Below are positions 1 through 64,000 of a stretch of 64,000 nucleotides of DNA, piece after piece. The translations under genes and the position numbers were made by a program. The notes under the pieces were generated by a model that was given only the letters and a program-made list of their open reading frames with translations, ran no database searches and was not told the origin of the DNA. Position 1 is the stretch's first letter; the number at the start of each line of letters is the position of its first letter. The DNA comes from an uncultured Aminicenantes bacterium (GTDB lineage: Bacteria > Acidobacteriota > Aminicenantia > UBA2199): contig CBDAFS010000055.1 of assembly GCA_965195285.1 (NCBI GenBank), positions 32,001 to 96,000 on the forward strand. Reading direction: 5' to 3'.

Positions 1-491
1 TAATAACAGAGTTCAAAACCGGCCTTTTTGGCCATTTTTCCGCCCTTTATCATGATTTCGGGGGTGGCCCCCTTTCGGATATGCTTTAATATTTGAGGAT
101 CTCCTGATTCCAGACCCAGATGGAGCCGGTTAAGTCCTGCTCTATTCAGCGCCTGCAGTTCAGAGGGCTTTTTCTTTACCAGGGTCAGGGCCCTGGCATA
201 GCTGGTGATCCGTTCCAGGCCAGGAAATTTTTCACGGATCAGTTTAACGATCTTCAAAATCTCTTCATGACACAAACTGTCCGAGTCTCCGATAAACACG
301 GTCCGGCTGAGCGGGAAAAGCTCGCCCATCATCCCTACATCGGCATTGATTTCCTCAAAGGTACGCATTTCATACCGGTCACGCTTGTACATGCCGCAGA
401 AAGTGCAATGGTTCCACGGGCAGCCCCTGGTCACACGGAGCAGGGCCGAGTGGGCTTCGCTGGGGGGTCTATAAGGAGGAAAATCATACAT
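1..491 (-). CDS. Radical SAM protein, truncated by the window edge (not in the ORF track)
   Basis: Manual minus-strand translation from ATG at 491: MYDFPPYRPPSEAHSALLRVTRGCPWNHCTFCGMYK... It has CxxxCxxC, an RPPSE motif and GLESG, and the frame stays open to the window start. Confidence 0.9.
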   Translation of the reverse strand, partial: MYDFPPYRPPSEAHSALLRVTRGCPWNHCTFCGMYKRDRYEMRTFEEINADVGMMGELFPLSRTVFIGDSDSLCHEEILKIVKLIREKFPGLERITSYARALTLVKKKPSELQALNRAGLNRLHLGLESGDPQILKHIRKGATPEIMIKGGKMAKKAGFELCY

Positions 492-497
492 AGCCCC

Positions 498-526
498 ATT
501 ATACAATTCTCATTGCCCCAATTCAA
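498..526 (-). promoter_or_regulatory. Sigma70-type promoter, probably leaderless, for the radical SAM gene
   Basis: TTGAAT-17 bp-TATAAT, 6 nt before ATG 491; no Shine-Dalgarno. Confidence 0.7.
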
Positions 527-529
527 CCG

Positions 530-830
530 ATATGATCCCGGTGCTGGGACGCGTTCACCACTCAGTTATGATACCAGCCGTTCATGATACGCTCACCCGT
601 CCGGTTATTGACCGGAATACGAACTCGTCTCATTAAAAATGTCCAACTCGGCCTTTGGCCTCAAACAGAGACATTTTCTCCCTGAAGAGGAGACCATTCG
701 ACTCGTTCTCGCCGGTACCCAATTCCCTCCCTGAGGCTCCCTTGACCATGAACGGCTGCTATCTTGATGCTTGTATGCCGCCAGGTGATGGAGTGAGCGA
801 ATGTAAACAGAGGAACTCGGCACCAATATA
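530..830 (-). ncRNA. Candidate structured ncRNA or non-autonomous element with a long-range pseudoknot
   Basis: 575-586/747-758 is a perfect 12-bp helix; 590-598/791-799 is a 9-bp helix crossing it. Nested stems 600-616, 627-631/690-694, 636-643/670-677. G-U pairs favour the minus strand. Confidence 0.5.
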
Positions 831-904
831 TTCATTTGCTATCAATACGTTGCAACGATGATCGCCCATATATATTTGGATAGTAGTTTAATTCAAGAAA
901 AAAA

Positions 905-1092
905 TTGGCGGGCGGAGCAAACAATCCCCGGAGCGGCTTCTGAAGTCAATTTCTCGAATATCGAAAATTGACGGAAGGCTCCCGAAAATGAGAGCATTTT
1001 CGGGTAAAGCGTAGGCGACTGTTCGCGCAAGCACGCAGAGCTTCTACCGGGCAGAAAGCGGCAACCGAATCCCATCATCAGGCATTCGTTAA
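905..1092. repeat. Multi-hairpin palindromic intergenic element (MITE/REP-like)
   Basis: Stems gtcaattt 945-952/aaattgac 965-972, cccgaaaatg 981-990/cattttcggg 995-1004, gcgt/acgc and cgaat/attcg; no credible ORF. Confidence 0.45.
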
Positions 1093-1121
1093 TTGACACT
1101 AGCTGGTAAGCGACATATACT
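1093..1121 (+). promoter_or_regulatory. Sigma70-type promoter, probably leaderless
   Basis: TTGACA-17 bp-TATACT, 7 nt before ATG 1129. Confidence 0.7.
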
Positions 1122-1128
1122 ATAAGCG

Positions 1129-2034
1129 ATGGTAAAAGAGAAGTCATACGATTTTATTGATGAGCGGGTGATGGTGATTTACGACCGCACCTTTCCCCTG
1201 TATCTTATCCGGGGAGAAAAAAACATCCTGGTGGATGCCGGGCCCGCAGCCAGGGCCCTGGAACTGATCAATACATTGCCCCGGATTCTGAAGGAAACCG
1301 GTAATATGAATGAACCGGGAATCGACACCCTGCTACTCACCCATTCCCACTGGGACCATGTTGGGGGGGGCTCCCATCTTCAGCAGCATTTCAATTTCAA
1401 CGTACTGGCCTCAAAGCGGACCGCTGAACTGCTGAGTAAATCAAAGGTCATACAGTTGATAGACCGCATGAATCAGGGATATAAAACCTTGATCGAAGAC
1501 CAGTCGAACACTCATTTCACCGGATTGACCCGAATAGAATCACTGGGTGACGGAAGCACAATTCAGGTAGACGACAGAACTGAACTGAAGGTCTTTGCGG
1601 TTCCCGGTCATACCAAATGTTCCCTGGCTTACTTGCTCACCCCCCAGAAAATCCTGTTCCCCGGGGATGCGGCAGGTTTAATGGAACCGGACGGCACCAT
1701 CCGCCCCCTTTTTTTTTCCAGTTATTCGGACTATGAGAACTCCATCCGAACTCTACTGGACCTCGAGGCCGAGGTGATAGCCCTGCCGCACAATAAACCC
1801 ATAAAGGGGGAAATCAGGGTCAAGTCATTTTTAAAGGCTTCGCTCCGAAAAACCAGAGAAGTCCGTGACACCATCCAGGAATACCTGGAAGAAGGTCGGA
1901 ATGCTACCCAAGTATCTGAGCTAATCTATGAACAGGAATTTCCCAATATTTCCTTCATGGGCCCCCGGGATATACTGATCATGAACCTGGAATCCATGGT
2001 AAGATCGGTTTTACATGAATTACCTGACGAATAA
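1129..2034 (+). CDS. MBL-fold metallo-hydrolase
   Basis: THSHWDH (HxHxDH), PGHT, FPGD and LPH motifs. Confidence 0.9.
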   Translation: MVKEKSYDFIDERVMVIYDRTFPLYLIRGEKNILVDAGPAARALELINTLPRILKETGNMNEPGIDTLLLTHSHWDHVGGGSHLQQHFNFNVLASKRTAELLSKSKVIQLIDRMNQGYKTLIEDQSNTHFTGLTRIESLGDGSTIQVDDRTELKVFAVPGHTKCSLAYLLTPQKILFPGDAAGLMEPDGTIRPLFFSSYSDYENSIRTLLDLEAEVIALPHNKPIKGEIRVKSFLKASLRKTREVRDTIQEYLEEGRNATQVSELIYEQEFPNISFMGPRDILIMNLESMVRSVLHELPDE

Positions 2035-2066
2035 TAGTCGTTTCGGATTTAGGGTTTCGAATTTAT

Positions 2067-4937
2067 CTATTTACCCTTTCCCAGTACTTCATCCAGTACT
2101 TTTTTCATCTCTTCAATGCGGTAGGGCTTGGCAACCACCCCGGAAAATCCGTACTTTTTATGATCAGCCATAATTGGATCATTTGAATATCCGCTGCTGA
2201 CGATGGCCCTCAACTCCGGATCAACGGCTTTGATAACTTGAACCGCTTCACGGCCGCCCATACCTCCCGGGACGGTCAGATCCATAATAACTGCCTTAAA
2301 AGGTTCTTGGCTCTTCAATGCCTTTTTATATTTTTCAATTGCCTGTTCGCCATTTTCAGCCGTTTCTACCGAGTATCCGATCAATTGCAACATTTCTTGA
2401 CCCACATCCCGGACCAGTTCCTCATCATCCATAAATAGAATCTTTCCAAGACTGTCTTCCATGTGTTGTACCTCTTCATTTTCCCGTGATTGATTCCTTT
2501 CAGCAGGAGCAGCCGGCAGGAACAGGGTCACAGTGGTCCCCTCTCCAATGATTGAATCTACCTGAATATCCCCATCATGCTTCTTGACAATCGAATAGGT
2601 AATGGCCAGACCCAGTCCGCTGCCCCCGGTTTTGGTGGTAAAATAGGGATCAAAAATCCGGGGCAGGTCTTCGCTGGAAATTCCAGATCCCTCATCTTTC
2701 AAAACCATCTTCACAAATCGGCGGGACTGGCTTGAAAAAACACTGTCCGGCCCCACATGATTTTCCAGCCTCACCTCCAGCACACCGCCCCCGGACATTG
2801 ATTGAATGGCATTCATGACCAGATTGTTGACTGCCTGGGTAAAAAGGCCCTCATCAATTTCAACCGGCCAGACATTCTCCGTAAAACGGAATCGGGGGAG
2901 AATATTGGAACCACTCAGGATGAACCCGACAGACTCCTTCAAATAAGTATCCAGCCGGGTTATTTTTTTTACCGGTACTCCTCCCTTGGAGAAGGTCAGT
3001 AGCTGGCTGGTCAAATCCTTGGCACTGATACTGGCCTTTTCACAGGCCTCCAGACACTTGTATCCCGGACTGCACTCATCCAGGGTGTGCTTGACAATCG
3101 ATATATTGCCCAGTATCCCGGCCAGTAAATTGTTAAAATCATGGGCGATACCACCGGCCAGCAAACCGACGGACTCAATCTTCCGGTGCTTCAATAATTC
3201 TTCCTCTACTTTTTTGATTCTGGTGATATCCCGCAGCACAAAAATATATCCGATGGTCTCTTTCTTCTTATCCCGGATGGAAGAAGCACTGAAATTGATC
3301 AGCTTTTTTTTACCTTTGCGGTCTTGAAATGTACCCTCATCGATCATGACCGGTTCCCGGGTTTCACGGGTAAGGGAGAAGAGGCCGGTTTTTACTGACG
3401 GCAGACTCTGGGTGCCCTGGATCTGAAATACATCATCAACCAGCCGGTTCTGGACCTCCCCCTGAGTCCAGCCGGAAAGTTCTTCGGCAGCCCGGTTAAA
3501 CATGAAAATTTTTCCATTGATATCACTCACCACCAGGCCTTCGGCAATACTGGTCAGGGTAACCGCCAGTCTTTCCTTTTCATTCTGCAAATCCTTTTCG
3601 ATCCGATTCCGCTCGGCAATTTCCCTTGTCAACAGCTGGTTGGCATTGCGTAGCTCATTTGTCTGCTCGGAAACCAGTTCTTCCAGATGAGACCTGTGTT
3701 TTTCCAGTTCCAGTTCATTTTTTTTTAATTCAGTAATGTCCCGGCTATAAACCGCCACACGCATCACCTGGCCTCCGGTATCCAGAACCGGGTAAATCCG
3801 ATTATCCAGCCAAAAATCCTTCCGTTGATCAATGTATTGAACCGGCATCCGGCTGTTCAGGGCCTGTTGATGATATTCCCGTCTTTTCCGTTTCAATTCG
3901 CCCTCAAAAAGATCAAACACATTTGATCCTATGAGTTCGGTTTCGGTTTTTCCCAGCCTCAGCACAGCCGTATTGTTGAGGGCAATGATTTTTCCGTCCC
4001 TATCCAGCAACAGGGCACTTTCGGTGGGGGCATTCAACAGGGCCCGGGCGGTTTCCTCGCTTTTCCGCAATTCATCCTCCAGTCTTTTTCGCTGAAAAAA
4101 TTCAGGGATATCAATGTGATTTTCCTCAAATGGCTGGTTGTAGGGATGGACTTTATACTGTTTGACATAGGACTCTATTTTTGAAGGGGGCGCCATGATA
4201 AAACGACAGTGTTCATCACCTCTGGCCCGACACTCCAGTTCCACAGCCACCAGGGGAATTCCGAAGCTTTCCTCGCACCAACCGGACGAATAACCACAGT
4301 TCATGATGCACACCGGAAAATCCGTTGTTTTCCCCTCTTTCATCCACACATCAGCCTCAAACGAAAAGGGGTGATCATAGAGAAGATAATACTGCTCATC
4401 CGGGGTGGGATTCGAATCTTCCGAAATCTTGACAAAAGCCCACCCGGTATGGGCAAAATGAATGGGGCCGGCCGAGAGTTTTTCAATCGGATCGGTCACT
4501 TTCATCTTGGAGTGAAAACTCCGGGCATCTGCTTTACCCAGGGAATGGGCCAGGTCATAGAGAAAGCCAGCGGCTACTTTGCGAGCATTTTCTCGACCCT
4601 GGTCCTGGTAATGGGCATAAATGGTCTCAAAGAATCCTTTAGACATCGAAGCGGCCCGGACCAGAATGTAACGCTCATCATGAATATCAATGGTGCCTTT
4701 CTCGGGGTTCTCGGATTTGTTATTGAAATAATGCCGTACATACTCCTGGGCCCTGAGAAAAACAGGTCGAAAGATGTCCGGTACGGAAACTGTGGTGCAA
4801 TCCTGATCATCAATTGCTTCTTTTTCAAGAGATCCGGGTTGAGGAGGTTGGCTGCCGCTCAATTCCAGGGTAAGTCTCCGATTTTCTTCCCGCAGCCAGT
4901 CCAACTCATGCTTGAGTTTTTTTATATCGTTATTCAT
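2067..4937 (-). CDS. Hybrid sensor histidine kinase (XylR-N/V4R, 2 PAS, HisKA/HATPase, receiver)
   Basis: V4R ECRARGDEHCRF; H-box AHDFNNLL; N/G boxes NAIQS, DEGSG, GSGLGL; receiver MDDE...MDLTVPG...KP. Confidence 0.92.
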   Translation of the reverse strand: MNNDIKKLKHELDWLREENRRLTLELSGSQPPQPGSLEKEAIDDQDCTTVSVPDIFRPVFLRAQEYVRHYFNNKSENPEKGTIDIHDERYILVRAASMSKGFFETIYAHYQDQGRENARKVAAGFLYDLAHSLGKADARSFHSKMKVTDPIEKLSAGPIHFAHTGWAFVKISEDSNPTPDEQYYLLYDHPFSFEADVWMKEGKTTDFPVCIMNCGYSSGWCEESFGIPLVAVELECRARGDEHCRFIMAPPSKIESYVKQYKVHPYNQPFEENHIDIPEFFQRKRLEDELRKSEETARALLNAPTESALLLDRDGKIIALNNTAVLRLGKTETELIGSNVFDLFEGELKRKRREYHQQALNSRMPVQYIDQRKDFWLDNRIYPVLDTGGQVMRVAVYSRDITELKKNELELEKHRSHLEELVSEQTNELRNANQLLTREIAERNRIEKDLQNEKERLAVTLTSIAEGLVVSDINGKIFMFNRAAEELSGWTQGEVQNRLVDDVFQIQGTQSLPSVKTGLFSLTRETREPVMIDEGTFQDRKGKKKLINFSASSIRDKKKETIGYIFVLRDITRIKKVEEELLKHRKIESVGLLAGGIAHDFNNLLAGILGNISIVKHTLDECSPGYKCLEACEKASISAKDLTSQLLTFSKGGVPVKKITRLDTYLKESVGFILSGSNILPRFRFTENVWPVEIDEGLFTQAVNNLVMNAIQSMSGGGVLEVRLENHVGPDSVFSSQSRRFVKMVLKDEGSGISSEDLPRIFDPYFTTKTGGSGLGLAITYSIVKKHDGDIQVDSIIGEGTTVTLFLPAAPAERNQSRENEEVQHMEDSLGKILFMDDEELVRDVGQEMLQLIGYSVETAENGEQAIEKYKKALKSQEPFKAVIMDLTVPGGMGGREAVQVIKAVDPELRAIVSSGYSNDPIMADHKKYGFSGVVAKPYRIEEMKKVLDEVLGKGK

Positions 4938-5008
4938 CTCCCGGGTTCCGCTTCATAGCATATATTATATGTTTTTTTTTTGATTTTCTCAATATTGATG
5001 TCAGCAGA

Positions 5009-5743
5009 TCAAATTTCCATAAACACTTCTGATGCCGGACAATGAATCACCAGATCGGCCATCTTATCCAGAGGAGTGGCATCGATATTGATAATCAACA
5101 ACAAAGACCCGTTCTGCTTGGCCAGCAGGGGGATCTGAGCGGCCGGATTAACCACCAGAGAGCTGCCTACTACCAGAAAGGTGCCGCATTCACGGGCTGC
5201 CTGCCAGGCCGTATTCAAAGCCTCCTGGGGCAGGGGCTCCCCGAACAGGACCACATCCGGTTTCAGCAGTCCCCCGCAGCTACAGCGGGGCGGCAGAGTC
5301 TTTTCCAATCCTTGGTAGATTTCATCCATATGATAGCCCCGGTTGCATTCCAGACAAATAATCCGGCGTGTATTGCCATGCAGCTCGCAAACCTTTCTCT
5401 GGCCGGCTTCCTGGTGAAGACCGTCAATGTTCTGGGTGATCACCTGAAACAGCGTGCCCTGCTGTTCAAGCTTCACCATTGCTTCGTGGGCCTTATTGGG
5501 TCGCGCCGCCTTGATTACCGGATAGCGCTCCTCTTTGAAAAAACGCCAGTAATAAGAGGGATCCTGGTTAAAATACTGAATATCGGCATACTTGGACGGG
5601 TCATACTTGCTCCAGAGCCCCCCGGCCCCCCGGTAGGTTGGGATTCCGCTTTCAGCCGATAAACCTGCCCCGCTGAAGACAACCAGATTGTGAGAATTCC
5701 GGATCAGGTCCTTCATCTGCTTTGTTTTTTCCGACATGACCAA
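5009..5743 (-). CDS. cobB: NAD-dependent deacylase, sirtuin family (start may be ATG 5737)
   Basis: GAGLSAESGIPTYRG, TQNIDGLH, HGN, CxxC...CxC, KPDVVLFGE, GSSL. Confidence 0.9.
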   Translation of the reverse strand: MVMSEKTKQMKDLIRNSHNLVVFSGAGLSAESGIPTYRGAGGLWSKYDPSKYADIQYFNQDPSYYWRFFKEERYPVIKAARPNKAHEAMVKLEQQGTLFQVITQNIDGLHQEAGQRKVCELHGNTRRIICLECNRGYHMDEIYQGLEKTLPPRCSCGGLLKPDVVLFGEPLPQEALNTAWQAARECGTFLVVGSSLVVNPAAQIPLLAKQNGSLLLIINIDATPLDKMADLVIHCPASEVFMEI

Positions 5744-5745
5744 CT

Positions 5746-6375
5746 CTATCCCTGAACAAACATGTTGTGTCTTTTTTCATCCCCGATAGTGGTGGGTTCT
5801 CCATGACCGGTACGGACCACAGTGGCATCCGGCAGGGTATACAGACGTGTCTTGATTGAGCGGATCAGGTCCTCCATTGAACCCTGCATGAAATCGGTCC
5901 TGCCGATAGATCCCTGAAACAGGGTATCACCGGTGAATACCAGATTTTCACTGGACAGGTATAAGCAAATTCCACCGGGAGAATGCCCTGGGGTATGCAA
6001 TACCTTGAGTTCCAGGACACCCAGATTCAGAATATCTCCTTCTGCCACAGTCCGATCTGGATCCGGCACCTGCTCGATCTGGAAACCCCACTGTGCTGCC
6101 GATGCTTGTGAATGGGCCACAAAGGGCAGGTCATTTTGATGAAGTAAAAAATCACATCCGAACACTTTTTTTAAAGGGGCAATGGCACCAACATGATCAA
6201 AATGACCGTGGGTACCGATCAAAAAGTCGATCTGGAGTCCGGATGCCTCCACTCTCTTTACTATTCGGTCGGCTTCATCACCGGGATCAATGATGGCTCC
6301 GGACTTTGAGCTTTCATCCCCGATTATATAACAATTGGCGGCAACGGGTCCCACCACCAAGCTTTCCAGAATCAT
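5746..6375 (-). CDS. MBL-fold hydrolase, glyoxalase II-like (YcbL/GloC type)
   Basis: THGHFDH, TPGHSPG, GDTLF..SIGRTD, GHG; AGGAGG RBS. Confidence 0.9.
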   Translation of the reverse strand: MILESLVVGPVAANCYIIGDESSKSGAIIDPGDEADRIVKRVEASGLQIDFLIGTHGHFDHVGAIAPLKKVFGCDFLLHQNDLPFVAHSQASAAQWGFQIEQVPDPDRTVAEGDILNLGVLELKVLHTPGHSPGGICLYLSSENLVFTGDTLFQGSIGRTDFMQGSMEDLIRSIKTRLYTLPDATVVRTGHGEPTTIGDEKRHNMFVQG

Positions 6376-6449
6376 GATTATCCTCCTAAAATTTTCATTA
6401 TAACATAGATCAACTTGATTGCCTGAAACAGAAATTATATAATCTAGGC

Positions 6450-6722
6450 ATGAAAACCCATCACTATACTGTCAGCGGAAGGGTTCAGGGAGTGTTTTTC
6501 CGGTACTATACCAAAGAAACCGCTGACAAGCTCTCCATCAAGGGCACTGTCCGCAACCTGTTTAACGGTGATGTGGAGGTTTACGCCCAGGGAAAAACGG
6601 CGAACCTTGAAAGCTTCGAAATTTTTCTCGGCCAGGGATCCCCCTCTGCCGAAGTTAAAAACCTGATTAAAAAAGTGGTGGATTCTGAAGGAAAATTCCC
6701 GGATTTTAGAATTGTTTATTGA
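6450..6722 (+). CDS. acyP: Acylphosphatase
   Basis: SGRVQGVFFR and VRN motifs; 90 aa; TTGATT-17-TATAAT ends 6 nt upstream. Confidence 0.9.
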   Translation: MKTHHYTVSGRVQGVFFRYYTKETADKLSIKGTVRNLFNGDVEVYAQGKTANLESFEIFLGQGSPSAEVKNLIKKVVDSEGKFPDFRIVY

Positions 6723-6805
6723 AAAGATAGCAAATTTCAATTGACTAGGTCCCGGATATATGATATAAATATTTATGTTTTACCTGATACCAGGTAGGAG
6801 AGATC

Positions 6806-7078
6806 ATGCCATTGTATGAATACCAATGCCAGCAGTGTAAAAAGAAGTTTGAAGTACTGCAAAAAATAAACAGCGACCCCCTGACCAAGTGCATTTACTG
6901 CCAGGGTTCGGTAAAAAAACTGATTTCAGTTTCATCTTTTCAATTCAAAGGAAGCGGATGGTATGTTACCGATTATAAAAACAAAAACAATAATAACAGT
7001 AAAACCAAAACCAGCACCACAACTCCTGAAAGCAAAAAAAAGGACAAAATTGAAAGTAATAATGTTACCCAAAAATAG
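6806..7078 (+). CDS. FmdB-family zinc ribbon protein
   Basis: MPLYEYQCQQC...CIYC...FKGSGWYVTDY; AGGAG RBS. Confidence 0.88.
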   Translation: MPLYEYQCQQCKKKFEVLQKINSDPLTKCIYCQGSVKKLISVSSFQFKGSGWYVTDYKNKNNNNSKTKTSTTTPESKKKDKIESNNVTQK

Positions 7079-7216
7079 CCTTTTCATCTCCCCCCCTTGG
7101 CTTGAAATATTCCGTTAACCCTGTTCTCCAGGGAAACAGGATACCATTATCCTTCAGGTATTGACAAATCATAATATCTTTTGCATAATTTTTCTTTATT
7201 AAAAGGAGAAAAAAAA

Positions 7217-8311
7217 ATGAAAAAACTTTTTACAACCTTGACCATTGCCTTCTGTCTTCTCTGCTTAACAAAAAATGCCGAGGCAGCAAAAATCAATATT
7301 TCAGATACTGCTTTTCTCAACATCAACGGATATGCACAGTTTTGGCTGTCTATGCCAATGGATCAGGGACCTACTCTCCAGACTGACTTTTATTTAAGGC
7401 GAGTCAGACTCCTGTTCAGCGGACAGATAGCCCCGAATTTCAACTTTTTTATCGGAACCTTGAACGGAGATATGGGGAAAAACGGCGACATGAGTTCACG
7501 CACCCTGATTGCAGATGCATGGTTGGAATATATAGTTGCCGATTATTTGAAGATCAATGCCGGTTTATTGAAACTCCCATTTTCAAGACACATGCAACAA
7601 ACAGGTGCAAAACTGCACGGACTTGACTTCCACGGCTCTTGTTTACAGAGAGAGGGGGGAATAGGTCACAGGGATATGGGAGTCATGGCAAGAGGACTTC
7701 TGTTAAACAAACACATAGATTATCGCCTCGCTATTGTTGATGGCATTGAGTATGCTCCGGGTGATCCCGATACGGATCCTCCGGTGACGGCCATAAATGA
7801 GAACGATAGTCTGCGCGTTGTTGGCCGAATCGGCTACAATGTTTTTGATCCAGAGCCCGGCTTCTTCTGGGCAGGCACATACCTTGGCAAAAAAAAGATT
7901 CTCTCATTTGGAATAAGTTTTGACATCCAGCCCGGTGTAGGTGGTGAAAATGGAGAGGAGCTCTACTATGCCTTGGCCTTTGATGCGGTTGCTGATATTC
8001 CCATAGGGAAAAACGGTATTGTAGCTACTCTGAATGCCTACAAATTTGGTCCTGGCTGCACAGTTCCTGAGGGATCCGGTTTTTGGGCTGATTTCGGATA
8101 CCGCATCAATAAGATAGAACCCCTTGTTTCTTTAGAATCGTATACACCAACGAATGGCGATACCGGCAAGCGTCTGGCAATCCTGGGCGGTTTAAACTGG
8201 TGGATCCATGGGCACAATGTCAACCTCAAGTTTCAGTTCGGTTCTGTAAAACTGAATGGGTCTGATGAGTGGACAAGTACTGCAATAATCCAGAGTCAGG
8301 TGTTCTTCTAA
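7217..8311 (+). CDS. Outer-membrane porin (OprO/OprP-like beta-barrel)
   Basis: AAGGAG RBS, signal peptide (AEA), FYLRRVRL, DAW motif, C-terminal Phe. Confidence 0.75.
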   Translation: MKKLFTTLTIAFCLLCLTKNAEAAKINISDTAFLNINGYAQFWLSMPMDQGPTLQTDFYLRRVRLLFSGQIAPNFNFFIGTLNGDMGKNGDMSSRTLIADAWLEYIVADYLKINAGLLKLPFSRHMQQTGAKLHGLDFHGSCLQREGGIGHRDMGVMARGLLLNKHIDYRLAIVDGIEYAPGDPDTDPPVTAINENDSLRVVGRIGYNVFDPEPGFFWAGTYLGKKKILSFGISFDIQPGVGGENGEELYYALAFDAVADIPIGKNGIVATLNAYKFGPGCTVPEGSGFWADFGYRINKIEPLVSLESYTPTNGDTGKRLAILGGLNWWIHGHNVNLKFQFGSVKLNGSDEWTSTAIIQSQVFF

Positions 8312-8339
8312 ATCGTATTCATAAAAAAGGTTCTGTAGA

Positions 8340-11018
8340 CTAAATTGCTTTCATCTCTCCCCAGTTTTTGCCTTTTTTAAAAGTAACCGTTAAAGGTACT
8401 TTCAATTTTACCGCGTTTTCCATTTTATCTTTGACCAAGGCGCATAATTTGGTTTCTTCATTCTCCGGGTATTCAAACACCAGTTCATCATGAACCTGGA
8501 GAATCAAACGGCTTTTCATTTCCAGCAGTGGTTGGAAAATATTTACCATGGCAATTTTAATGATATCCGCGGCACTTCCCTGGATAATGGTATTGATGGC
8601 CATGCGTTTTCCGTTTTCCATTACCGTCCGGTTGGAACTCAGGATTTCCGGGATATCCCGAATCCGACCGGCTAAGGTTTTGACCTCGGGATTCTGTTCG
8701 GCATCCGCAATCACCTGCTCGATGAATGCCTTCACTCCGCTGAATTTTTCATAATATCGGTCAATGAAATCCCGGGCTTCCTTGAAGCTGACCTCTAATT
8801 CCTTGGAAAGCGAATATGGGCCGCTGCCATAGAGAACCGAAAAATTGATAATTTTGGCCCGTCTTCGTTTCTCCTCTGGGCTGAGAGAATCGTCATCCCC
8901 AAAGACATTATCAGCGGTATGCTGGTGGATATCTTGATCCTGCCTGAAAGCCTCCATCAATTGCTGATCTTCAGAATAATGGGCCATCACCCTCAATTCG
9001 ATCTGTGAATAATCGGCTGACAACAAATACTGGTTTTTGGCTTCGGCCACAAAAGCACTGCGGATATTAATTCCGGCCAGTTCCCCGACCGGTATATTCT
9101 GCAGGTTTGGTTTTGAAGAGGACAACCGGCCGGTGGCGGTGACAGTCTGGTTAAAAGAGGTATGGACCCTCTGATGCCGGTCACATTTTTTATTTAAACC
9201 GGTCAGGTAGGTGGATAGCATCTTTTTATAGGTCCGGTAGTCGATAATTTTTTCAACAACGGGAAACCCCTTCAATTCAGTCAAAACCTCAATATCGGTG
9301 GAGTATGACTTGGTTTTGCGGGTTTTCTTGGAAACCGGCAGGTTCATCTTTTCAAAAAGAAGTTCACCCAGCTGCTGGGAGGAATTGAGATTCAATCGAT
9401 AACCGGCCAGGCCATAGATTTCCTGCTCGGTTTCCTCTATCCGGGTTTCCAGTTTCCGGGAAGCTCTCTTTAAAAAATCCATATCGATTTTGACACCGGC
9501 AAACTCCATCTCCAGCAGAACCCGGATCAGGGGGATTTCAATCTTTCGATACAAATCTTTCAACTGTTTTTGGGCTATTTTTTCATCCAGGACCTTCCCT
9601 AACTGTAGGGATAGATACGAATCGTCGATACAGTATTGGCTGATCACCTTCAGGGGAACCGCTTCCAGTTCGATCTTCTGTTTCCCCTTACCGGTCAAAT
9701 CCGCATACTCCAGTTGTTTGACCTGAAGTAATTCCAGGGTCAGATCCTTGAGGCTGTGAGTCCGCTGGTTAGGGAAGAGCAAGTAAGCCATCAGCATCGA
9801 ATCATCATGCACACCATTTACTTCCATACCCTGTTGTTTCAGATGCAAAATATCAAATTTCAGGTTATGGCCGGTTTTCTTAATCTCCTGACTTTCAAAA
9901 ACATCCTTCAGTTCCGTTTTAAAATCCGAGAAATCGAATTCAACCCCCGGATCCGGCTCAGACGGATACCTAAAGGGCAGGTAGAAACCGCGGTCTTCAA
10001 ATGAAACGGAGAGACCGACAATCTCTGAATCAAAAAATTCAATGCCAGTGGTCTCTATATCAAAGGCAAATTTTTTTTCTTTTAGAATTTCGGATCTCAA
10101 CGCTTTCAATTGATCGCGGGATCTAACCAGGTTATATTGGATTTTGAGATCGGTCCTGGAGTTTTGCCCTTGGTTTTCCAATCCCTTGATCAAACTGTTG
10201 AAGGATAATCTCTGGAAAAAGGATATCAATTTGGCATCTGTCCGGGGCTCAAATCTCTTGATGGAAATTTCAGCAGACAGATCTGGAATATCCGAAAGAT
10301 CCACAAGCTGCCTGGAAGTCCGGAGCAGCTCCAGTCCTGACCGTATCTTTTCCTTTGTTTTCCCTTCCAAATTATCGATATTGTTCATGATTTGTTCAAG
10401 AGAACCATAGGTTTCAATCAACTTTTTTGCGGTTATTTCACCGATCCCGGGAACACCGGGAATATTATCCGCGCTATCACCGGCCAGAGACAGGTAATCG
10501 ACGATTTGATCCGGTAATACCCCGAAGATTTCCTTGATGCTTTCGGCATCCAACCTCTTTTTTAATCTGGGATGATAAATATAAACATTGTCTCCCACCA
10601 GTTGGAACAGGTCTTTATCCGCGGAAAAAATCAAAACCTGATGATGTTTTAATTGCTTGGATCGTGACAGGGCCGCAATGACATCATCGGCCTCAAATCC
10701 GGGTATTGCTGCAGATTCAATACCTCTCAGTTCTAAAAATTCCTGGATCTGAGGTATTTGATACAGCAACTCCTCGGGGGTCGCCAGTCTCTTGGCCTTG
10801 TATTCGGAGTAAATGTGGTGGCGAAAGGTTTTCTCTTTACTTTCAAATGCAACCAGAATACCCCGGGGATTGAAGGTTCTGATCAAATGTTCTACCCGGG
10901 TGACAAATCCGAAAACAGCTCCGGTGGGCTCGCCCTTCAGGGTTCTCATATTCCGGTTGGCATAGAAAGAACTGAAGATTAAATACATGCCATCAATCAG
11001 GAGGGTTATATCGGACAT
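8340..11018 (-). CDS. polA: DNA polymerase I
   Basis: 5' nuclease (LIDG, EADD, GDSADNIPGVPGIG), exonuclease DIET, polymerase motifs ADYSQIELR, RRAKIINF, QVHDEL. Confidence 0.98.
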   Translation of the reverse strand: MSDITLLIDGMYLIFSSFYANRNMRTLKGEPTGAVFGFVTRVEHLIRTFNPRGILVAFESKEKTFRHHIYSEYKAKRLATPEELLYQIPQIQEFLELRGIESAAIPGFEADDVIAALSRSKQLKHHQVLIFSADKDLFQLVGDNVYIYHPRLKKRLDAESIKEIFGVLPDQIVDYLSLAGDSADNIPGVPGIGEITAKKLIETYGSLEQIMNNIDNLEGKTKEKIRSGLELLRTSRQLVDLSDIPDLSAEISIKRFEPRTDAKLISFFQRLSFNSLIKGLENQGQNSRTDLKIQYNLVRSRDQLKALRSEILKEKKFAFDIETTGIEFFDSEIVGLSVSFEDRGFYLPFRYPSEPDPGVEFDFSDFKTELKDVFESQEIKKTGHNLKFDILHLKQQGMEVNGVHDDSMLMAYLLFPNQRTHSLKDLTLELLQVKQLEYADLTGKGKQKIELEAVPLKVISQYCIDDSYLSLQLGKVLDEKIAQKQLKDLYRKIEIPLIRVLLEMEFAGVKIDMDFLKRASRKLETRIEETEQEIYGLAGYRLNLNSSQQLGELLFEKMNLPVSKKTRKTKSYSTDIEVLTELKGFPVVEKIIDYRTYKKMLSTYLTGLNKKCDRHQRVHTSFNQTVTATGRLSSSKPNLQNIPVGELAGINIRSAFVAEAKNQYLLSADYSQIELRVMAHYSEDQQLMEAFRQDQDIHQHTADNVFGDDDSLSPEEKRRRAKIINFSVLYGSGPYSLSKELEVSFKEARDFIDRYYEKFSGVKAFIEQVIADAEQNPEVKTLAGRIRDIPEILSSNRTVMENGKRMAINTIIQGSAADIIKIAMVNIFQPLLEMKSRLILQVHDELVFEYPENEETKLCALVKDKMENAVKLKVPLTVTFKKGKNWGEMKAI

Positions 11019-11047
11019 TGAAACTATCTCATAAAAAATTATTGATC

Positions 11048-11380
11048 CTAGGGTTCCGGATCGCTCAGGTATTCGATAACCATCTCGTTGAGCCCCTGGT
11101 CATCGATTACCTGGGGATCCATGGATAATAAATGCAGAAATTTTCCTTCCTTCAATTCCGCTATGACCTGATCATGCTGGTTTTTCATCATGGTCTTGAT
11201 CTTCTTTTTGGGATCCGGCTTTCCCAGTAAGTGGGCATAGGAGATCCTTCTGGACAGCAGTATTTCGCCTTTGTGGTAAACAAGGGTTTCAATGGTAGGA
11301 TTGGACTTACCTTTGTCTTCGGTCTGAATATGAAACACTTCATCCCGGTATTTGATATCGGTATTGAATCCAATATTCAT
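11048..11380 (-). CDS. Conserved hypothetical protein
   Basis: 110 aa GFNTDIKY..FHIQTED..NPTIET; promoter TTGACA-17-TATCAT 6 nt upstream; upstream of polA on the same strand. Confidence 0.75.
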   Translation of the reverse strand: MNIGFNTDIKYRDEVFHIQTEDKGKSNPTIETLVYHKGEILLSRRISYAHLLGKPDPKKKIKTMMKNQHDQVIAELKEGKFLHLLSMDPQVIDDQGLNEMVIEYLSDPEP

Positions 11381-11439
11381 ACGAATATGATAATAAAAGT
11401 CACATTTAATGTCAAGTAGAGAAGGTGGAGCCGGTTTGA

Positions 11440-12180
11440 TTAAAAATCAACCAGTCGGGATATTTCGATGTCCGGCCTGCGGATAAAAAATCCCTGGGCC
11501 AGCTTACAGCCAATATGCTTGCAGATGATGAACTCCATTTCACTCTCCACCCCTTCGGCCACAACTTTGGTTCCCAGCACTTCAGCCATCTTGATGATTT
11601 TAATCAAAAATATTCTTTTATTAAAATTTTTTTCAATATCCGAAACAAAGAACCGGTCAATTTTGATAAATTCGGGCTTCAGATAATAGAGAAGTTTCAG
11701 GTCGGAAAAACCGGTTCCGAAATCATCGATGGCAATTTCGAACAATTCCCGGTTCTTCATACAGTATTCATCAATTTTTTTGCCAAAAACATCAAAAAAT
11801 TCAGTCACTTCAAAACAGACCATGGGGGGAGTGAGATTGTATTTTTGGTATAGAGTCTGCAGGGTTTTCACCAGTGAACTCATATCACTCAAGAGCCGAC
11901 TGTCCAGGTTGAAAAAAAGCTTGATCCTGTTATCCTGTTTCAAATTCATCAAATCCAAAAATTTTACGATCGCCTTTTCAATCAGTAATGAGTTCACCCA
12001 CTGGAGTTGATCGGCGCCATAGGATGCATTCATAAAGGCCTGGATGGAATCAAATCCGGCCTGCTCGTAATTCCTCAGCAGGGCCTCATAGCCATAACAC
12101 GACTTGGATTCACAATTCACAATCGGTTGAAAGGCATAATCAAGGATGTCGATAGCGGTTTGCCAGTCATTTTTTTCCAT
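11440..12180 (-). CDS. Stand-alone EAL-domain c-di-GMP phosphodiesterase
   Basis: FQPI, EALLR, FEVTE, IDDFGTG, IKIDR, VAEGVE, QGF. Confidence 0.88.
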   Translation of the reverse strand: MEKNDWQTAIDILDYAFQPIVNCESKSCYGYEALLRNYEQAGFDSIQAFMNASYGADQLQWVNSLLIEKAIVKFLDLMNLKQDNRIKLFFNLDSRLLSDMSSLVKTLQTLYQKYNLTPPMVCFEVTEFFDVFGKKIDEYCMKNRELFEIAIDDFGTGFSDLKLLYYLKPEFIKIDRFFVSDIEKNFNKRIFLIKIIKMAEVLGTKVVAEGVESEMEFIICKHIGCKLAQGFFIRRPDIEISRLVDF

Positions 12181-12324
12181 GCTTACCGGTTCCTTATGTC
12201 ATTGATTTCTTATCGGCCAGGTAATAATAATGTTCAAACTGAATACAATAAATGGTTGTCAAGTCATATTATAATGAATTTAATGATGAAAAATCAATAT
12301 CCAGGTAATAAAAATAAAAAAACG

Positions 12325-14043
12325 TCATATTTCGGTCTGGGTCTTCAATTCCCTTCGGTAATGATCCAGCAGACTGGATTTGGAAATCAAACCCTGGAAA
12401 CGATCGTTCTCCACCACAGGCAAACTCCAGGCCCCGGTGGTTTCAAATTTATGAAGAATATCGATAACACTGTCTTTCAGTGATACAGTGGCCAAATCGG
12501 TTTGCATGACCTCTTCAAGGATGATTGAATTGACCAGGTCCGGATCAAACAGAAACCCTTTGATATCGTTGAAAAAAACCATTCCCAGGTAATGACCGGA
12601 ATCCCGGTCCTGCACCGGAAAATAATTACGGGATGACTTTTTGATCAACGGGATCAGGTCAGCCAGAATCATATCAGGATAGACAGAGAACAGGTTCTGC
12701 TCCAGCAATTCCTCCGGGCGTATTTCCGCCAGTATGCGCCCATCGGTCCTGGGCCGGAGCAGGTATCCCCGTTTAACCAATTCATGATGATAGATAGAGT
12801 GTTTTTCAATCAGCTTGACCAGCATGGGGGTTAAAAATGAAACCAGTAGCAGGGGAAGTATGGCATCATATCCGCCGGTAATTTCAATAATCAAAAAAAT
12901 GCCGGACAGTGGGGCCTGCATGGTTCCGCTAATCATTCCGGCCATGCCCACCAGGGCAAAAAGACTGGCGCCGCTGAACTGAAGATTGGGAAAAACAGTA
13001 TTCAATCCCTGGAAATAAAACCAGCCTCCCAGACTACCAATGACCAGGGAGGGAGCAAATACCCCGCCGGCACCACCGGCACCCAGGGTAAATGATGTGG
13101 CCATCATTTTCATGAAGATCAGTCCCAATACCATTATCATATCCATAGAAAAGCGGTCACCAATCAGAGATCTGACCACCTCGTATCCTTCACCCCTTAC
13201 CTGGGGGAAAATAATGGTGATGATTCCCACCACCACCCCACCGATTATGGCTTTCAACAATAAACTCTTGAACCATGAATCCAGAATGTTGGAAACAACC
13301 TTTAACAAGCGAATAAACAGCAGGGTGAATACCGCTATAGCAATTGCCAATCCGAAACAGGCCAGCAAATCATAAATGGATACATCGAAGGTCCGGTGAG
13401 CAAAGAAAATCTGATTCCCACTCAACAGCCTGCTGACAATGGTACCGGTTATCGAAGAGATGGCCACCGGAAACATCATGGTGGTAGACCACTCCCCCAG
13501 AATGACCTCCATGGTAAATATAATCCCGGTAATGGGAGCATTGAAAATACTGGCAATAGCAGCAGCTGCTCCGGAACCGGCCACCGCAATTCTCATCATC
13601 TCATTCGATTTGAAATACCCGGCAATATTGCTACCGATAGCCGCTCCGCTAATAATCACCGGAGCCTCTGGCCCGGCGGACCCCCCACTGGAAATGGTAA
13701 TTAAACTACCGATCAGTTTTGAAAATGAACTGCGGAATTTCAGGGCACCACCCCGGATACTGATGCTGTATATGACTTCAGGTACTCCGTGGGCATCAAA
13801 ATCCCTGATCATATACTTCATGATGATCACTGTGAGCAACAGGCCGGCTACTGGAAAAGCAACCAAATAAAAATGCCGATGAAATTGATCCAGATACCCG
13901 GAGAATAATTGCAATCCCTTGTTTAAACCGACCGCTGCCAGACCGCTGCATAAGCCCACGATAATCCCGATGACCAGAAGTTGAATCCGGCTGTCGAGAT
14001 TCATAAAAACGGAACGGAATCGATTCGGTTTCATAGACTTCAA
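12325..14043 (-). CDS. CLC chloride channel/transporter with CBS domains
   Basis: HGVPE, GSAGPEAP, FNAP, GGVFAP; C-terminal CBS pair. Confidence 0.9.
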   Translation of the reverse strand: MKSMKPNRFRSVFMNLDSRIQLLVIGIIVGLCSGLAAVGLNKGLQLFSGYLDQFHRHFYLVAFPVAGLLLTVIIMKYMIRDFDAHGVPEVIYSISIRGGALKFRSSFSKLIGSLITISSGGSAGPEAPVIISGAAIGSNIAGYFKSNEMMRIAVAGSGAAAAIASIFNAPITGIIFTMEVILGEWSTTMMFPVAISSITGTIVSRLLSGNQIFFAHRTFDVSIYDLLACFGLAIAIAVFTLLFIRLLKVVSNILDSWFKSLLLKAIIGGVVVGIITIIFPQVRGEGYEVVRSLIGDRFSMDMIMVLGLIFMKMMATSFTLGAGGAGGVFAPSLVIGSLGGWFYFQGLNTVFPNLQFSGASLFALVGMAGMISGTMQAPLSGIFLIIEITGGYDAILPLLLVSFLTPMLVKLIEKHSIYHHELVKRGYLLRPRTDGRILAEIRPEELLEQNLFSVYPDMILADLIPLIKKSSRNYFPVQDRDSGHYLGMVFFNDIKGFLFDPDLVNSIILEEVMQTDLATVSLKDSVIDILHKFETTGAWSLPVVENDRFQGLISKSSLLDHYRRELKTQTEI

Positions 14044-14732
14044 TCCCGGTTAAAATTCGTCTCAATTCGAGCGATTTCCCGCAGCAATAATTCCCGGCTG
14101 ACCCGGTTTCTGATCAGAGTCAAGAATTGTTTATCCCTCAAACAGAAACTCAGGGTTGCTAACAGTTTCAAATGTATTTGGGTCGAGGGATTGAACAGCA
14201 TGAACAAAACCAAAACCGGCTGTTTATCCACGGCATTGAATTCAATCTTGTTTTTTAAGAAAAACACAGGTATGGCCGGAGATATCAGCAGGCAATCCAG
14301 GGGTCGCCTCGGATGGGGAATGGCGATCCCATTGCCAATACCCGTGGAGGCGATTTCTTCACGGTTAAGCAACTCATTCAGAACCCGCTCTCTATCCTCA
14401 GGACGGATCACACTTGTATTTTCAACCGCATTTTTTAAAACCGAATAAATATCATTTCCATCCAGGTTGTAAAAAACCCCGCCACTCTCAATGGCCGTGA
14501 CCAGGCTGATCAGGGGTTTTTCATTTTCGGACAGGTTCGTGTGTGAAACCTTGTTGATATAAAAATGATGAGCCCTGGCCCAGGATATTATTTTGGCCTG
14601 GTTAAAGACATAGGCATTGTTTTTCATTTTGCATGGAATTTTTCCCTGATGAACCCATCGGGAAACAGTGACCAGAGGAACACCCAATAAGCAGGCAACT
14701 TCCTGGCTACTCAGATACGTTGTTCTTTTCAT
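14040..14732 (-). CDS. PTS EIIA (Fru/Ntr type) with N-terminal excisionase-like HTH
   Basis: N-terminal EVACLL..TVSRW..GKIP; RE..ASTGIGNGIAIPHPR with phospho-His; 4-nt overlap with the CLC gene. Confidence 0.88.
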   Translation of the reverse strand: MKRTTYLSSQEVACLLGVPLVTVSRWVHQGKIPCKMKNNAYVFNQAKIISWARAHHFYINKVSHTNLSENEKPLISLVTAIESGGVFYNLDGNDIYSVLKNAVENTSVIRPEDRERVLNELLNREEIASTGIGNGIAIPHPRRPLDCLLISPAIPVFFLKNKIEFNAVDKQPVLVLFMLFNPSTQIHLKLLATLSFCLRDKQFLTLIRNRVSRELLLREIARIETNFNRD

Positions 14733-14830
14733 ATTAATTCGATTCAGTTTATCAAAAATTCAGGTCGGGTTCAAGCCGAAAATTTGACTTCGACCTAAAA
14801 ATAAATTATAAAAAGACCTTACAGTCAAAA

Positions 14831-16852
14831 ATGAAGAAATTGATCCTGAAGCTTCCCAACCTTATTAACAAAATTAAAACCTCCGATCATGCCTTCATGA
14901 TCATCATCCCCATCATCATCGGATTGATGGGGGGGTTCGGAGCCGTCTTGCTACGCTTCCTGATTCATCTGTTTCAGGATATTTTCTGGGGAGCCTGGGG
15001 AAACAGCCTGGCCTGGTTCAGAACCCTGCTGGTACCGGCCGGAGGCGCCTTTCTGGTCGGGTTGATAATTTATTTTTTTTCAAAAGAGGCTAAAGGGCAC
15101 GGGGTTCCGGAAGTCATGGAAGCCATTTCATTGCGTAATGGAATTATCCGGCCCCGGGTGGTCCTAGGCAAAGTCGTGGCCTCGGCCATCACCATTGCCT
15201 CGGGAGGATCGGTTGGCCGGGAGGGGCCGATTGTTCAGATCGGAGCTTCGATCGGTTCTACCATCGGCCAGATATTCAAGCTGTCCCGGAAACGGATGGA
15301 AACCCTGGTCGGATGCGGTGCGGCTGCTGGTATTGCCGCCGCTTTTAATGCCCCCATTGCGGGAGCCATGTTTTCCGTGGAAATCCTATTGGGTGACTTC
15401 ACGGTCAGCCAGTTTACCCCGATCGTTATTGCTTCGGTTTCAGCAACCGTGGTCAGTCGGATTTTCTTTGGCAACTATCCCGCCTTCACCGTACCGGAGT
15501 ATGAATTGATTCACCCCCTGGAACTGGTACCCTATGCACTCCTGGGAGTGTTAGCTGGATTTGTGGCCATATTGTTTGTCAAGGTCCTATACCTGATGGA
15601 AGATCGATTCGATTCCCTGAAAATTCCTGATTTTTATAAAACCACGATTGGCGGTTTGATAATTGGAGCCATCGGTATTTTTTTCCCTCAGATTTTCGGT
15701 GTTGGCTATGAATCCATGGATCAGGCATTGTTAGGGAAAATGGGGATGTGGCTGCTTCTGGCCCTAGTCTTTTTAAAAATCATTGCCAGTTCAATCACCC
15801 TGGGATCAGGCAGTTCCGGAGGGATATTTGCACCGTCCCTTTTTATAGGCGCCATGACCGGGGGATTCTTCGGTAATATTCTCCACAATATATTTCCCCG
15901 GATCACAGCCGGGCCAGGCGCTTACTCACTGGTGGCCATGGGTGCAGTGGTGGGAGCGGCTACCCAAGCCCCCATAACCGCCATACTCATCATGTTTGAA
16001 ATGACCGGTGATTATAAAATCATCCTGCCATTGATGATTGCCACCACCATCAGCAGTTTTATGACCTCCAAACTGCAAAGGGGATCGATCTATACCATTA
16101 AACTACAAAAAAGAGGGATCAATATCCATCAGGGGAAAGAAATCAATATCCTAAAATCCATGCAGGTCAAAGATCACATGCGACCCAGTATTGAAATCAT
16201 TTCCCCGGAGACCAAAGTGGGCAAAGTCATTGAAAAGTTTATTCGCTCTGATCATTCATTCTGCTATATCCGGGACCGTTCCGGACAGATAACCGAAAAA
16301 ATATCCCAGACCGAATTGAGTGCCATGGCACCGGATTATGAAAACCTCAAGGATCTGATCGTTGCCCATGACATATCCACCCCCAGTCTGCTGGTGGTCA
16401 ATGAAAATGACCACCTGGATTCTGTGATGAAAGAATTCAGCAAGGAAAATATCGGAGAAATTCCGGTGATTTCCAGCCGAAATCCGGCTGAAATTCTGGG
16501 AACCATCTGGAGAATTGATGTGATCGCCGCCTATAACAAGGAGATACTGAAACGGGATCTGGCCGGGGAAATGTCCCACCTGGTAACCGCTTCCATGCAA
16601 AGTCAGCTGGTAGAGATAACCGACGGGCTGTATCTTCTGGAAATCGAAACCCCGCGCTTTTTTATCGGGAAAAAGATCAGGGAAATCGATGTCCGGAATA
16701 AATACGGGGTGGATATCGTACTGGTTAAGAAAAGAAAACCCGGCCAAAAACTTCTCACCAAAATACCCGGATCCGGCTATACCTTCCAACCCGATGACAA
16801 TTTGCTCATCCTGGGTGAAAGAAAAAAAGTTGAATTTCTGAGCAAGCTGTAA
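14831..16852 (+). CDS. CLC chloride channel/transporter with CBS and TrkA-C domains
   Basis: GHGVPE, GREGP, GGIFAP; CBS region; C-terminal RCK-C-like domain (IGKKIREIDVRNKYGV). Confidence 0.92.
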   Translation: MKKLILKLPNLINKIKTSDHAFMIIIPIIIGLMGGFGAVLLRFLIHLFQDIFWGAWGNSLAWFRTLLVPAGGAFLVGLIIYFFSKEAKGHGVPEVMEAISLRNGIIRPRVVLGKVVASAITIASGGSVGREGPIVQIGASIGSTIGQIFKLSRKRMETLVGCGAAAGIAAAFNAPIAGAMFSVEILLGDFTVSQFTPIVIASVSATVVSRIFFGNYPAFTVPEYELIHPLELVPYALLGVLAGFVAILFVKVLYLMEDRFDSLKIPDFYKTTIGGLIIGAIGIFFPQIFGVGYESMDQALLGKMGMWLLLALVFLKIIASSITLGSGSSGGIFAPSLFIGAMTGGFFGNILHNIFPRITAGPGAYSLVAMGAVVGAATQAPITAILIMFEMTGDYKIILPLMIATTISSFMTSKLQRGSIYTIKLQKRGINIHQGKEINILKSMQVKDHMRPSIEIISPETKVGKVIEKFIRSDHSFCYIRDRSGQITEKISQTELSAMAPDYENLKDLIVAHDISTPSLLVVNENDHLDSVMKEFSKENIGEIPVISSRNPAEILGTIWRIDVIAAYNKEILKRDLAGEMSHLVTASMQSQLVEITDGLYLLEIETPRFFIGKKIREIDVRNKYGVDIVLVKKRKPGQKLLTKIPGSGYTFQPDDNLLILGERKKVEFLSKL

Positions 16853-16863
16853 AGGTCAAAAGC

Positions 16864-17511
16864 TTAATTTCCAAGCTTTCTAACGATCTCTTCAAAAACG
16901 GTCCGGCTCTGAAGGGCTTTAACCGTGAACAGATTTCCCTCTTTCCGGTAAAATTCGATCAGGGGTGCGGTTTTTTCATTGTAGGTTTTCAAACGGTTGG
17001 AAATGGCGGTTTCAGTCTCATCTTCCCTCTGAATAATCTCACTTCCGCAGATATCACAGATCCCTTCATGTTTGGAGGGCATGGAAATCACATTGTAGAT
17101 GGCCTGGCAATCCGGATTCGAGCAGGTCCTCCGACTGGTAAGCCGTTTCATGATTTCCTCCCGGGGGACATCCAGGCTCACCACCATATCCAGGTGAATA
17201 TTCAATTTTAACAGTAAATCTTTGAGTTCCCGGGCCTGGGGAATGGTTCGGGGAAAACCATCTAATACAAAACCCTTCTGGCAATCCGGTTGCTGCAGTC
17301 TCTCTTCCATGATTCCCATGATAATGGAATCGGGAACCAGATCACCCCGCTTCATGTATTCCCCGGCTTTTATGCCGATATCGGTCCCCTGTTTTACCGC
17401 ACTTCTGAGAATATCTCCGGTGGAGATCTGGGGGATCGAAAATTCCTTAACCAGCAGGTTGGCGATGGTTCCTTTCCCGGCACCGGGAGCACCCAGTAAA
17501 ATTAATCGCAT
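16864..17511 (-). CDS. adk: Adenylate kinase
   Basis: GAPGAGKGT, STGDILR, LDGFPRT, Zn-lid cysteines. Confidence 0.97.
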   Translation of the reverse strand: MRLILLGAPGAGKGTIANLLVKEFSIPQISTGDILRSAVKQGTDIGIKAGEYMKRGDLVPDSIIMGIMEERLQQPDCQKGFVLDGFPRTIPQARELKDLLLKLNIHLDMVVSLDVPREEIMKRLTSRRTCSNPDCQAIYNVISMPSKHEGICDICGSEIIQREDETETAISNRLKTYNEKTAPLIEFYRKEGNLFTVKALQSRTVFEEIVRKLGN

Positions 17512-17636
17512 CTTTTTTCTCCTTCAGTCTTCTAAATCCATCCACTTCAATCAACGGTTTTAGGATAAGAGTGTAGCCGAGAATCACCAATAATGCAACC
17601 GTTTAAATAGAAAAACCGATCTGAATCCATGATCGG

Positions 17637-18665
17637 TCAAACAATGACACCGGCTGCCACTATTATATCCTCCTGATAAAACACACAGATCTGACCGGGA
17701 GTAACCGCCCGGACCGGACAGGCAAACTTTCCCCGGATATAATCTTGATCGGTTTCAAGGATTTCAATCTCATGCAACTGGCTCATATAACGTATTTTGG
17801 CCCGGAGCACCTCTCCCGGACGAAGGGGTCGCCAGTAAACCGGAAGCCTTACCCGGATTTCATCACAGAATAGATCTTTGTCTTCACCTAAAATAATGGT
17901 ATTGTTTTTCACATCCTTGCCAATGACATACAATTTCCGGTCGGAAGAAAATCGGGTCCCCCGGCGTTGGCCAATAGTAAAATGCATGATTCCATCATGG
18001 CTGCCAATCCGCTTGCCCTGCACATCAACGATATCACCCTTCCGAATCATCCCGGGAATTCCCCGTTTGAGATATTCGTTCAATGACTGGCCGCTCAAAA
18101 AACAGACATCCTGGCTCTCTTTTTGATGGGCCAGGGGCAGGTCCCGGACCATATCCCTGACTTGGTCCAGACTTCGGGTGGCCAGGGGAAAAATCGTTTT
18201 TCTCAATTTTTCGGCGCCGATCATGGAAAGAAAGTAAATCTGAGACTTATCCCGATCCTGCGGCTCCCTCAGGAACATATCCCCTGCCCTATTTATCCGG
18301 TCCGCATAATGCCCGGTGGCAAACATATCCGCCTGAAATTTGGCAAAGGCCAGATCCCACAACCAGCCGAATTTCATGCTTACATTGCAGGTCACACAGG
18401 GATTGGGAGTCAATCCGGACTGATAGGCATTTAAAAATTCATTGATAACCTTGACCTTGAATAATGACCGGGCATCCATCAGGCTGAGGGGAATATCGAT
18501 CACCGAAGCCAGTTTTTTGATGTTTTTAATTTTATCTGCCTCTCCGGCAGTTCCCATCACCATGGTTATCAGCTGTACCCGGTACTTTGCTTTTTTCAAG
18601 ACCAAGGCTGCTGCCGTTGAATCCTTTCCCCCGCTGAAGGCCACCACCACTTTTTTTGCTGTCAT
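17637..18665 (-). CDS. mnmA: tRNA 2-thiouridylase
   Basis: SGGKDS, TPNPCVTCN, ATGHY, ESQDVCF, TIGQRRG, VTPGQ. Confidence 0.92.
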   Translation of the reverse strand: MTAKKVVVAFSGGKDSTAAALVLKKAKYRVQLITMVMGTAGEADKIKNIKKLASVIDIPLSLMDARSLFKVKVINEFLNAYQSGLTPNPCVTCNVSMKFGWLWDLAFAKFQADMFATGHYADRINRAGDMFLREPQDRDKSQIYFLSMIGAEKLRKTIFPLATRSLDQVRDMVRDLPLAHQKESQDVCFLSGQSLNEYLKRGIPGMIRKGDIVDVQGKRIGSHDGIMHFTIGQRRGTRFSSDRKLYVIGKDVKNNTIILGEDKDLFCDEIRVRLPVYWRPLRPGEVLRAKIRYMSQLHEIEILETDQDYIRGKFACPVRAVTPGQICVFYQEDIIVAAGVIV

Positions 18666-18670
18666 TTCCC

Positions 18671-19636
18671 TTATCCTTTAGGTAAAGAGGTATAAAACCG
18701 GTTTAAGTGGCCCTTGGCCTCTGCATAGCTGCGGCTGGCATATACCTGTCTCCGGAGGTTCCTGGCCTCATTTTGACCGGCTACCAGGAAACGGGTGTAG
18801 GCCTTGATCCGGCTCAACCTTAACTCCGGCGGATACAGTTCTTCAGTCAACTCCAGCAGCCTCCCGATCACCACTCCGATTCCGGCCTGTGCCAGATTCC
18901 CATCCGGTTCATGGCCTAACTGATAGGAAATGTCTGAAAAAATCCGTGGATTGCGCAGGGCCTCACGCCCGATCATGATCCCATCCACCAGCTTCAATTT
19001 TTCCAGGGCATCCGGTATGGTTTTGATGTCTCCGTTTCCGATGAAAGTGGTTCGACTTTTTTCTCTGAGTATCGGGGCCTGATCCCAGCGGGCCGGCTGG
19101 CTGTAACGGTCAGTGACCAGCCTGAAATGCACAGTGATTGCATCCGCGCCCTCCGCCTCCAGGACCCTGATCAGATCAAGGGTCTCTTCCCCTGAAATGC
19201 CCAGTCTGATTTTCACCGTTACCGGAATCCGGGCATACCGACGGACCGCCCCCAAAATGCTCGAGGCCAGTGGAAGATTTCCCAAAAGTGCGGCCCCGGC
19301 TCCACGGCGGGTAATCTTTTTGACCGGGCATCCCATATTGATATCAATGCCGGCATAGTCGGTTTCATCCTGCAGGAATCGAACCGCCTCGATAAAAACA
19401 TCCGGATCCGCCCCGAACAGTTGAATGAACTGGGGGGTTTTGAAATCAACCGATTTCAACATCTCCAGGGTTCTCCGGTTTTTTCTCTTGATCCCCTCGG
19501 CCGATACCATCTCGGTAACCATAAATCCGATGCCACCCATTTCATCCATTAAGATTCGAAAGGCCAGATCGGTCAGCGAGGCCATGGGAGAGAGTACGGT
19601 TCTGTTCTTGAATTCAAGATTTCCGATTTTTAGCAT
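18671..19636 (-). CDS. tRNA-dihydrouridine synthase (ATG 19636; ORF track starts at TTG 19642)
   Basis: SPMA, QLFG, DINMGCP, TVKIR, GNGDI, MIGR. Confidence 0.9.
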   Translation of the reverse strand: MLKIGNLEFKNRTVLSPMASLTDLAFRILMDEMGGIGFMVTEMVSAEGIKRKNRRTLEMLKSVDFKTPQFIQLFGADPDVFIEAVRFLQDETDYAGIDINMGCPVKKITRRGAGAALLGNLPLASSILGAVRRYARIPVTVKIRLGISGEETLDLIRVLEAEGADAITVHFRLVTDRYSQPARWDQAPILREKSRTTFIGNGDIKTIPDALEKLKLVDGIMIGREALRNPRIFSDISYQLGHEPDGNLAQAGIGVVIGRLLELTEELYPPELRLSRIKAYTRFLVAGQNEARNLRRQVYASRSYAEAKGHLNRFYTSLPKG

Positions 19637-19739
19637 TTTCAATGTATTTTACCAGTAACCCAAAATGATGACAATTGACAAATAAATTTTTTTATTTTAT
19701 ATATTGGCTTGATCGACACAACCGGGAGTCAACATTAAC

Positions 19740-20321
19740 ATGTTAATTGCTGTATTAGGAAATCCAGGTCCGGAATATGCCCGAACCCGCCACAACATCG
19801 CCTGGCAGATGATCGAATACCTGACTTTTTTTCCGGAGTTGAAATGGAATTCCAAATTCAAGGGAGATCTGGCCATATACAAACCCGAAACCATTCCCGG
19901 GAAAACCCTGTATTTTATCTGCCCTCTGACCTTCATGAACCTGAGCGGAGAAAGCATAACCGCTGCCATGCGATTTTTCAAGCTGGACACAGGAGATCTT
20001 CTGGTGATTCATGACGATCTTGAGCTTGACTTCGGGGTAATAAGCTATAAAAAAGGCGGGGGGCTGGCCGGGCACAACGGGCTCCGTTCGGTGGCCACCT
20101 GTTTGGGAACCCGGGATTTCAATCGTCTGAGAATGGGCATATCCAAACCCTCCCACGGTGATATAACCCCCTATGTGCTTGGACAGTTTTCAAAAGACGA
20201 GCAGGCCGTGCTCCCCACGTTCCTGGAAACAACCGCTAAAATACTGGAAGATAATTTGACAAAAGATATTGATAGCCTGGTGAAAAAATACAATAAACAC
20301 CCGATTATCCCAGACCAGTAG
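19740..20321 (+). CDS. pth: Peptidyl-tRNA hydrolase
   Basis: LGNPG..Y..TRHN, FMNLSG, HDDL, GHNGLRS. Confidence 0.95.
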   Translation: MLIAVLGNPGPEYARTRHNIAWQMIEYLTFFPELKWNSKFKGDLAIYKPETIPGKTLYFICPLTFMNLSGESITAAMRFFKLDTGDLLVIHDDLELDFGVISYKKGGGLAGHNGLRSVATCLGTRDFNRLRMGISKPSHGDITPYVLGQFSKDEQAVLPTFLETTAKILEDNLTKDIDSLVKKYNKHPIIPDQ

Positions 20322-20334
20322 ATTCAGTTTTAAT

Positions 20335-21165
20335 TTATTTTTCTAATCCGTTGATTTCCAGAATCTTTCCGGCTAATTCTTTGACGATTTTGGCACAGGC
20401 CATGGCCGTTATACCCGAAAGATCCCGAAGCGGATTAAATTCCACCACATCCGCCCCGATAATCAAAGGTGCCCGGATATTCTGAATCATTTCGATTAAC
20501 TGACGGCTGGAAAAACCACCGGGCTCATGGTGGGAAACCCCGGGAGCAAAAGCCGGATCCAGCACATCCACATCCACGGAAATGTATAGCGGAATTTTAA
20601 ATTCAAATCCCTGCCCAGGCCTCCAATCTTTCATTTGGATTACAGTTACCCCGAATTTTTCAGCCTGTTCTTTCTGATGGCCATTCAAGGTGCGAATTCC
20701 AACCTGAACCAGGGTTCCGGTCAACTTTTCCTCCATGATCCGGGAAAAGGGACAGGCATGAGAAAGTGGATTGTTTTGAAATTCAGCATACAGGTCCGGA
20801 TGGGCATCAAAGTGGATAATGGAAAATTCCGAAACAACTGCATGCAGGGCCCTGACAATCGGGTAAGTAACCGAATGATCTCCCCCCAGTGAAACCGGGA
20901 CCATACCCTGGCCCAGCATGTCCCTGATGGCTCTTTCAATCGCTTTGAATCCTTTTGGCTTGTCCAGAAAGGGGATATCGCCCAAGTCCCTGAGCAGGGC
21001 CGGGTCACTCAGGTCAAAACCGTTTTCGGTCCAGCGATTGATTGAGTCCGAGAACAGCGCTTCCCTGATCAGAGGCGGGCCATTGGCAGCTCCCCTCAAA
21101 AACGAGGAATTTCGATCCATGGGAAATCCCACCAGCCCGATTCCGGCCGGCGCCTGGAAGGGCAT
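20335..21165 (-). CDS. speB: Agmatinase / ureohydrolase
   Basis: GGDHS, DAHPD, SVDVDVLDPAFAPG, VEFNP. Confidence 0.82.
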   Translation of the reverse strand: MPFQAPAGIGLVGFPMDRNSSFLRGAANGPPLIREALFSDSINRWTENGFDLSDPALLRDLGDIPFLDKPKGFKAIERAIRDMLGQGMVPVSLGGDHSVTYPIVRALHAVVSEFSIIHFDAHPDLYAEFQNNPLSHACPFSRIMEEKLTGTLVQVGIRTLNGHQKEQAEKFGVTVIQMKDWRPGQGFEFKIPLYISVDVDVLDPAFAPGVSHHEPGGFSSRQLIEMIQNIRAPLIIGADVVEFNPLRDLSGITAMACAKIVKELAGKILEINGLEK

Positions 21166-21192
21166 TGATGTTTTCGTCTTGATCTCCTGTAT

Positions 21193-22488
21193 TCAACGGG
21201 GGATGTACCGGTTGTAAAATTCCAAATGTTGTCTGGCGATAGCCTCCCAGCTGAAAGTGGAACGCACGGTTTCCAGACCATTTTTCACCAACCTGCGAGT
21301 CAGGTTTTCATCCTGTATCAAACGAATAATCGAATCGGCATAAGCAACCGGTTTCAAGGGATCGATAACCAGGCAGTCCTTTTCATGAACCAGATTTTCC
21401 CGGATCCCCGAATATTTTGAAATAACCGCCGGGACCCCGCAGGCCATGGCTTCCAGAGCAGTCATCCCGAAGGGCTCATATCGGGCCGGTAATATGAATA
21501 GCCGGGCCTGGCGGAAATAGGGAGGCAGTTCATCGTGGGGAATTCCCCCGACCAGATGGATATTTTTCTCCATTCGGTTCGTTTTGATGAAGGCTTTCAT
21601 GTTGGCCATCACCTCGGTTTCCTCCTCGTCCGGGTCAGCAGTGCCTCCGGCAATTACCAGGTGCAGGTCAGGGAAATGCCTCAAAACTCTCGAAAAGGCC
21701 TGGAGCAACAAATCATGACCCTTGGCCTTGGAGATCCGGCTGACCACAAATACATAAGGCTCCGGCAGGTCCAACCGGGTTTTGGTTTCCCTCTGGCCTG
21801 CAGCCAGAGGTGAGAACTTATCAATGTCCACCCCCGGGGGTATGAACTCGGTACGGGGTGAATCAAAATCATACAATTCCTTTATTTTATCCCCTTCTTC
21901 TTTACTGGTGATGGTCTGGGCCGTAACCTGATCGAATATACGCCGCTCTTCGCGTATACGGCGGGTGAAATTGAAAACAGCTTCCTTCTCCCTTTCATTA
22001 CCATCCACCCGTTGCCTCTTCCAGGCCCCCAGTGAATGGGCGGTAAAAAAACAGGGTCTGGAAAATGCCCGGGCCACCTCTAAAGCGACAATGCCCGCAT
22101 CCACATAGTGCCCGTGAAAAATATCATACTGACAGTTCCGGCTGGAAATCCATTTGCTCAGATTGTCTGCCAGTTCATCCAGTACCGGGTAAATAAACTC
22201 CTTGGCAATAAATTTCCATCCGCCGGCCGGAATACGGATCACCCGGACTTCGGGACAATCCGGCAGGGGGTCTATCTGTTTTTTTGACCGGTCAAACCAG
22301 CGGGTAAAGATATCGGTTTGATATCCCAATTGTGAAAGCGCCCGGGCCAGCTGCAGCACATACAATACCTGGCCGCCGGTATCGATTTTGCCCAGCTCCG
22401 GAACCGGGTCAAAATACCCGTGGGTACTCAGCATCCCGATGTGTCGGATTCCGGACAGTCCGGGATCATTCATTCCGTTCCACTCCAT
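21193..22488 (-). CDS. GT4 glycosyltransferase, sucrose-phosphate/mannosylfructose-phosphate synthase-like
   Basis: HGY...DTGGQVLYV, HGHY, TAHSLG, EPFGMTALE. Confidence 0.82.
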   Translation of the reverse strand: MEWNGMNDPGLSGIRHIGMLSTHGYFDPVPELGKIDTGGQVLYVLQLARALSQLGYQTDIFTRWFDRSKKQIDPLPDCPEVRVIRIPAGGWKFIAKEFIYPVLDELADNLSKWISSRNCQYDIFHGHYVDAGIVALEVARAFSRPCFFTAHSLGAWKRQRVDGNEREKEAVFNFTRRIREERRIFDQVTAQTITSKEEGDKIKELYDFDSPRTEFIPPGVDIDKFSPLAAGQRETKTRLDLPEPYVFVVSRISKAKGHDLLLQAFSRVLRHFPDLHLVIAGGTADPDEEETEVMANMKAFIKTNRMEKNIHLVGGIPHDELPPYFRQARLFILPARYEPFGMTALEAMACGVPAVISKYSGIRENLVHEKDCLVIDPLKPVAYADSIIRLIQDENLTRRLVKNGLETVRSTFSWEAIARQHLEFYNRYIPR

Positions 22489-23110
22489 AATCCCGAGTAA
22501 TGATCAAATTGCTGTACATCCTGTGGCTGGAGATGATCCGGTGCTCGATCTCGAGTATCTTTTCCAGATAGGCATCCTGGACCTCCCGTGACCGCTGTCC
22601 TCGTGCTTCCCGGGTATCATGCAAATCCCGGTCAATAAAAACATGGCAATCGATATTTTTCAACAAGGTCGTATAGGTCCCCTCCACAATCACAACCGAA
22701 ATTTCAGATAACGGTATGGTTTCCGTGGTGATCCGATCCTCGTCATAGAGAACCAGAGGTTTAGTTAGCTGCTTTTTGCCAGCCATTATATCCTGGATAT
22801 GTTGATCAATCAATTCCAGGTGAACTTCCGAAGTACCCACATGCTCGATATTCTCTTTTCTCATCTCGGCATTGGTTTTTGGGGGGTAAACAAAATAATC
22901 ATCCTGTTGAAGAATTACGCTCTTAAATCCTGAATTTTCCAGATTCTGATAGAGTGAATAGGCAATTTCGGATTTCCCGGCCCCGGACTCACCGGCAATG
23001 GAAATGATGAATTTTTTTTGAGAGTTCTTTATCCGGGGGATCAGAATATCTGCGATCCGGACAGCAGCACCGGCATGTTCTTTTTTTATGATTAATTTAT
23101 CACCGATCAT
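22466..23110 (-). CDS. Uridine kinase/phosphoribulokinase-like P-loop protein
   Basis: Walker A GESGAGKS, QDDYF, IVEG. Confidence 0.75.
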   Translation of the reverse strand: MIGDKLIIKKEHAGAAVRIADILIPRIKNSQKKFIISIAGESGAGKSEIAYSLYQNLENSGFKSVILQQDDYFVYPPKTNAEMRKENIEHVGTSEVHLELIDQHIQDIMAGKKQLTKPLVLYDEDRITTETIPLSEISVVIVEGTYTTLLKNIDCHVFIDRDLHDTREARGQRSREVQDAYLEKILEIEHRIISSHRMYSNLIITRDYGVERNE

Positions 23111-23168
23111 GGAACCATCTGAATTCTGTTAACCAATATATGCAAAATTACCAGAATTGTCAATTTGC

Positions 23169-23960
23169 TCACATCAATCCCTGGTACATGCCCCCGTCGA
23201 TCAAAATGGTATCCCCGGTAATATAGGATGCCGGTTCAGAGGCCAGGAAAGTCACCAGCGAGCCGAAATCCGCCGGGTTTCCGGTTTTTTTAGCCGGAAT
23301 GGAAGTCAGCAGATTTGACAGGGCCTGGTCATATTCCATTCCGCTCTCCCCGGCCCTTTTTTTTATCAATTCCTTCACCCGATCGGTCATAAAATATCCG
23401 GGGGCCACCACATTGGCGGTGATATTCAGACTGGCAACAGCCTGTGAAAGGGTTTTGATATAGGCCACCACACCGACTCTGGAGATGTTGGACAACGCCA
23501 GTGTGGGGAGCGGCTGTTTGACCGATATGGAGGCCAGGGCAATAATTCGCCCCCACTGCTGGGATTTCAAGACCGGCAAAAAACGTTCCACCAGATTAAT
23601 GGTACTGAAAAGATTTAATTCGACCGCACCCCGGATATCACTGAGACTAAAGGTTTCAATAGCACCGGCAGGTGGTCCGCCAGCGTTGGTAAACAAAATG
23701 TGGTAGTTTCCAAAATGGTCCATGACCCGTTCCTGAAAGGTCTTTACCGATTTCGTATCGGTTACATCACAAACCCAATCCAGGACATCCACACCATAAG
23801 TGGACTTCAAATGTTTGCCTGCCTCCTGAATCCGGTTTTTATCCCGGGAACATATTGCCAGATGAACCCCTTCCCGCGCCAGGGCTTCGGCAGTTGCCAG
23901 TCCCAGACCGCTGCTGGAAGCCGCCACCACAGCCACTTTACCTTTTATGCCCAAATCCAT
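23169..23960 (-). CDS. SDR family oxidoreductase
   Basis: ASSSGLG, NAGGP, SN..R, ITG..I.IDGG. Confidence 0.9.
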   Translation of the reverse strand: MDLGIKGKVAVVAASSSGLGLATAEALAREGVHLAICSRDKNRIQEAGKHLKSTYGVDVLDWVCDVTDTKSVKTFQERVMDHFGNYHILFTNAGGPPAGAIETFSLSDIRGAVELNLFSTINLVERFLPVLKSQQWGRIIALASISVKQPLPTLALSNISRVGVVAYIKTLSQAVASLNITANVVAPGYFMTDRVKELIKKRAGESGMEYDQALSNLLTSIPAKKTGNPADFGSLVTFLASEPASYITGDTILIDGGMYQGLM

Positions 23961-24030
23961 TTTGCCTCCGTTTAAGCGAATATATCATTTTACATGTTGC
24001 ATTTTACATGTTACATTTGTCATATAACCT

Positions 24031-25194
24031 CTAAATAGATTCACAAATAATATCCTTATCCAGTTGTCTTTTCTGGGTTTCGATATCAATGATTAAGGTA
24101 AAATGCAGCGGCCGGGAGAGGTCCCGGGCTTTGAGTAATACCACCATATCTACTTTCACATTGCTGGTTCCCCCAATATAAAGGCCGCTGTTTGAAAAAA
24201 CCGTTTTCCCGGCCGGAATATCTCCGAATCGCAGCTGAATCATCCAGAAGGGAGACCTCCATTTGACCCGTATGCTGTCGCTGATAGGATGAAAGAGGGG
24301 TTTAATCCTGGATTGACCCGCATTTTTATCCGGACGGTAAGGAATTTCGAATTCCTCCAGACAAAAAAATTCTTTTTCAGGATCCTCAATGTTGATCTCC
24401 AGCTGAACATTCCGGGCTGTTTCCGAACCCGTATTGGTGATACAGAAATCAATCTGACTGACCGCTCCGATTCTCTGCAAGTGGACAGCCAGCTCCCGGT
24501 AGAAATGACGGTTGGATCTTGGAGGGATTCCGAAAGCATATCCGTGATCAGTCGGAGCGACATCGGTCTTGAAATCAAAATCAGGAAGCGAATCCAGGGG
24601 CGGGATTCCGATCGAAAAGGTTTTCAAATTCAGATAATCACCCAGCGTCTTTCCCTTTTCAGCATGAGCAAATTCAACCTGGAAAGAAATATCGGACTTC
24701 CCTTGATCCAGGTCACACTCCTTTATCCGGGCAGCCTCATCGGTATCGGCCTCACCTATGGCATTCCCCCGACGAACATAAATAACATACTTTTTAAAGT
24801 TGGCGAAATCTTCCTTTAAATAGAATGGCCTCTGCTGAAGAGGAATGTGAATCATGGCGATTTTTTTCCGCTCAACGGTCAAGGTTTTATAATAAAATCG
24901 AATGGGTTTATGGAGTTTTGCATTCACAAATTCCTGAATTTTTTTTTCATCAAGATGGGTGATGACACCCAGGATCCTGTTTCTCCCCTCTTTTACCCCT
25001 TCCACTCCGACCAGTATGTAGGTGTCTGTTCTTCTCCAGGCATTGGCCGCACTGACAATATCCCTTAATAGTTCTCCCTTTTCCAGATCCAGGGCCCCGT
25101 CGAACTTGTATTCATGAGGCCGGAATATCAACACATCACTGGCCTCCTCATACAAAAGCCGGTTAAAAATATCGATTTCTTTCTCCATGGTCAA
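24031..25194 (-). CDS. Protein with N-terminal Schlafen/AlbA_2-like domain
   Basis: ELLRDIVSAANA...YILVGV, YVRRG; unrecognised beta-rich C-terminus. Confidence 0.65.
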   Translation of the reverse strand: MTMEKEIDIFNRLLYEEASDVLIFRPHEYKFDGALDLEKGELLRDIVSAANAWRRTDTYILVGVEGVKEGRNRILGVITHLDEKKIQEFVNAKLHKPIRFYYKTLTVERKKIAMIHIPLQQRPFYLKEDFANFKKYVIYVRRGNAIGEADTDEAARIKECDLDQGKSDISFQVEFAHAEKGKTLGDYLNLKTFSIGIPPLDSLPDFDFKTDVAPTDHGYAFGIPPRSNRHFYRELAVHLQRIGAVSQIDFCITNTGSETARNVQLEINIEDPEKEFFCLEEFEIPYRPDKNAGQSRIKPLFHPISDSIRVKWRSPFWMIQLRFGDIPAGKTVFSNSGLYIGGTSNVKVDMVVLLKARDLSRPLHFTLIIDIETQKRQLDKDIICESI

Positions 25195-25270
25195 TGTCCT
25201 GAATGCAACGGAACCGGATCAAACTGAATCACTATATGTTTATCATGTTGGAAAATAAATTTCAACTATT

Positions 25271-25741
25271 CTAATGCCCTTCGCCATGCGCCATTTTAAT
25301 CCCGTGCTCAAAAAGCGGAAGCATCAGGCGAGTGGCAAGCTGAACGGCCTTCAGGGAACCGGGAAAATTGATCACAATGGTTTTATCTTTGATCCCGCTG
25401 AATCCCCGGGAAAAAACCGCAAACCGGGTTTCCCGGTAAGATTCCCATCTGAGCATTTCCGAAATTCCCGGAATTTCCAGATCACAGATTTCACGGCTGA
25501 TCTGGGGCGTGATATCACGGGAAGACAATCCGGTCCCTCCTGTTGTCAATATATAGTCGACACCGATGTTCTGGGTAATGGCTTTTCTGATATCCGGTCC
25601 CTCATCCGGAACCAGAATCAGGGAAACCTCTGTCTCCACTTCACTGTTATCAATCAATTTTTTTATTTCAGGGCCGGACTGATCCGGGTATTCACTCCGG
25701 AAAGCCCTATCCGAAACGGTAATAACCACTATCTTCAGCAC
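25271..25741 (-). CDS. mog: Molybdopterin adenylyltransferase MogA/MoaB
   Basis: TVSDR..DQSGP, TTGGTG..RDITP, NFPGS. Confidence 0.88.
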   Translation of the reverse strand: MLKIVVITVSDRAFRSEYPDQSGPEIKKLIDNSEVETEVSLILVPDEGPDIRKAITQNIGVDYILTTGGTGLSSRDITPQISREICDLEIPGISEMLRWESYRETRFAVFSRGFSGIKDKTIVINFPGSLKAVQLATRLMLPLFEHGIKMAHGEGH

Positions 25742-26150
25742 TGATTTTACCTCCTTTCAGCACCCGGGTAAAAATGCCATGGCTGGGCATGATACACTCC
25801 CCGGCCTGATCATAAATGGCGCAGCGGTCATGACAGACTTTACCGATCTGGGTAACTTCCATCACTACTCCGTTGATCACCACCCTACCCCCTTTTTTCA
25901 CACGGGTCCAGTCAATTCCCCGGGTGAGAATATTCTCACCGAAGGCGCCGGGCTTCAATTCCATTCCAGGATTCTTTTCCATGAGCAGATCTACAGCTTC
26001 AGCAGCAAGCAATGAAACCTGGCGATGCCAATTCCCAGTGTGGGCATCCCCCTTGATCCCATGATTCTCCACCAGTTCAATTTCTTCTACCGAATGCTTT
26101 TGAACACTCTTTTGCTCGGAAACATTCACCGATTCGACTTTAAATTTCAT
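25707..26150 (-). CDS. MOSC-domain protein
   Basis: GIKGDAH.G.WHRQVSLL, GAFGENI, GKVCH..C. Confidence 0.88.
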   Translation of the reverse strand: MKFKVESVNVSEQKSVQKHSVEEIELVENHGIKGDAHTGNWHRQVSLLAAEAVDLLMEKNPGMELKPGAFGENILTRGIDWTRVKKGGRVVINGVVMEVTQIGKVCHDRCAIYDQAGECIMPSHGIFTRVLKGGKISAEDSGYYRFG

Positions 26151-26589
26151 TTTTCACCTTTTTCTCCAGCTTGATATCCGAGATAACCATGGTTTTATCC
26201 ACGGCTTTGCACATGTCATAAATGGTTAGAGCCGCAACCGAAACCGATGTCAGTGCTTCCATCTCAATACCAGTTTTATAATCACAGACCACGTGGGCAT
26301 TGATATCAATCCGGTTGTCCTTCAAAGCAAAGGAAATATTAACGGTATTTACCGGGATCTGGTGACAGAGCGGAATCAGTTCGGAAGTTTTTTTGGCCGC
26401 ATTGATGCCGGCGATTCTGGCCACCGCCAGTACATCCCCTTTCTGAAGTAGATGCTTGCCTATCCGATCCAGAGTTGCTTTATTTAGATAAATTTTTCCG
26501 GAAGCCATGGCCTCCCGATGAAGGATTCTTTTGTTACTGATATCCACCATCCTAGCTTCGCCTTTTTGATCCACATGAGAAAGTTCCAT
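26140..26589 (-). CDS. moaC: Cyclic pyranopterin monophosphate synthase MoaC
   Basis: MVDIS, KGDV, LIPLCH, TGIEMEAL, YDMCKAVD; AGGAGG RBS before ATG 26589. Confidence 0.95.
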   Translation of the reverse strand: MELSHVDQKGEARMVDISNKRILHREAMASGKIYLNKATLDRIGKHLLQKGDVLAVARIAGINAAKKTSELIPLCHQIPVNTVNISFALKDNRIDINAHVVCDYKTGIEMEALTSVSVAALTIYDMCKAVDKTMVISDIKLEKKVKNEI

Positions 26590-26606
26590 GTTTTCCTCCT
26601 GAAGAA

Positions 26607-27413
26607 TTATCCCCCGATTTGCCAGTTTTCCCGGCTGGAACAAAAAGTGCCGCATTCGGGTTTGTTCACAATGGCCTGCCGCAGGCTATCACCGATATGA
26701 TCCAGGTTGACCGGTATCTCAATATTGGAAAAAAGGCAGGGTTTGATGAACCCGTCTGCAGTCAACCGAATCCGGTTGCAGATACTGCAATTCAGGGGCC
26801 TTTCGGTAGTAAACTGGCGATCGATACTGGTAATGGTACTCAATGAATACTGGTTGATCCGCTGCAGCCTCAGTCCCTTTTCCAGACAAAACCCCTTCAG
26901 GACCTCCACTTCATCGGTATTGACTCCCGGGATCAATACCATATTCAGCTTGGTATTCCTGAATCCGACTTCAAAGGCCGCATCAATCCCCCTAAAGACC
27001 CGGTCCAGGTTTCCGATCCGGGTCAAACAACGATATTTTTCGGGATCCAGGGTATCCAGGGAAATATTCAAACGGTCCAGCCCGGCTTTTTTCAGCCCTT
27101 CGGCCATTTTTTCCAGCAACACACCATTGGTGGTCAGGGTAATTTCCCTGATTCCTTTCACTGCTCTCAACTGTTCAACCAAGAAACTGATGTCTTTCCG
27201 GATCAGGGGTTCCCCTCCGGTCAGCCTCACTTTGGTAATACCCAGTTTTACCGCTTCCCGGACAATGGACACAATCTGTTCAAAGGAAAGAATATCACTG
27301 TGATTCTTGAGCTGAATTCCGGTCTCTGGCATACAGTAGGTGCACCTCAGATTGCAGCGATCGGTAACCGATATTCTCAAATAATATATCTTTCGATTAA
27401 ACCGGTCTAACAT
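26607..27413 (-). CDS. moaA: GTP 3',8-cyclase MoaA (compact form)
   Basis: YLRISVTDRCNLRCTYC, LTGGEP, CxxCNRIRLT..G..KPCL, C-terminal IGG. Confidence 0.93.
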   Translation of the reverse strand: MLDRFNRKIYYLRISVTDRCNLRCTYCMPETGIQLKNHSDILSFEQIVSIVREAVKLGITKVRLTGGEPLIRKDISFLVEQLRAVKGIREITLTTNGVLLEKMAEGLKKAGLDRLNISLDTLDPEKYRCLTRIGNLDRVFRGIDAAFEVGFRNTKLNMVLIPGVNTDEVEVLKGFCLEKGLRLQRINQYSLSTITSIDRQFTTERPLNCSICNRIRLTADGFIKPCLFSNIEIPVNLDHIGDSLRQAIVNKPECGTFCSSRENWQIGG

Positions 27414-28584
27414 CTACCTCTGCCCCCTTTTTGATCTGTTTTACTCCCACCGGTATTTCCAGCAGTCCGTTGGCCCTGGACAGCGAAAGGATATGGGCCG
27501 AGCCATGATATTCGACAACCCTGACGGTTCCCTGGCTGTAAACAACCGGAATCAGTTCATGGCGGCTGGCTTTGCACCGATTGAAATCCTGTTTCATGAT
27601 CCCGGTTATCCTTGGGGGAGAATAAGTGTGGCCCATCATCCGGAATAGAAAAGGCTTGACCAAAACCTCAAAAATGATAAAAGTGGAAACCGGATTACCC
27701 GGAAGTCCGAAGACGAAATGGTTCCCCCGTCTTCCGAAAACCGTTGGTTTCCCCGGCTTGATGGCAATTTTCTTAAAATAAATTTCAACCCCGATTTCTT
27801 CCAGGACCTGGGGCACAAAATCAAAATCCCCCATGGAAACGCCACCGGATACCAGAACCACATCTGCCTGGTTCATCAACCGTTCTGCTTCGGCATTGAT
27901 GCACTCAGGGTTGTCACGTACAATGCCATTATAGATCACCTCCAGGCCCATTGATCCAATCTGGGCAGCCAGAGAAAAGGCATTGCTGTTAAATATCTGT
28001 CCCCTCTTTATATGCTCTCCCGGTTCAACAATCTCTGCACCGGTGGTTAAAACTCCCACCATTGGCCGGCAAAAGGTTTTTACCGTATCCAATCCCATCG
28101 AAGCAATAGCCCCGATATCCGCTGATGTCATCAATTTCCCGGAAAGTAGCACTTTGTCCCCGATTTTTACGTCCTCTCCGCGATGGCATACATTAAATTC
28201 ACTATCCTGGCCCGTGATAAACATCAGGTCATTTTCAGTCCGGGTAATTTCCCTTTTTACCACCCGGTCTGCTCCGGAGGGAAGCATGGCCCCGGTCATT
28301 ATTTTTGAACATTCTCCCGTTTTTATTTTTTTCCGGGGAACCGAACCAGCCGGTATGACCTCCATGATACGGAAGCTGCTGGAATCATCCCCGGAAGCAA
28401 TGGCATAACCATCCATGGCTGACTTATCAAAGGGGGGCATATTGATTTTCGAGACCACATCCTGGGCCAGAACCCGGTTCCGGGCATCGATTAACCTCAC
28501 GGTTTCGGTTTCAGGCCGGGCCCCGTGGCGAGCCAGTATCAAACAGGCCTCATCCAGACCGATCATGTTTGAATTCTTTTTCAT
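27397..28584 (-). CDS. moeA: Molybdopterin molybdotransferase
   Basis: PPFDKSAMDGYA, IMTGA, SGGVSMG..D, KPGKP, LPGNPVS. Confidence 0.95.
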   Translation of the reverse strand: MKKNSNMIGLDEACLILARHGARPETETVRLIDARNRVLAQDVVSKINMPPFDKSAMDGYAIASGDDSSSFRIMEVIPAGSVPRKKIKTGECSKIMTGAMLPSGADRVVKREITRTENDLMFITGQDSEFNVCHRGEDVKIGDKVLLSGKLMTSADIGAIASMGLDTVKTFCRPMVGVLTTGAEIVEPGEHIKRGQIFNSNAFSLAAQIGSMGLEVIYNGIVRDNPECINAEAERLMNQADVVLVSGGVSMGDFDFVPQVLEEIGVEIYFKKIAIKPGKPTVFGRRGNHFVFGLPGNPVSTFIIFEVLVKPFLFRMMGHTYSPPRITGIMKQDFNRCKASRHELIPVVYSQGTVRVVEYHGSAHILSLSRANGLLEIPVGVKQIKKGAEVDVRPV

Positions 28585-28611
28585 ATTGGACTCTATTATA
28601 TCAAAAACACC

Positions 28612-29628
28612 TCAATCATGTTTGAAAATCTTTATGGCCGACACCTTGAAAGTAGCCCACAGCTGGTCTCCCAGTTTTATTTGCATTTCTTCAAATGACT
28701 TTCGGGTGATTTCAATAATCAGCACCACACCGATATTCAGAACCACCTCAACCAACGTAGACCGGTTGAAAATATGTTCAACCCGTCCGTGAAATGAATT
28801 CCGGGCAGACGACAACAATGGTTTTCTGGAAATAATAATATCATCGGACCGGATGGCAATATAGGCAAACCCTGCACTCTGAAGTGGAACATGAAAGGCA
28901 ATCCCCTCCAATTGCAGGAAGTAGTCCCTGACCACACCGCTAAAAACATTGCGGTAACCTAGAAAATCAGCAACATCCTTGGTTTTCGGATGGTTGAAAA
29001 TCTCATCCGGTTTGCCGCACTGGACAATCCTGCCATCCATTAAAATAGCCAATCGATCAGCCAGGGACAGGGCCTCTTCAAAATCATGGGTGACATGGAT
29101 AAAGGTGCGGGAAGGATCCTGATGCAGGTTCATAAATAGTTTCCGGGTTTTCAAGCGCAGATTCCGATCCAGTGAAGAGGTGGGCTCATCGAAAAGGTAA
29201 ACATCAGGTGAAATCGCCATGGCCCTGGCAATGGCCACCCTCTGCTTTTCTCCACCTGAGAGATGGTCAGTCCAGCGATCCAGTAAATGGCCAATCTCCA
29301 ATTGACCGGCCACCTCTTTTACGGTCAGGATTATTTTTTGTTTGGCCTGCTTTCTGACCTTCAACCCGTAGGCAATGTTATCAAACACATTCAAATGGGG
29401 AAAAAGCCAGTAATCCTGATAGATAAAACCGATTTTTTTCCGGTCAACCCCGGTTACAATCCCGGAATCCGGTTTGATCAGACCGGCGATTAGTTCCAGG
29501 ATGAGTGTTTTTCCGGCTCCACTCGGACCCAGAATCACAAAAAACTCCCCGGGCCAGACTTGAAAATCAAGATCGAACAGAGCAAAATCCTGATATCTTT
29601 TATTTATATTTTTTAATTCAATATTCAT
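28612..29628 (-). CDS. wtpC: Tungstate/molybdate ABC transporter ATPase with TOBE domain
   Basis: GPSGAGKT, LSGGE, DEP, SSARN..G, TFK. Confidence 0.85.
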   Translation of the reverse strand: MNIELKNINKRYQDFALFDLDFQVWPGEFFVILGPSGAGKTLILELIAGLIKPDSGIVTGVDRKKIGFIYQDYWLFPHLNVFDNIAYGLKVRKQAKQKIILTVKEVAGQLEIGHLLDRWTDHLSGGEKQRVAIARAMAISPDVYLFDEPTSSLDRNLRLKTRKLFMNLHQDPSRTFIHVTHDFEEALSLADRLAILMDGRIVQCGKPDEIFNHPKTKDVADFLGYRNVFSGVVRDYFLQLEGIAFHVPLQSAGFAYIAIRSDDIIISRKPLLSSARNSFHGRVEHIFNRSTLVEVVLNIGVVLIIEITRKSFEEMQIKLGDQLWATFKVSAIKIFKHD

Positions 29629-30374
29629 CTTTCTTCAAAGATTCTGATCACCACAAAGACCGCCAGGCTGATCAACACCAGCAGAACCGTGACCGGGAGG
29701 GCATATTTAAGTCCGAAATTCTGAAAGCGTTCAAAAATCAAAACCGACGCGGTCATGGGGTGATAGGCCAGAATGACTACGGCTCCAAATTCTGATATTC
29801 CCCGGCCCCACATCATGATGGAACCGGAAAAAATGGATTTCTTCACCAGGGGAAGGCTGATGGTTTGAAAGGCTTTCCAGCGACTGGCACCCAGGGTTAG
29901 GGCTGTTTTTTCATACCGTTCATCGATCAATTTAAAACCTGTTTTCACCGCATTGACCAGAAAGGGAACCGAAACAAAGAACATGCCCATGGAAATGGCT
30001 GCTTCGGTCCCGATGATCCGGAGTCCGCTTATTTCGGATAAAAAGGAGTTTCTTCCCCATACAGCCAGCAGGGCTATGCCCGCAGCTGTATGCGGAATAA
30101 TCACCGGGAGATCGATCAGGCCTTCGATCAATTTTTTACCTTTAAACCGGCCCCTGGCCAGAATATAGGCCAGCGGGATGCCAACCAACAAAGCTGTCAG
30201 GGTGGCCCAGAGCGAGGCCCGGAGAGTCAAACCGATCGATTGATAGACCTCGGGCTGAAGTGTGGTATTTATCAGGTCAGAGACATCGGTTGAAAGTAAA
30301 ATTTTCAGGATCGGTAAGCCGATTAATAAGACCAGCAGGAATCCCAGGAACGAGAAAACAATTTTAAATTTCAT
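29625..30374 (-). CDS. wtpB: Tungstate/molybdate ABC transporter permease
   Basis: DLPVIIPHTAAGIAL, EAA-like loop, SEFGAV..AYHP. Confidence 0.85.
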   Translation of the reverse strand: MKFKIVFSFLGFLLVLLIGLPILKILLSTDVSDLINTTLQPEVYQSIGLTLRASLWATLTALLVGIPLAYILARGRFKGKKLIEGLIDLPVIIPHTAAGIALLAVWGRNSFLSEISGLRIIGTEAAISMGMFFVSVPFLVNAVKTGFKLIDERYEKTALTLGASRWKAFQTISLPLVKKSIFSGSIMMWGRGISEFGAVVILAYHPMTASVLIFERFQNFGLKYALPVTVLLVLISLAVFVVIRIFEER

Positions 30375-31357
30375 TTGATTTCAAAAAAAGGTTTCAATAT
30401 CCCGGGCAATCGGTCCGGGTAATCAACGGCCGGTGGCACCATTTCAGGCTGGCCGTTTTGCTTCATGATTTTCCGGCCTTCCACCCCCAGCACAAAGGCC
30501 ACAAAGCGCCCCCCCCAGAGTGGATTCCGGGCATTTCGGGGCACGGTAATGCCATAGACCATGGGAAATCCCTTTTTGATCATCCATTCACCCGGTTTTT
30601 TTCCGGTGATTTTTACCGAAACCTGCTGGTAGAAGCGGGAAAATGCGGAAGATTTCAAATTGATTTCATCCGGCAGAACTACATACTTCATCCTGTGTTG
30701 CCGGGCAACACTTCTGTATATAAACACATAATCGAGTTCGGAAACCTCTAACAGGGCAATCAGGTCCGTTTCCTTGGGACGGATATTTTTCCGGGGCATT
30801 TTGGAGCGTAGTTGGGAAAACAAGCCCGGGAGACGGTAAAATTTTTCAGCCAGTTTCCAGGTTAACACCGCCCGGTACCCGCAGGGATCTGAATTTGGAT
30901 CGGAATGTCCAAATTGCACCCCGGGCCTGAGCAAAATGTCAACCCAGTTATTGGAGTTGATCTCTCCGGCAAACCGGCTGGATTCGCTGTACATCAATAC
31001 CATCTCGTTGGTAGAAAAATCAATGCAATAACTGGCATATTCCGGTATGAGCATGTTTCTAATAACTGCAGAATCCGCCGCAGCCATGACATCGGCCAAC
31101 CGTTTCAGATCACTGATCTGGCGGGCAGCGGTGCGGCTGCCATGGGCTTCCAGTCTCACCTGGATCTGGGGAAATTTATTCATGAACCGGGCAGCCATCT
31201 GCTTGAACGGAACCGAAAGTGAACCCGCATGCAGAACCAGCAGTTCACTTTTTCGAGATTGACCGCAGGACCAGGCTAAAATGATAGCCAGAAATAGTAG
31301 AATATAACCATACCGCTTCATTGCATTTCTCCAGAAACTGAAAGGGAATTTTTTCAC
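30371..31357 (-). CDS. wtpA: Tungstate/molybdate-binding lipoprotein WtpA (GTG 31357 or ATG 31321)
   Basis: HAGSL, GSR, PNSDPCGYR, RPKETDL, YRSVA; lipobox AWSC; AGGAG RBS 8 nt before GTG 31357. Confidence 0.85.
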   Translation of the reverse strand: MKKFPFSFWRNAMKRYGYILLFLAIILAWSCGQSRKSELLVLHAGSLSVPFKQMAARFMNKFPQIQVRLEAHGSRTAARQISDLKRLADVMAAADSAVIRNMLIPEYASYCIDFSTNEMVLMYSESSRFAGEINSNNWVDILLRPGVQFGHSDPNSDPCGYRAVLTWKLAEKFYRLPGLFSQLRSKMPRKNIRPKETDLIALLEVSELDYVFIYRSVARQHRMKYVVLPDEINLKSSAFSRFYQQVSVKITGKKPGEWMIKKGFPMVYGITVPRNARNPLWGGRFVAFVLGVEGRKIMKQNGQPEMVPPAVDYPDRLPGILKPFFEIK

Positions 31358-31363
31358 TGAAAA

Positions 31364-31461
31364 TTCTCCTTTCCAAGCACGGGAGGCAAATCCGTTTCCA
31401 AATTTACCCTGTCGGTTCAAAGGACATAGATAAAAACGGTAGCCCCTTGAACTCGGAGAAT
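31364..31461 (-). promoter_or_regulatory. Moco/Tuco riboswitch (P3-less, tungsten-type architecture)
   Basis: Minus strand: TTCTCCGAG-P2(GTTCAAGGGG/TCCTTTGAAC)-CGACA-GGGT..P4 with GAAA loop..GCCTCCCGT..GGAAAGGAGAA. P1 covers the RBS; upstream of wtpA and Moco genes. Confidence 0.88.
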
Positions 31462-31524
31462 CCGTACCTCTTTTGATATAATCGGCAACAGAATATCAAT
31501 TTATCAGGAAAGGTCCGATTTGTC

Positions 31525-31566
31525 AAATATCAGCCGAAAATATCACCGAAAATATCACATCGAAAA
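31525..31566. repeat. Three imperfect direct repeats AAATATCA(n)CG
   Basis: aaatatcagccg aaaatatcaccg aaaatatcacatcg between the divergent wtpA and hslV promoters. Confidence 0.6.
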
Positions 31567-31577
31567 GGCAATCCCAT

Positions 31578-31606
31578 TTGACTATTGAGGTAAAAAATAA
31601 TACAAT
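31578..31606 (+). promoter_or_regulatory. Sigma70-type promoter for hslVU, probably leaderless
   Basis: TTGACT-17 bp-TACAAT, 6 nt before ATG 31613. Confidence 0.7.
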
Positions 31607-31612
31607 AACCGA

Positions 31613-32149
31613 ATGAATAACCAACTCAAACATACCACTGTGCTCTGTGTTAAACACAAGGGAAAGATTGTCATCGGTGCTGACGGACAGGTTTCCTTTC
31701 AGAATACGGTTTTAAAACACAAAGCCAAAAAAGTACGCCGGCTCTACAATAACGAGGTACTGGCCGGTTTTGCCGGCTCCACCTCAGATGCCTTTTCCCT
31801 GTTTCAACGATTCGAAGGCAAGCTAGAAGAATACAACGGAAATTTATCCCGGGCCGCCATCGAACTCTCCAAAGAATGGAGGACGGATAAGATACTTAGA
31901 AGACTGGAAGCCATGCTCATTGTAGCCAACAACGATAATCTGTACATCCTTTCCGGTTCCGGAGACGTGATTGAACCGGATGAAGATGTGCTTGCCATTG
32001 GAAGCGGAGGCCCCTATGCCCAGGCAGCGGCACTGGCTCTGAAACGGTTCTCGAACCTGGGTGCCCGGGAACTGGTCGAAAAATCACTGGAAATTGCCTC
32101 AAACATTTGCATCTATACCAACGAGAAATTTACTATTGAGGAACTTTAA
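31613..32149 (+). CDS. hslV: ATP-dependent protease subunit HslV
   Basis: TTVL catalytic Thr, DGQV, GFAGS, AIGSGG, CIYTN. Confidence 0.97.
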
Positions 32150-33534
32150 TGGAAACCATAAATAAAAAAGAGCTAAAAAAGGATGATGACTTGACCCCGA
32201 AGGAAATTGTCCGGGAACTTGATAAATATATTGTCAGTCAGAATGATGCCAAAAAAGCAGTGGCCATTGCCCTGCGCAACCGGTTTCGGAGACAGAAACT
32301 TCCCAAAGAAATTGCCGATGATATTATTCCCAAGAATATTTTGATGATCGGTCCCACCGGGGTGGGAAAGACTGAAATCGCCCGGAGGCTGGCCAAGTTA
32401 ACCCAGTCCCCATTTATCAAGATAGAAGCATCCAAATTCACCGAAGTGGGCTATGTTGGAAGGGATGTGGAATCCATTATCAGAGACCTGATCCGGATAG
32501 CCGTGGACCTGGTCAAAGTTGAAGAAATGGAAATCAATCTGGAAAAGGCCCATCAGAATGCTGAGGAAAAAATACTCTCTCTGCTCCTGCCCGAGCAAAA
32601 GAAGGTCAGGGGGCCGGCAGCTGAACTGGATCTTGAAAACAAAAGTTTCAATGAAACCAAAGAAAAATTGAGGAAATTACTGAGGAACGGGAATCTCGAT
32701 AATAAAACCATCGAAGTGGAGACCAATGCTTCCAGAACCACTCCATTCGAAATTTTTTCCGCTTCGGGCGTGGAAGAAATCGGTATTACCATCAGCGAGA
32801 TGATGCCCAATATGTTCGGTGGCGGAAAATCAAAAAAAAGAAAAATGACCGTCGGTGAGGCCCGCGAATACCTGCTAAAGGATGAACAGAACCGGCTGCT
32901 GGACATGGATGAAATTTCAAAGATTGCCATTCAGAAGGCAGAACAAATGGGAATCGTGTTTCTGGATGAAATCGATAAGATTGCCGGGCGGGAAAGCGGT
33001 AGCCAGGGCCCCATGGTTTCCCGGGAAGGGGTACAGAGAGACCTGCTGCCCATCATCGAAGGCACAACCGTAAATACCAAGTACGGGATGGTCAAGACAG
33101 ATCATATTTTGTTTATTGGTACCGGTGCTTTTCATGTCACCAAACCCTCTGACCTGATTCCTGAATTGCAGGGCCGGTTTCCCATCCGGGTTGAATTGCT
33201 TTCACTGAGTCAACAGGATTTCATCAAAATTCTTACCGAACCCAAGAATGCCCTGGTTAAGCAGTACCAGGCCCTGATGAGCACCGAAGGATTGGATATC
33301 CAGATCAGCGAGAACGCCATTACCGAAATCGCCAAAATCGCAGAAGAGGTCAATTCAACCTCTGAAAATATCGGGGCTCGCCGATTGCACACCATTATGG
33401 AAAAAATCATGGAGGAAATCTCTTTCGAAGCCTCGGATATCGACCAGAGCCAGGTTAAAATCGATCGGGAATATGTGCTTAAAAAAGTAGAGGGGATTGC
33501 CAAAGACAGTGATCTGAGCAAATATATACTGTGA
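32149..33534 (+). CDS. hslU: ATP-dependent protease ATPase HslU
   Basis: [28 protein letters not shown]-terminal YIL. Confidence 0.97.
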
Positions 33535-34631
33535 TGAAAAGAAAAAAACTGGAGTCAGTAACAAATCATATTTCCTCTTATACATCAAAACAATCCACAA
33601 ATTTTTCATTTAAATTTTTTGTTTACCTTTTTTTAATATTCAGTTTCATTAGTTGCGGGAAAAAGGGACCCTTGAAGCTGGAACCCAGAAAGCTGCCGGT
33701 TAAAATCAGGGATTTACAGATCAAGCAAATCGGTAACAATATCAAGCTCATGTGGAATTACCCTACTCTGCTGTCAGACAAAAAAACCCGGATGGAAAAA
33801 AAAGAAGTCAGTAAAATTCGGATATATTATACCAGCAAGCAGTTATCCCCAAAAAAATTCAAAAAAAAATCAACCCTACTCATGAAGCTGGATCATAAAA
33901 AAATAAAGACGGAAAACAAAATGTTTACCGTATCCATCCCATTCAAAACCAAAAACCTGGACCGAAAACTGCATGGCTTTGCCATTAAATATTCATATGA
34001 AAGGAAAAAATCCCCCCTCAGCATCATCGCCACGATTCAGACCATCATGCCCGCCAAGCCCATTATCGATTTAACCATCAAAAAAGAAAACAAAGTTGTT
34101 AAACTGAAGTGGACCCGTCCTGTCCTTAACCTGTCCAATAAGCCCATTCAATATATTACTGGGTACCGGGTTTATAAAAAAATCCAAAAAGGCCCATTTC
34201 TACTGGCCAATAAGGAAAGTGTGCTCCAGGAATTTTATGAAGATATGGATACAGGAAAGGACGGGGAATATTTTTACCGGGTATCTGCTGTCATGTCCAA
34301 GGAAATTGAGAGCGATATTTCCAATACCGTCTCGGTCAAGGTAAAGGACATATTCCCGCCGGATCCTCCTGCCAATTTAATCAGCTTTAAAACCGAAGAC
34401 CACATCTTTCTGACCTGGAGCCCGGTCGAGGATAAGGACCTTGCCTTTTACAAGGTCTTCCGAAGATCTGATCCGGAGGCAGAATTTAAATTGATAGCCG
34501 ACCAGCTGAATCAGAACTTTTATAAAGACACCGGGCTAAAGCAGGGTAAGACATATATTTATGCGGTTTCCGCTGTGGACCACAAGGGAAATGAAAGCCA
34601 GGTCTCAAATGTCGTGCAAGAGGATTTGTAA
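33531..34631 (+). CDS. Fibronectin type III domain lipoprotein (start uncertain)
   Basis: Lipobox FISC-GKKGP; repeated FN3 motifs (LKW..P, GYRVY, Y.Y.VSAV, GNES). Confidence 0.75.
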
Positions 34632-34674
34632 TCAGCCGCTCAAACGGCAAACATTTTAATTTTCCCCACTCCAG

Positions 34675-35856
34675 ATGATAAGGAAATATCCCCCTGGTTC
34701 CAATAAAAACATGAAATCACGGGTAGTGCTGGTCGAGTGCCCCGAATACAGGCAGGAAACCGTATCCCGGGCCGTTCAAAAGGGAATTGATCTCTTGGGG
34801 GGGGTGGGACAATTTGCCCGCAAAAATGAGACCCTGCTCCTGAAACCTAACCTCCTGGCCGGGGAACCTCCGGAAAAATCAGTCACCACCCACCCGGCCG
34901 TATTCAGAGCAGTGGGAGAGGTTTTCAAAAATCAGGGTATCCGTCTGGTCTATGGAGACTCTCCGGGTATTGGAAATCCAGAAAAGGTCGCCCGGAAATC
35001 AGGCCTGAAAACAATGGCTGATGAGTTGAATATTCCCCTGACCGACTTCAAAACTGGCCGTAAAATAACCTATACTCAGGCACTGGTGGCCAGGCATCTA
35101 ACCCTGGCCAGGGCAGCCCTGGATGCCCACGGTATCATCAGTATCAGTAAGATGAAAACCCATGCATTGACCGGAATCACCGGGGCTGTCAAAAATAGCT
35201 TCGGATGTGTACCCGGCTTCCTGAAAGAGGAATTCCATCTGAAGATGAAGGATATCAACCTGTTCTGCTCCCTGCTGGTGGACATTACCGCCTATCTCAG
35301 ACCCCGATTGCATATCATGGACGGGATTGTAGCCATGGAAGGAAACGGACCCCGCAGCGGTGATCCCAAGAACATGAATGTTCTGCTATTCTCCACCGAC
35401 CCGGTGGCCCTGGATTCGATATTCTGTCAAATGATCGATTTCAATCCCCTCTATGTCCCCTATTTGAAAATTGGCCAGGAATCAGGGCTGGGGACCTGCA
35501 ACCCGGCTGAGATCGAGGTCAGCGGTGATAACTTGAAAAAGTTTATCCGGACCGATTTTAAAATCAAGAGGCGCCCGATCCAGAAACTGACTCTGGCCCA
35601 GAACCTCCCCCATTTTATCAAGAACATCATCATATCCAAACCAATTATCGATTACCGGCTCTGCACCAATTGCGGCTCCTGTGTACTCCAGTGTCCGATA
35701 CCGGAAAAAGCAGTCAACTGGAAAACAGGAAAAAAAAAGGAAAAACCGCGCTACGATTACAGCCGGTGTATACGCTGTTACTGCTGCCAGGAAATCTGCC
35801 CGGAAAAAGCCATATCGGTAAAAACTCCGTTTTTAGGCAAAATGATTTTCAGATAG
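34675..35856 (+). CDS. DUF362 family protein with C-terminal 2x[4Fe-4S] ferredoxin
   Basis: LLKPNLL, TTHP, KMKTH, GAVKN, MEGNGP; two CxxCxxCxxxCP motifs. Confidence 0.85.
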   Translation: MIRKYPPGSNKNMKSRVVLVECPEYRQETVSRAVQKGIDLLGGVGQFARKNETLLLKPNLLAGEPPEKSVTTHPAVFRAVGEVFKNQGIRLVYGDSPGIGNPEKVARKSGLKTMADELNIPLTDFKTGRKITYTQALVARHLTLARAALDAHGIISISKMKTHALTGITGAVKNSFGCVPGFLKEEFHLKMKDINLFCSLLVDITAYLRPRLHIMDGIVAMEGNGPRSGDPKNMNVLLFSTDPVALDSIFCQMIDFNPLYVPYLKIGQESGLGTCNPAEIEVSGDNLKKFIRTDFKIKRRPIQKLTLAQNLPHFIKNIIISKPIIDYRLCTNCGSCVLQCPIPEKAVNWKTGKKKEKPRYDYSRCIRCYCCQEICPEKAISVKTPFLGKMIFR

Positions 35857-35970
35857 ATATATATTTTCAACCACAACCTTAGAAGCCTGGAGACAGAAGT
35901 CAGAAGATAAAAATCTGATGGTGAAATCTAACAAACTCAGCATAATTTCCCATAACCCTAATCTCCTTTT

Positions 35971-37944
35971 TTAAAATAGTTCAATCAATACGTTTTTCAG
36001 GTATTTGATCCGATCTCTCAATAACGCAGCTACTTTAAAATCAAGTTCCGCGGCCTTTTGTTTCATCAGCAAAGTTAGGTTGTCGATCTCCTCAACCAGC
36101 GATTCCCTGTTTTTGAACTGAACATCGATCTTTTCCTCGCTTTTCTGGATCCAGTAGTCATCATCGTAAAAATCCTTGATACCCTTGGAGATCGACCGGG
36201 GTTTAATACCCTGTTTCCGGTTATATTCCATCTGGTATTGCCTTCTTCTCCTGGATTCACTTATGGCCTTTTCCAGTGAATCATTCAGGTCCCGGACATA
36301 CAGGATAACCCGACCCTTCACATTACGGGACGCCCGGCCGAACGTCTGAATCAGGGATGTTTCCGAACGTAAAAAACCCTCCCGGTCCGCATCCAGAATA
36401 ATGACCAGGGATACTTCAGGCAGGTCCAGGCCTTCTCTCAACAGATTAATCCCCACCAGTATATCAATTTCTCCGGTTCTCAGTTTTTTTATCACCTTTA
36501 TCCGGTCCAGGGGTTTGATATCAGAATGGAGATAGGTACACTTGAAACCATTCGTCATCAGGAAATCGGTCAATTTTTCAGACATCTTTTTGGTCAGGGT
36601 CGTGATCAGTATCCGGTCATGTTGCCTTAATTCGGATTCTATTTCTCCGATCATATCTTCTACCGGAGACTCTGTTTTTTTTATGGTTATTTCCGGGTCC
36701 AGCAAACCCGTTGGCCTGACCATCAGTTCCGTCACCTGATTACCGGACTCCATGATTTCATATTCAGAAGGGGTTGCCGACACATAAAGGACCTTGTCCA
36801 GCTTGGCATTGATTTCATCAAAATTCAGTGGACGGTTATCCATGGCAGTGGGCAAACGGAAGCCGAATCCCACCAGTTTTTTCTTCCGGGACCGATCACC
36901 TTCATACATTCCCCTCAGCTGAGGTACGGTAATATGGGACTCATCAATGATCAGTAAAAAATCTTCACCAAAAAAATCCAGCAGGGTATAGGGAGGTTCA
37001 CCTTTTTTTCTACCGGTCAGATAAAGAGAATAGTTTTCAATGCCAGGGCAATGGCCGTATTGTTCCAGCAACTCCATATCGAACAGGGTTCTTTCCGTCA
37101 GGCGTTCGGCAAACTCGGGGTGGCCTGATTTTCTGAAAAAATCAATCCGTTCTTCCAGTTCAAGTTTAATTTCGCGGATGGAATCGTTGATTCGATTCCG
37201 GTGGTAGTGAAAGTAAGAGACCGGGTAAATGGTAACCCGATCCAGTGATTCCGAGGCAATTGCCGTAATGGCATCAAATACTTCAATGCCTTTCAATTCA
37301 TCTCTTTCCAGGACCAGGCGTACCGGATTTTCCTCACTGGTGGAAAAAATTTCAATAAAATCGCCACGGACCCGAAACTGGCCGCTTTCAATGAAATCCT
37401 CGGTTCGATTATATCCCAGGCTGATGAACTGGCGCATCAGATGATCCCGGTCCAGCTTTTCTGCCATCGAAAAAGTGATTTTTTGAGAAAAGAAATCATC
37501 CGGTGATCCGATGCCGTATATGGCCGATACCGAGGCGATGATCACAGTATTTTTGGATTCCAGGATATTTCTGGCCGCATCGATGCGAAGCCGCTCCAGT
37601 TCCGGATTGATGGATACCTCTTTGGCAATGTACAGATTTTTCTGGGGTATATAGGCCTCTGGAAAATAATAATCATAGTAACTGACAAAATACCCCACCC
37701 GGTTTACGGGGAAAAAACCCCTGAACTCCTGATACAGCTGGGCAGCCAGGGTTTTATTGGGCGCCAGGATCAGGGCCGGGCGGTCAAGCTTCCTGATGAT
37801 GTGGGCCATGGCAAAGGTTTTTCCCGATCCGGTCACCCCCAGCAGTACCTGTCTTTTTTTCTGCTCTTGGAACCGCTGGCTCACCAGATCGACAGCCTGC
37901 TTCTGGGCCAGGGTGATTTCATAACGGGATTCTAATTCATACAT
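35971..37944 (-). CDS. uvrB: Excinuclease ABC subunit B
   Basis: GVTGSGKT, YYDYYFPEAY, DESH, GINLLREGLD, C-terminal UVR domain. Confidence 0.96.
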   Translation of the reverse strand: MYELESRYEITLAQKQAVDLVSQRFQEQKKRQVLLGVTGSGKTFAMAHIIRKLDRPALILAPNKTLAAQLYQEFRGFFPVNRVGYFVSYYDYYFPEAYIPQKNLYIAKEVSINPELERLRIDAARNILESKNTVIIASVSAIYGIGSPDDFFSQKITFSMAEKLDRDHLMRQFISLGYNRTEDFIESGQFRVRGDFIEIFSTSEENPVRLVLERDELKGIEVFDAITAIASESLDRVTIYPVSYFHYHRNRINDSIREIKLELEERIDFFRKSGHPEFAERLTERTLFDMELLEQYGHCPGIENYSLYLTGRKKGEPPYTLLDFFGEDFLLIIDESHITVPQLRGMYEGDRSRKKKLVGFGFRLPTAMDNRPLNFDEINAKLDKVLYVSATPSEYEIMESGNQVTELMVRPTGLLDPEITIKKTESPVEDMIGEIESELRQHDRILITTLTKKMSEKLTDFLMTNGFKCTYLHSDIKPLDRIKVIKKLRTGEIDILVGINLLREGLDLPEVSLVIILDADREGFLRSETSLIQTFGRASRNVKGRVILYVRDLNDSLEKAISESRRRRQYQMEYNRKQGIKPRSISKGIKDFYDDDYWIQKSEEKIDVQFKNRESLVEEIDNLTLLMKQKAAELDFKVAALLRDRIKYLKNVLIELF

Positions 37945-37956
37945 TCAGGTATTATT

Positions 37957-38925
37957 TCAATACCGTTTCCACTCCGGGATCAAATGGTCAGGCACTTGCC
38001 CGGTCAGGGCTCTATCCACACTTCTGACCGTCATCATGGCCATCTCCAGACGGGCTTTGGTGGTGGCACTTCCGATATGCGGGACCAGTACTGCATTGTT
38101 CAGCTTTTTCAGTTTTTCGGTGACCCGGGGTTCATGTTCATAGACATCCAGGCCGGCACCTAACAGGGTTTGGTTTTCCAGTTTTTCAGCCAGGTATTTC
38201 TCGTCCATGAGCGACCCCCTGGAGGCATTGATGAATATGGCATCCCTTTTCATCAGGTCAAACACATCCCGGTTAAACAAGTGATGCACATCGGGACTGT
38301 AGGGTATGTGGAGCGACACCACATCGGATATTTTTATCAGGTCCACAAACCGCCTGTATTCAAAACCATGCCGGGCTTCAAGTTCTTTTTTCGGGTTTCG
38401 GTCATAATAGACCACCTTCATGCCGAAACTTTTAGCTCTGATAGCGGTTGCCAGTCCGATCCTGCCCAGGCCCACGATTCCCAGGATGGCCCCGTTCAAT
38501 TCCTTACCCAGCATCAGATTGGCCCCCCAGCCGTTGAACTCCCCTTTTCTCAGGAAGGCATCAGCTTCAACAATCCTCCTGGACACCGCCAGAATTAAGG
38601 CCATGGTCAGATCAGCGGTGGCATTGGTGAGAATATCCGGTGTGTGGGTGACATAAATACCTTGGCCCATGGCATATTGAAAATCAATGTTGTTATAGCC
38701 GACAGCATAATTGGCAATAATCTTCAGGTTCGGGCCGCCTGCAATAATTTCCCCATTGATATCATCAGACAGAAAACTGATCAGGGCTTGGGTATCTGTA
38801 TTCGCTTTCAGGATCTCCAAAAGGTTCCGCGAATCCTGATCAGCGATAATCAACTGATAGTCCTCTTTTAATTTTTCTATGGCTTCATCCTGGTAAATCT
38901 GGGTCAATATGACTTTTTTTTTCAT
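37957..38925 (-). CDS. D-2-hydroxyacid dehydrogenase (glyoxylate reductase-like)
   Basis: AVGYNN, GLGRIG, NASRG, DVYEHEP, PHIGSAT. Confidence 0.92.
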   Translation of the reverse strand: MKKKVILTQIYQDEAIEKLKEDYQLIIADQDSRNLLEILKANTDTQALISFLSDDINGEIIAGGPNLKIIANYAVGYNNIDFQYAMGQGIYVTHTPDILTNATADLTMALILAVSRRIVEADAFLRKGEFNGWGANLMLGKELNGAILGIVGLGRIGLATAIRAKSFGMKVVYYDRNPKKELEARHGFEYRRFVDLIKISDVVSLHIPYSPDVHHLFNRDVFDLMKRDAIFINASRGSLMDEKYLAEKLENQTLLGAGLDVYEHEPRVTEKLKKLNNAVLVPHIGSATTKARLEMAMMTVRSVDRALTGQVPDHLIPEWKRY

Positions 38926-38956
38926 GAGCTTAGCATTCCTCCATTTTTTCAGGCCA

Positions 38957-39625
38957 TTACCGATCCTCTATTGGTTTTTCCCCCTGAATAAGGCTTTCAA
39001 TGAATCCAAAGGTCCCGGCAAATACCTTTTTTAACCGCTCTACATCCGAAAAAGGCCGGATCCCATTCCCGGTAACCCGGTCCGATAACACCACCAGGGC
39101 CACAAATGGCTTTTCCAGAAATAATCTTAGTGGAAATAACTCCATTTCCACCGCATCGATTCCCCGACTTTCCTGACTTTTCAACCAGCTCCGGGTTTCA
39201 CGCTGCAGGATATCCACACTGACCGCGCTGACCCTTTCAAACTGATCATTTTCCAAATCTTTAAGCCCAAAGTCCCGGCGAGTGGAAAAATGGGTAAAAA
39301 CCGAGCTGGCATGGATCCGGGTGACATTGAGGGCGCAGGGATGATCCCATCTTGGGTTAATGCTGCCAGCAGTTCCCAGGAAAAAGATCTCCTTTTGTTT
39401 CACCCCGGCAATGAATTCCAGCAGAGTGAGCAGGAAAGGATACCCCAGGAAACCAGTCACCAGGGCATAGGCCTGAAACACCAGCACGTCACTTCCCAGC
39501 AGGTGAACGATCTTTCTGGCCCGGATTTGTAACTTCTTAAAAACGGCCCGGTCGTAAAAGTGGGGAATCAATACCAGGGTATCGGGGACATTGATTTTTT
39601 TTGGGGAAAACAGTATGTCTGTCAT
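38957..39625 (-). CDS. Nucleoside phosphorylase-like protein (divergent)
   Basis: FLGTAGS, AVEME and VLSD resemble the PNP/UDP fold. Confidence 0.55.
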   Translation of the reverse strand: MTDILFSPKKINVPDTLVLIPHFYDRAVFKKLQIRARKIVHLLGSDVLVFQAYALVTGFLGYPFLLTLLEFIAGVKQKEIFFLGTAGSINPRWDHPCALNVTRIHASSVFTHFSTRRDFGLKDLENDQFERVSAVSVDILQRETRSWLKSQESRGIDAVEMELFPLRLFLEKPFVALVVLSDRVTGNGIRPFSDVERLKKVFAGTFGFIESLIQGEKPIEDR

Positions 39626-39720
39626 TGAAAAGAGTGCAAATTATACAACACTTTTCCAATCTTGCAAAATGGCTGCTGCCAATAAGGCTAACAAAGGGCT
39701 ATTGGAAACATTTGATTTCT

Positions 39721-39773
39721 TTATTCTTTAGACCTGACCCCGGTTATTCTTTAGACCTGACCCCGGTTATTCT
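39721..39773. repeat. Tandem 23-bp duplication with a TGACCCC end
   Basis: ttattctttagacctgaccccgg x2 plus a partial third copy. Confidence 0.9.
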
Positions 39774-39802
39774 CGGTTATGCGGTTACCGGGTACGGCCG
39801 AT

Positions 39803-40909
39803 TTAGAATGGTTTCAGACGGTAAATACAGTTCCACTTTTGATATACGGAGAAGTATAGCTCTCTTGTTGTGGGGAAATAGATAACCGACCAGGTGGTGC
39901 CTTTCTGGGAGACATCCTGCAGGATTTTCAGACCGGCCTTCCAGTCTATAGCTCCTTTTGATTTTTCGAGAGTTTCGGATATGCTTCGATAACGCCAGCA
40001 TTTTTCTCTCAGCTTGGCATCCGGAACATTATGAATGGACTTATTTGTGAGCACTTGACTGGTTTTATCAGAATATATTTTTCTCCATTGATCCTGACTG
40101 TATTCCAGAATCACAGACTGTCCGGAGGCATCGACAACCAGCAAATGTGTGTTCAAGGAATTGATATCCAAATCAAAGGGGATGAACTTTTCAACCAGGG
40201 TCACCGCTTCTTCGATGTTCTTGGTTTGATCAAGAATTTTACGTACTAAGAAAGTAACGAACACAAGTTCCTTATCGCTCTTTGGTTTGTGTGTGGTTTG
40301 CTTTACACCGGCTACGGCCACGGCCAGGCCGTGTTCATTGATCCCGTCCATTGCATAAAAAGGAGCCAACAACAGCTTTTTTCCCAGTTCACTCGATTTG
40401 AGTTGCTCCAGATCGATGTTTAACGGAAAACCCATATCAATGGCTCTGGAAAAGGAAATCGAAGTGTATCCCCCGGGGGAATGATAGAGACTGATGATTA
40501 TGGAACCCACATTTTGATTATCCCAGTTTCTACCCATAATGACAGAATTCTCAGTGGTTGTGGAGAACACACTGCAATAGCGCCAGGTTTGATCGATCAT
40601 CGGATTGTCAATTGCATGTTGGTTTTCTTTTTTAAAGACATCCTCACGATCGCCAACGTGAGTCATTAGATAAAGGCCTCCTGTAGAATATGTCTCGCTT
40701 ATCTCTCTTACTTTTACCAGGCTCTGCAGGGTTCGGGATACATCCGAATCCGAATCAGGAGGCTGTTCGAACTTCAAATCAATAATTTCAGCCTGAGTTC
40801 CACCGAATCCGGCAATCACCAGAGATGAAATAATAGTCAGAAAGATGACCCGTTTCTTTTGTTTTTTAACACACACCATAAAAATCTCCTTACTTTTTTT
40901 TAGGTTCAT
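39803..40909 (-). CDS. Secreted Ntn-hydrolase (C45 peptidase / choloylglycine hydrolase-like); start uncertain
   Basis: CSVF nucleophile, GRNWD, DGINEHGL, TN, TTWSVIY; hydrophobic N-terminal segment. Confidence 0.78.
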   Translation of the reverse strand: MNLKKSKEIFMVCVKKQKKRVIFLTIISSLVIAGFGGTQAEIIDLKFEQPPDSDSDVSRTLQSLVKVREISETYSTGGLYLMTHVGDREDVFKKENQHAIDNPMIDQTWRYCSVFSTTTENSVIMGRNWDNQNVGSIIISLYHSPGGYTSISFSRAIDMGFPLNIDLEQLKSSELGKKLLLAPFYAMDGINEHGLAVAVAGVKQTTHKPKSDKELVFVTFLVRKILDQTKNIEEAVTLVEKFIPFDLDINSLNTHLLVVDASGQSVILEYSQDQWRKIYSDKTSQVLTNKSIHNVPDAKLREKCWRYRSISETLEKSKGAIDWKAGLKILQDVSQKGTTWSVIYFPTTRELYFSVYQKWNCIYRLKPF

Positions 40910-40996
40910 GTCAATATATAGAAACGGAATGAAACATGGAAAGGTTGCATTTTTATTCAGTACAATAATTGGGTCACGTCAACCGGTTTTTTATTT

Positions 40997-42145
40997 TTAT
41001 TTAATTCTGTTGTTCACGACCTTTAATTTGAGGGTGCTGTTTATACCTTTTCTGGGGTTTTTTAAGAAGTTTGTTACTGTTATGGGAATAGTCAGATCAT
41101 AAACACCAGGTTCTGCATCCTTCTTAAATCTAAGAGTCAGAATATCAGTGGTCTGAGGCAGAATGTTGACCTTTTCAGTCAGGGTATAGGCATCTGAACT
41201 GTTATTGGTATTTATCATTATCGGAATATCTGAATTATTGGTAATCCGTATCAATGCTTTGCCTGATTCATTGCTGGATAATTCTTTAGTAATAAGATCG
41301 ATACAACTCATAAATAGAGGTTTTAACCACTCCTCCCTGCCCATAATAAAATGTCGGTCATAAATTAAGGTCCGCCGGTTCTCAAGCGCATCCCTGACAC
41401 CATCCAGGGTCCATTCTTTGGAAAAAACCAGGGTATAGGGCCTGTGCTGGCCTCGTAGAGGTTCAAATTTAAAATCTATTCTGGTATGAATATCAGAATT
41501 CCCAAAGAGGGTCAAGTTTTTTTCCAGAGCCCAGTCAAATACCTCGGGATAGTACTCATCCCAATTTACCACTTCAATCCCCTTTAACCATCCCTTGTTG
41601 AGCAGCGTGGTATGCTCCTTGTACCAGCGCACCTCCTTATCCTCTTTTAACTGAGAACCCCAGCCCGGATGATTCCATATGATAAAAGCTCCCTGCTTTA
41701 TTGCCAGCTCAATCGCTTTAAATGGATTCTTTTCCGTCATGGGTGTTTCATCTTGGATAAAAAGAGCGTTAAAATGTCCGGGGGGCATATCCCGGGTAAT
41801 CTCAGTGGCTTTGATTAAGAGTATTCCCAGTTCCTGTGCACGGGGAAGAGCCAACTCATAAGCCCGGTTGTATTTGATTGGAACATCCTCCCTGGAGGAT
41901 TTATAATCAGTTTCAACATGATCGGTTATGGCAATCACATCCAGTCCTTCTCTATAGGCTTCTTCAACCCGTATGGTGGGCCAGACATCACCATCCGAAA
42001 AGAGTGTATGAATATGAAAATCCCCGATCAGGGTTTTATACCCTTTAATATCGGGAATTCTGATCTCTCTCCGAATCTGAGTGTACAAAAATCCGGGGAT
42101 TAACAGCACGATCAGCAGGACAATCGGAATGATATTTTTCTTCAT
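40997..42145 (-). CDS. Secreted PHP-domain phosphoesterase
   Basis: Signal peptide; DFHIHT, ITDH, GHFNALF, NHP, NSDIH; AAGGAG RBS. Confidence 0.85.
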   Translation of the reverse strand: MKKNIIPIVLLIVLLIPGFLYTQIRREIRIPDIKGYKTLIGDFHIHTLFSDGDVWPTIRVEEAYREGLDVIAITDHVETDYKSSREDVPIKYNRAYELALPRAQELGILLIKATEITRDMPPGHFNALFIQDETPMTEKNPFKAIELAIKQGAFIIWNHPGWGSQLKEDKEVRWYKEHTTLLNKGWLKGIEVVNWDEYYPEVFDWALEKNLTLFGNSDIHTRIDFKFEPLRGQHRPYTLVFSKEWTLDGVRDALENRRTLIYDRHFIMGREEWLKPLFMSCIDLITKELSSNESGKALIRITNNSDIPIMINTNNSSDAYTLTEKVNILPQTTDILTLRFKKDAEPGVYDLTIPITVTNFLKNPRKGINSTLKLKVVNNRIK

Positions 42146-42320
42146 TTTATCTCCTTCTTGGCCCTTAATTATAACTTATTTTTTTTTATTGTGTAATAAA
42201 AATACCATAGATAAAATACCTGGGAACAAGTTTACATTAAAGCTTAAGGGAAAAAGTCGGTGCCTGGGGAGGAGCCGGGGAACTTTTTTCAAATTTAGAA
42301 AACGGTTGGAATGAAAGGAC

Positions 42321-42433
42321 TGGGCGATGCAGGATTTACAAGTGTGACTCATCGTACACTTGCCTGCGGCTCCTTCCTTTCAGTCAGTCGTGCTGATTCG
42401 CTTAAGGCGAATCATGGGAACCTGCAACTTCTA
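42321..42433 (-). pseudogene. tRNA-Val 3' fragment (att-like) split by an 80-nt insertion in the T-loop
   Basis: tgggcgatgcaggattt [42338-42417] gaacctgcaacttcta matches tRNA 48881-48913 with one mismatch. Confidence 0.8.
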
Positions 42434-42477
42434 ATGGACATCACCCCTTTTCACCCCCTTTTTTTTATTTCAGTTTT

Positions 42478-42852
42478 TTATTTGTCTTTAAGCTCTCTGT
42501 CTTTTACATTAAAGATTATTGATAATATTAATGCGGTTAAAAATAGTAGAAGAGTAATCATATCAACCATTCTGGCATTTACATTCCAGTCAGTAATTGA
42601 GTCAATGAGAAATTTAATATAAGATAAAGGCATATCATATAGTTCCAGTTTCACCCTTACTTTCCAGTGCCATTCGGTACTGGGACAAAATCCAAATCCA
42701 TACCAAATACCCAGAATAAACCAGGAAAAGGCAGTCAACAAAAGTAGTATGAGATTTAATTTTCTGGTTTTTTTCCATATCCACCCAAAAAGGTTAAAAA
42801 AAATGATGCCTGTATGAAAAACAAAAAAGAATTTATCTAGAAACAGGTACAA
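42478..42852 (-). CDS. Small membrane protein, DUF2784-like
   Basis: H..IIFFNLFGW, GFCPSTEWHW, three hydrophobic helices; GGAGGA RBS with TTG start. Confidence 0.7.
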   Translation of the reverse strand: MYLFLDKFFFVFHTGIIFFNLFGWIWKKTRKLNLILLLLTAFSWFILGIWYGFGFCPSTEWHWKVRVKLELYDMPLSYIKFLIDSITDWNVNARMVDMITLLLFLTALILSIIFNVKDRELKDK

Positions 42853-42971
42853 ACTATATCCTCCATCATTTATATTTATATTATAGTAGGTTTTATTCTA
42901 AAATTTTTTAATAATCAAGAAATATTCAATATTGAGTTTATTTTTATAAAAATGTAAAAATGTAAAAAAAT

Positions 42972-43074
42972 GGGGACGTTGCTTGACAGTGTGACAGTAA
43001 GTTACAAAAAAGTCACTTCTTGTTGGAACTTTTGTGGGAAAGATATGTAAGAAAAATGGTCGATGTCCCTATTT
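42972..43074. repeat. REPIN/MITE-like element GGGGAC...GTCCCT
   Basis: ggggacgttgcttgac matches the reverse complement of the MITE end 47556-47571 at 15/16; the right end tgtccctatttt recurs in the 47308-47350 repeat. Confidence 0.6.
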
Positions 43075-43099
43075 TTTAAAACTGTTGATGATAAAGGAC

Positions 43100-43141
43100 T
43101 GGGCGATGCAGGATTTGAACCTGCGACTTCTACCGTGTGAA
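43100..43141 (-). repeat. att-like direct repeat: exact 42-bp copy of the tRNA-Val 3' half
   Basis: Identical to 48881-48922 and ends in the anticodon loop. Confidence 0.92.
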
Positions 43142-43147
43142 ACAAAG

Positions 43148-43317
43148 GGGGACGGTGCCTTACTTTATTACTTTTTGGATGACTGTAAAGGACATGCCCT
43201 ACTTGTGTGTACATCTTCAAACTATAAATTTACAGATTTGCATGTCCTATCCCGCTTGGGGTACACCGTTACCGTTTTCCTATCGAACGGAAAAATCATG
43301 TCAAGAAGTCAAGCACC
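43148..43317. mobile_element. MITE/REPIN-like element copy 1 (right TIR lacks 6 nt)
   Basis: Near-identical direct repeat of 47397-47571. Confidence 0.8.
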
Positions 43318-43571
43318 AATCAATATAAAATGGGGTTTAAAGGTCTTCTTACTAGTGACATAAAAAAATATTCTATAAAAAAGAAGAGAATTGTTTTTTT
43401 CGCTAATACTATCGGAACACCAAACCGTACCTTTCAGTTCAATGGGATCCTCTGGTCGATTATATACTTTTTTGGTTGCCATTCTAAAAAAAAATAGTTT
43501 GCATAAAAAATTTCCTTTTGTTATATATGATATGAAAGGCCTGTTGTGAATTGACATTATTGAGTATTTCA

Positions 43572-46500
43572 ATGATAGGAAAAACAATTTCTCATTATAA
43601 GATCCTCGAAAAAATCGGTGAAGGGGGGATGGGAGTAGTCTTTAAGGCTGAGGATACCAAACTTGATCGTCTTGTTGCACTCAAATTTCTTCCCAGGCAA
43701 TACAGTATAAACAAAGAAGAAAAACAGAGGTTCATACATGAGGCAAAAGCTGCGGCTGCATTAGATCACACTAATATCTGTGCAATCTATGAAATTGATG
43801 AAACTGAAGACGGGCAGATGTTCATTGTCATGGCCTACTATGATGGGGAAACCTTAAAAGATAAAATTACCTCTGGCCCCTTGCCCATCGCCGAGGCTAT
43901 TAATATCACAATCCAGGTTACTGAAGGATTAAATAAAGCACATACAAAAAATATTATTCACAGAGATATAAAAGCAGCCAACATCATTATTACCAGTGAT
44001 GGAATTGCCAAAATAGTAGACTTCGGTCTGGCCAAACTGAAAGGTCAAACCAAGCTGACCAAGGAGGGATCTACCCTGGGAACTGTTTCATATATGTCAC
44101 CGGAACAGGTCCTGGGAGAAGAGGTTAACCATCAGACTGACGTATGGTCATTAGGAGTAGTGCTTTATGAAATGACTATAGGCCAGTTTCCTTTTAAAGG
44201 AGAACATGAGCAGGCAGTAATGTACTCTATTATAAATGAAGAGCCGGAACAGATTGCTGGGATCAGGCCTGAAGTACCTGAAAAACTGGAACAGATTATA
44301 TTTAAGGCTCTTGAAAAAGAACAAAATAATCGGTACCAGAACGTAAAAGAACTATTTACAGACTTACGATCCTTGGCAAAAGGTGTTGATTCTGCAATCT
44401 CGATAGAAGAACAATTCCAACCGCCCCCGTTTCTTGAGGCAGAGGATCATGAGGATATTGAGCCTCCCGTCTTTGTAGCCCGGGAGCAAGAACTTGAGAA
44501 GCTTAATAAATTCCTCGACCGGACAATTGAAGGAAAAGGTCAGGTTGTTTTTGTGAAAGGAGAAGCCGGTAGCGGAAAGACCGCCCTGGTGCATGAATTT
44601 GCCCGGCGTGCTCAAGAGATTCATTCTGATCTTATAGTTGCCACCGGGAAATGTAATGCCACTACCGGGGTTGTTGACCCCTATTTACCTTTTTTAGAGA
44701 TAATGAATATGCTCACTGGTGATGTAAAAGAGAAGTGGATAACTGGAAAAATAACCAGGGAGCATGTCATCGGGTTATGGAATCTTCTTCCTCTTTCTAT
44801 TCAGGCACTGGTGGATAATGGGCCTGACCTGATAAATATATTTGTGCAAGGAGGTAATCTGCTGAAACGCCTAGAAGTTTTTTCACCAGGCAGGACATCC
44901 TGGAAAGTCAAGTTGAAGAAACTTGTGGAACATAAGGCAGCCCTTCCCCCGGACCCAAACCTGCAACAAAGCTACCTTTTAAGGCAATTCACCAGAGTGC
45001 TCATCGCACTTTCACGAGAGCAGCCATTGCTTTTAATACTTGACGACCTGCACTGGGCAGATTCAGGTTCCATTAACCTGCTTCTTAAGCTGGGCCAGAG
45101 TGTAGAGGGCAGCCGTATCCTGTTAACAGGAACTTACCGTGGAGCAGAAGTAGCCATGGGAAGGGAAAACAAACCACATCCCCTTGAGCCTTTAATTAAT
45201 GAATTCAAACGGAACTTCGGTGAATTTGAAATTGACCTGGGAAAAACAGAAGACAGGGAATTCCTAAACTCATTTCTTGATACAGAACCAAATGAATTAA
45301 GCCAAAATTTTAAGGATACTCTCTACAAGCAAACCAAAGGGCACTCCCTCTTTACCGTTGAATTGCTGCGGAGCATGCAGGAAAGTGAAATGCTGGTCAA
45401 GGACAAAGATGGAAACTGGATTGAAGGGCCGGAGTTAAACTGGGAGACAATGCCCGCACGGGTGGATGCAGTGATTGGAGAACGTATCAACCGGCTTTCT
45501 GATACGCTTCGTGAAATATTGACCATTGCTTGTGTGGAGGGTGAAGAATTTACAGCGGAAGTGGTTGCCAGGTTAAAGGATACTGAAGTCCGGGAATTGG
45601 TCAGACTTTTAAGCAGTGACCTGGACAGGCACCATCACCTGGTGAGCAGCCAGGGTATCCGCCGGATTCAAAAATTGCGCTTATCCTTGTACCGTTTCCG
45701 GCACATCCTCTTTCAGAGGTATCTTTATAACAGTCTTGATGAGACTGAGCAGGTTTTTCTTCACGAAGATGTGGGAAAAATGTTAGAGACGCTTTATGGA
45801 GAGCGAGCAGAAAAGATATCTGTTCAATTGGCTTATCACTTTCAAAAAGCGGGAATAACTGAAAAGGCGATAGAGTATCTTAAAAAAGCAGGAGATAGAT
45901 CCTTGGGGTTGTATGCCAATGAGGAGGCGATTTTGCATTTTACTAAAGGTCTGGAGCTACTTAAAACTTTACCGGATTCACCAGAGCGTACCCAGTTGGA
46001 ACTTACTTTACAACTTGCCTTAACTCCTGCATTACAATTCACCAGGGGCTTAGGGGCTGCAGAACTGGAACAGACACTCGCCCGGGCTAAGGAGCTTTGC
46101 CAGCAGTTAGGGGAAACGCCTCAACTTTTAATAGCACTTGTTCAACTTTCATTTTTTCATGCTGTAAGAGGAGATTACCGTAAGGCGCTAGAGTATGGAA
46201 AACAGGTAAAAAGAATGACAGAGCAAGGTGATGATCCAGTTTTTACTGCTTTTTCTAATGTAATACACGTGTGGCCATTGCTTAATGTGGCAGATTTAAA
46301 TCAATCTCTAACCTGCGCACAGCAGGTAATTTCATTCTATGATCCTAAGAAACATGGATCTTTGTTATTCACGACCGGGATTGATATGGCAATAATCTCT
46401 TACGGATTCGGAGCCTGGGGTTTTTGGATTCAAGGCCATCCGGATCGAGCCCGGGAGTGGTGTAAAAAAGCAATGGCTCTGGCCCGGGAGCTGGCTGAAC

Positions 46501-47159
46501 CTTATAATTTAGCTTTTGCCTATCTTCAAGCCTCTGAAACCTACCTGTTTCTTAAGCAAGCTCAGATGGTTAAGAAGTATGCCGAGAAGATGGCTCCAAT
46601 CGCCATAGAAAAAGGCTTTGGGTATTTGGAGGCTCATGTAATTTTTTATCGGGGCTGGCTACAAACTTTAAAGGGTCACACTAAAGAAGGTATAGGACAA
46701 ATGAATCATGGACTAAGAATGATGCTGGCTACAAATACCGAAACATGTTTCACCCGTCTTTACGCCTGGATGGCCAGTGTGTGTCTGGAAGTGGGTCAGA
46801 TAGAGGATGGACTGACTGCAATAACAAAGGCTATGGAGGTAATGCGAAATAAAGATGAGATTTACATTGAAGCTGAGCTGTATCGTTTAAAGGGGGAGTT
46901 GTTGTTGATGAAGGCGCAGGGGAAGGATGAGGCGGAGGTTAGGGTCTGTTTTCAGAAGGCCATCAATGTTGCCCGACATCAGAAGGCTAAGTCCTGGGAG
47001 CTTCGAGCTGTGATGAGCCTAAGCCGTTTGTTACAGAAAAAGGGAAAGAAAGCAGAAGCGCGAAAAATTCTGGCCGAGATATACGGCTGGTTTACTGAAG
47101 GCTTTGATACCCTGGATCTCAAAGAGGCCAAGGCGCTTCTTGAGGATTTGTCAGGTTAA
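43572..47159 (+). CDS. Ser/Thr kinase - P-loop (STAND-like) ATPase - TPR protein
   Basis: GEGGMG, VALK, HRDIKAAN, DFG, SPE; FVARE, Walker A GEAGSGKT, LDDLHWAD; helical repeat C-terminus ending WFTEGFDT.DL. Confidence 0.9.
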   Translation: MIGKTISHYKILEKIGEGGMGVVFKAEDTKLDRLVALKFLPRQYSINKEEKQRFIHEAKAAAALDHTNICAIYEIDETEDGQMFIVMAYYDGETLKDKITSGPLPIAEAINITIQVTEGLNKAHTKNIIHRDIKAANIIITSDGIAKIVDFGLAKLKGQTKLTKEGSTLGTVSYMSPEQVLGEEVNHQTDVWSLGVVLYEMTIGQFPFKGEHEQAVMYSIINEEPEQIAGIRPEVPEKLEQIIFKALEKEQNNRYQNVKELFTDLRSLAKGVDSAISIEEQFQPPPFLEAEDHEDIEPPVFVAREQELEKLNKFLDRTIEGKGQVVFVKGEAGSGKTALVHEFARRAQEIHSDLIVATGKCNATTGVVDPYLPFLEIMNMLTGDVKEKWITGKITREHVIGLWNLLPLSIQALVDNGPDLINIFVQGGNLLKRLEVFSPGRTSWKVKLKKLVEHKAALPPDPNLQQSYLLRQFTRVLIALSREQPLLLILDDLHWADSGSINLLLKLGQSVEGSRILLTGTYRGAEVAMGRENKPHPLEPLINEFKRNFGEFEIDLGKTEDREFLNSFLDTEPNELSQNFKDTLYKQTKGHSLFTVELLRSMQESEMLVKDKDGNWIEGPELNWETMPARVDAVIGERINRLSDTLREILTIACVEGEEFTAEVVARLKDTEVRELVRLLSSDLDRHHHLVSSQGIRRIQKLRLSLYRFRHILFQRYLYNSLDETEQVFLHEDVGKMLETLYGERAEKISVQLAYHFQKAGITEKAIEYLKKAGDRSLGLYANEEAILHFTKGLELLKTLPDSPERTQLELTLQLALTPALQFTRGLGAAELEQTLARAKELCQQLGETPQLLIALVQLSFFHAVRGDYRKALEYGKQVKRMTEQGDDPVFTAFSNVIHVWPLLNVADLNQSLTCAQQVISFYDPKKHGSLLFTTGIDMAIISYGFGAWGFWIQGHPDRAREWCKKAMALARELAEPYNLAFAYLQASETYLFLKQAQMVKKYAEKMAPIAIEKGFGYLEAHVIFYRGWLQTLKGHTKEGIGQMNHGLRMMLATNTETCFTRLYAWMASVCLEVGQIEDGLTAITKAMEVMRNKDEIYIEAELYRLKGELLLMKAQGKDEAEVRVCFQKAINVARHQKAKSWELRAVMSLSRLLQKKGKKAEARKILAEIYGWFTEGFDTLDLKEAKALLEDLSG

Positions 47160-47282
47160 AACAAGCCAAAAATATTTGGAATTTTGATCGAATATTCTCA
47201 AGAACATGGGGTCTAAAGAATAAAGATTTGTCAATAATGTTTTTCATCCCAATACTCAAGGTATTAACCTGCATCATCTAAA

Positions 47283-47350
47283 AAAATAGGAACACATCAC
47301 TTTTATTTAATGGGATGTGTCCCTATTTTAATGGGATGTGTCCCTATTTT
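47283..47350. repeat. Inverted repeat plus 21-bp tandem duplication
   Basis: aaaataggaacacatc / gatgtgtccctatttt; taatgggatgtgtccctattt x2 (47308-47349). Confidence 0.85.
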
Positions 47351-47396
47351 AGGGGAATTTCTCTAAATAGAATAAAATGGCGGGAACGGCATGAAT

Positions 47397-47571
47397 GGGG
47401 ACGGTGCCTTACTTTATTACTTTTTGGATGACTGTAAAGGACATGCCCCACTTGTGTGTATATCTTCAAACTAAAAATTTACAGATTTGCATGTCTTATC
47501 CCGCTTGGGGACACCGTCACCGTTTTCCTATCAAACGGAAAAATTATGTCGAGAAGTCAAGCACCGTCCCC
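47397..47571. mobile_element. MITE/REPIN-like element copy 2 (175 bp, intact TIRs)
   Basis: Perfect 11-bp TIR ggggacggtgc/gcaccgtcccc; internal stems gacatgc/gcatgtc and ccgttt/aaacgg. Confidence 0.82.
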
Positions 47572-47683
47572 AATCACCCCTTTTTGTTAGTACCGTCATT
47601 CCTTCTTTTCTACAATGGTAGAATAATTTTAATTTTTCCGACATAATTGAACATAGAATTTCCGTTAAAAAAGGAGAAATGTG

Positions 47684-48757
47684 ATGAAATCAATAAAAAT
47701 ACATTTTTATCAATGGGTTCTTATCAGTTTATTATTCTTTACTTTATCCGGGCTTTCAGCCTCCAACTTTTCTGAAGTTGAGATTTCCCCTGATACACCC
47801 GCTGATGTAAGACTGGCAATCGAAGGATTGTTTTCTACTGAAGCCATCACCCGGGTAAAATCGGCCACTAGATTAGGAAATATTGGAGCCCGGGCAATCC
47901 CAGCAATCCCATTTCTCATTGAAATGCTAAATGATACCGTAGAAGTCCGGTTGCAATCCAGTTCTCAACCAACCTCCCCTGCCAGTGAAGCAAATAAAGC
48001 ACTAATAAAAATTGGTAAACCTGCAGTTAAACCACTTATTGCAGCATTAAAACACGATGACTGGGTTATTCGATCATGGGCTGCTGAAATACTGGGAAAT
48101 TTAAAAGATCACCAGGCGTCACAACCATTGATTACAAGCATGAGTGATAAGAATTCCATAGTAAGAAAATTGGCAGCAGAGGCATTGGGGAAAATTGATC
48201 CAAAAGCGCTTATTAATACTTTAAAGCACAAACAAGCTCAAGTTCGAGCCGGTGCGGCCTGGGCATTAGGAGAGCTAAAAATTCAGTCTTCAGTAGAACA
48301 CTTAATCAAATCCCTTGATGATAAGAAAACTCTAGTTCGAGGCTATGTCATTGAGGCCTTGGGTAAAATAAAAAGTACCAGAGCTACAATTCCTTTACTT
48401 AAATTTCTGAAGGATAAGAAGAGAATCATTCGTGAAAAGACTGGGATGGCCCTGGGAAAGATAGAAGATCCCCGGGCTGTTGTAGCCCTGATTGCTGCAT
48501 TGAAGCATAAAGATTGGGCAACCAGATGGAAGGCTGCCCTGGCTACCGGGATGATAAAAGATAAGCGCGGTGTTGAGCCTCTTATTATTGCTTTAAACGA
48601 TAAAAAAGCCGAAGTACGTTTTACGGCAGCCTGGGCTCTGGGAGAAATCAAAGATTCCCGGGCAGTGAAATATTTGATTCCTCTACTGGAAGATGGATAC
48701 GTAACTGTGCGGCAGAAAGCTAAAGAAGCTTTGAAGAAAATAACTGGAAAAGATTAA
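47684..48757 (+). CDS. Secreted HEAT/PBS-lyase repeat protein
   Basis: Signal peptide; repeated VR..AA.ALG.I.D..AV..LI..L.D units; AAGGAG RBS. Confidence 0.88.
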   Translation: MKSIKIHFYQWVLISLLFFTLSGLSASNFSEVEISPDTPADVRLAIEGLFSTEAITRVKSATRLGNIGARAIPAIPFLIEMLNDTVEVRLQSSSQPTSPASEANKALIKIGKPAVKPLIAALKHDDWVIRSWAAEILGNLKDHQASQPLITSMSDKNSIVRKLAAEALGKIDPKALINTLKHKQAQVRAGAAWALGELKIQSSVEHLIKSLDDKKTLVRGYVIEALGKIKSTRATIPLLKFLKDKKRIIREKTGMALGKIEDPRAVVALIAALKHKDWATRWKAALATGMIKDKRGVEPLIIALNDKKAEVRFTAAWALGEIKDSRAVKYLIPLLEDGYVTVRQKAKEALKKITGKD

Positions 48758-48764
48758 CACATAA

Positions 48765-48790
48765 ATAAGGGGTCAGATAAGGGGTCAAAT
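48765..48790. repeat. Tandem ATAAGGGGTCA duplication
   Basis: ataaggggtcag ataaggggtcaa directly after the HEAT gene stop. Confidence 0.75.
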
Positions 48791-48808
48791 CTGTGTTTGA
48801 CGTTTGGT

Positions 48809-48850
48809 AAAAAAAGCCGAAGCCAAGTGTTGAAGCTGGGGACTTTTTTC
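48809..48850 (-). terminator. Probable intrinsic terminator downstream of tRNA-Val
   Basis: Minus strand: imperfect stem aaaaaagtcc...ggc followed by T7; a related sequence sits at the same offset from the tRNA fragment at 42251-42290. Confidence 0.5.
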
Positions 48851-48880
48851 AAATTACGGAAACTGTTGATAATAAAGGAA

Positions 48881-48953
48881 TGGGCGATGCAGGATTTGAA
48901 CCTGCGACTTCTACCGTGTGAAGGTAGCACTCTAGCCACTGAGTTAATCGCCC
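48881..48953 (-). tRNA. tRNA-Val(CAC), CCA not encoded
   Basis: GGGCGAT acceptor stem, anticodon arm CTACC-TTCACAC-GGTAG, T arm GCAGG-TTCAAAT-CCTGC; 73 nt. Confidence 0.96.
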
Positions 48954-48961
48954 GTAAGTTC

Positions 48962-48990
48962 ATTATAAATCACAATTCATTTGACGTCAA
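48962..48990 (-). promoter_or_regulatory. tRNA-Val promoter
   Basis: TTGACG-17 bp-TATAAT, 8 nt before the mature 5' end. Confidence 0.75.
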
Positions 48991-49229
48991 GACATTGGGT
49001 TTTTGAGTTTTTCAAATCCAAATCCAACAATAAGTTGAGCATAGATGATAATTAAACTATCTTAAGCTGAGGTAAAGGTGAAGTTTAAAAATTTTTCAGG
49101 TATTGATTTATTTCTTAACCTTAACCTTTGCCTTAACCTATGTCAGAATTCAGATGGAAGTTAGGAACTTGACAGAAAACCAGTTTCAACATAATATCTA
49201 TTCTTAAAATCAATTTTATTGACTGCGAC

Positions 49230-50567
49230 ATGGATGACAAAAAGCAATTCACCTGTGACTGGATTTTCAATACCCTGGTGGTGCTGTGCGACGGTAAGGT
49301 GGTCTGCGGCTGTGCCGATCCAAACGGTGAACGCCCATTAGGCGATCTCAAAGATGAAAGCCTTCAGTCCATCTGGAAATCAGACCGGGTTCAAAACATC
49401 CGCCAAGGATTAAACCGGGGATATGCACCCTTTTGCCTGGATTGCGGACTGAAAAGATTCCTGGAACCGGGTGAGACCATTCCCCAGAGACCGGTTCAAC
49501 CGGAGACCATCCCCAGGGTTTTCATCGAACCCACGGTTTTGTGCAACCTGTCCTGCTTCGGGTCCGTATGCTCAAAAGAATCGGGAATCATCGATACCCG
49601 GTCCCGGATGCATTTACCCTTGGATACATTTATCCGGATAATCGATGAGATCGGACCTACCCTGGTCAGACTGGATCTGTTCAATTACGGAGAACCCTTT
49701 CTGAATCCTCAGGTCCTGAACATGATTGAATATGTCAAAGAAAAATACCCCGGAGTCTATCTGTATATCAGTACCAATGGCCTGATACTGAACCGGAATA
49801 AAATCCAGAGGATTGTCCGAGCCGGAGTGGATGAATTTACCTTTTCGGTTGATGGCGCTGACCAGGAAACCTACGAAAAGTACCGCTGCCGCGGTAATTT
49901 CAACCAGGTGCTCCGTAACATGCGGATATTTGTTGAAGAAAGGAACAAATCCGGCAGGGAAGTTCCCCACATCAACTGGCGCTGCATTCTGTTCAAATGG
50001 AACGATTCCAGACAGCATATGAAAAAAATCAAGAAATTGGCCGAACAAACCGGGGTAGACCGGTTTACCTGGGAGATCACCGATCATCCCAAAGAGGGTA
50101 TTTCCGCTAAATATCAGATCGGAACCCGGCATTGGAAGGAAATTTTCTACGAAATTTGGGATACCAGCGGTATCAGCAATGCCATAAAAAACAAAGGTTT
50201 TTCAGCCAGGATCAGGGTATTGTCATCCCCGATCCGGGCCCAGGCTGCCCAATCCACACCGGTGCGAGTCAAGGTAAAAAATATCGGCGGTGCACTCTGG
50301 CCGGACCGCACCCATTCGGGAAGGCGCCTCATTCGGCTGGGTGCCCAGTTATTTGATCCTGACCGGAAGATGATCGAATTGAATTATGCCCGGGCTTTTC
50401 TTCCCCACCCGCTGGTTGCTCATAAATCGGTGGTACTCAATATCGAATTGCCGCCATTGAACCGGACCGGAGAATTCTGGTTGAAATTCGATATGGTTTC
50501 AGAGGGAGTTGACTGGTTTGAACCGGCCGGTTCCAAAGTGGTCTGGACAAAATTCACTGTCACATGA
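49230..50567 (+). CDS. Radical SAM protein with N-terminal SPASM/Twitch-like and C-terminal Ig-like domains
   Basis: N-terminal C..DGKVVCGC.D...C..C; CNLSCFGSVC, YGEPFL, STNG, SVDG. Confidence 0.8.
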   Translation: MDDKKQFTCDWIFNTLVVLCDGKVVCGCADPNGERPLGDLKDESLQSIWKSDRVQNIRQGLNRGYAPFCLDCGLKRFLEPGETIPQRPVQPETIPRVFIEPTVLCNLSCFGSVCSKESGIIDTRSRMHLPLDTFIRIIDEIGPTLVRLDLFNYGEPFLNPQVLNMIEYVKEKYPGVYLYISTNGLILNRNKIQRIVRAGVDEFTFSVDGADQETYEKYRCRGNFNQVLRNMRIFVEERNKSGREVPHINWRCILFKWNDSRQHMKKIKKLAEQTGVDRFTWEITDHPKEGISAKYQIGTRHWKEIFYEIWDTSGISNAIKNKGFSARIRVLSSPIRAQAAQSTPVRVKVKNIGGALWPDRTHSGRRLIRLGAQLFDPDRKMIELNYARAFLPHPLVAHKSVVLNIELPPLNRTGEFWLKFDMVSEGVDWFEPAGSKVVWTKFTVT

Positions 50568-50638
50568 ATACTTAAAATCAGATTGACATCCGGGTCCAAT
50601 CCTTGACAGGATTGGACTATTCTTATACAATTCAGACC

Positions 50639-51175
50639 ATGGTTGCCACCGGTTTCAAGCCATATTTCAAATCCATTTTTCTGCATATTCTGGCAGCCAT
50701 TGTGATCCTTTTTTTACTGGTGAATTTTATTGCCACCACTGTAAAAATCAAGGGTTCATCGATGCAACCCATTCTCCAGGACCAGGAGAGAATTATCATT
50801 TTAAAACTGGGCCTGGCAAAAAACCATATTGATCGATTCGATATCATTGTTTTTTCCATCCCGGATATAACCCACAAAAAGTTGATCAAAAGGGTGATCG
50901 GCCTTCCCAATGAACATATAGAAATCAAGACAGGGGAAATCTATATCAATAACCGGGTACTGAAACAGACCGTCAGCTCTGTTTCCACCAACACGAGTGC
51001 GGGTTCAATCTCCATGAAACCGATTCGGATACCGGAGAATCACTATTTTGTCATCGGAGATAACCCCTGCATGAGCCAGGATTCCCGGGAATTCGGATTG
51101 ATTCCCAGAACCAATATAATCGGGAAGGCCATCCTGCGCTACTGGCCCTTTTCACGATTCGGCAAAATTTCATGA
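50639..51175 (+). CDS. lepB: Signal peptidase I
   Basis: GSSMQP, IKRVIGLP, GDN..S.DSR; TTGACA-17-TACAAT 7 nt before ATG 50639. Confidence 0.9.
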   Translation: MVATGFKPYFKSIFLHILAAIVILFLLVNFIATTVKIKGSSMQPILQDQERIIILKLGLAKNHIDRFDIIVFSIPDITHKKLIKRVIGLPNEHIEIKTGEIYINNRVLKQTVSSVSTNTSAGSISMKPIRIPENHYFVIGDNPCMSQDSREFGLIPRTNIIGKAILRYWPFSRFGKIS

Positions 51176-52491
51176 GAAAATCAGGCTCACTGTTTTTAAT
51201 AAGCACTTTTCTATCCGCCATTCTCATCGGCACCCTGCTGCTCATGTTGCCGTTTTCCACTCAGGGCCGTTCCATAAGCCTCGAAAATGCCCTGTTCACT
51301 TCCGCCTCTGCAGTTACTGTCACCGGCCTGATTGTGGTGGATACATCGAGTTATTTTACCTTTTTCGGAAAACTGGTCATCCTGATCCTGATGCAATTCG
51401 GGGGGCTGGGATTCATGACGGTTTCAACCCTCATCATCCTGCTGGTGGGGAAAAGCATTTCGCTGTCCGATAAATTTCGGATTGAAAATGAATTCACATC
51501 CGGTCATTACAAGAATATCGCCGAATTGGTCAAAAAAATCTTTTTCATGACCGTCATCTTTGAGGCTGCCGGCTCCATGATTCTATTTTTCCAGTTTTCG
51601 GAACTGGCCTTGAAAGAGCGAATCTTCAGTTCGGTCTTTCATTCGATTTCAGCATTCTGCAATGCCGGTTTTTCGGTTTTCGGAAACAGTTTCGAATCTT
51701 ATCACTCCCGAACCGGTATAAATGTCACCCTGATGGTATTGATCATTGCCGGTGGAATTGGCTTTCTGGTGCTAAATGAAATATATTTACTGGGCCGGGG
51801 CAAAATAAAGAAAATATCCAGGCTCTCCCTTCATTCCAAACTGGTCATCATTACCAGCCTGCTGTTGATCGTTATTGGTTTTGGACTCATATTAATCGAA
51901 GAACTTTTGAACAAAAGCAATACCCTGCCCCTGAAAACCAAAATTCTTACTTCGCTTTTTCAGTCTGTTACCGCCAGGACTGCCGGTTTCAACACCGTCA
52001 ATCTAAACCTGTATGCCTCAGCCTCGGTATTTATCCTATTAACACTGATGTTTATCGGTGCCTCTCCGGGATCAACCGGAGGGGGAGTCAAAACCTCCTC
52101 CCTGGGAATGGTTTTTGCCTATCTGCGTTCACGGATACGCAACCGGGAGAACATTGACCTCTTTTACCGCCATATCCCCTCCAAGACCATTGAAAAATCG
52201 TTCATGGTCATATTCCTGGCCCTGTCACTTATCTGTCTGTCATTTGTGTTGCTGCTCAGTTTCGAAAAAGAATTTAAGGTGATTGAACTGCTGTTTGAAA
52301 CCATATCGGCTTTCGGTACCGTGGGATTGAGCATGGGGGTTACCGCCAAGCTGTCCCTGGCTTCCAAAATTATCATCATCATCACCATGTTCATCGGAAG
52401 GATCGGGCCGCTTACAATTCTGGTGGCCCTGAGCCGAAGAGAATCCAAAGCAGACTATCAATATCCGGAAGAAAATATTATGATCGGATAG
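51172..52491 (+). CDS. ktrB: Ktr/Trk potassium uptake membrane subunit
   Basis: Four filter motifs: TVTGL, CNAGF, RTAGF, GTVGL. Confidence 0.9.
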   Translation: MRKSGSLFLISTFLSAILIGTLLLMLPFSTQGRSISLENALFTSASAVTVTGLIVVDTSSYFTFFGKLVILILMQFGGLGFMTVSTLIILLVGKSISLSDKFRIENEFTSGHYKNIAELVKKIFFMTVIFEAAGSMILFFQFSELALKERIFSSVFHSISAFCNAGFSVFGNSFESYHSRTGINVTLMVLIIAGGIGFLVLNEIYLLGRGKIKKISRLSLHSKLVIITSLLLIVIGFGLILIEELLNKSNTLPLKTKILTSLFQSVTARTAGFNTVNLNLYASASVFILLTLMFIGASPGSTGGGVKTSSLGMVFAYLRSRIRNRENIDLFYRHIPSKTIEKSFMVIFLALSLICLSFVLLLSFEKEFKVIELLFETISAFGTVGLSMGVTAKLSLASKIIIIITMFIGRIGPLTILVALSRRESKADYQYPEENIMIG

Positions 52492-52526
52492 TGTAAATCC
52501 ATAAATTTGAGCAAAGAGGAGGATGT

Positions 52527-53189
52527 ATGAAAAAATTTGCGATCATCGGATTGAGTAGTTTCGGCCTCAACATCGTAAAAACCCTGGCTCAGAAGAACGT
52601 GGAAATCCTGGCCATCGACAAGGATGAGAACAAGGTGAAGGAAATAAAGGATATCGTTAATCAGGCCATTACCATGGATGCCTCCAACAAGGAAAACCTC
52701 TCTTCGGTCGGTATTACGGAAATGGATTTTGTAATCGTGAGCACCGGCCCCTCCCTGGAACCGAGTATACTGACAGTTCATATTCTCAAAGAACTGGGTG
52801 TGAAGAAGATCATTGCCAAGGCCCTGTCCGAAGACCATGAAAAAATTCTCAACCTGGTCGGCGCCACCGAAGTCTCTTTCCCGGAAAGGGATGTGGCCAT
52901 CAAAATCGGAAACCGGCTGACCTTCAGCAACCTTCTTGATTATCTGCCCCTTGAATCCGGCTTTGTTATACAGGAAATTGCACCACCGGATTCATTTATC
53001 GGAAAAACCCTGGCAGAAATTCACCTCCGGAAGAAACACAACATAACAGTGGTAGCCATCAAATCCATTATCCCGGAAAAAACCATTCCCAATCCGGGCG
53101 GAGATTTTCTGGTTAAGGAAAGTGATATTCTTATTGTGCTCGGCAGCACGGAAGACATTGAAAAATTTCAAAAAAAATTAAATCAATAA
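52527..53189 (+). CDS. ktrA: Ktr/Trk RCK regulatory subunit
   Basis: IIGLSSFG Rossmann motif, PERD, RCK-C domain. Confidence 0.88.
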   Translation: MKKFAIIGLSSFGLNIVKTLAQKNVEILAIDKDENKVKEIKDIVNQAITMDASNKENLSSVGITEMDFVIVSTGPSLEPSILTVHILKELGVKKIIAKALSEDHEKILNLVGATEVSFPERDVAIKIGNRLTFSNLLDYLPLESGFVIQEIAPPDSFIGKTLAEIHLRKKHNITVVAIKSIIPEKTIPNPGGDFLVKESDILIVLGSTEDIEKFQKKLNQ

Positions 53190-53231
53190 TACCCCTCCTG
53201 AGCAATAAGCTGCCCAAAAGGACATTTTATT

Positions 53232-55385
53232 CTATCGATTAATGCCCAGCAAATCCAGCATAAAAACGTATTCCATGGCAGTTTCTTTATACCGTCTGAA
53301 TCTGCCCGAGACTCCGCCATGACCGGCTTCCATATTAATTTGTAATAGTATTTTATTCCGGCTGGTGTTCATTTCACGTAATTTTTGAATCCATTTGACC
53401 GGCTCAAAGTACTGGACCTGGGAATCATGCAAACCGGTGGTTACCAGCATAGCAGGATAGGGTTTGGCTTCCACGTTGTCATATGGAGAATAGGATAACA
53501 TATATTCATAATAATCTTTCTGTCTCGGATCACCCCATTCATCGAATTCGGCTGTTGTCAGGGGGATACTATCATCCAGCATGGTGGTCACCACATCCAC
53601 CCACGGAACACCGGCAATAATTCCTCTGAATAGCTCAGGCTCCATATTAACCACGGCTCCCATCAACAAACCTCCGGCACTTCCCCCCATGGCAAACAAT
53701 TTCTCTGAACACGTATATTTTTCTTGAATTAAATATTTAGCACAATCAATAAAATCATAAAAGGTGTTTTTCTTTTTTAACAGCTTTCCATCTTCATACC
53801 ACTGCCTGCCCATTTCCTGCCCACCCCGGATATGGGCAATGGCAAAAATAAATCCCCGGTCCAAAAGACTCAACCGAACCGAACTGAAATAGGGATCCAT
53901 GCTTGCTCCATATGACCCGTAACCGTAAAGTAACAGAGGATTTTTTCCATTTCTTGTCATTCCCTTTTTATATACCAGTGAGACAGGAACCCGGGTGTTA
54001 TCCCTGACCGCTACATTGAACCTCTCGCCATGATAATTTCCAGGATCAAAATCTCCAACAATCTCCTCTTGTTTAAGGAGTTTTTGCTTTCGGGTATTCA
54101 TATTATAATCAAAAATGGATTTCGGTGTGGTAAGAGATGTATAGCCATACCTTAACACATCGGTCTCGAATTCGGGATTTGTGGAGATATATGACATGTA
54201 AGCATCTTCTCCAAACCTGATATAGTGATCTCCTTTTCCATCCCATTTCTTTACTCTTAACTGCCGCAATCCCTCTTTTCTCTCACCTAAAACCAGAAAG
54301 TTCTTGAATATTTCAAAATTCATTAACTGGACATCATCACGATGGGAAATGACATCCAGCCAGTTCTCCTTTGATGGTGAGGCAATGGGTGCCTTGATCA
54401 ATTTGAAGTTTTTGGCCCGGTAATTGGTACAGATATAAAAATAATCCCCATACTGGTCGACATCATATTCCAGGTTTTTTTCACGCCTTTGAATAACCTT
54501 GAATTGATCATCGGGGTAATCTGCATTGATAAACCGATATTCAGATGATAAAGTATGGAATGAGCCGATAAAAATGTATTTTCTGGATTTGGACTTAAAT
54601 ACATAAGTGGCGAAAGTGGGATCCTTTTCATGAAATATCTCCCTGTCATGTGAAACATCGGTTCCTATAACATGCTTAATAATTTTGTAAGATCTTAAGG
54701 TATTATCCTTCATGGAATAAAAAACCGTTTTGTTGTCATTGGCCCAGGCGGCTCTCCCGGTGGTATTGATCAGTTCATCCTTCAATATTTCACCGGATTT
54801 AAGATTCTTAAAATAAATCTTATATTTCCGCCTGCTTACCGTATCAACCCCAAAGGCCAGCATATTATTGTCGGGGCTGACTGAATGCCCGGCTACATGA
54901 AAGAAATCATAATCCCTGGCCATCTCATTCACATCCAGAAGTATTTCTTCCTTATTCTTTAAATTTCCCTTCTTTCGGCAGTAAATGGGATACTCCTCTT
55001 CTCCTTTATAGCGTTGATAATAATAATATCCCTGGTATTTATAGGGTACGGACATGTCGGTTTTCTTAATCCTTCCCACGATCTCATCATAGAGTTTCGT
55101 TTGCAGCGCTTCGGCAGGTTTTAAAACCGAATCTTTATACCAATTCTCCGCTTGCAGGTGTTTGATAACTTCAGGATTCTCCCTTTGATTCAACCAGTAA
55201 TAATAATCAATCCGGGTATGCCCGTGGATAGTCAATTCTTTCTTGATTTTTTTGACTATCGGCGGTGCAATCTCTTTTTCATTTTTATTTTTCTGAGAAT
55301 AACCCAGGCCAAAAAACAAAATGAAAATAGCGGTCATAATAAAAATATGACCCGTCAATCTCTGAAAAGTCTTATGATAATTCAT
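53232..55385 (-). CDS. ptrB: Oligopeptidase B (S9A), secreted
   Basis: GYGSYG, RGG.E.G..W, GGSAGG, HDSQV, AGHGG; AAGGAGG RBS before ATG 55385. Confidence 0.92.
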   Translation of the reverse strand: MNYHKTFQRLTGHIFIMTAIFILFFGLGYSQKNKNEKEIAPPIVKKIKKELTIHGHTRIDYYYWLNQRENPEVIKHLQAENWYKDSVLKPAEALQTKLYDEIVGRIKKTDMSVPYKYQGYYYYQRYKGEEEYPIYCRKKGNLKNKEEILLDVNEMARDYDFFHVAGHSVSPDNNMLAFGVDTVSRRKYKIYFKNLKSGEILKDELINTTGRAAWANDNKTVFYSMKDNTLRSYKIIKHVIGTDVSHDREIFHEKDPTFATYVFKSKSRKYIFIGSFHTLSSEYRFINADYPDDQFKVIQRREKNLEYDVDQYGDYFYICTNYRAKNFKLIKAPIASPSKENWLDVISHRDDVQLMNFEIFKNFLVLGERKEGLRQLRVKKWDGKGDHYIRFGEDAYMSYISTNPEFETDVLRYGYTSLTTPKSIFDYNMNTRKQKLLKQEEIVGDFDPGNYHGERFNVAVRDNTRVPVSLVYKKGMTRNGKNPLLLYGYGSYGASMDPYFSSVRLSLLDRGFIFAIAHIRGGQEMGRQWYEDGKLLKKKNTFYDFIDCAKYLIQEKYTCSEKLFAMGGSAGGLLMGAVVNMEPELFRGIIAGVPWVDVVTTMLDDSIPLTTAEFDEWGDPRQKDYYEYMLSYSPYDNVEAKPYPAMLVTTGLHDSQVQYFEPVKWIQKLREMNTSRNKILLQINMEAGHGGVSGRFRRYKETAMEYVFMLDLLGINR

Positions 55386-55407
55386 ATAACCCTCCTTTTT
55401 ATTTTTA

Positions 55408-56397
55408 TCATTTATAATATTCTTTAAGTATCTCATCCATCACCCGGTTGGTTCGGGCCGCAGAAATCCCGGTGCTGGGACACGATCCCCGGCCCATCAG
55501 TTCATCCACCACCGAAGTGATTAACGGTTGCTGAATATGCCTGGGATTGATCCGTCGGTACCGCTGACTGACCTTCCCCCGTTTCCACAGAACCGGGGAA
55601 AAATCAAAAGTCGAGAATACAATTTTCCCCTCACTGCCGACAATTTCAATCCGATCGGTTTCATTGGCCCGGGGTGCGGCAAAACACCAGCTTCCACAGC
55701 CAGAGATACCCGATCTAAAACAAAAACTGGCATTGACCGTATCCTCGGCCCGATACCAGCCTGCCTGATTGGAAACCATGGATTTGACCGTAGCAATCGG
55801 TCCCAGCAAATGATCCAGCAAATCCAGTTGATGGGAACCCAGATCCACAAACAGGCCCCCTCCGGATATCTCCGGAATATACCGCCAGGGCAGATGTTCA
55901 GGGTCCGGCTTTTTTTCGGGCAGGGCACGCCATAATTTCAGCTGCACCAATCGAATATCCCCGATAGCACCCTGGAGCAAGAGGGAATTGACTTTCTGGA
56001 AATAGGGAAGGCAGCGACGATAGTAGGCTACAAAAAGTTTGACCCCGGACCGTTCCGCGGCCCGAATCATTTCCCGGCATTCCCGGTAATTCAAGGCCAT
56101 GGGCTTTTCCACATAGACATGTTTCCCCGCATTGGCGGCCATAATAGCATATTTGGCATGAGATGAAGGTGGAGTGGCGATATATATGGTATCAACTTCG
56201 GGATCGGCAATTAATTTTTCTGCATCATCATACCAGGACGGCACTCCATGGCAGCGAGCATAATCACGGGCCCGGGCCGCATTCCGACTCATAACCGCCA
56301 CCAGCCTGGAATCCCTGACCCGGTTGAAGGCCGGACCGCTTTTCTTCTCGGTCACACTGCCGCAACCGATCATTCCCCAATTGACCTGTCTCATCAT
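55408..56397 (-). CDS. Gfo/Idh/MocA oxidoreductase
   Basis: GCG.VTEKKSGP, EKPMA, DLGSH. Confidence 0.9.
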   Translation of the reverse strand: MMRQVNWGMIGCGSVTEKKSGPAFNRVRDSRLVAVMSRNAARARDYARCHGVPSWYDDAEKLIADPEVDTIYIATPPSSHAKYAIMAANAGKHVYVEKPMALNYRECREMIRAAERSGVKLFVAYYRRCLPYFQKVNSLLLQGAIGDIRLVQLKLWRALPEKKPDPEHLPWRYIPEISGGGLFVDLGSHQLDLLDHLLGPIATVKSMVSNQAGWYRAEDTVNASFCFRSGISGCGSWCFAAPRANETDRIEIVGSEGKIVFSTFDFSPVLWKRGKVSQRYRRINPRHIQQPLITSVVDELMGRGSCPSTGISAARTNRVMDEILKEYYK

Positions 56398-56435
56398 TCA
56401 CCTGTTGCTAACAATGGAAAAGGAAAGAGAGATCA

Positions 56436-58121
56436 TCATCGGATGGATCTTACCGGGCGGACTGAAACATGAAGCCAGGGGGGATAGGTGAACAAACCCG
56501 CCTGTCCCTTGTAATTAAAAAGAATCACATAGTAACGCTGGTCTTGCTGTATATCTCCGGTCCAGAGATGCCGCTGGTTGGGTGAAAATATCGGGTCAAT
56601 ATACAGATCGCCATTGCTCTTCCGGTTCTCAACCAGGCTGGCTCCCTCCTCCAGTGTGGGGAGCCTCCAGTCATGAAAACCCGCATATCCCTTCTGGTTA
56701 AAGTTTCGTAACCACTTGCCGGCATTCTCAAAAACCATGCTATCCGGGGATCCGGCCTGATGCCACATCAAACCGGTAGCCAGATCAACCACCACCCGGT
56801 CATTCCCGATCTTCCTCAACTGAAATTTGTTTTTAAACTGGCCGGTTTTATTGGCAGCGCTATCATAAAAACCGTACTTTTTCAATACGGACCGGGCAGC
56901 TTTTTTGGATACCGTCTGATAACGTGAACGAAAACGGCGTCCCGGCCAGGAGGGCGTCCTGGGTTTTGGCTGCTTTTCCACGGCTGTTTTTCGGGCAGTT
57001 TTCTTTTTGATCGGGGTCGGTTCGCTTTTACCCGGCCCGGGTACGGACTGCCAGTAGCGAATTCTGGTTTCCGAATAGGCCCGTAACTGCTCATCCTGTT
57101 CGCTATAGGGATTGTTTTGATTGAAATTTTTCAATATTTTTTCCCAGGCCTTCTTCTTGGTTTCTGAGGAAATCACCGCATCCCCATCAATTTTCTTCAT
57201 CGTCTCAACATTCTGAACCATTTTTTCCTGCCAGTTCCTCCAGGCGGCTTCCCGTTTCAGTTTTTCCAGGTCAAGCTCAGGGGGATCGGCCGGCAGAGTC
57301 GGTTTTTTATCATAAAAATAAAAGTTCCCCATCAAGGACGATGATTCCCAGGGTATCTGGGCACCCCGGGTCTCAGCCGATACCCCCCTTCTCACCTGGC
57401 GCAGCAGATGGGCAATCTCAAGTTCGCTCTCCCGGATCACCCGGATGAGATGTTTGGTAAAAATGCCATTGCGGCCCTGTCCATCCGCTGCAGTTTTTCC
57501 CGGACTAGTTGAATAAACGATCAGACTGCCCCGGGGGGCATCCATCCGGGCTAAACCCCGGGTTCCGGAACGGAAGCTACGGGCAAAGGGATTATCCCGG
57601 CAAGCATCCAGGATCAGTATGTTCAATTTATTCCCTGCCGCCTCCATCTTGCTCAGAATAAAATTGGCATCAACTGCCTTGAACTTGATCTCATCTTCTG
57701 CCAGAATTTTTGAATCCACCGGTATCAGGTAGTTCACGCCGTCGACCTGCATCCCGTGACCGGCATAATAAAAAAGCCCGATACCGCCCCGGCTGATTTT
57801 CTTCCCGAACCTACGGATGGCTGTTTCCATCAGCTGGTGGCCTGCATTTTTATATACACTGACTTCAAAACCACAATCCTCGAGCAGATCAGCCATATCA
57901 CTGGCATCATGAACCGGGTTTTTCAGTAAAGCGGTCTTGTAGTCACCGTTGCCAATCACCAGGGCATAACGTTCTGAACCCCCGGGTTGGATCAATTCAA
58001 CTCCGCGCCGGGTTTTGTCAAGCAGACTATCGGTCCGGTCTTTATCTCCGGACTGACCGCAGGCAGCCCAAAACACCAGTAAAAACAACAGGGAAAATAC
58101 TCTACGGATGGTTTTTGACAT
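56436..58121 (-). CDS. Lipoprotein with caspase-like (C14) domain and C-terminal DUF1566/Lcl domain
   Basis: Lipobox WAAC; ALVIGN..Y, YAGHG, LDACR dyad; D.ATGLMW, DWRLPT..E, VRPVR. Confidence 0.85.
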   Translation of the reverse strand: MSKTIRRVFSLLFLLVFWAACGQSGDKDRTDSLLDKTRRGVELIQPGGSERYALVIGNGDYKTALLKNPVHDASDMADLLEDCGFEVSVYKNAGHQLMETAIRRFGKKISRGGIGLFYYAGHGMQVDGVNYLIPVDSKILAEDEIKFKAVDANFILSKMEAAGNKLNILILDACRDNPFARSFRSGTRGLARMDAPRGSLIVYSTSPGKTAADGQGRNGIFTKHLIRVIRESELEIAHLLRQVRRGVSAETRGAQIPWESSSLMGNFYFYDKKPTLPADPPELDLEKLKREAAWRNWQEKMVQNVETMKKIDGDAVISSETKKKAWEKILKNFNQNNPYSEQDEQLRAYSETRIRYWQSVPGPGKSEPTPIKKKTARKTAVEKQPKPRTPSWPGRRFRSRYQTVSKKAARSVLKKYGFYDSAANKTGQFKNKFQLRKIGNDRVVVDLATGLMWHQAGSPDSMVFENAGKWLRNFNQKGYAGFHDWRLPTLEEGASLVENRKSNGDLYIDPIFSPNQRHLWTGDIQQDQRYYVILFNYKGQAGLFTYPPWLHVSVRPVRSIR

Positions 58122-58218
58122 GACCCGATACTCCTTGTTCTTTGATCGAACTCTATTCCATTTTAAAAAAGGAAAAACAAAATGTCAATTGCAGAACGGA
58201 ACCGGTAACCTCTGGGAG

Positions 58219-60582
58219 TCAAAAATCCTGGTGTTCGGTTCTTCGGATGATCTCATTCTGGAGTTCTGTACTTAAATCAATAAAATAGTCACTGTACCCG
58301 GCCACCCGGACAATCAGATGACGATACTTATCGGGAAATTTCTGGGCCTCCCTCAGGGTTTGAGTATTAACCACATTAAACTGAATGTGGTGCCCGTCCA
58401 TTCTGAAGTAACTTCGTATCAGGTGAGTGACCTTTACGATTCCGCTGTCATCGGACAGCAGCTGGGGAGTAAACTTCATGTTTAACAGGGTGCCGCCGGT
58501 GCGGATATGGTCAATTTTTCCAGCCGATTTCATGACCGCTGTGGGCCCTTTCCGATCGACTCCCTGAACCGGTGAAACACCCTCTGAAAGTGGCTCTGCG
58601 GCATTTCTGCCATCCGGCAGAGCCCCGGTGACACTGCCAAAGTAAATATGGACAGTGGTGGGTAGCAGATTGATTCGGAAGGTTCCGTTTTTGGTATTGG
58701 GTCGACCATCAATAGATTGAAAATACACCTCAAAAACATCCTTCATCACCCCATCGGCATAATCATTGTCATTGCCGTATTTTGGTGTTTCCTTCAGCAG
58801 GCTCTGCCGGAGTTTTTCATGACCGGAAAAATTATCGGCCAGGGCCTTCAGCATGTTTTTCATTGAGATCTTTTTTTGATCAAACACGTTGTATTTCAAT
58901 GAAGCCAGGGCATCGGTAACCGTTCCCAATCCCACCCCCTGAATATAGGAACTGTTGTAACGGGCACCGCCGGCATTGTAGTCAATACCCCGGTCCATAC
59001 AGTCATCGATCAGCAGTGACAAAAAGGGAACCGGCATGTATTTGGCATACAGGCGCTCAATGATATTGTTGCCCCTGATCTTTATATCCACGAAATATTT
59101 TACCTGCTTTTGAAAGGCCTTGAAAAATTCCTGGTAATCGGGAAAGGATTCCGGATTCCCGGTCTCCAATCCCACCTGTTCCCCGGTTCGGGGATCAACC
59201 CCGTTGTTCAGGGTTAACTCCACCAGCTTGGGTAAATTGAAATACCCGGTTAAAATATAACATTCATGACCGAAGGCACCGGTCTCCACACAACCGCTGG
59301 ATCCCCCGCTGCGGGCATCCTCAATGGACTTGCCCTGCCTGACCAGTTCCTGGATTATGATATCGGTATTGAATATCGAGGGTTGCCCGAACCCGGTCTT
59401 GATGATGTCCAGCGCTTTCCGGATCAATAAATCCGGATTTTTCTTGCTCACCTGGATCATGGAACCGGGCTGAAGGATCCTCATTTCGCCAATGACCTCC
59501 AGGATAAGATAGGTCAATTCATTGACCCCGTCGGAACCGTCCTTGGTCAATCCACCCAGGTTAATCAGGCAAAAATCCGTATATGTATTGCTCTCCTGAG
59601 CGGTCACCCCCACTTTGGGTGGGGCAGGATGATTGTTGAATTTTATCCAGAAGGCCTGCAGCAATTCCCTGGCCTGTTCCCGGGTCAGCACGCCTTGTTC
59701 AATATCTCTCCGGTAAAAGGGATACAGATTCTGGTCCAGTCTTCCCGGATTAAAGGAATCCCAGGGATTCAACTCGGTAATAACCCCCAGGTGGGTAAAC
59801 CAGTAGTACTGCAAAGCTTCCCAGAAAGTTCGGGGGGATTGGGCAGGAACCCGCTGACAGATTTCTACTATCTGGTTCAATTCCTTTTTCCGCTGCGGGT
59901 CCTTTTCTTTGAAAGCCAGGGGTTTCAAGGCCTGGGCATGACGGCCGGCAAAAATCATCAGGGCATCGGCTGCCACATCCATGGCCCTGAGTGTTTCTCG
60001 CTTATCCAGGGCCAGAGGATCATTTTCAATATCCAGCTGATCCAGGCTGAGAGCAATATCAGTTCTAAAATCAGCAAATCCGCTGCTGTAAATTTTATCG
60101 CCTAAAACGGTGTGGCCGGGGGCCCGCTGTTCCTGGAACTCGGTAAATACCCCGGACCGGTAGGCACTCATCCAGCTGGCTTCCATTTCACTGAAAATCT
60201 TCTCTCTCATGGAACGGCTCGACCAGAAGGGAATGATTACTTTTTCATATGCCCGGCGGGTTTCAGGATCAACCCCAAATGAAATTTTCTCCCTGGAATT
60301 CAGGATATCCAGATCCTTCAGGGTGTGAGTGCAAATTTCAGGGTAGGTGGAGGTGGCTTTAGGTCGGGGCCCCCTCTCGCCCACAATCAGTTCTCCGGGA
60401 TTGATGCAGATCTCTTTATGCTCCAGAATATATTTAAAAGCCAGAGCCCGTTGAACCGGAATGGAAAAATTTTCATCCTGCTGCTCTTTATAAAATTCGG
60501 TCAATAACAAGGCCCGCTCAATCGATATACTGGGCCTGGCTTCCAGGCTCTGCTGCCTCAAAGACCGGATACGCTCGTTCAT
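58219..60582 (-). CDS. hypD: Glycyl radical enzyme, trans-4-hydroxy-L-proline dehydratase-like
   Basis: 787 aa; GCVE, RVAGYS; HypD-type motifs PGH, NPWD, ES.TYTDF, LTGY, LPTT. Confidence 0.85.
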   Translation of the reverse strand: MNERIRSLRQQSLEARPSISIERALLLTEFYKEQQDENFSIPVQRALAFKYILEHKEICINPGELIVGERGPRPKATSTYPEICTHTLKDLDILNSREKISFGVDPETRRAYEKVIIPFWSSRSMREKIFSEMEASWMSAYRSGVFTEFQEQRAPGHTVLGDKIYSSGFADFRTDIALSLDQLDIENDPLALDKRETLRAMDVAADALMIFAGRHAQALKPLAFKEKDPQRKKELNQIVEICQRVPAQSPRTFWEALQYYWFTHLGVITELNPWDSFNPGRLDQNLYPFYRRDIEQGVLTREQARELLQAFWIKFNNHPAPPKVGVTAQESNTYTDFCLINLGGLTKDGSDGVNELTYLILEVIGEMRILQPGSMIQVSKKNPDLLIRKALDIIKTGFGQPSIFNTDIIIQELVRQGKSIEDARSGGSSGCVETGAFGHECYILTGYFNLPKLVELTLNNGVDPRTGEQVGLETGNPESFPDYQEFFKAFQKQVKYFVDIKIRGNNIIERLYAKYMPVPFLSLLIDDCMDRGIDYNAGGARYNSSYIQGVGLGTVTDALASLKYNVFDQKKISMKNMLKALADNFSGHEKLRQSLLKETPKYGNDNDYADGVMKDVFEVYFQSIDGRPNTKNGTFRINLLPTTVHIYFGSVTGALPDGRNAAEPLSEGVSPVQGVDRKGPTAVMKSAGKIDHIRTGGTLLNMKFTPQLLSDDSGIVKVTHLIRSYFRMDGHHIQFNVVNTQTLREAQKFPDKYRHLIVRVAGYSDYFIDLSTELQNEIIRRTEHQDF

Positions 60583-60583
60583 A

Positions 60584-61468
60584 TTATCCTCCTATCCTGA
60601 CTGTGAATCCCCGGAATTCAAGGTTTTTCCGGATTGACTCTAATATTTTCCTATCGGAATCAGAACTGCCGAGTGAAAATTCCTTTTCCGAAGAGGAAAG
60701 TCGATTTTTTATGCGGTTGGGGATTTTTAACCGGCAATATTTACGTTCGGCAAAACGATGAAAGGGCAGGAGATCTATGATATTCACATTCTCCAGGTCT
60801 GAAAGAAATGCGGATATTTCTTCTACATTGGCTTCGCTACTGTTGATTCCCGGAATGACCGGAAAACGGACGATCACCGGTCTGGCCAGGCGGTCTACAG
60901 TTTTCAAATTGTCCAGGATCAATTGATTGTCGACTCCGGTATATTTCCGGTGAAGGACCGGATCAATAAATTTCAGATCGTACAAAAAAAGGTCAACCCG
61001 TTGACAAACCGATTTAAAAACAGCTTCCGGTGCATAACCGCAGGTATCCAGCGCGGTATGGATCGCCCGTGACCGGCATTGATCAAGAAGCGCTGACAGA
61101 AATTCGGGCTGCATCAGCGGCTCGCCCCCGGAAAAGGTTACCCCTCCTCCGGATTCATCAAAAAACAACACGTCCCGGTAAATTTCATCCATAATCTGGT
61201 TAACGGTTTTGACTTCCCCGATCAGATCAAATCCGCTGTCAGCATTTTCTGCGTCCTTTGCCACTCTCTGAACCTCAGGGGTAATTCCCTCCGGGTTATG
61301 ACACCACCAGCAATTGAGCGGACAACCCTTGAAAAAAACCGTAAGTCGGATCCCGGGACCATCATGAATGGCATAATGTTTGATATCAAAAACCAGGCCG
61401 GAAGGAGATGACGGATGTCTGGACTGGGTTCCGGTATCTCCGGAAACATTATGGCTTGCCCTGCTCAT
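60584..61468 (-). CDS. Glycyl-radical activating enzyme (start uncertain)
   Basis: HDGPGIR, GCPLNCWWCHNPE, GGVTFSGGEP; adjacent to the glycyl radical enzyme. Confidence 0.92.
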   Translation of the reverse strand: MSRASHNVSGDTGTQSRHPSSPSGLVFDIKHYAIHDGPGIRLTVFFKGCPLNCWWCHNPEGITPEVQRVAKDAENADSGFDLIGEVKTVNQIMDEIYRDVLFFDESGGGVTFSGGEPLMQPEFLSALLDQCRSRAIHTALDTCGYAPEAVFKSVCQRVDLFLYDLKFIDPVLHRKYTGVDNQLILDNLKTVDRLARPVIVRFPVIPGINSSEANVEEISAFLSDLENVNIIDLLPFHRFAERKYCRLKIPNRIKNRLSSSEKEFSLGSSDSDRKILESIRKNLEFRGFTVRIGG

Positions 61469-61642
61469 TTGGCTTCCACTGCAGGGGATGTTTTTCTTTT
61501 CCTGCAGATAATATTATAAGCCATTACCCGTATTTTTCAAAACAATTGTCGAATTGATTTCTTCTGCGATTTTGGTTTTCAGGTTTTTTTTGGGATTTTT
61601 ATCGCAGTTATTTGCAAAACCTGCTACAATTGGAGAGAGCAA

Positions 61643-62620
61643 ATGAGAAATAAAACCCGTTTCAAAATGTTGCTTTTTCTTTTGATCGGCCTGTTGATAT
61701 TCGATATCATCGGCTATATCATCATCGAGCAGGTGGGAGTGCTGGATGCGCTATACATGACCATTATCAGTATTACCACGGTGGGATTTAATGAAGTCTT
61801 TCCCCTCAGCCTCCCAGGCAGAATTTTCACCATGGTGGTGATTGTGACCGGAATCGGATTTTTTTTCTATATCGCCATGTCAGTTGCCGAAAACACTATC
61901 GAGGAGAGAGTCAGAAAAATTTTAGGGAGAAGAAAGATGAGGACTTTGGCAAAAATGAAAGATCACATGATCATTGCCGGTTTCGGCCGGATGGGAAAAC
62001 TGGTTGCCTGCGACCTCCAGTCAAAGAACATCAAATTTGTCATCATTGAAAATAATCCGGAACGATTTGCCATGGCGGATGAACTGGGATATCACGTTCT
62101 CCTGGCTGATGCCACTTCGGAAGAGACCCTTGAACTGACCGGTATAAAGAATGCAAAAACATACATTGCCCTGCTGAGTTCGGATGCCCGGAACCTGTTC
62201 ACGGTTCTGACCGCCAAGGAATTGAATCCCTCACTCTTTATCATTGCCCGGTGTTTTGAACCCCAGAACGAGAAAAAACTGACCAAATCAGGGGCCCACC
62301 GGGTGGTAACCCCCCATCAATTATCTTCCCGCCGAATTGTCAATACCGTACTGAAACCCAATGTGGTCAACCTGATTGACCTGGTTTCCCAGTCACAGGA
62401 CCTGTCCCTTTCACTGGAAGAAATCACCATTGGAGCGGAATCCGAATTCATTGGCAAGACCATCCGGAATTCCGGGATTAAGGAGCGGTTCAATGCCATG
62501 GTGGTAGCGGTCAAGCGGGCTGAAAAACTGTTTTTCAATCCGGAAGCCAATCTGGTGCTGGCCCCCTATGATATCCTGATCCTGATCGGAGAGAAGGAAA
62601 AAATAACCCGCATCTCCTGA
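61643..62620 (+). CDS. Potassium channel with RCK domain (MthK/Kch-like)
   Basis: TTVGF filter, GFGRMG, RCK-C domain. Confidence 0.88.
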   Translation: MRNKTRFKMLLFLLIGLLIFDIIGYIIIEQVGVLDALYMTIISITTVGFNEVFPLSLPGRIFTMVVIVTGIGFFFYIAMSVAENTIEERVRKILGRRKMRTLAKMKDHMIIAGFGRMGKLVACDLQSKNIKFVIIENNPERFAMADELGYHVLLADATSEETLELTGIKNAKTYIALLSSDARNLFTVLTAKELNPSLFIIARCFEPQNEKKLTKSGAHRVVTPHQLSSRRIVNTVLKPNVVNLIDLVSQSQDLSLSLEEITIGAESEFIGKTIRNSGIKERFNAMVVAVKRAEKLFFNPEANLVLAPYDILILIGEKEKITRIS

Positions 62621-62628
62621 TTACCCTG

Positions 62629-63489
62629 ATGGCCATTTCAAAGCGATTTTCATCTCTTATATCCAGAACTCTGCCCGATCCCCTGCACCGGAAAGTCCTG
62701 GATATCGAACAATTCATTGCAGACAGAAGGATTCAAGCCATACCGAAGACAGCGGTATTTGACCTGGACGACACCCTGCTGGAGGGTGATATCGGGGATA
62801 CGGTCTTTGCCCAATTGAAGCGGGATGAATCCAAACGTTATTTAACCGTTCAGCAGAAATCCCTGCCCCTGGGCTGGAGAGAATATCGAAATTTGATTAA
62901 AACCGGGAAAAAGCAGGAAGCCTATCTGAGGGTGGTCACCTGCATGGCCGGAGTCCCATTGGATGTTCTCAGTGAAACCACCCGAAAAATCCTTTGCTCA
63001 CCCCACCGCTATATCAAAATCGAGGGAGAGACCGTACCCATCCCCCGGATCAACCCGACCATGTTTGGATTTCTCCAGCTTCTCCGAAAACTGAAATACC
63101 GGATCATGGTCATTTCCGCCAGCAATCACTTTTCGGTCCGGGTGGTGGCCGGAGAACTCCTTCAGCTACCCAGATCCCAGGCCTTTGGTATCCGGTCCTT
63201 GCTGAAATATATCAAGCCGGAACCGAGCCAAAAAAGAATCGCCGTCCTGAGCGGAATTCTTCAGAAACCCATACCCTGGGCCCAAGGCAAGGCCGAGGTC
63301 TATACCCGGCATGCCGGCCAGGTCCCCCCCCTGATCACCGGAGGTGACAGTGAAACCGATTTTTTTTTACTCAACCTCACCCACCCCCTGGGACTGGCCA
63401 TCTGGGCGGGAAAGGACCAAAAACGGATCAAATCAATGCAAAAAAAACTCGATCATCCCCGTAACCTGTATTCTTTATACACGGAATAG
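62629..63489 (+). CDS. HAD-superfamily hydrolase
   Basis: FDLDDTL, ISAS, GK, GDSETD. Confidence 0.82.
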   Translation: MAISKRFSSLISRTLPDPLHRKVLDIEQFIADRRIQAIPKTAVFDLDDTLLEGDIGDTVFAQLKRDESKRYLTVQQKSLPLGWREYRNLIKTGKKQEAYLRVVTCMAGVPLDVLSETTRKILCSPHRYIKIEGETVPIPRINPTMFGFLQLLRKLKYRIMVISASNHFSVRVVAGELLQLPRSQAFGIRSLLKYIKPEPSQKRIAVLSGILQKPIPWAQGKAEVYTRHAGQVPPLITGGDSETDFFLLNLTHPLGLAIWAGKDQKRIKSMQKKLDHPRNLYSLYTE

Positions 63490-63525
63490 AGAAATTTGAT
63501 GCCACCTGCTCGGCTGGAACTGAAA

Positions 63526-64000
63526 TCACGCTGTTTTTTCAACCACCTTCTTCTTTACCGTAAACATCCGGTACAGTACCGGCACCACAATCAGGGTCAG
63601 AACCGTTGAGGTCAGTAAACCGCCGATAATGGTCCAGCCCATGGGGGCCCAGAGGGTTCCCCCCCGAAGGGTCAGCGGTAACAAGCCTCCGATAGTGGTA
63701 GCAGTGGTTAATATAATGGGGATAAACCGGGTCTCGGCCGCTTCCTGGATGGCAGTTATCAGGTCTTTTCCTTCTGCCCTCAACTGGTTGCCGTAATCCA
63801 CTAAAATAATGGAATTATTGACCACGATACCCACCAGGCTAATCAAGCCGATAAAGGCGGTAAAAGAAAAGGTATTGCCGGTTGCTAACAGAGCCAGGAC
63901 GGAGCCGATAATGGCCAGGGGCAGGGCTGAAAAAACAATCAATGGCTGGGTAAAGGATTTGAACTGCAGGACCAGCACCGCAAAAATGGCGATAATGGCA
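63526..64000 (-). CDS. RND (AcrB-family) transporter, C-terminal fragment
   Basis: QFKSF.QP, GIVVNNSI, RFIPIILT, GGL..ST.LTL..VP; runs off the window end. Confidence 0.9.
   Translation of the reverse strand, partial: AIIAIFAVLVLQFKSFTQPLIVFSALPLAIIGSVLALLATGNTFSFTAFIGLISLVGIVVNNSIILVDYGNQLRAEGKDLITAIQEAAETRFIPIILTTATTIGGLLPLTLRGGTLWAPMGWTIIGGLLTSTVLTLIVVPVLYRMFTVKKKVVEKTA

Follow-up and report, generated by a model that had tools for sequence, protein, structure and literature searches.

The region under study (39718..48880) lies in a 64-kb window, by which we mean the whole stretch of DNA analysed, and comprises five genes and their intergenic spacers. The segment from 39.67 to 48.88 kb is a species-specific, integrase-less island between a PNP-like gene and tRNA-Val(cac). 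Its features and flanks are listed below, where TIR stands for terminal inverted repeat and stutter for a short tandem duplication at the junction of flank and repeat tip.

38957..39625, minus strand: PNP_UDP_1-like gene, conserved left flank (weak Pfam match; tblastn synteny in G001, G002, G004 and G007)
39702..39783, minus: solo right-hand end of TIR family A (GGGGTCAGGTCTAAAGAATAAAG), tip toward the Ntn-hydrolase gene, with ~40 nt of interior on its left side, a 23-nt tandem duplication (39721-39766) and a 10-nt stutter (39764-39783)
39803..40909, minus: Ntn-hydrolase family gene (AAT/CBAH; Pfam)
40997..42145, minus: PHP-domain and Ig-like-domain gene (Pfam; PHP 25.2 bits, below the cut-off of 26.4; DUF5001 24 bits, above the cut-off of 23)
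42251..42440, no strand: decayed tRNA-Val downstream flank and tRNA 3' half (74% identity to 48811-48909)
42440..42458, minus: two tip-only motifs (atcacccc, ttcaccccc), resembling the GGGGTGA tips of TIR families H and J
42478..42852, minus: DUF2784 gene (Pfam, 57.4 bits)
42949..42995, plus: solo left-hand end of TIR family C (GGGGACGTTGCTTGAC..., from 42972), tip toward DUF2784, preceded by an 8-nt stutter
43079..43141, no strand: att-like direct repeat of 63 nt (97% identity to 48860-48922)
43145..43322, plus: TIR doublet no. 1 (MITE-like; repeat comparison), left arm of family B (GGGGACGGTGCCTTAC), right arm without its 6-nt tip
43551..47159, plus: fusion of Ser/Thr kinase, STAND-type ATPase and TPR repeats, 1202 aa (Pfam)
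47204..47257, plus: solo left-hand end of TIR family A (GGGGTCTAAAG...), tip toward the kinase gene, 5 nt gone from the tip
47285..47348, no strand: three hairpin REPs (AATAGGGACACATCCCATTTA family), including a 21-nt tandem pair (repeat search of the genome)
47394..47576, plus: TIR doublet no. 2, 94% identical to no. 1, both tips intact, the right one (accgtcccc, 47571) toward the HEAT gene
47681..48757, plus: HEAT-repeat protein gene (Pfam HEAT_2, 167 bits)
48764..48801, plus: solo left-hand end of TIR family D (GGGGTCAAATCTGTGTTTGAC, from 48781), tip toward the HEAT gene, with a 12-nt stutter
48881..48953, minus: tRNA-Val(cac), right-hand anchor of the island (ARAGORN; Rfam tRNA, 70.4 bits)

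A variable island beside tRNA-Val

Three of the island genes lie on the minus strand and two on the plus strand, and the space they occupy is variable. The PNP-like gene and tRNA-Val are separated by 42-44 nt in G004 and G007, which belong to other genera, by 2.7 kb in G001 and by 9.25 kb here. The genes in G001 are different and no GGGG-type ends accompany them; the G002 version of the locus has three such ends within 350 bp, also beside different genes. At the DNA level the PHP gene, an orthologue of the kinase and the HEAT gene are absent from all three congeners, and the sole congener match of the Ntn-hydrolase gene (73% identity) is on another contig of G001. Several paralogues of the kinase domain exist in the genome, and a DUF2784 paralogue on contig C56 has no flanks in common with the island copy.

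Insertion at a tRNA 3' end and direct repeats of the 3' part of the tRNA are the marks of tRNA-linked islands, including integrase-less att-flanked remnants (cis-mobilisable elements). All of this was found here, together with absence from relatives that have kept the flanks. The att-like repeat at 43079-43141 consists of 21 nt of tRNA-Val downstream flank and the 3' 42 nt of the tRNA (positions 32-73, anticodon loop to 3' end); it thus runs 21 nt beyond the tRNA end and is longer than a minimal core. The older, decayed copy (42251-42440) aligns with copies in G001 and on contigs C32 and C43, and an 80-nt hairpin element (42338-42417), with compensatory changes, is inserted in its T-loop. Several tRNA remnants are stacked beside the live tRNA-Val in G000, as they are in G001. 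The first-pass annotation had stated that the region encodes no recombinase, and indeed no such domain is present in the five genes and eight small ORFs; the tRNA-proximal end is without an integrase, and none of the six PF00589 matches of the genome is on the 125.7-kb contig C55. Because the contig is without an integrase, it is only from the att-like repeats that we infer the route of integration.

Repeat families and their Y1/HUH masters

The first-pass annotation had described the genes as cargo bracketed by GGGG(A/T)C-type ends. Bare GGGGWC is not enriched in the window overall (40 observed versus 44 expected). Of its 11 intergenic occurrences, however, 10 are in the region, which has 1608 of the 5277 intergenic bases; these counts used a crude coding mask, in which a spurious ORF concealed an eleventh site of the region (43148). 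All six window matches to the full 21-24-nt repeats (≤3 mismatches) fall at 39.7-48.8 kb, and no other 10 kb of the 3.28-Mb genome is as rich in ends (6 versus 0.30 expected; Poisson, 7e-7 per 10-kb window), so that the reported clustering is real. The individual sites were also recovered, namely ctgacccc twice (39734-39764), tcacccc twice (42440-42458), ggggacgttgcttgac (42972), ggggtctaaag (47208), accgtcccc (47571) and ggggtcag/a twice (48769, 48781), as were the tandem duplications of 23, 10, 21 and 12 nt, and the supposed MITE end at 43317 belongs to a 173-nt repeat pair (43145-43317 and 47394-47570). The exception is gggtcacgtc (40971), which is part of no repeat: five of the six spacers have repeat matches elsewhere in the genome, and the sixth, 40910-40996, matches only itself genome-wide. 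The high density here and the three ends at the G002 locus leave room for the thought that passive accumulation is perhaps not the whole story.

The ends are not a single motif class. They form the outer tips of terminal inverted repeats, 21-24 nt long, that fall into four distinct families; one hairpin REP family accompanies these. The core of family A occurs exactly 20 times in the genome, and with up to 3 mismatches families A, B, C and D have 22, 12, 7 and 4 copies. Each family has a master copy of ~1 kb on a contig other than that of the window (A on C47; B, C49:48790-49770; C, C12:67754-68742; D, C31:40758-41793), with a gene between inverted ends. The masters on C47, C49 and C31 encode proteins of 302-326 aa, with Y1_Tnp (PF01797) matches of 54.1, 31.4 and 51.3 bits (cut-off, 23 bits). 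In a Pfam scan of the A, B and D masters, Bac_DnaA_C exceeded its 31.5-bit cut-off in A and D (32.5 and 42.6 bits), and none was detected in B. Y1_Tnp has 17 matches in the genome, 16 of them above the Pfam cut-off, and at least 15 of these 17 loci are flanked left and right by inverted ends of the GGGG type. The HUH motif and the conserved tyrosine (NHYHL, Y(I/V)xxNP) align in the full-length copies, and the tip covaries with the protein clade: GGGTCA in 7 of 7 M[AS]RP[LI]RIE proteins, GGGG(T)GACG or GGGGACG in 8 of 8 MR[RH]xR proteins. The hairpin REP has 13 genome copies, two of which flank a 224-aa Y1 gene on contig C8. The view of the ends as REP/REPIN-like repeats served by RAYT/IS200-type HUH enzymes is thereby supported, and their mobilisation would be in trans.

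Genome-wide we counted 97 ends (≤3 mismatches), 89 of them intergenic by the crude coding mask. Those without a gene form doublets of 66-200 bp and clusters, the densest with 6 ends in 10 kb, and ends of the family A-D type adjoin housekeeping genes elsewhere (pyruvate kinase, AsnA, a tRNA methyltransferase). Their orientation is informative. All five solo ends direct their tips at the adjacent gene, so that the genes are outside the elements, and the two ends around any one gene are of different families. The genes are thus bracketed literally, but in the orientation opposite to that of an element carrying cargo; every end has its neighbouring gene on the outside, and the five genes are therefore not cargo. 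The motifs were accordingly rejected as cassette boundaries.

Stutters, gene order and the origin of the island

Stutters are present at 21 of 96 ends; among 3000 positions picked at random there were 26, and among 3000 random intergenic ones 30. For 17 of the 21, the duplication extends 1-9 nt into the repeat. They are also where strains differ. The near-identical strain X23 (22 single-letter differences listed over 13 kb) has three indels of at least 10 nt, all at stutters: the 10-nt unit is absent from the family A end at 39702..39783, the hairpin REP at 47285..47348 has one unit fewer, and the family D end at 48764..48801 has 15 extra nt. Three of the four tandem duplications in the first-pass annotation thus vary in copy number, and polymorphism in this comparison was seen at stutters only.

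Gene order varies as well. The homology of X7 and X2 contigs starts at the tip-only motifs (42456-42459), and one contig of X7, another sample, joins 47174 via 68 unaligned letters to 42456, which puts the 3' end of the kinase gene beside that of DUF2784; gene order therefore differs between strains. Of the breakpoints in this contig, 42456 is in a tip motif and 47174 lies 30 nt short of the family A tip.

The locus is very probably an integrase-less tRNA island whose spacers were colonised by remnants of the published, though little-studied, TIRYT/TIRtron class, the five genes not being their cargo. What put the island in place was most likely site-specific integration at the tRNA 3' end, on repeated occasions, and/or recombination. 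Non-autonomous remnants, as solo ends and MITE-like doublets, have colonised the spacers, presumably moved in trans by the Y1/HUH transposases of the master copies. The short tandem duplications represent a fast-changing stutter at the flank/tip junction, recurring at ends genome-wide.

It is improbable that the ends are cassette borders after all, with modules shuffled by TIRYT activity, whereby the stretch from the right end of one element to the left end of the element that follows would be excised as a circle and re-inserted at another tip. Such excision would be possible because HUH chemistry is symmetrical, and the density of ends, the position of the five solo-end tips (all within 9-120 nt of a gene end) and the three different gene sets at the locus in three congeners, with ends also in G002, are consistent with it. 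The X7 join is what a circle, a tandem copy or a reordered strain would leave, with one breakpoint in a tip motif. However, the other breakpoint is off the tip, the reordering would also follow from homologous recombination between dispersed repeats, and abutted tip-to-tip junctions have no match in the whole genome, even with up to 15 nt allowed between tips. Moreover, the ends of each gene come from different families, each with its own transposase, the G001 locus is variable without any such end, the DUF2784 paralogue shares no flanks, and housekeeping genes are flanked by the same ends. One might speculate, with little expectation of being right, that TIRYT tips are live sites of cleavage and rejoining, yielding stutter and occasional gene-sized excision and re-insertion between neighbouring elements. 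If so, end-packed spacers would turn the tRNA island into a place where single genes are shuffled, of which the kinase-DUF2784 reordering would be an instance.

Somewhat less probable still is a flexible island arising by pure homologous recombination between strains across the conserved flanks, with the tRNA-like copies as local duplications rather than att sites. The repeats do take in 21-70 nt of flank downstream of the tRNA, the contig has no integrase, the GC content of the island genes (0.31-0.44) is near the genome mean (0.42), and X23 and G003 contigs break around the island. Against this, several remnants are stacked beside the live tRNA in G000 and G001, and the repeat begins at tRNA position 32, in the anticodon loop, which is reportedly a classical crossover sublocation of tyrosine integrases. 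An integron-like array with attC-type sites, or a chance motif, has almost no probability left: single genes are spaced by short repeats and the bare 6-mer is at chance frequency window-wide, but the contig has no IntI or PF00589 match, genes lie in both orientations, the repeats are families with Y1 masters, tRNA alone scores above the Rfam gathering threshold and the intergenic sites are clustered. The integron-like capture platform of the first-pass annotation is therefore not supported, the more so as the same ends adjoin housekeeping genes, G001 has different genes without ends, and ordinary integration at a tRNA site is indicated by the duplicated 3' ends of tRNA-Val.

Comparison with known systems

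With integrons the locus shares short repeats separating single genes; it differs in the absence of IntI, the transposon-end nature of the repeat families, the use of both strands and the lack of a common attC-type structure. With tRNA-linked islands, as generally understood, it shares 3'-end insertion, tRNA 3' direct repeats, stacked remnants and content varying among congeners, but there are no integrase, conjugation or phage genes here, and the modules are very small, with one or two genes apiece.

REPIN-RAYT and BIME systems, in the parts of their descriptions compared (Bertels & Rainey 2011, PMC3116915; Ton-Hoang 2012, PMC3333891), likewise have one tyrosine transposase per repeat family, inverted repeats framing the gene, doublets, intergenic sites, clustering and families common to congeners. 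Here, however, families A-C are without the REP hairpin, the GTAG tag was not seen and the proteins are longer, some with an HTH tail. NCBIfam REP_Tyr_transpos (NF047646) scores 69.5-71 bits, below the 80-bit cut-off, so that families A-C do not fit the classical RAYTs, with their GTAG-tagged palindromic REP and equivalog match; nearer to these is the 224-aa C8 gene with its hairpin repeats.

The closest likeness is to the TIRYTs, which combine a Y1 protein ending in a Bac_DnaA_C/HTH tail with inverted repeats GGGG[AT][CG]A[CG] found singly, as dimers and in groups (Quentin 2018, PMC6006769; Di Nocera 2013, PMC3733652). In the relevant passages of these papers TIRYT/TIRtron (Di Nocera 2013) is equated with TnpA-Y1 subclass 2.1 (Quentin 2018), the tip consensus is given as GGGGWSAS, and an Acidobacteria group is named. 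With the class and its tips in print, the earlier claim of an undescribed system does not stand. Shared features are the ~300-aa Y1/HUH protein (to which the A and D masters add an HTH tail of the Bac_DnaA_C type), a gene between terminal inverted repeats rather than hairpin REPs, tips that fit or nearly fit the consensus (GGGGTCAG exactly, GGGGTCAA and GGGGACGG with one mismatch each), and gene-less copies as singles, dimers and groups. No TIRYT is shown to transpose in the two papers, whose main texts do not contain the words "duplication" or "tandem". Compared with main-text passages, the present genome differs in its 16-17 paralogues in 3.3 Mb, each with its own repeat family, and in the piling of several families in single spacers; compared with the main texts, it differs in the junction stutter. 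The stutter at ends and the reordered kinase-DUF2784 contig may be new, whereas the "cassette ends" are leftover TIRYT ends and not parts of a new gene-capture machine.

Repeat families and their transposase genes

The first-pass annotation had read 39718..48880 as a cassette array bracketed by GGGG(A/T)C-type ends. The motifs that it listed were all recovered in place, as were the tandem duplications of 23, 21, 10 and 12 nt. Taken alone, the 6-mer GGGGWC shows no enrichment across the window (40 occurrences on both strands versus 44 expected); with crude ORF masks separating intergenic from coding DNA, 10 of 11 intergenic sites lie inside the region, which has 1608 of the window's 5277 intergenic bases. 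What is decisive for a more than chance clustering is that these motifs are the opening letters of far longer repeats. When six spacers of the region were compared by BLAST with the genome, five matched other contigs. The gggtcacgtc motif (40971) must be struck from the ends, as its spacer, 40910-40996, matches only itself and belongs to no repeat family. Scored as 21-24-nt words with at most 3 mismatches, the ends total 97 in the genome after removal of duplicates; all six hits of the 64-kb window fall within 39.7-48.8 kb, the densest 10-kb cluster of the genome (6 versus 0.30 expected). The reported clustering is thus real. It may possibly reflect tolerance of insertions in dispensable DNA, or a preference for insertion beside existing ends; neighbouring ends from different families are common in the genome. 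Enrichment near tRNAs was also considered, and was judged too weak (14 of about 97 ends within 3 kb of any of 47 tRNAs, against a rough estimate of about 9% of the genome lying that close).

Four families of terminal inverted repeats (TIRs) are represented in the window, each with a gene-bearing master copy of about 1 kb elsewhere in the genome.

TIR families of the window (sequence; copies in the genome, as lower bounds; position in the window; master copy, by contig)
Family A: GGGGTCAGGTCTAAAGAATAAAG; 22 copies; 39719, 39742 and 47204 (tip 5 nt short); C47:23077-24135
Family B: GGGGACGGTGCCTTAC...; 12 copies; left arms of two 173-nt doublets (MITE-like paired ends), 43145 and 47394; C49:48790-49770
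Family C: GGGGACGTTGCTTGAC...; 7 copies; 42972; C12:67754-68742
Family D: GGGGTCAAATCTGTG...; 4 copies; 48781; C31:40758-41793

These counts are lower bounds, since the family A master sits at the edge of its contig and several contigs start within family A ends. The family A end at 47204-47214 reads GGGGTCTAAAG in place of GGGGTCAGGTCTAAAG, a 5-nt loss that falls between the tip's two GGTC repeats; the full tip is kept in contigs of other family A copies from another sample (run X23).

Each master copy has one gene of 302-326 aa, whose product matches the Pfam family Y1_Tnp (IS200-like transposase domain), with Bac_DnaA_C in addition in the A and D masters; the family A transposase has no match among PDB sequences at E 0.01. 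Y1/RAYT genes flanked by the same ends, a proposed check on the array, are indeed present: among the 17 Y1_Tnp matches in the genome (16 above cut-off), at least 15 loci have inverted GGGG-type ends on either side, and one has such an end on a single side. Judged from these genes, the proposal that a RAYT/IS200-type enzyme acts in trans on REPIN-like ends was probably right in kind, the candidate enzymes being Y1_Tnp masters of the TIRYT class. Tips and proteins covary, with GGGTCA tips in all 7 proteins starting M[AS]RP[LI]RIE and GGGG(T)GACG or GGGGACG tips in all 8 starting MR[RH]xR, which fits the recognition by each predicted enzyme of its own ends. With 16-17 paralogues, a repeat family for each and this clean split of clades and tips, the genome offers a rich natural testing ground.

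The last of the 17 Y1 genes, that with the top Pfam score (71 bits; C8:11297-12045, 224 aa) is framed by hairpin repeats, AATAGGGACACATCCCATTTA, and has the appearance of a more classical RAYT/REP pair alongside the TIRYT families. The hairpin repeat has 13 copies in the genome; three copies of this family lie at 47285-47348 and include the 21-nt tandem pair.

Orientation of the ends and the question of cargo

The region holds five genes between two fixed borders:
38957-39625, minus strand: PNP_UDP_1-like gene, left border
Ntn-hydrolase family gene
Gene encoding PHP and Ig-like domains
DUF2784 gene
Ser/Thr kinase-STAND ATPase-TPR gene, 1202 aa
HEAT-repeat gene
48881-48953, minus strand: tRNA-Val(cac), right border, the sole tRNA in the window

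The statement that no recombinase is encoded here holds, as a domain search of the five genes and eight small ORFs found no recombinase or transposase domain. The solo ends, single TIRs without a gene, are five:
39741, minus strand
42447/42458, minus strand
42972, plus strand
47204, plus strand
48781, plus strand

In the master copies, the 5'-GGGG... string runs inward, into the element. In all five solo ends the tip lies 9-120 nt from a gene end and the interior is directed away from that gene; the elements thus fill the spacers, and the genes sit outside them. The two ends flanking each gene come from different families. The integron-like cassette array is therefore wrong in orientation, and also in novelty, the class having been published. 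A tip-to-tip junction is the expected footprint of DNA excised between two elements, and the absence of any in the whole genome (pattern allowing up to 15 nt between tips) also counts against cargo. In other clusters the same ends adjoin the genes for pyruvate kinase, AsnA, tRNA U5-methyltransferase and dihydroorotate dehydrogenase, and accessory genes as well. When two further repeat clusters were searched for in the DNA of the three congeners, those genomes proved too fragmented or divergent to yield an empty site. For annotation, this means that GGGG-tipped short repeats surrounding accessory genes of such genomes are best taken as transposon-end litter, not cassette borders.

The 173-nt doublet has just two copies in the genome, both bordering the kinase of the window; this only composite-like arrangement, B doublet, kinase and B doublet (43145-47576), has no visible target-site duplication. 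Two other arrangements were observed. At C49:51986-54207 (1787-4008 of the fetched stretch L026), two inward-facing family B ends 2.2 kb apart enclose aldo/keto reductase and DUF364 genes and no transposase; this could represent a unit with cargo, or two solo ends paired by chance. At C53:37423-42803 (stretch L004), a pair of directly oriented 200-bp family A doublets, spaced by 5.2 kb, brackets genes for a PIG-L deacetylase and two proteins of unknown family, all three absent from the three congeners in a DNA-level search.

A probable tRNA-Val hot spot and the shuffling alternative

The interval between the PNP-like gene and tRNA-Val varies widely among relatives:
G004 and G007 (other genera, same family): 42-44 nt
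G001 (congener): 2.7 kb, with ORFs of 463 and 148 aa and two decayed tRNA-3' copies
G002 (congener): a stretch of at least 3.5 kb on the upstream side of tRNA-Val; its genes differ, and three TIRYT-type ends sit inside 350 bp
G000 (this genome): 9.25 kb

No GGGG[AT]C[AG] end occurs in the 2.7-kb interval of G001. At the DNA level, the PHP, HEAT and orthologous kinase genes are in none of the three congeners (G001, G002 and G003), and the TIR families are found as A in G002 and G003, B and C in G001, and D in G002. With a GC content of 0.31-0.44, the island genes fall below the flanking genes (0.46-0.49) and near the genome-wide mean (0.42). Within the island, 43079-43141 repeats tRNA positions 32-73 and 21 nt of downstream flank with 97% identity, and 42251-42440 is an older copy of the flank and tRNA 3' half (74% identity). 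A repeat starting in the anticodon loop is reportedly a classical crossover site of tyrosine integrases, and remnants stacked beside a live tRNA are what successive integrations leave behind. The att-like repeats, the stacked remnants and the variable gap lead us to interpret the island as a tRNA hot spot lacking an integrase; its spacers would then have gathered TIRYT litter. PF00589 has six matches in the genome, a metagenome assembly in 62 contigs, and none on the window's 125.7-kb contig.

The alternative, a shuffling of island genes at the ends, we hold to be quite unlikely. It is kept alive by a 756-nt contig of another sample (X7; about 98% match), in which 46887-47174, the kinase 3' end, is joined across 68 unaligned letters to 42456-42852 in DUF2784. 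This runs against a hot spot with later litter: that sample has either a changed gene order or a tandem duplicate or circular form of 42456-47174. Of the two breakpoints, 42456 falls inside a ttcaccccc tip motif (a contig match from sample X2 likewise begins at 42459) and 47174 falls 30 nt ahead of a family A tip. The joint would fit recombination between dispersed repeats, re-integration of an att-flanked module in a new order, or action of the transposase. Joints of 47257 to 39707/39708 in X23 and X2 were rejected as island circles, since they come from contigs of full family A doublets located elsewhere, which map onto the two solo halves. In a metagenome scan with the kinase C-terminus the top match among the best 80 loci was only 49% identical, so that no close strain was seen. 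Parts of the island (Ntn hydrolase, HEAT) have no contig cover in X2, X3 and X7, which is not evidence of their absence.

Rfam found only tRNA in the region. An 80-nt element with the hairpin GATTCRCC...GYGAATC, showing compensatory changes in two pairs, is contained in the T-loop of fragments resembling the 3' part of tRNAs, from two different tRNA types (window 42338-42417; 8700-8985 of L015, a stretch of G001; C32:25790-26031 and 29163-29404; C43, about 62270-62350). The C32 and C43 copies have no Rfam match beyond tRNA; possible readings of the element are a small insertion that targets T-loops, or a portion of a structured RNA. On C32 (24000-31000, stretch L117) a 242-nt direct repeat (1790-2031 and 5163-5404 of the stretch, 88% identity), containing a tRNA-like piece and this hairpin element, frames a single 984-aa ORF that matches the kinase-domain DNA of the window kinase. 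C15 has a kinase-TPR paralogue of 987 aa with family A ends on either side. Counting the doublet-kinase-doublet of the window, three kinase genes are thus framed by small repeats.

Junction stutter and the published class

Tandem duplications of 7-23 nt across the junction of flank and tip were found at 21 of 96 ends genome-wide, including master copies, against 26 in a set of 3000 random positions and 30 in 3000 drawn at random from intergenic DNA. For 17 of these 21 ends, the duplication extends into the repeat by 1-9 nt (commonest stop: nt 7), so that the unit of this stutter consists of some flank plus the tip. The X23 contigs, from another study, have 22 listed single-letter differences from the window over 13 kb and three indels of at least 10 nt, all at stutters:
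39764: 10 nt missing
47306: one 21-nt unit missing
48776: 15 nt extra

Three of the four duplications reported by the first-pass annotation are thus polymorphic between near-identical strains, and the stutter outpaces point mutation between the two; these contigs break at repeats and give no independent proof of module order. Slippage at a protein-bound or nicked site and faulty rejoining by the transposase are both plausible causes. The stutter may mark the enzyme's cut site, which would offer a direct handle for biochemistry.

The system had been put forward as undescribed; TIRYTs and TIRtrons are in fact in print. According to Quentin et al. (2018, PMC6006769), TnpA-Y1 subclass 2.1 has C-terminal Bac_DnaA_C/HTH domains and corresponds to the TIRYTs of Di Nocera et al., most of which share flanking inverted repeats GGGG[AT][CG]A[CG]. 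Di Nocera et al. (2013, PMC3733652) named TIRtrons and TIRYTs, with the consensus GGGGWSAS, and described TIR families as singles, dimers and groups. The words "duplication" and "tandem" do not occur in the main texts of these two papers, figures and supplements aside, and the junction stutter is possibly unreported so far. TIRYTs have hardly been studied since their naming in 2013, and the region is an unusually rich new example of this known TIRYT/TIRtron kind, within a tRNA-Val island.
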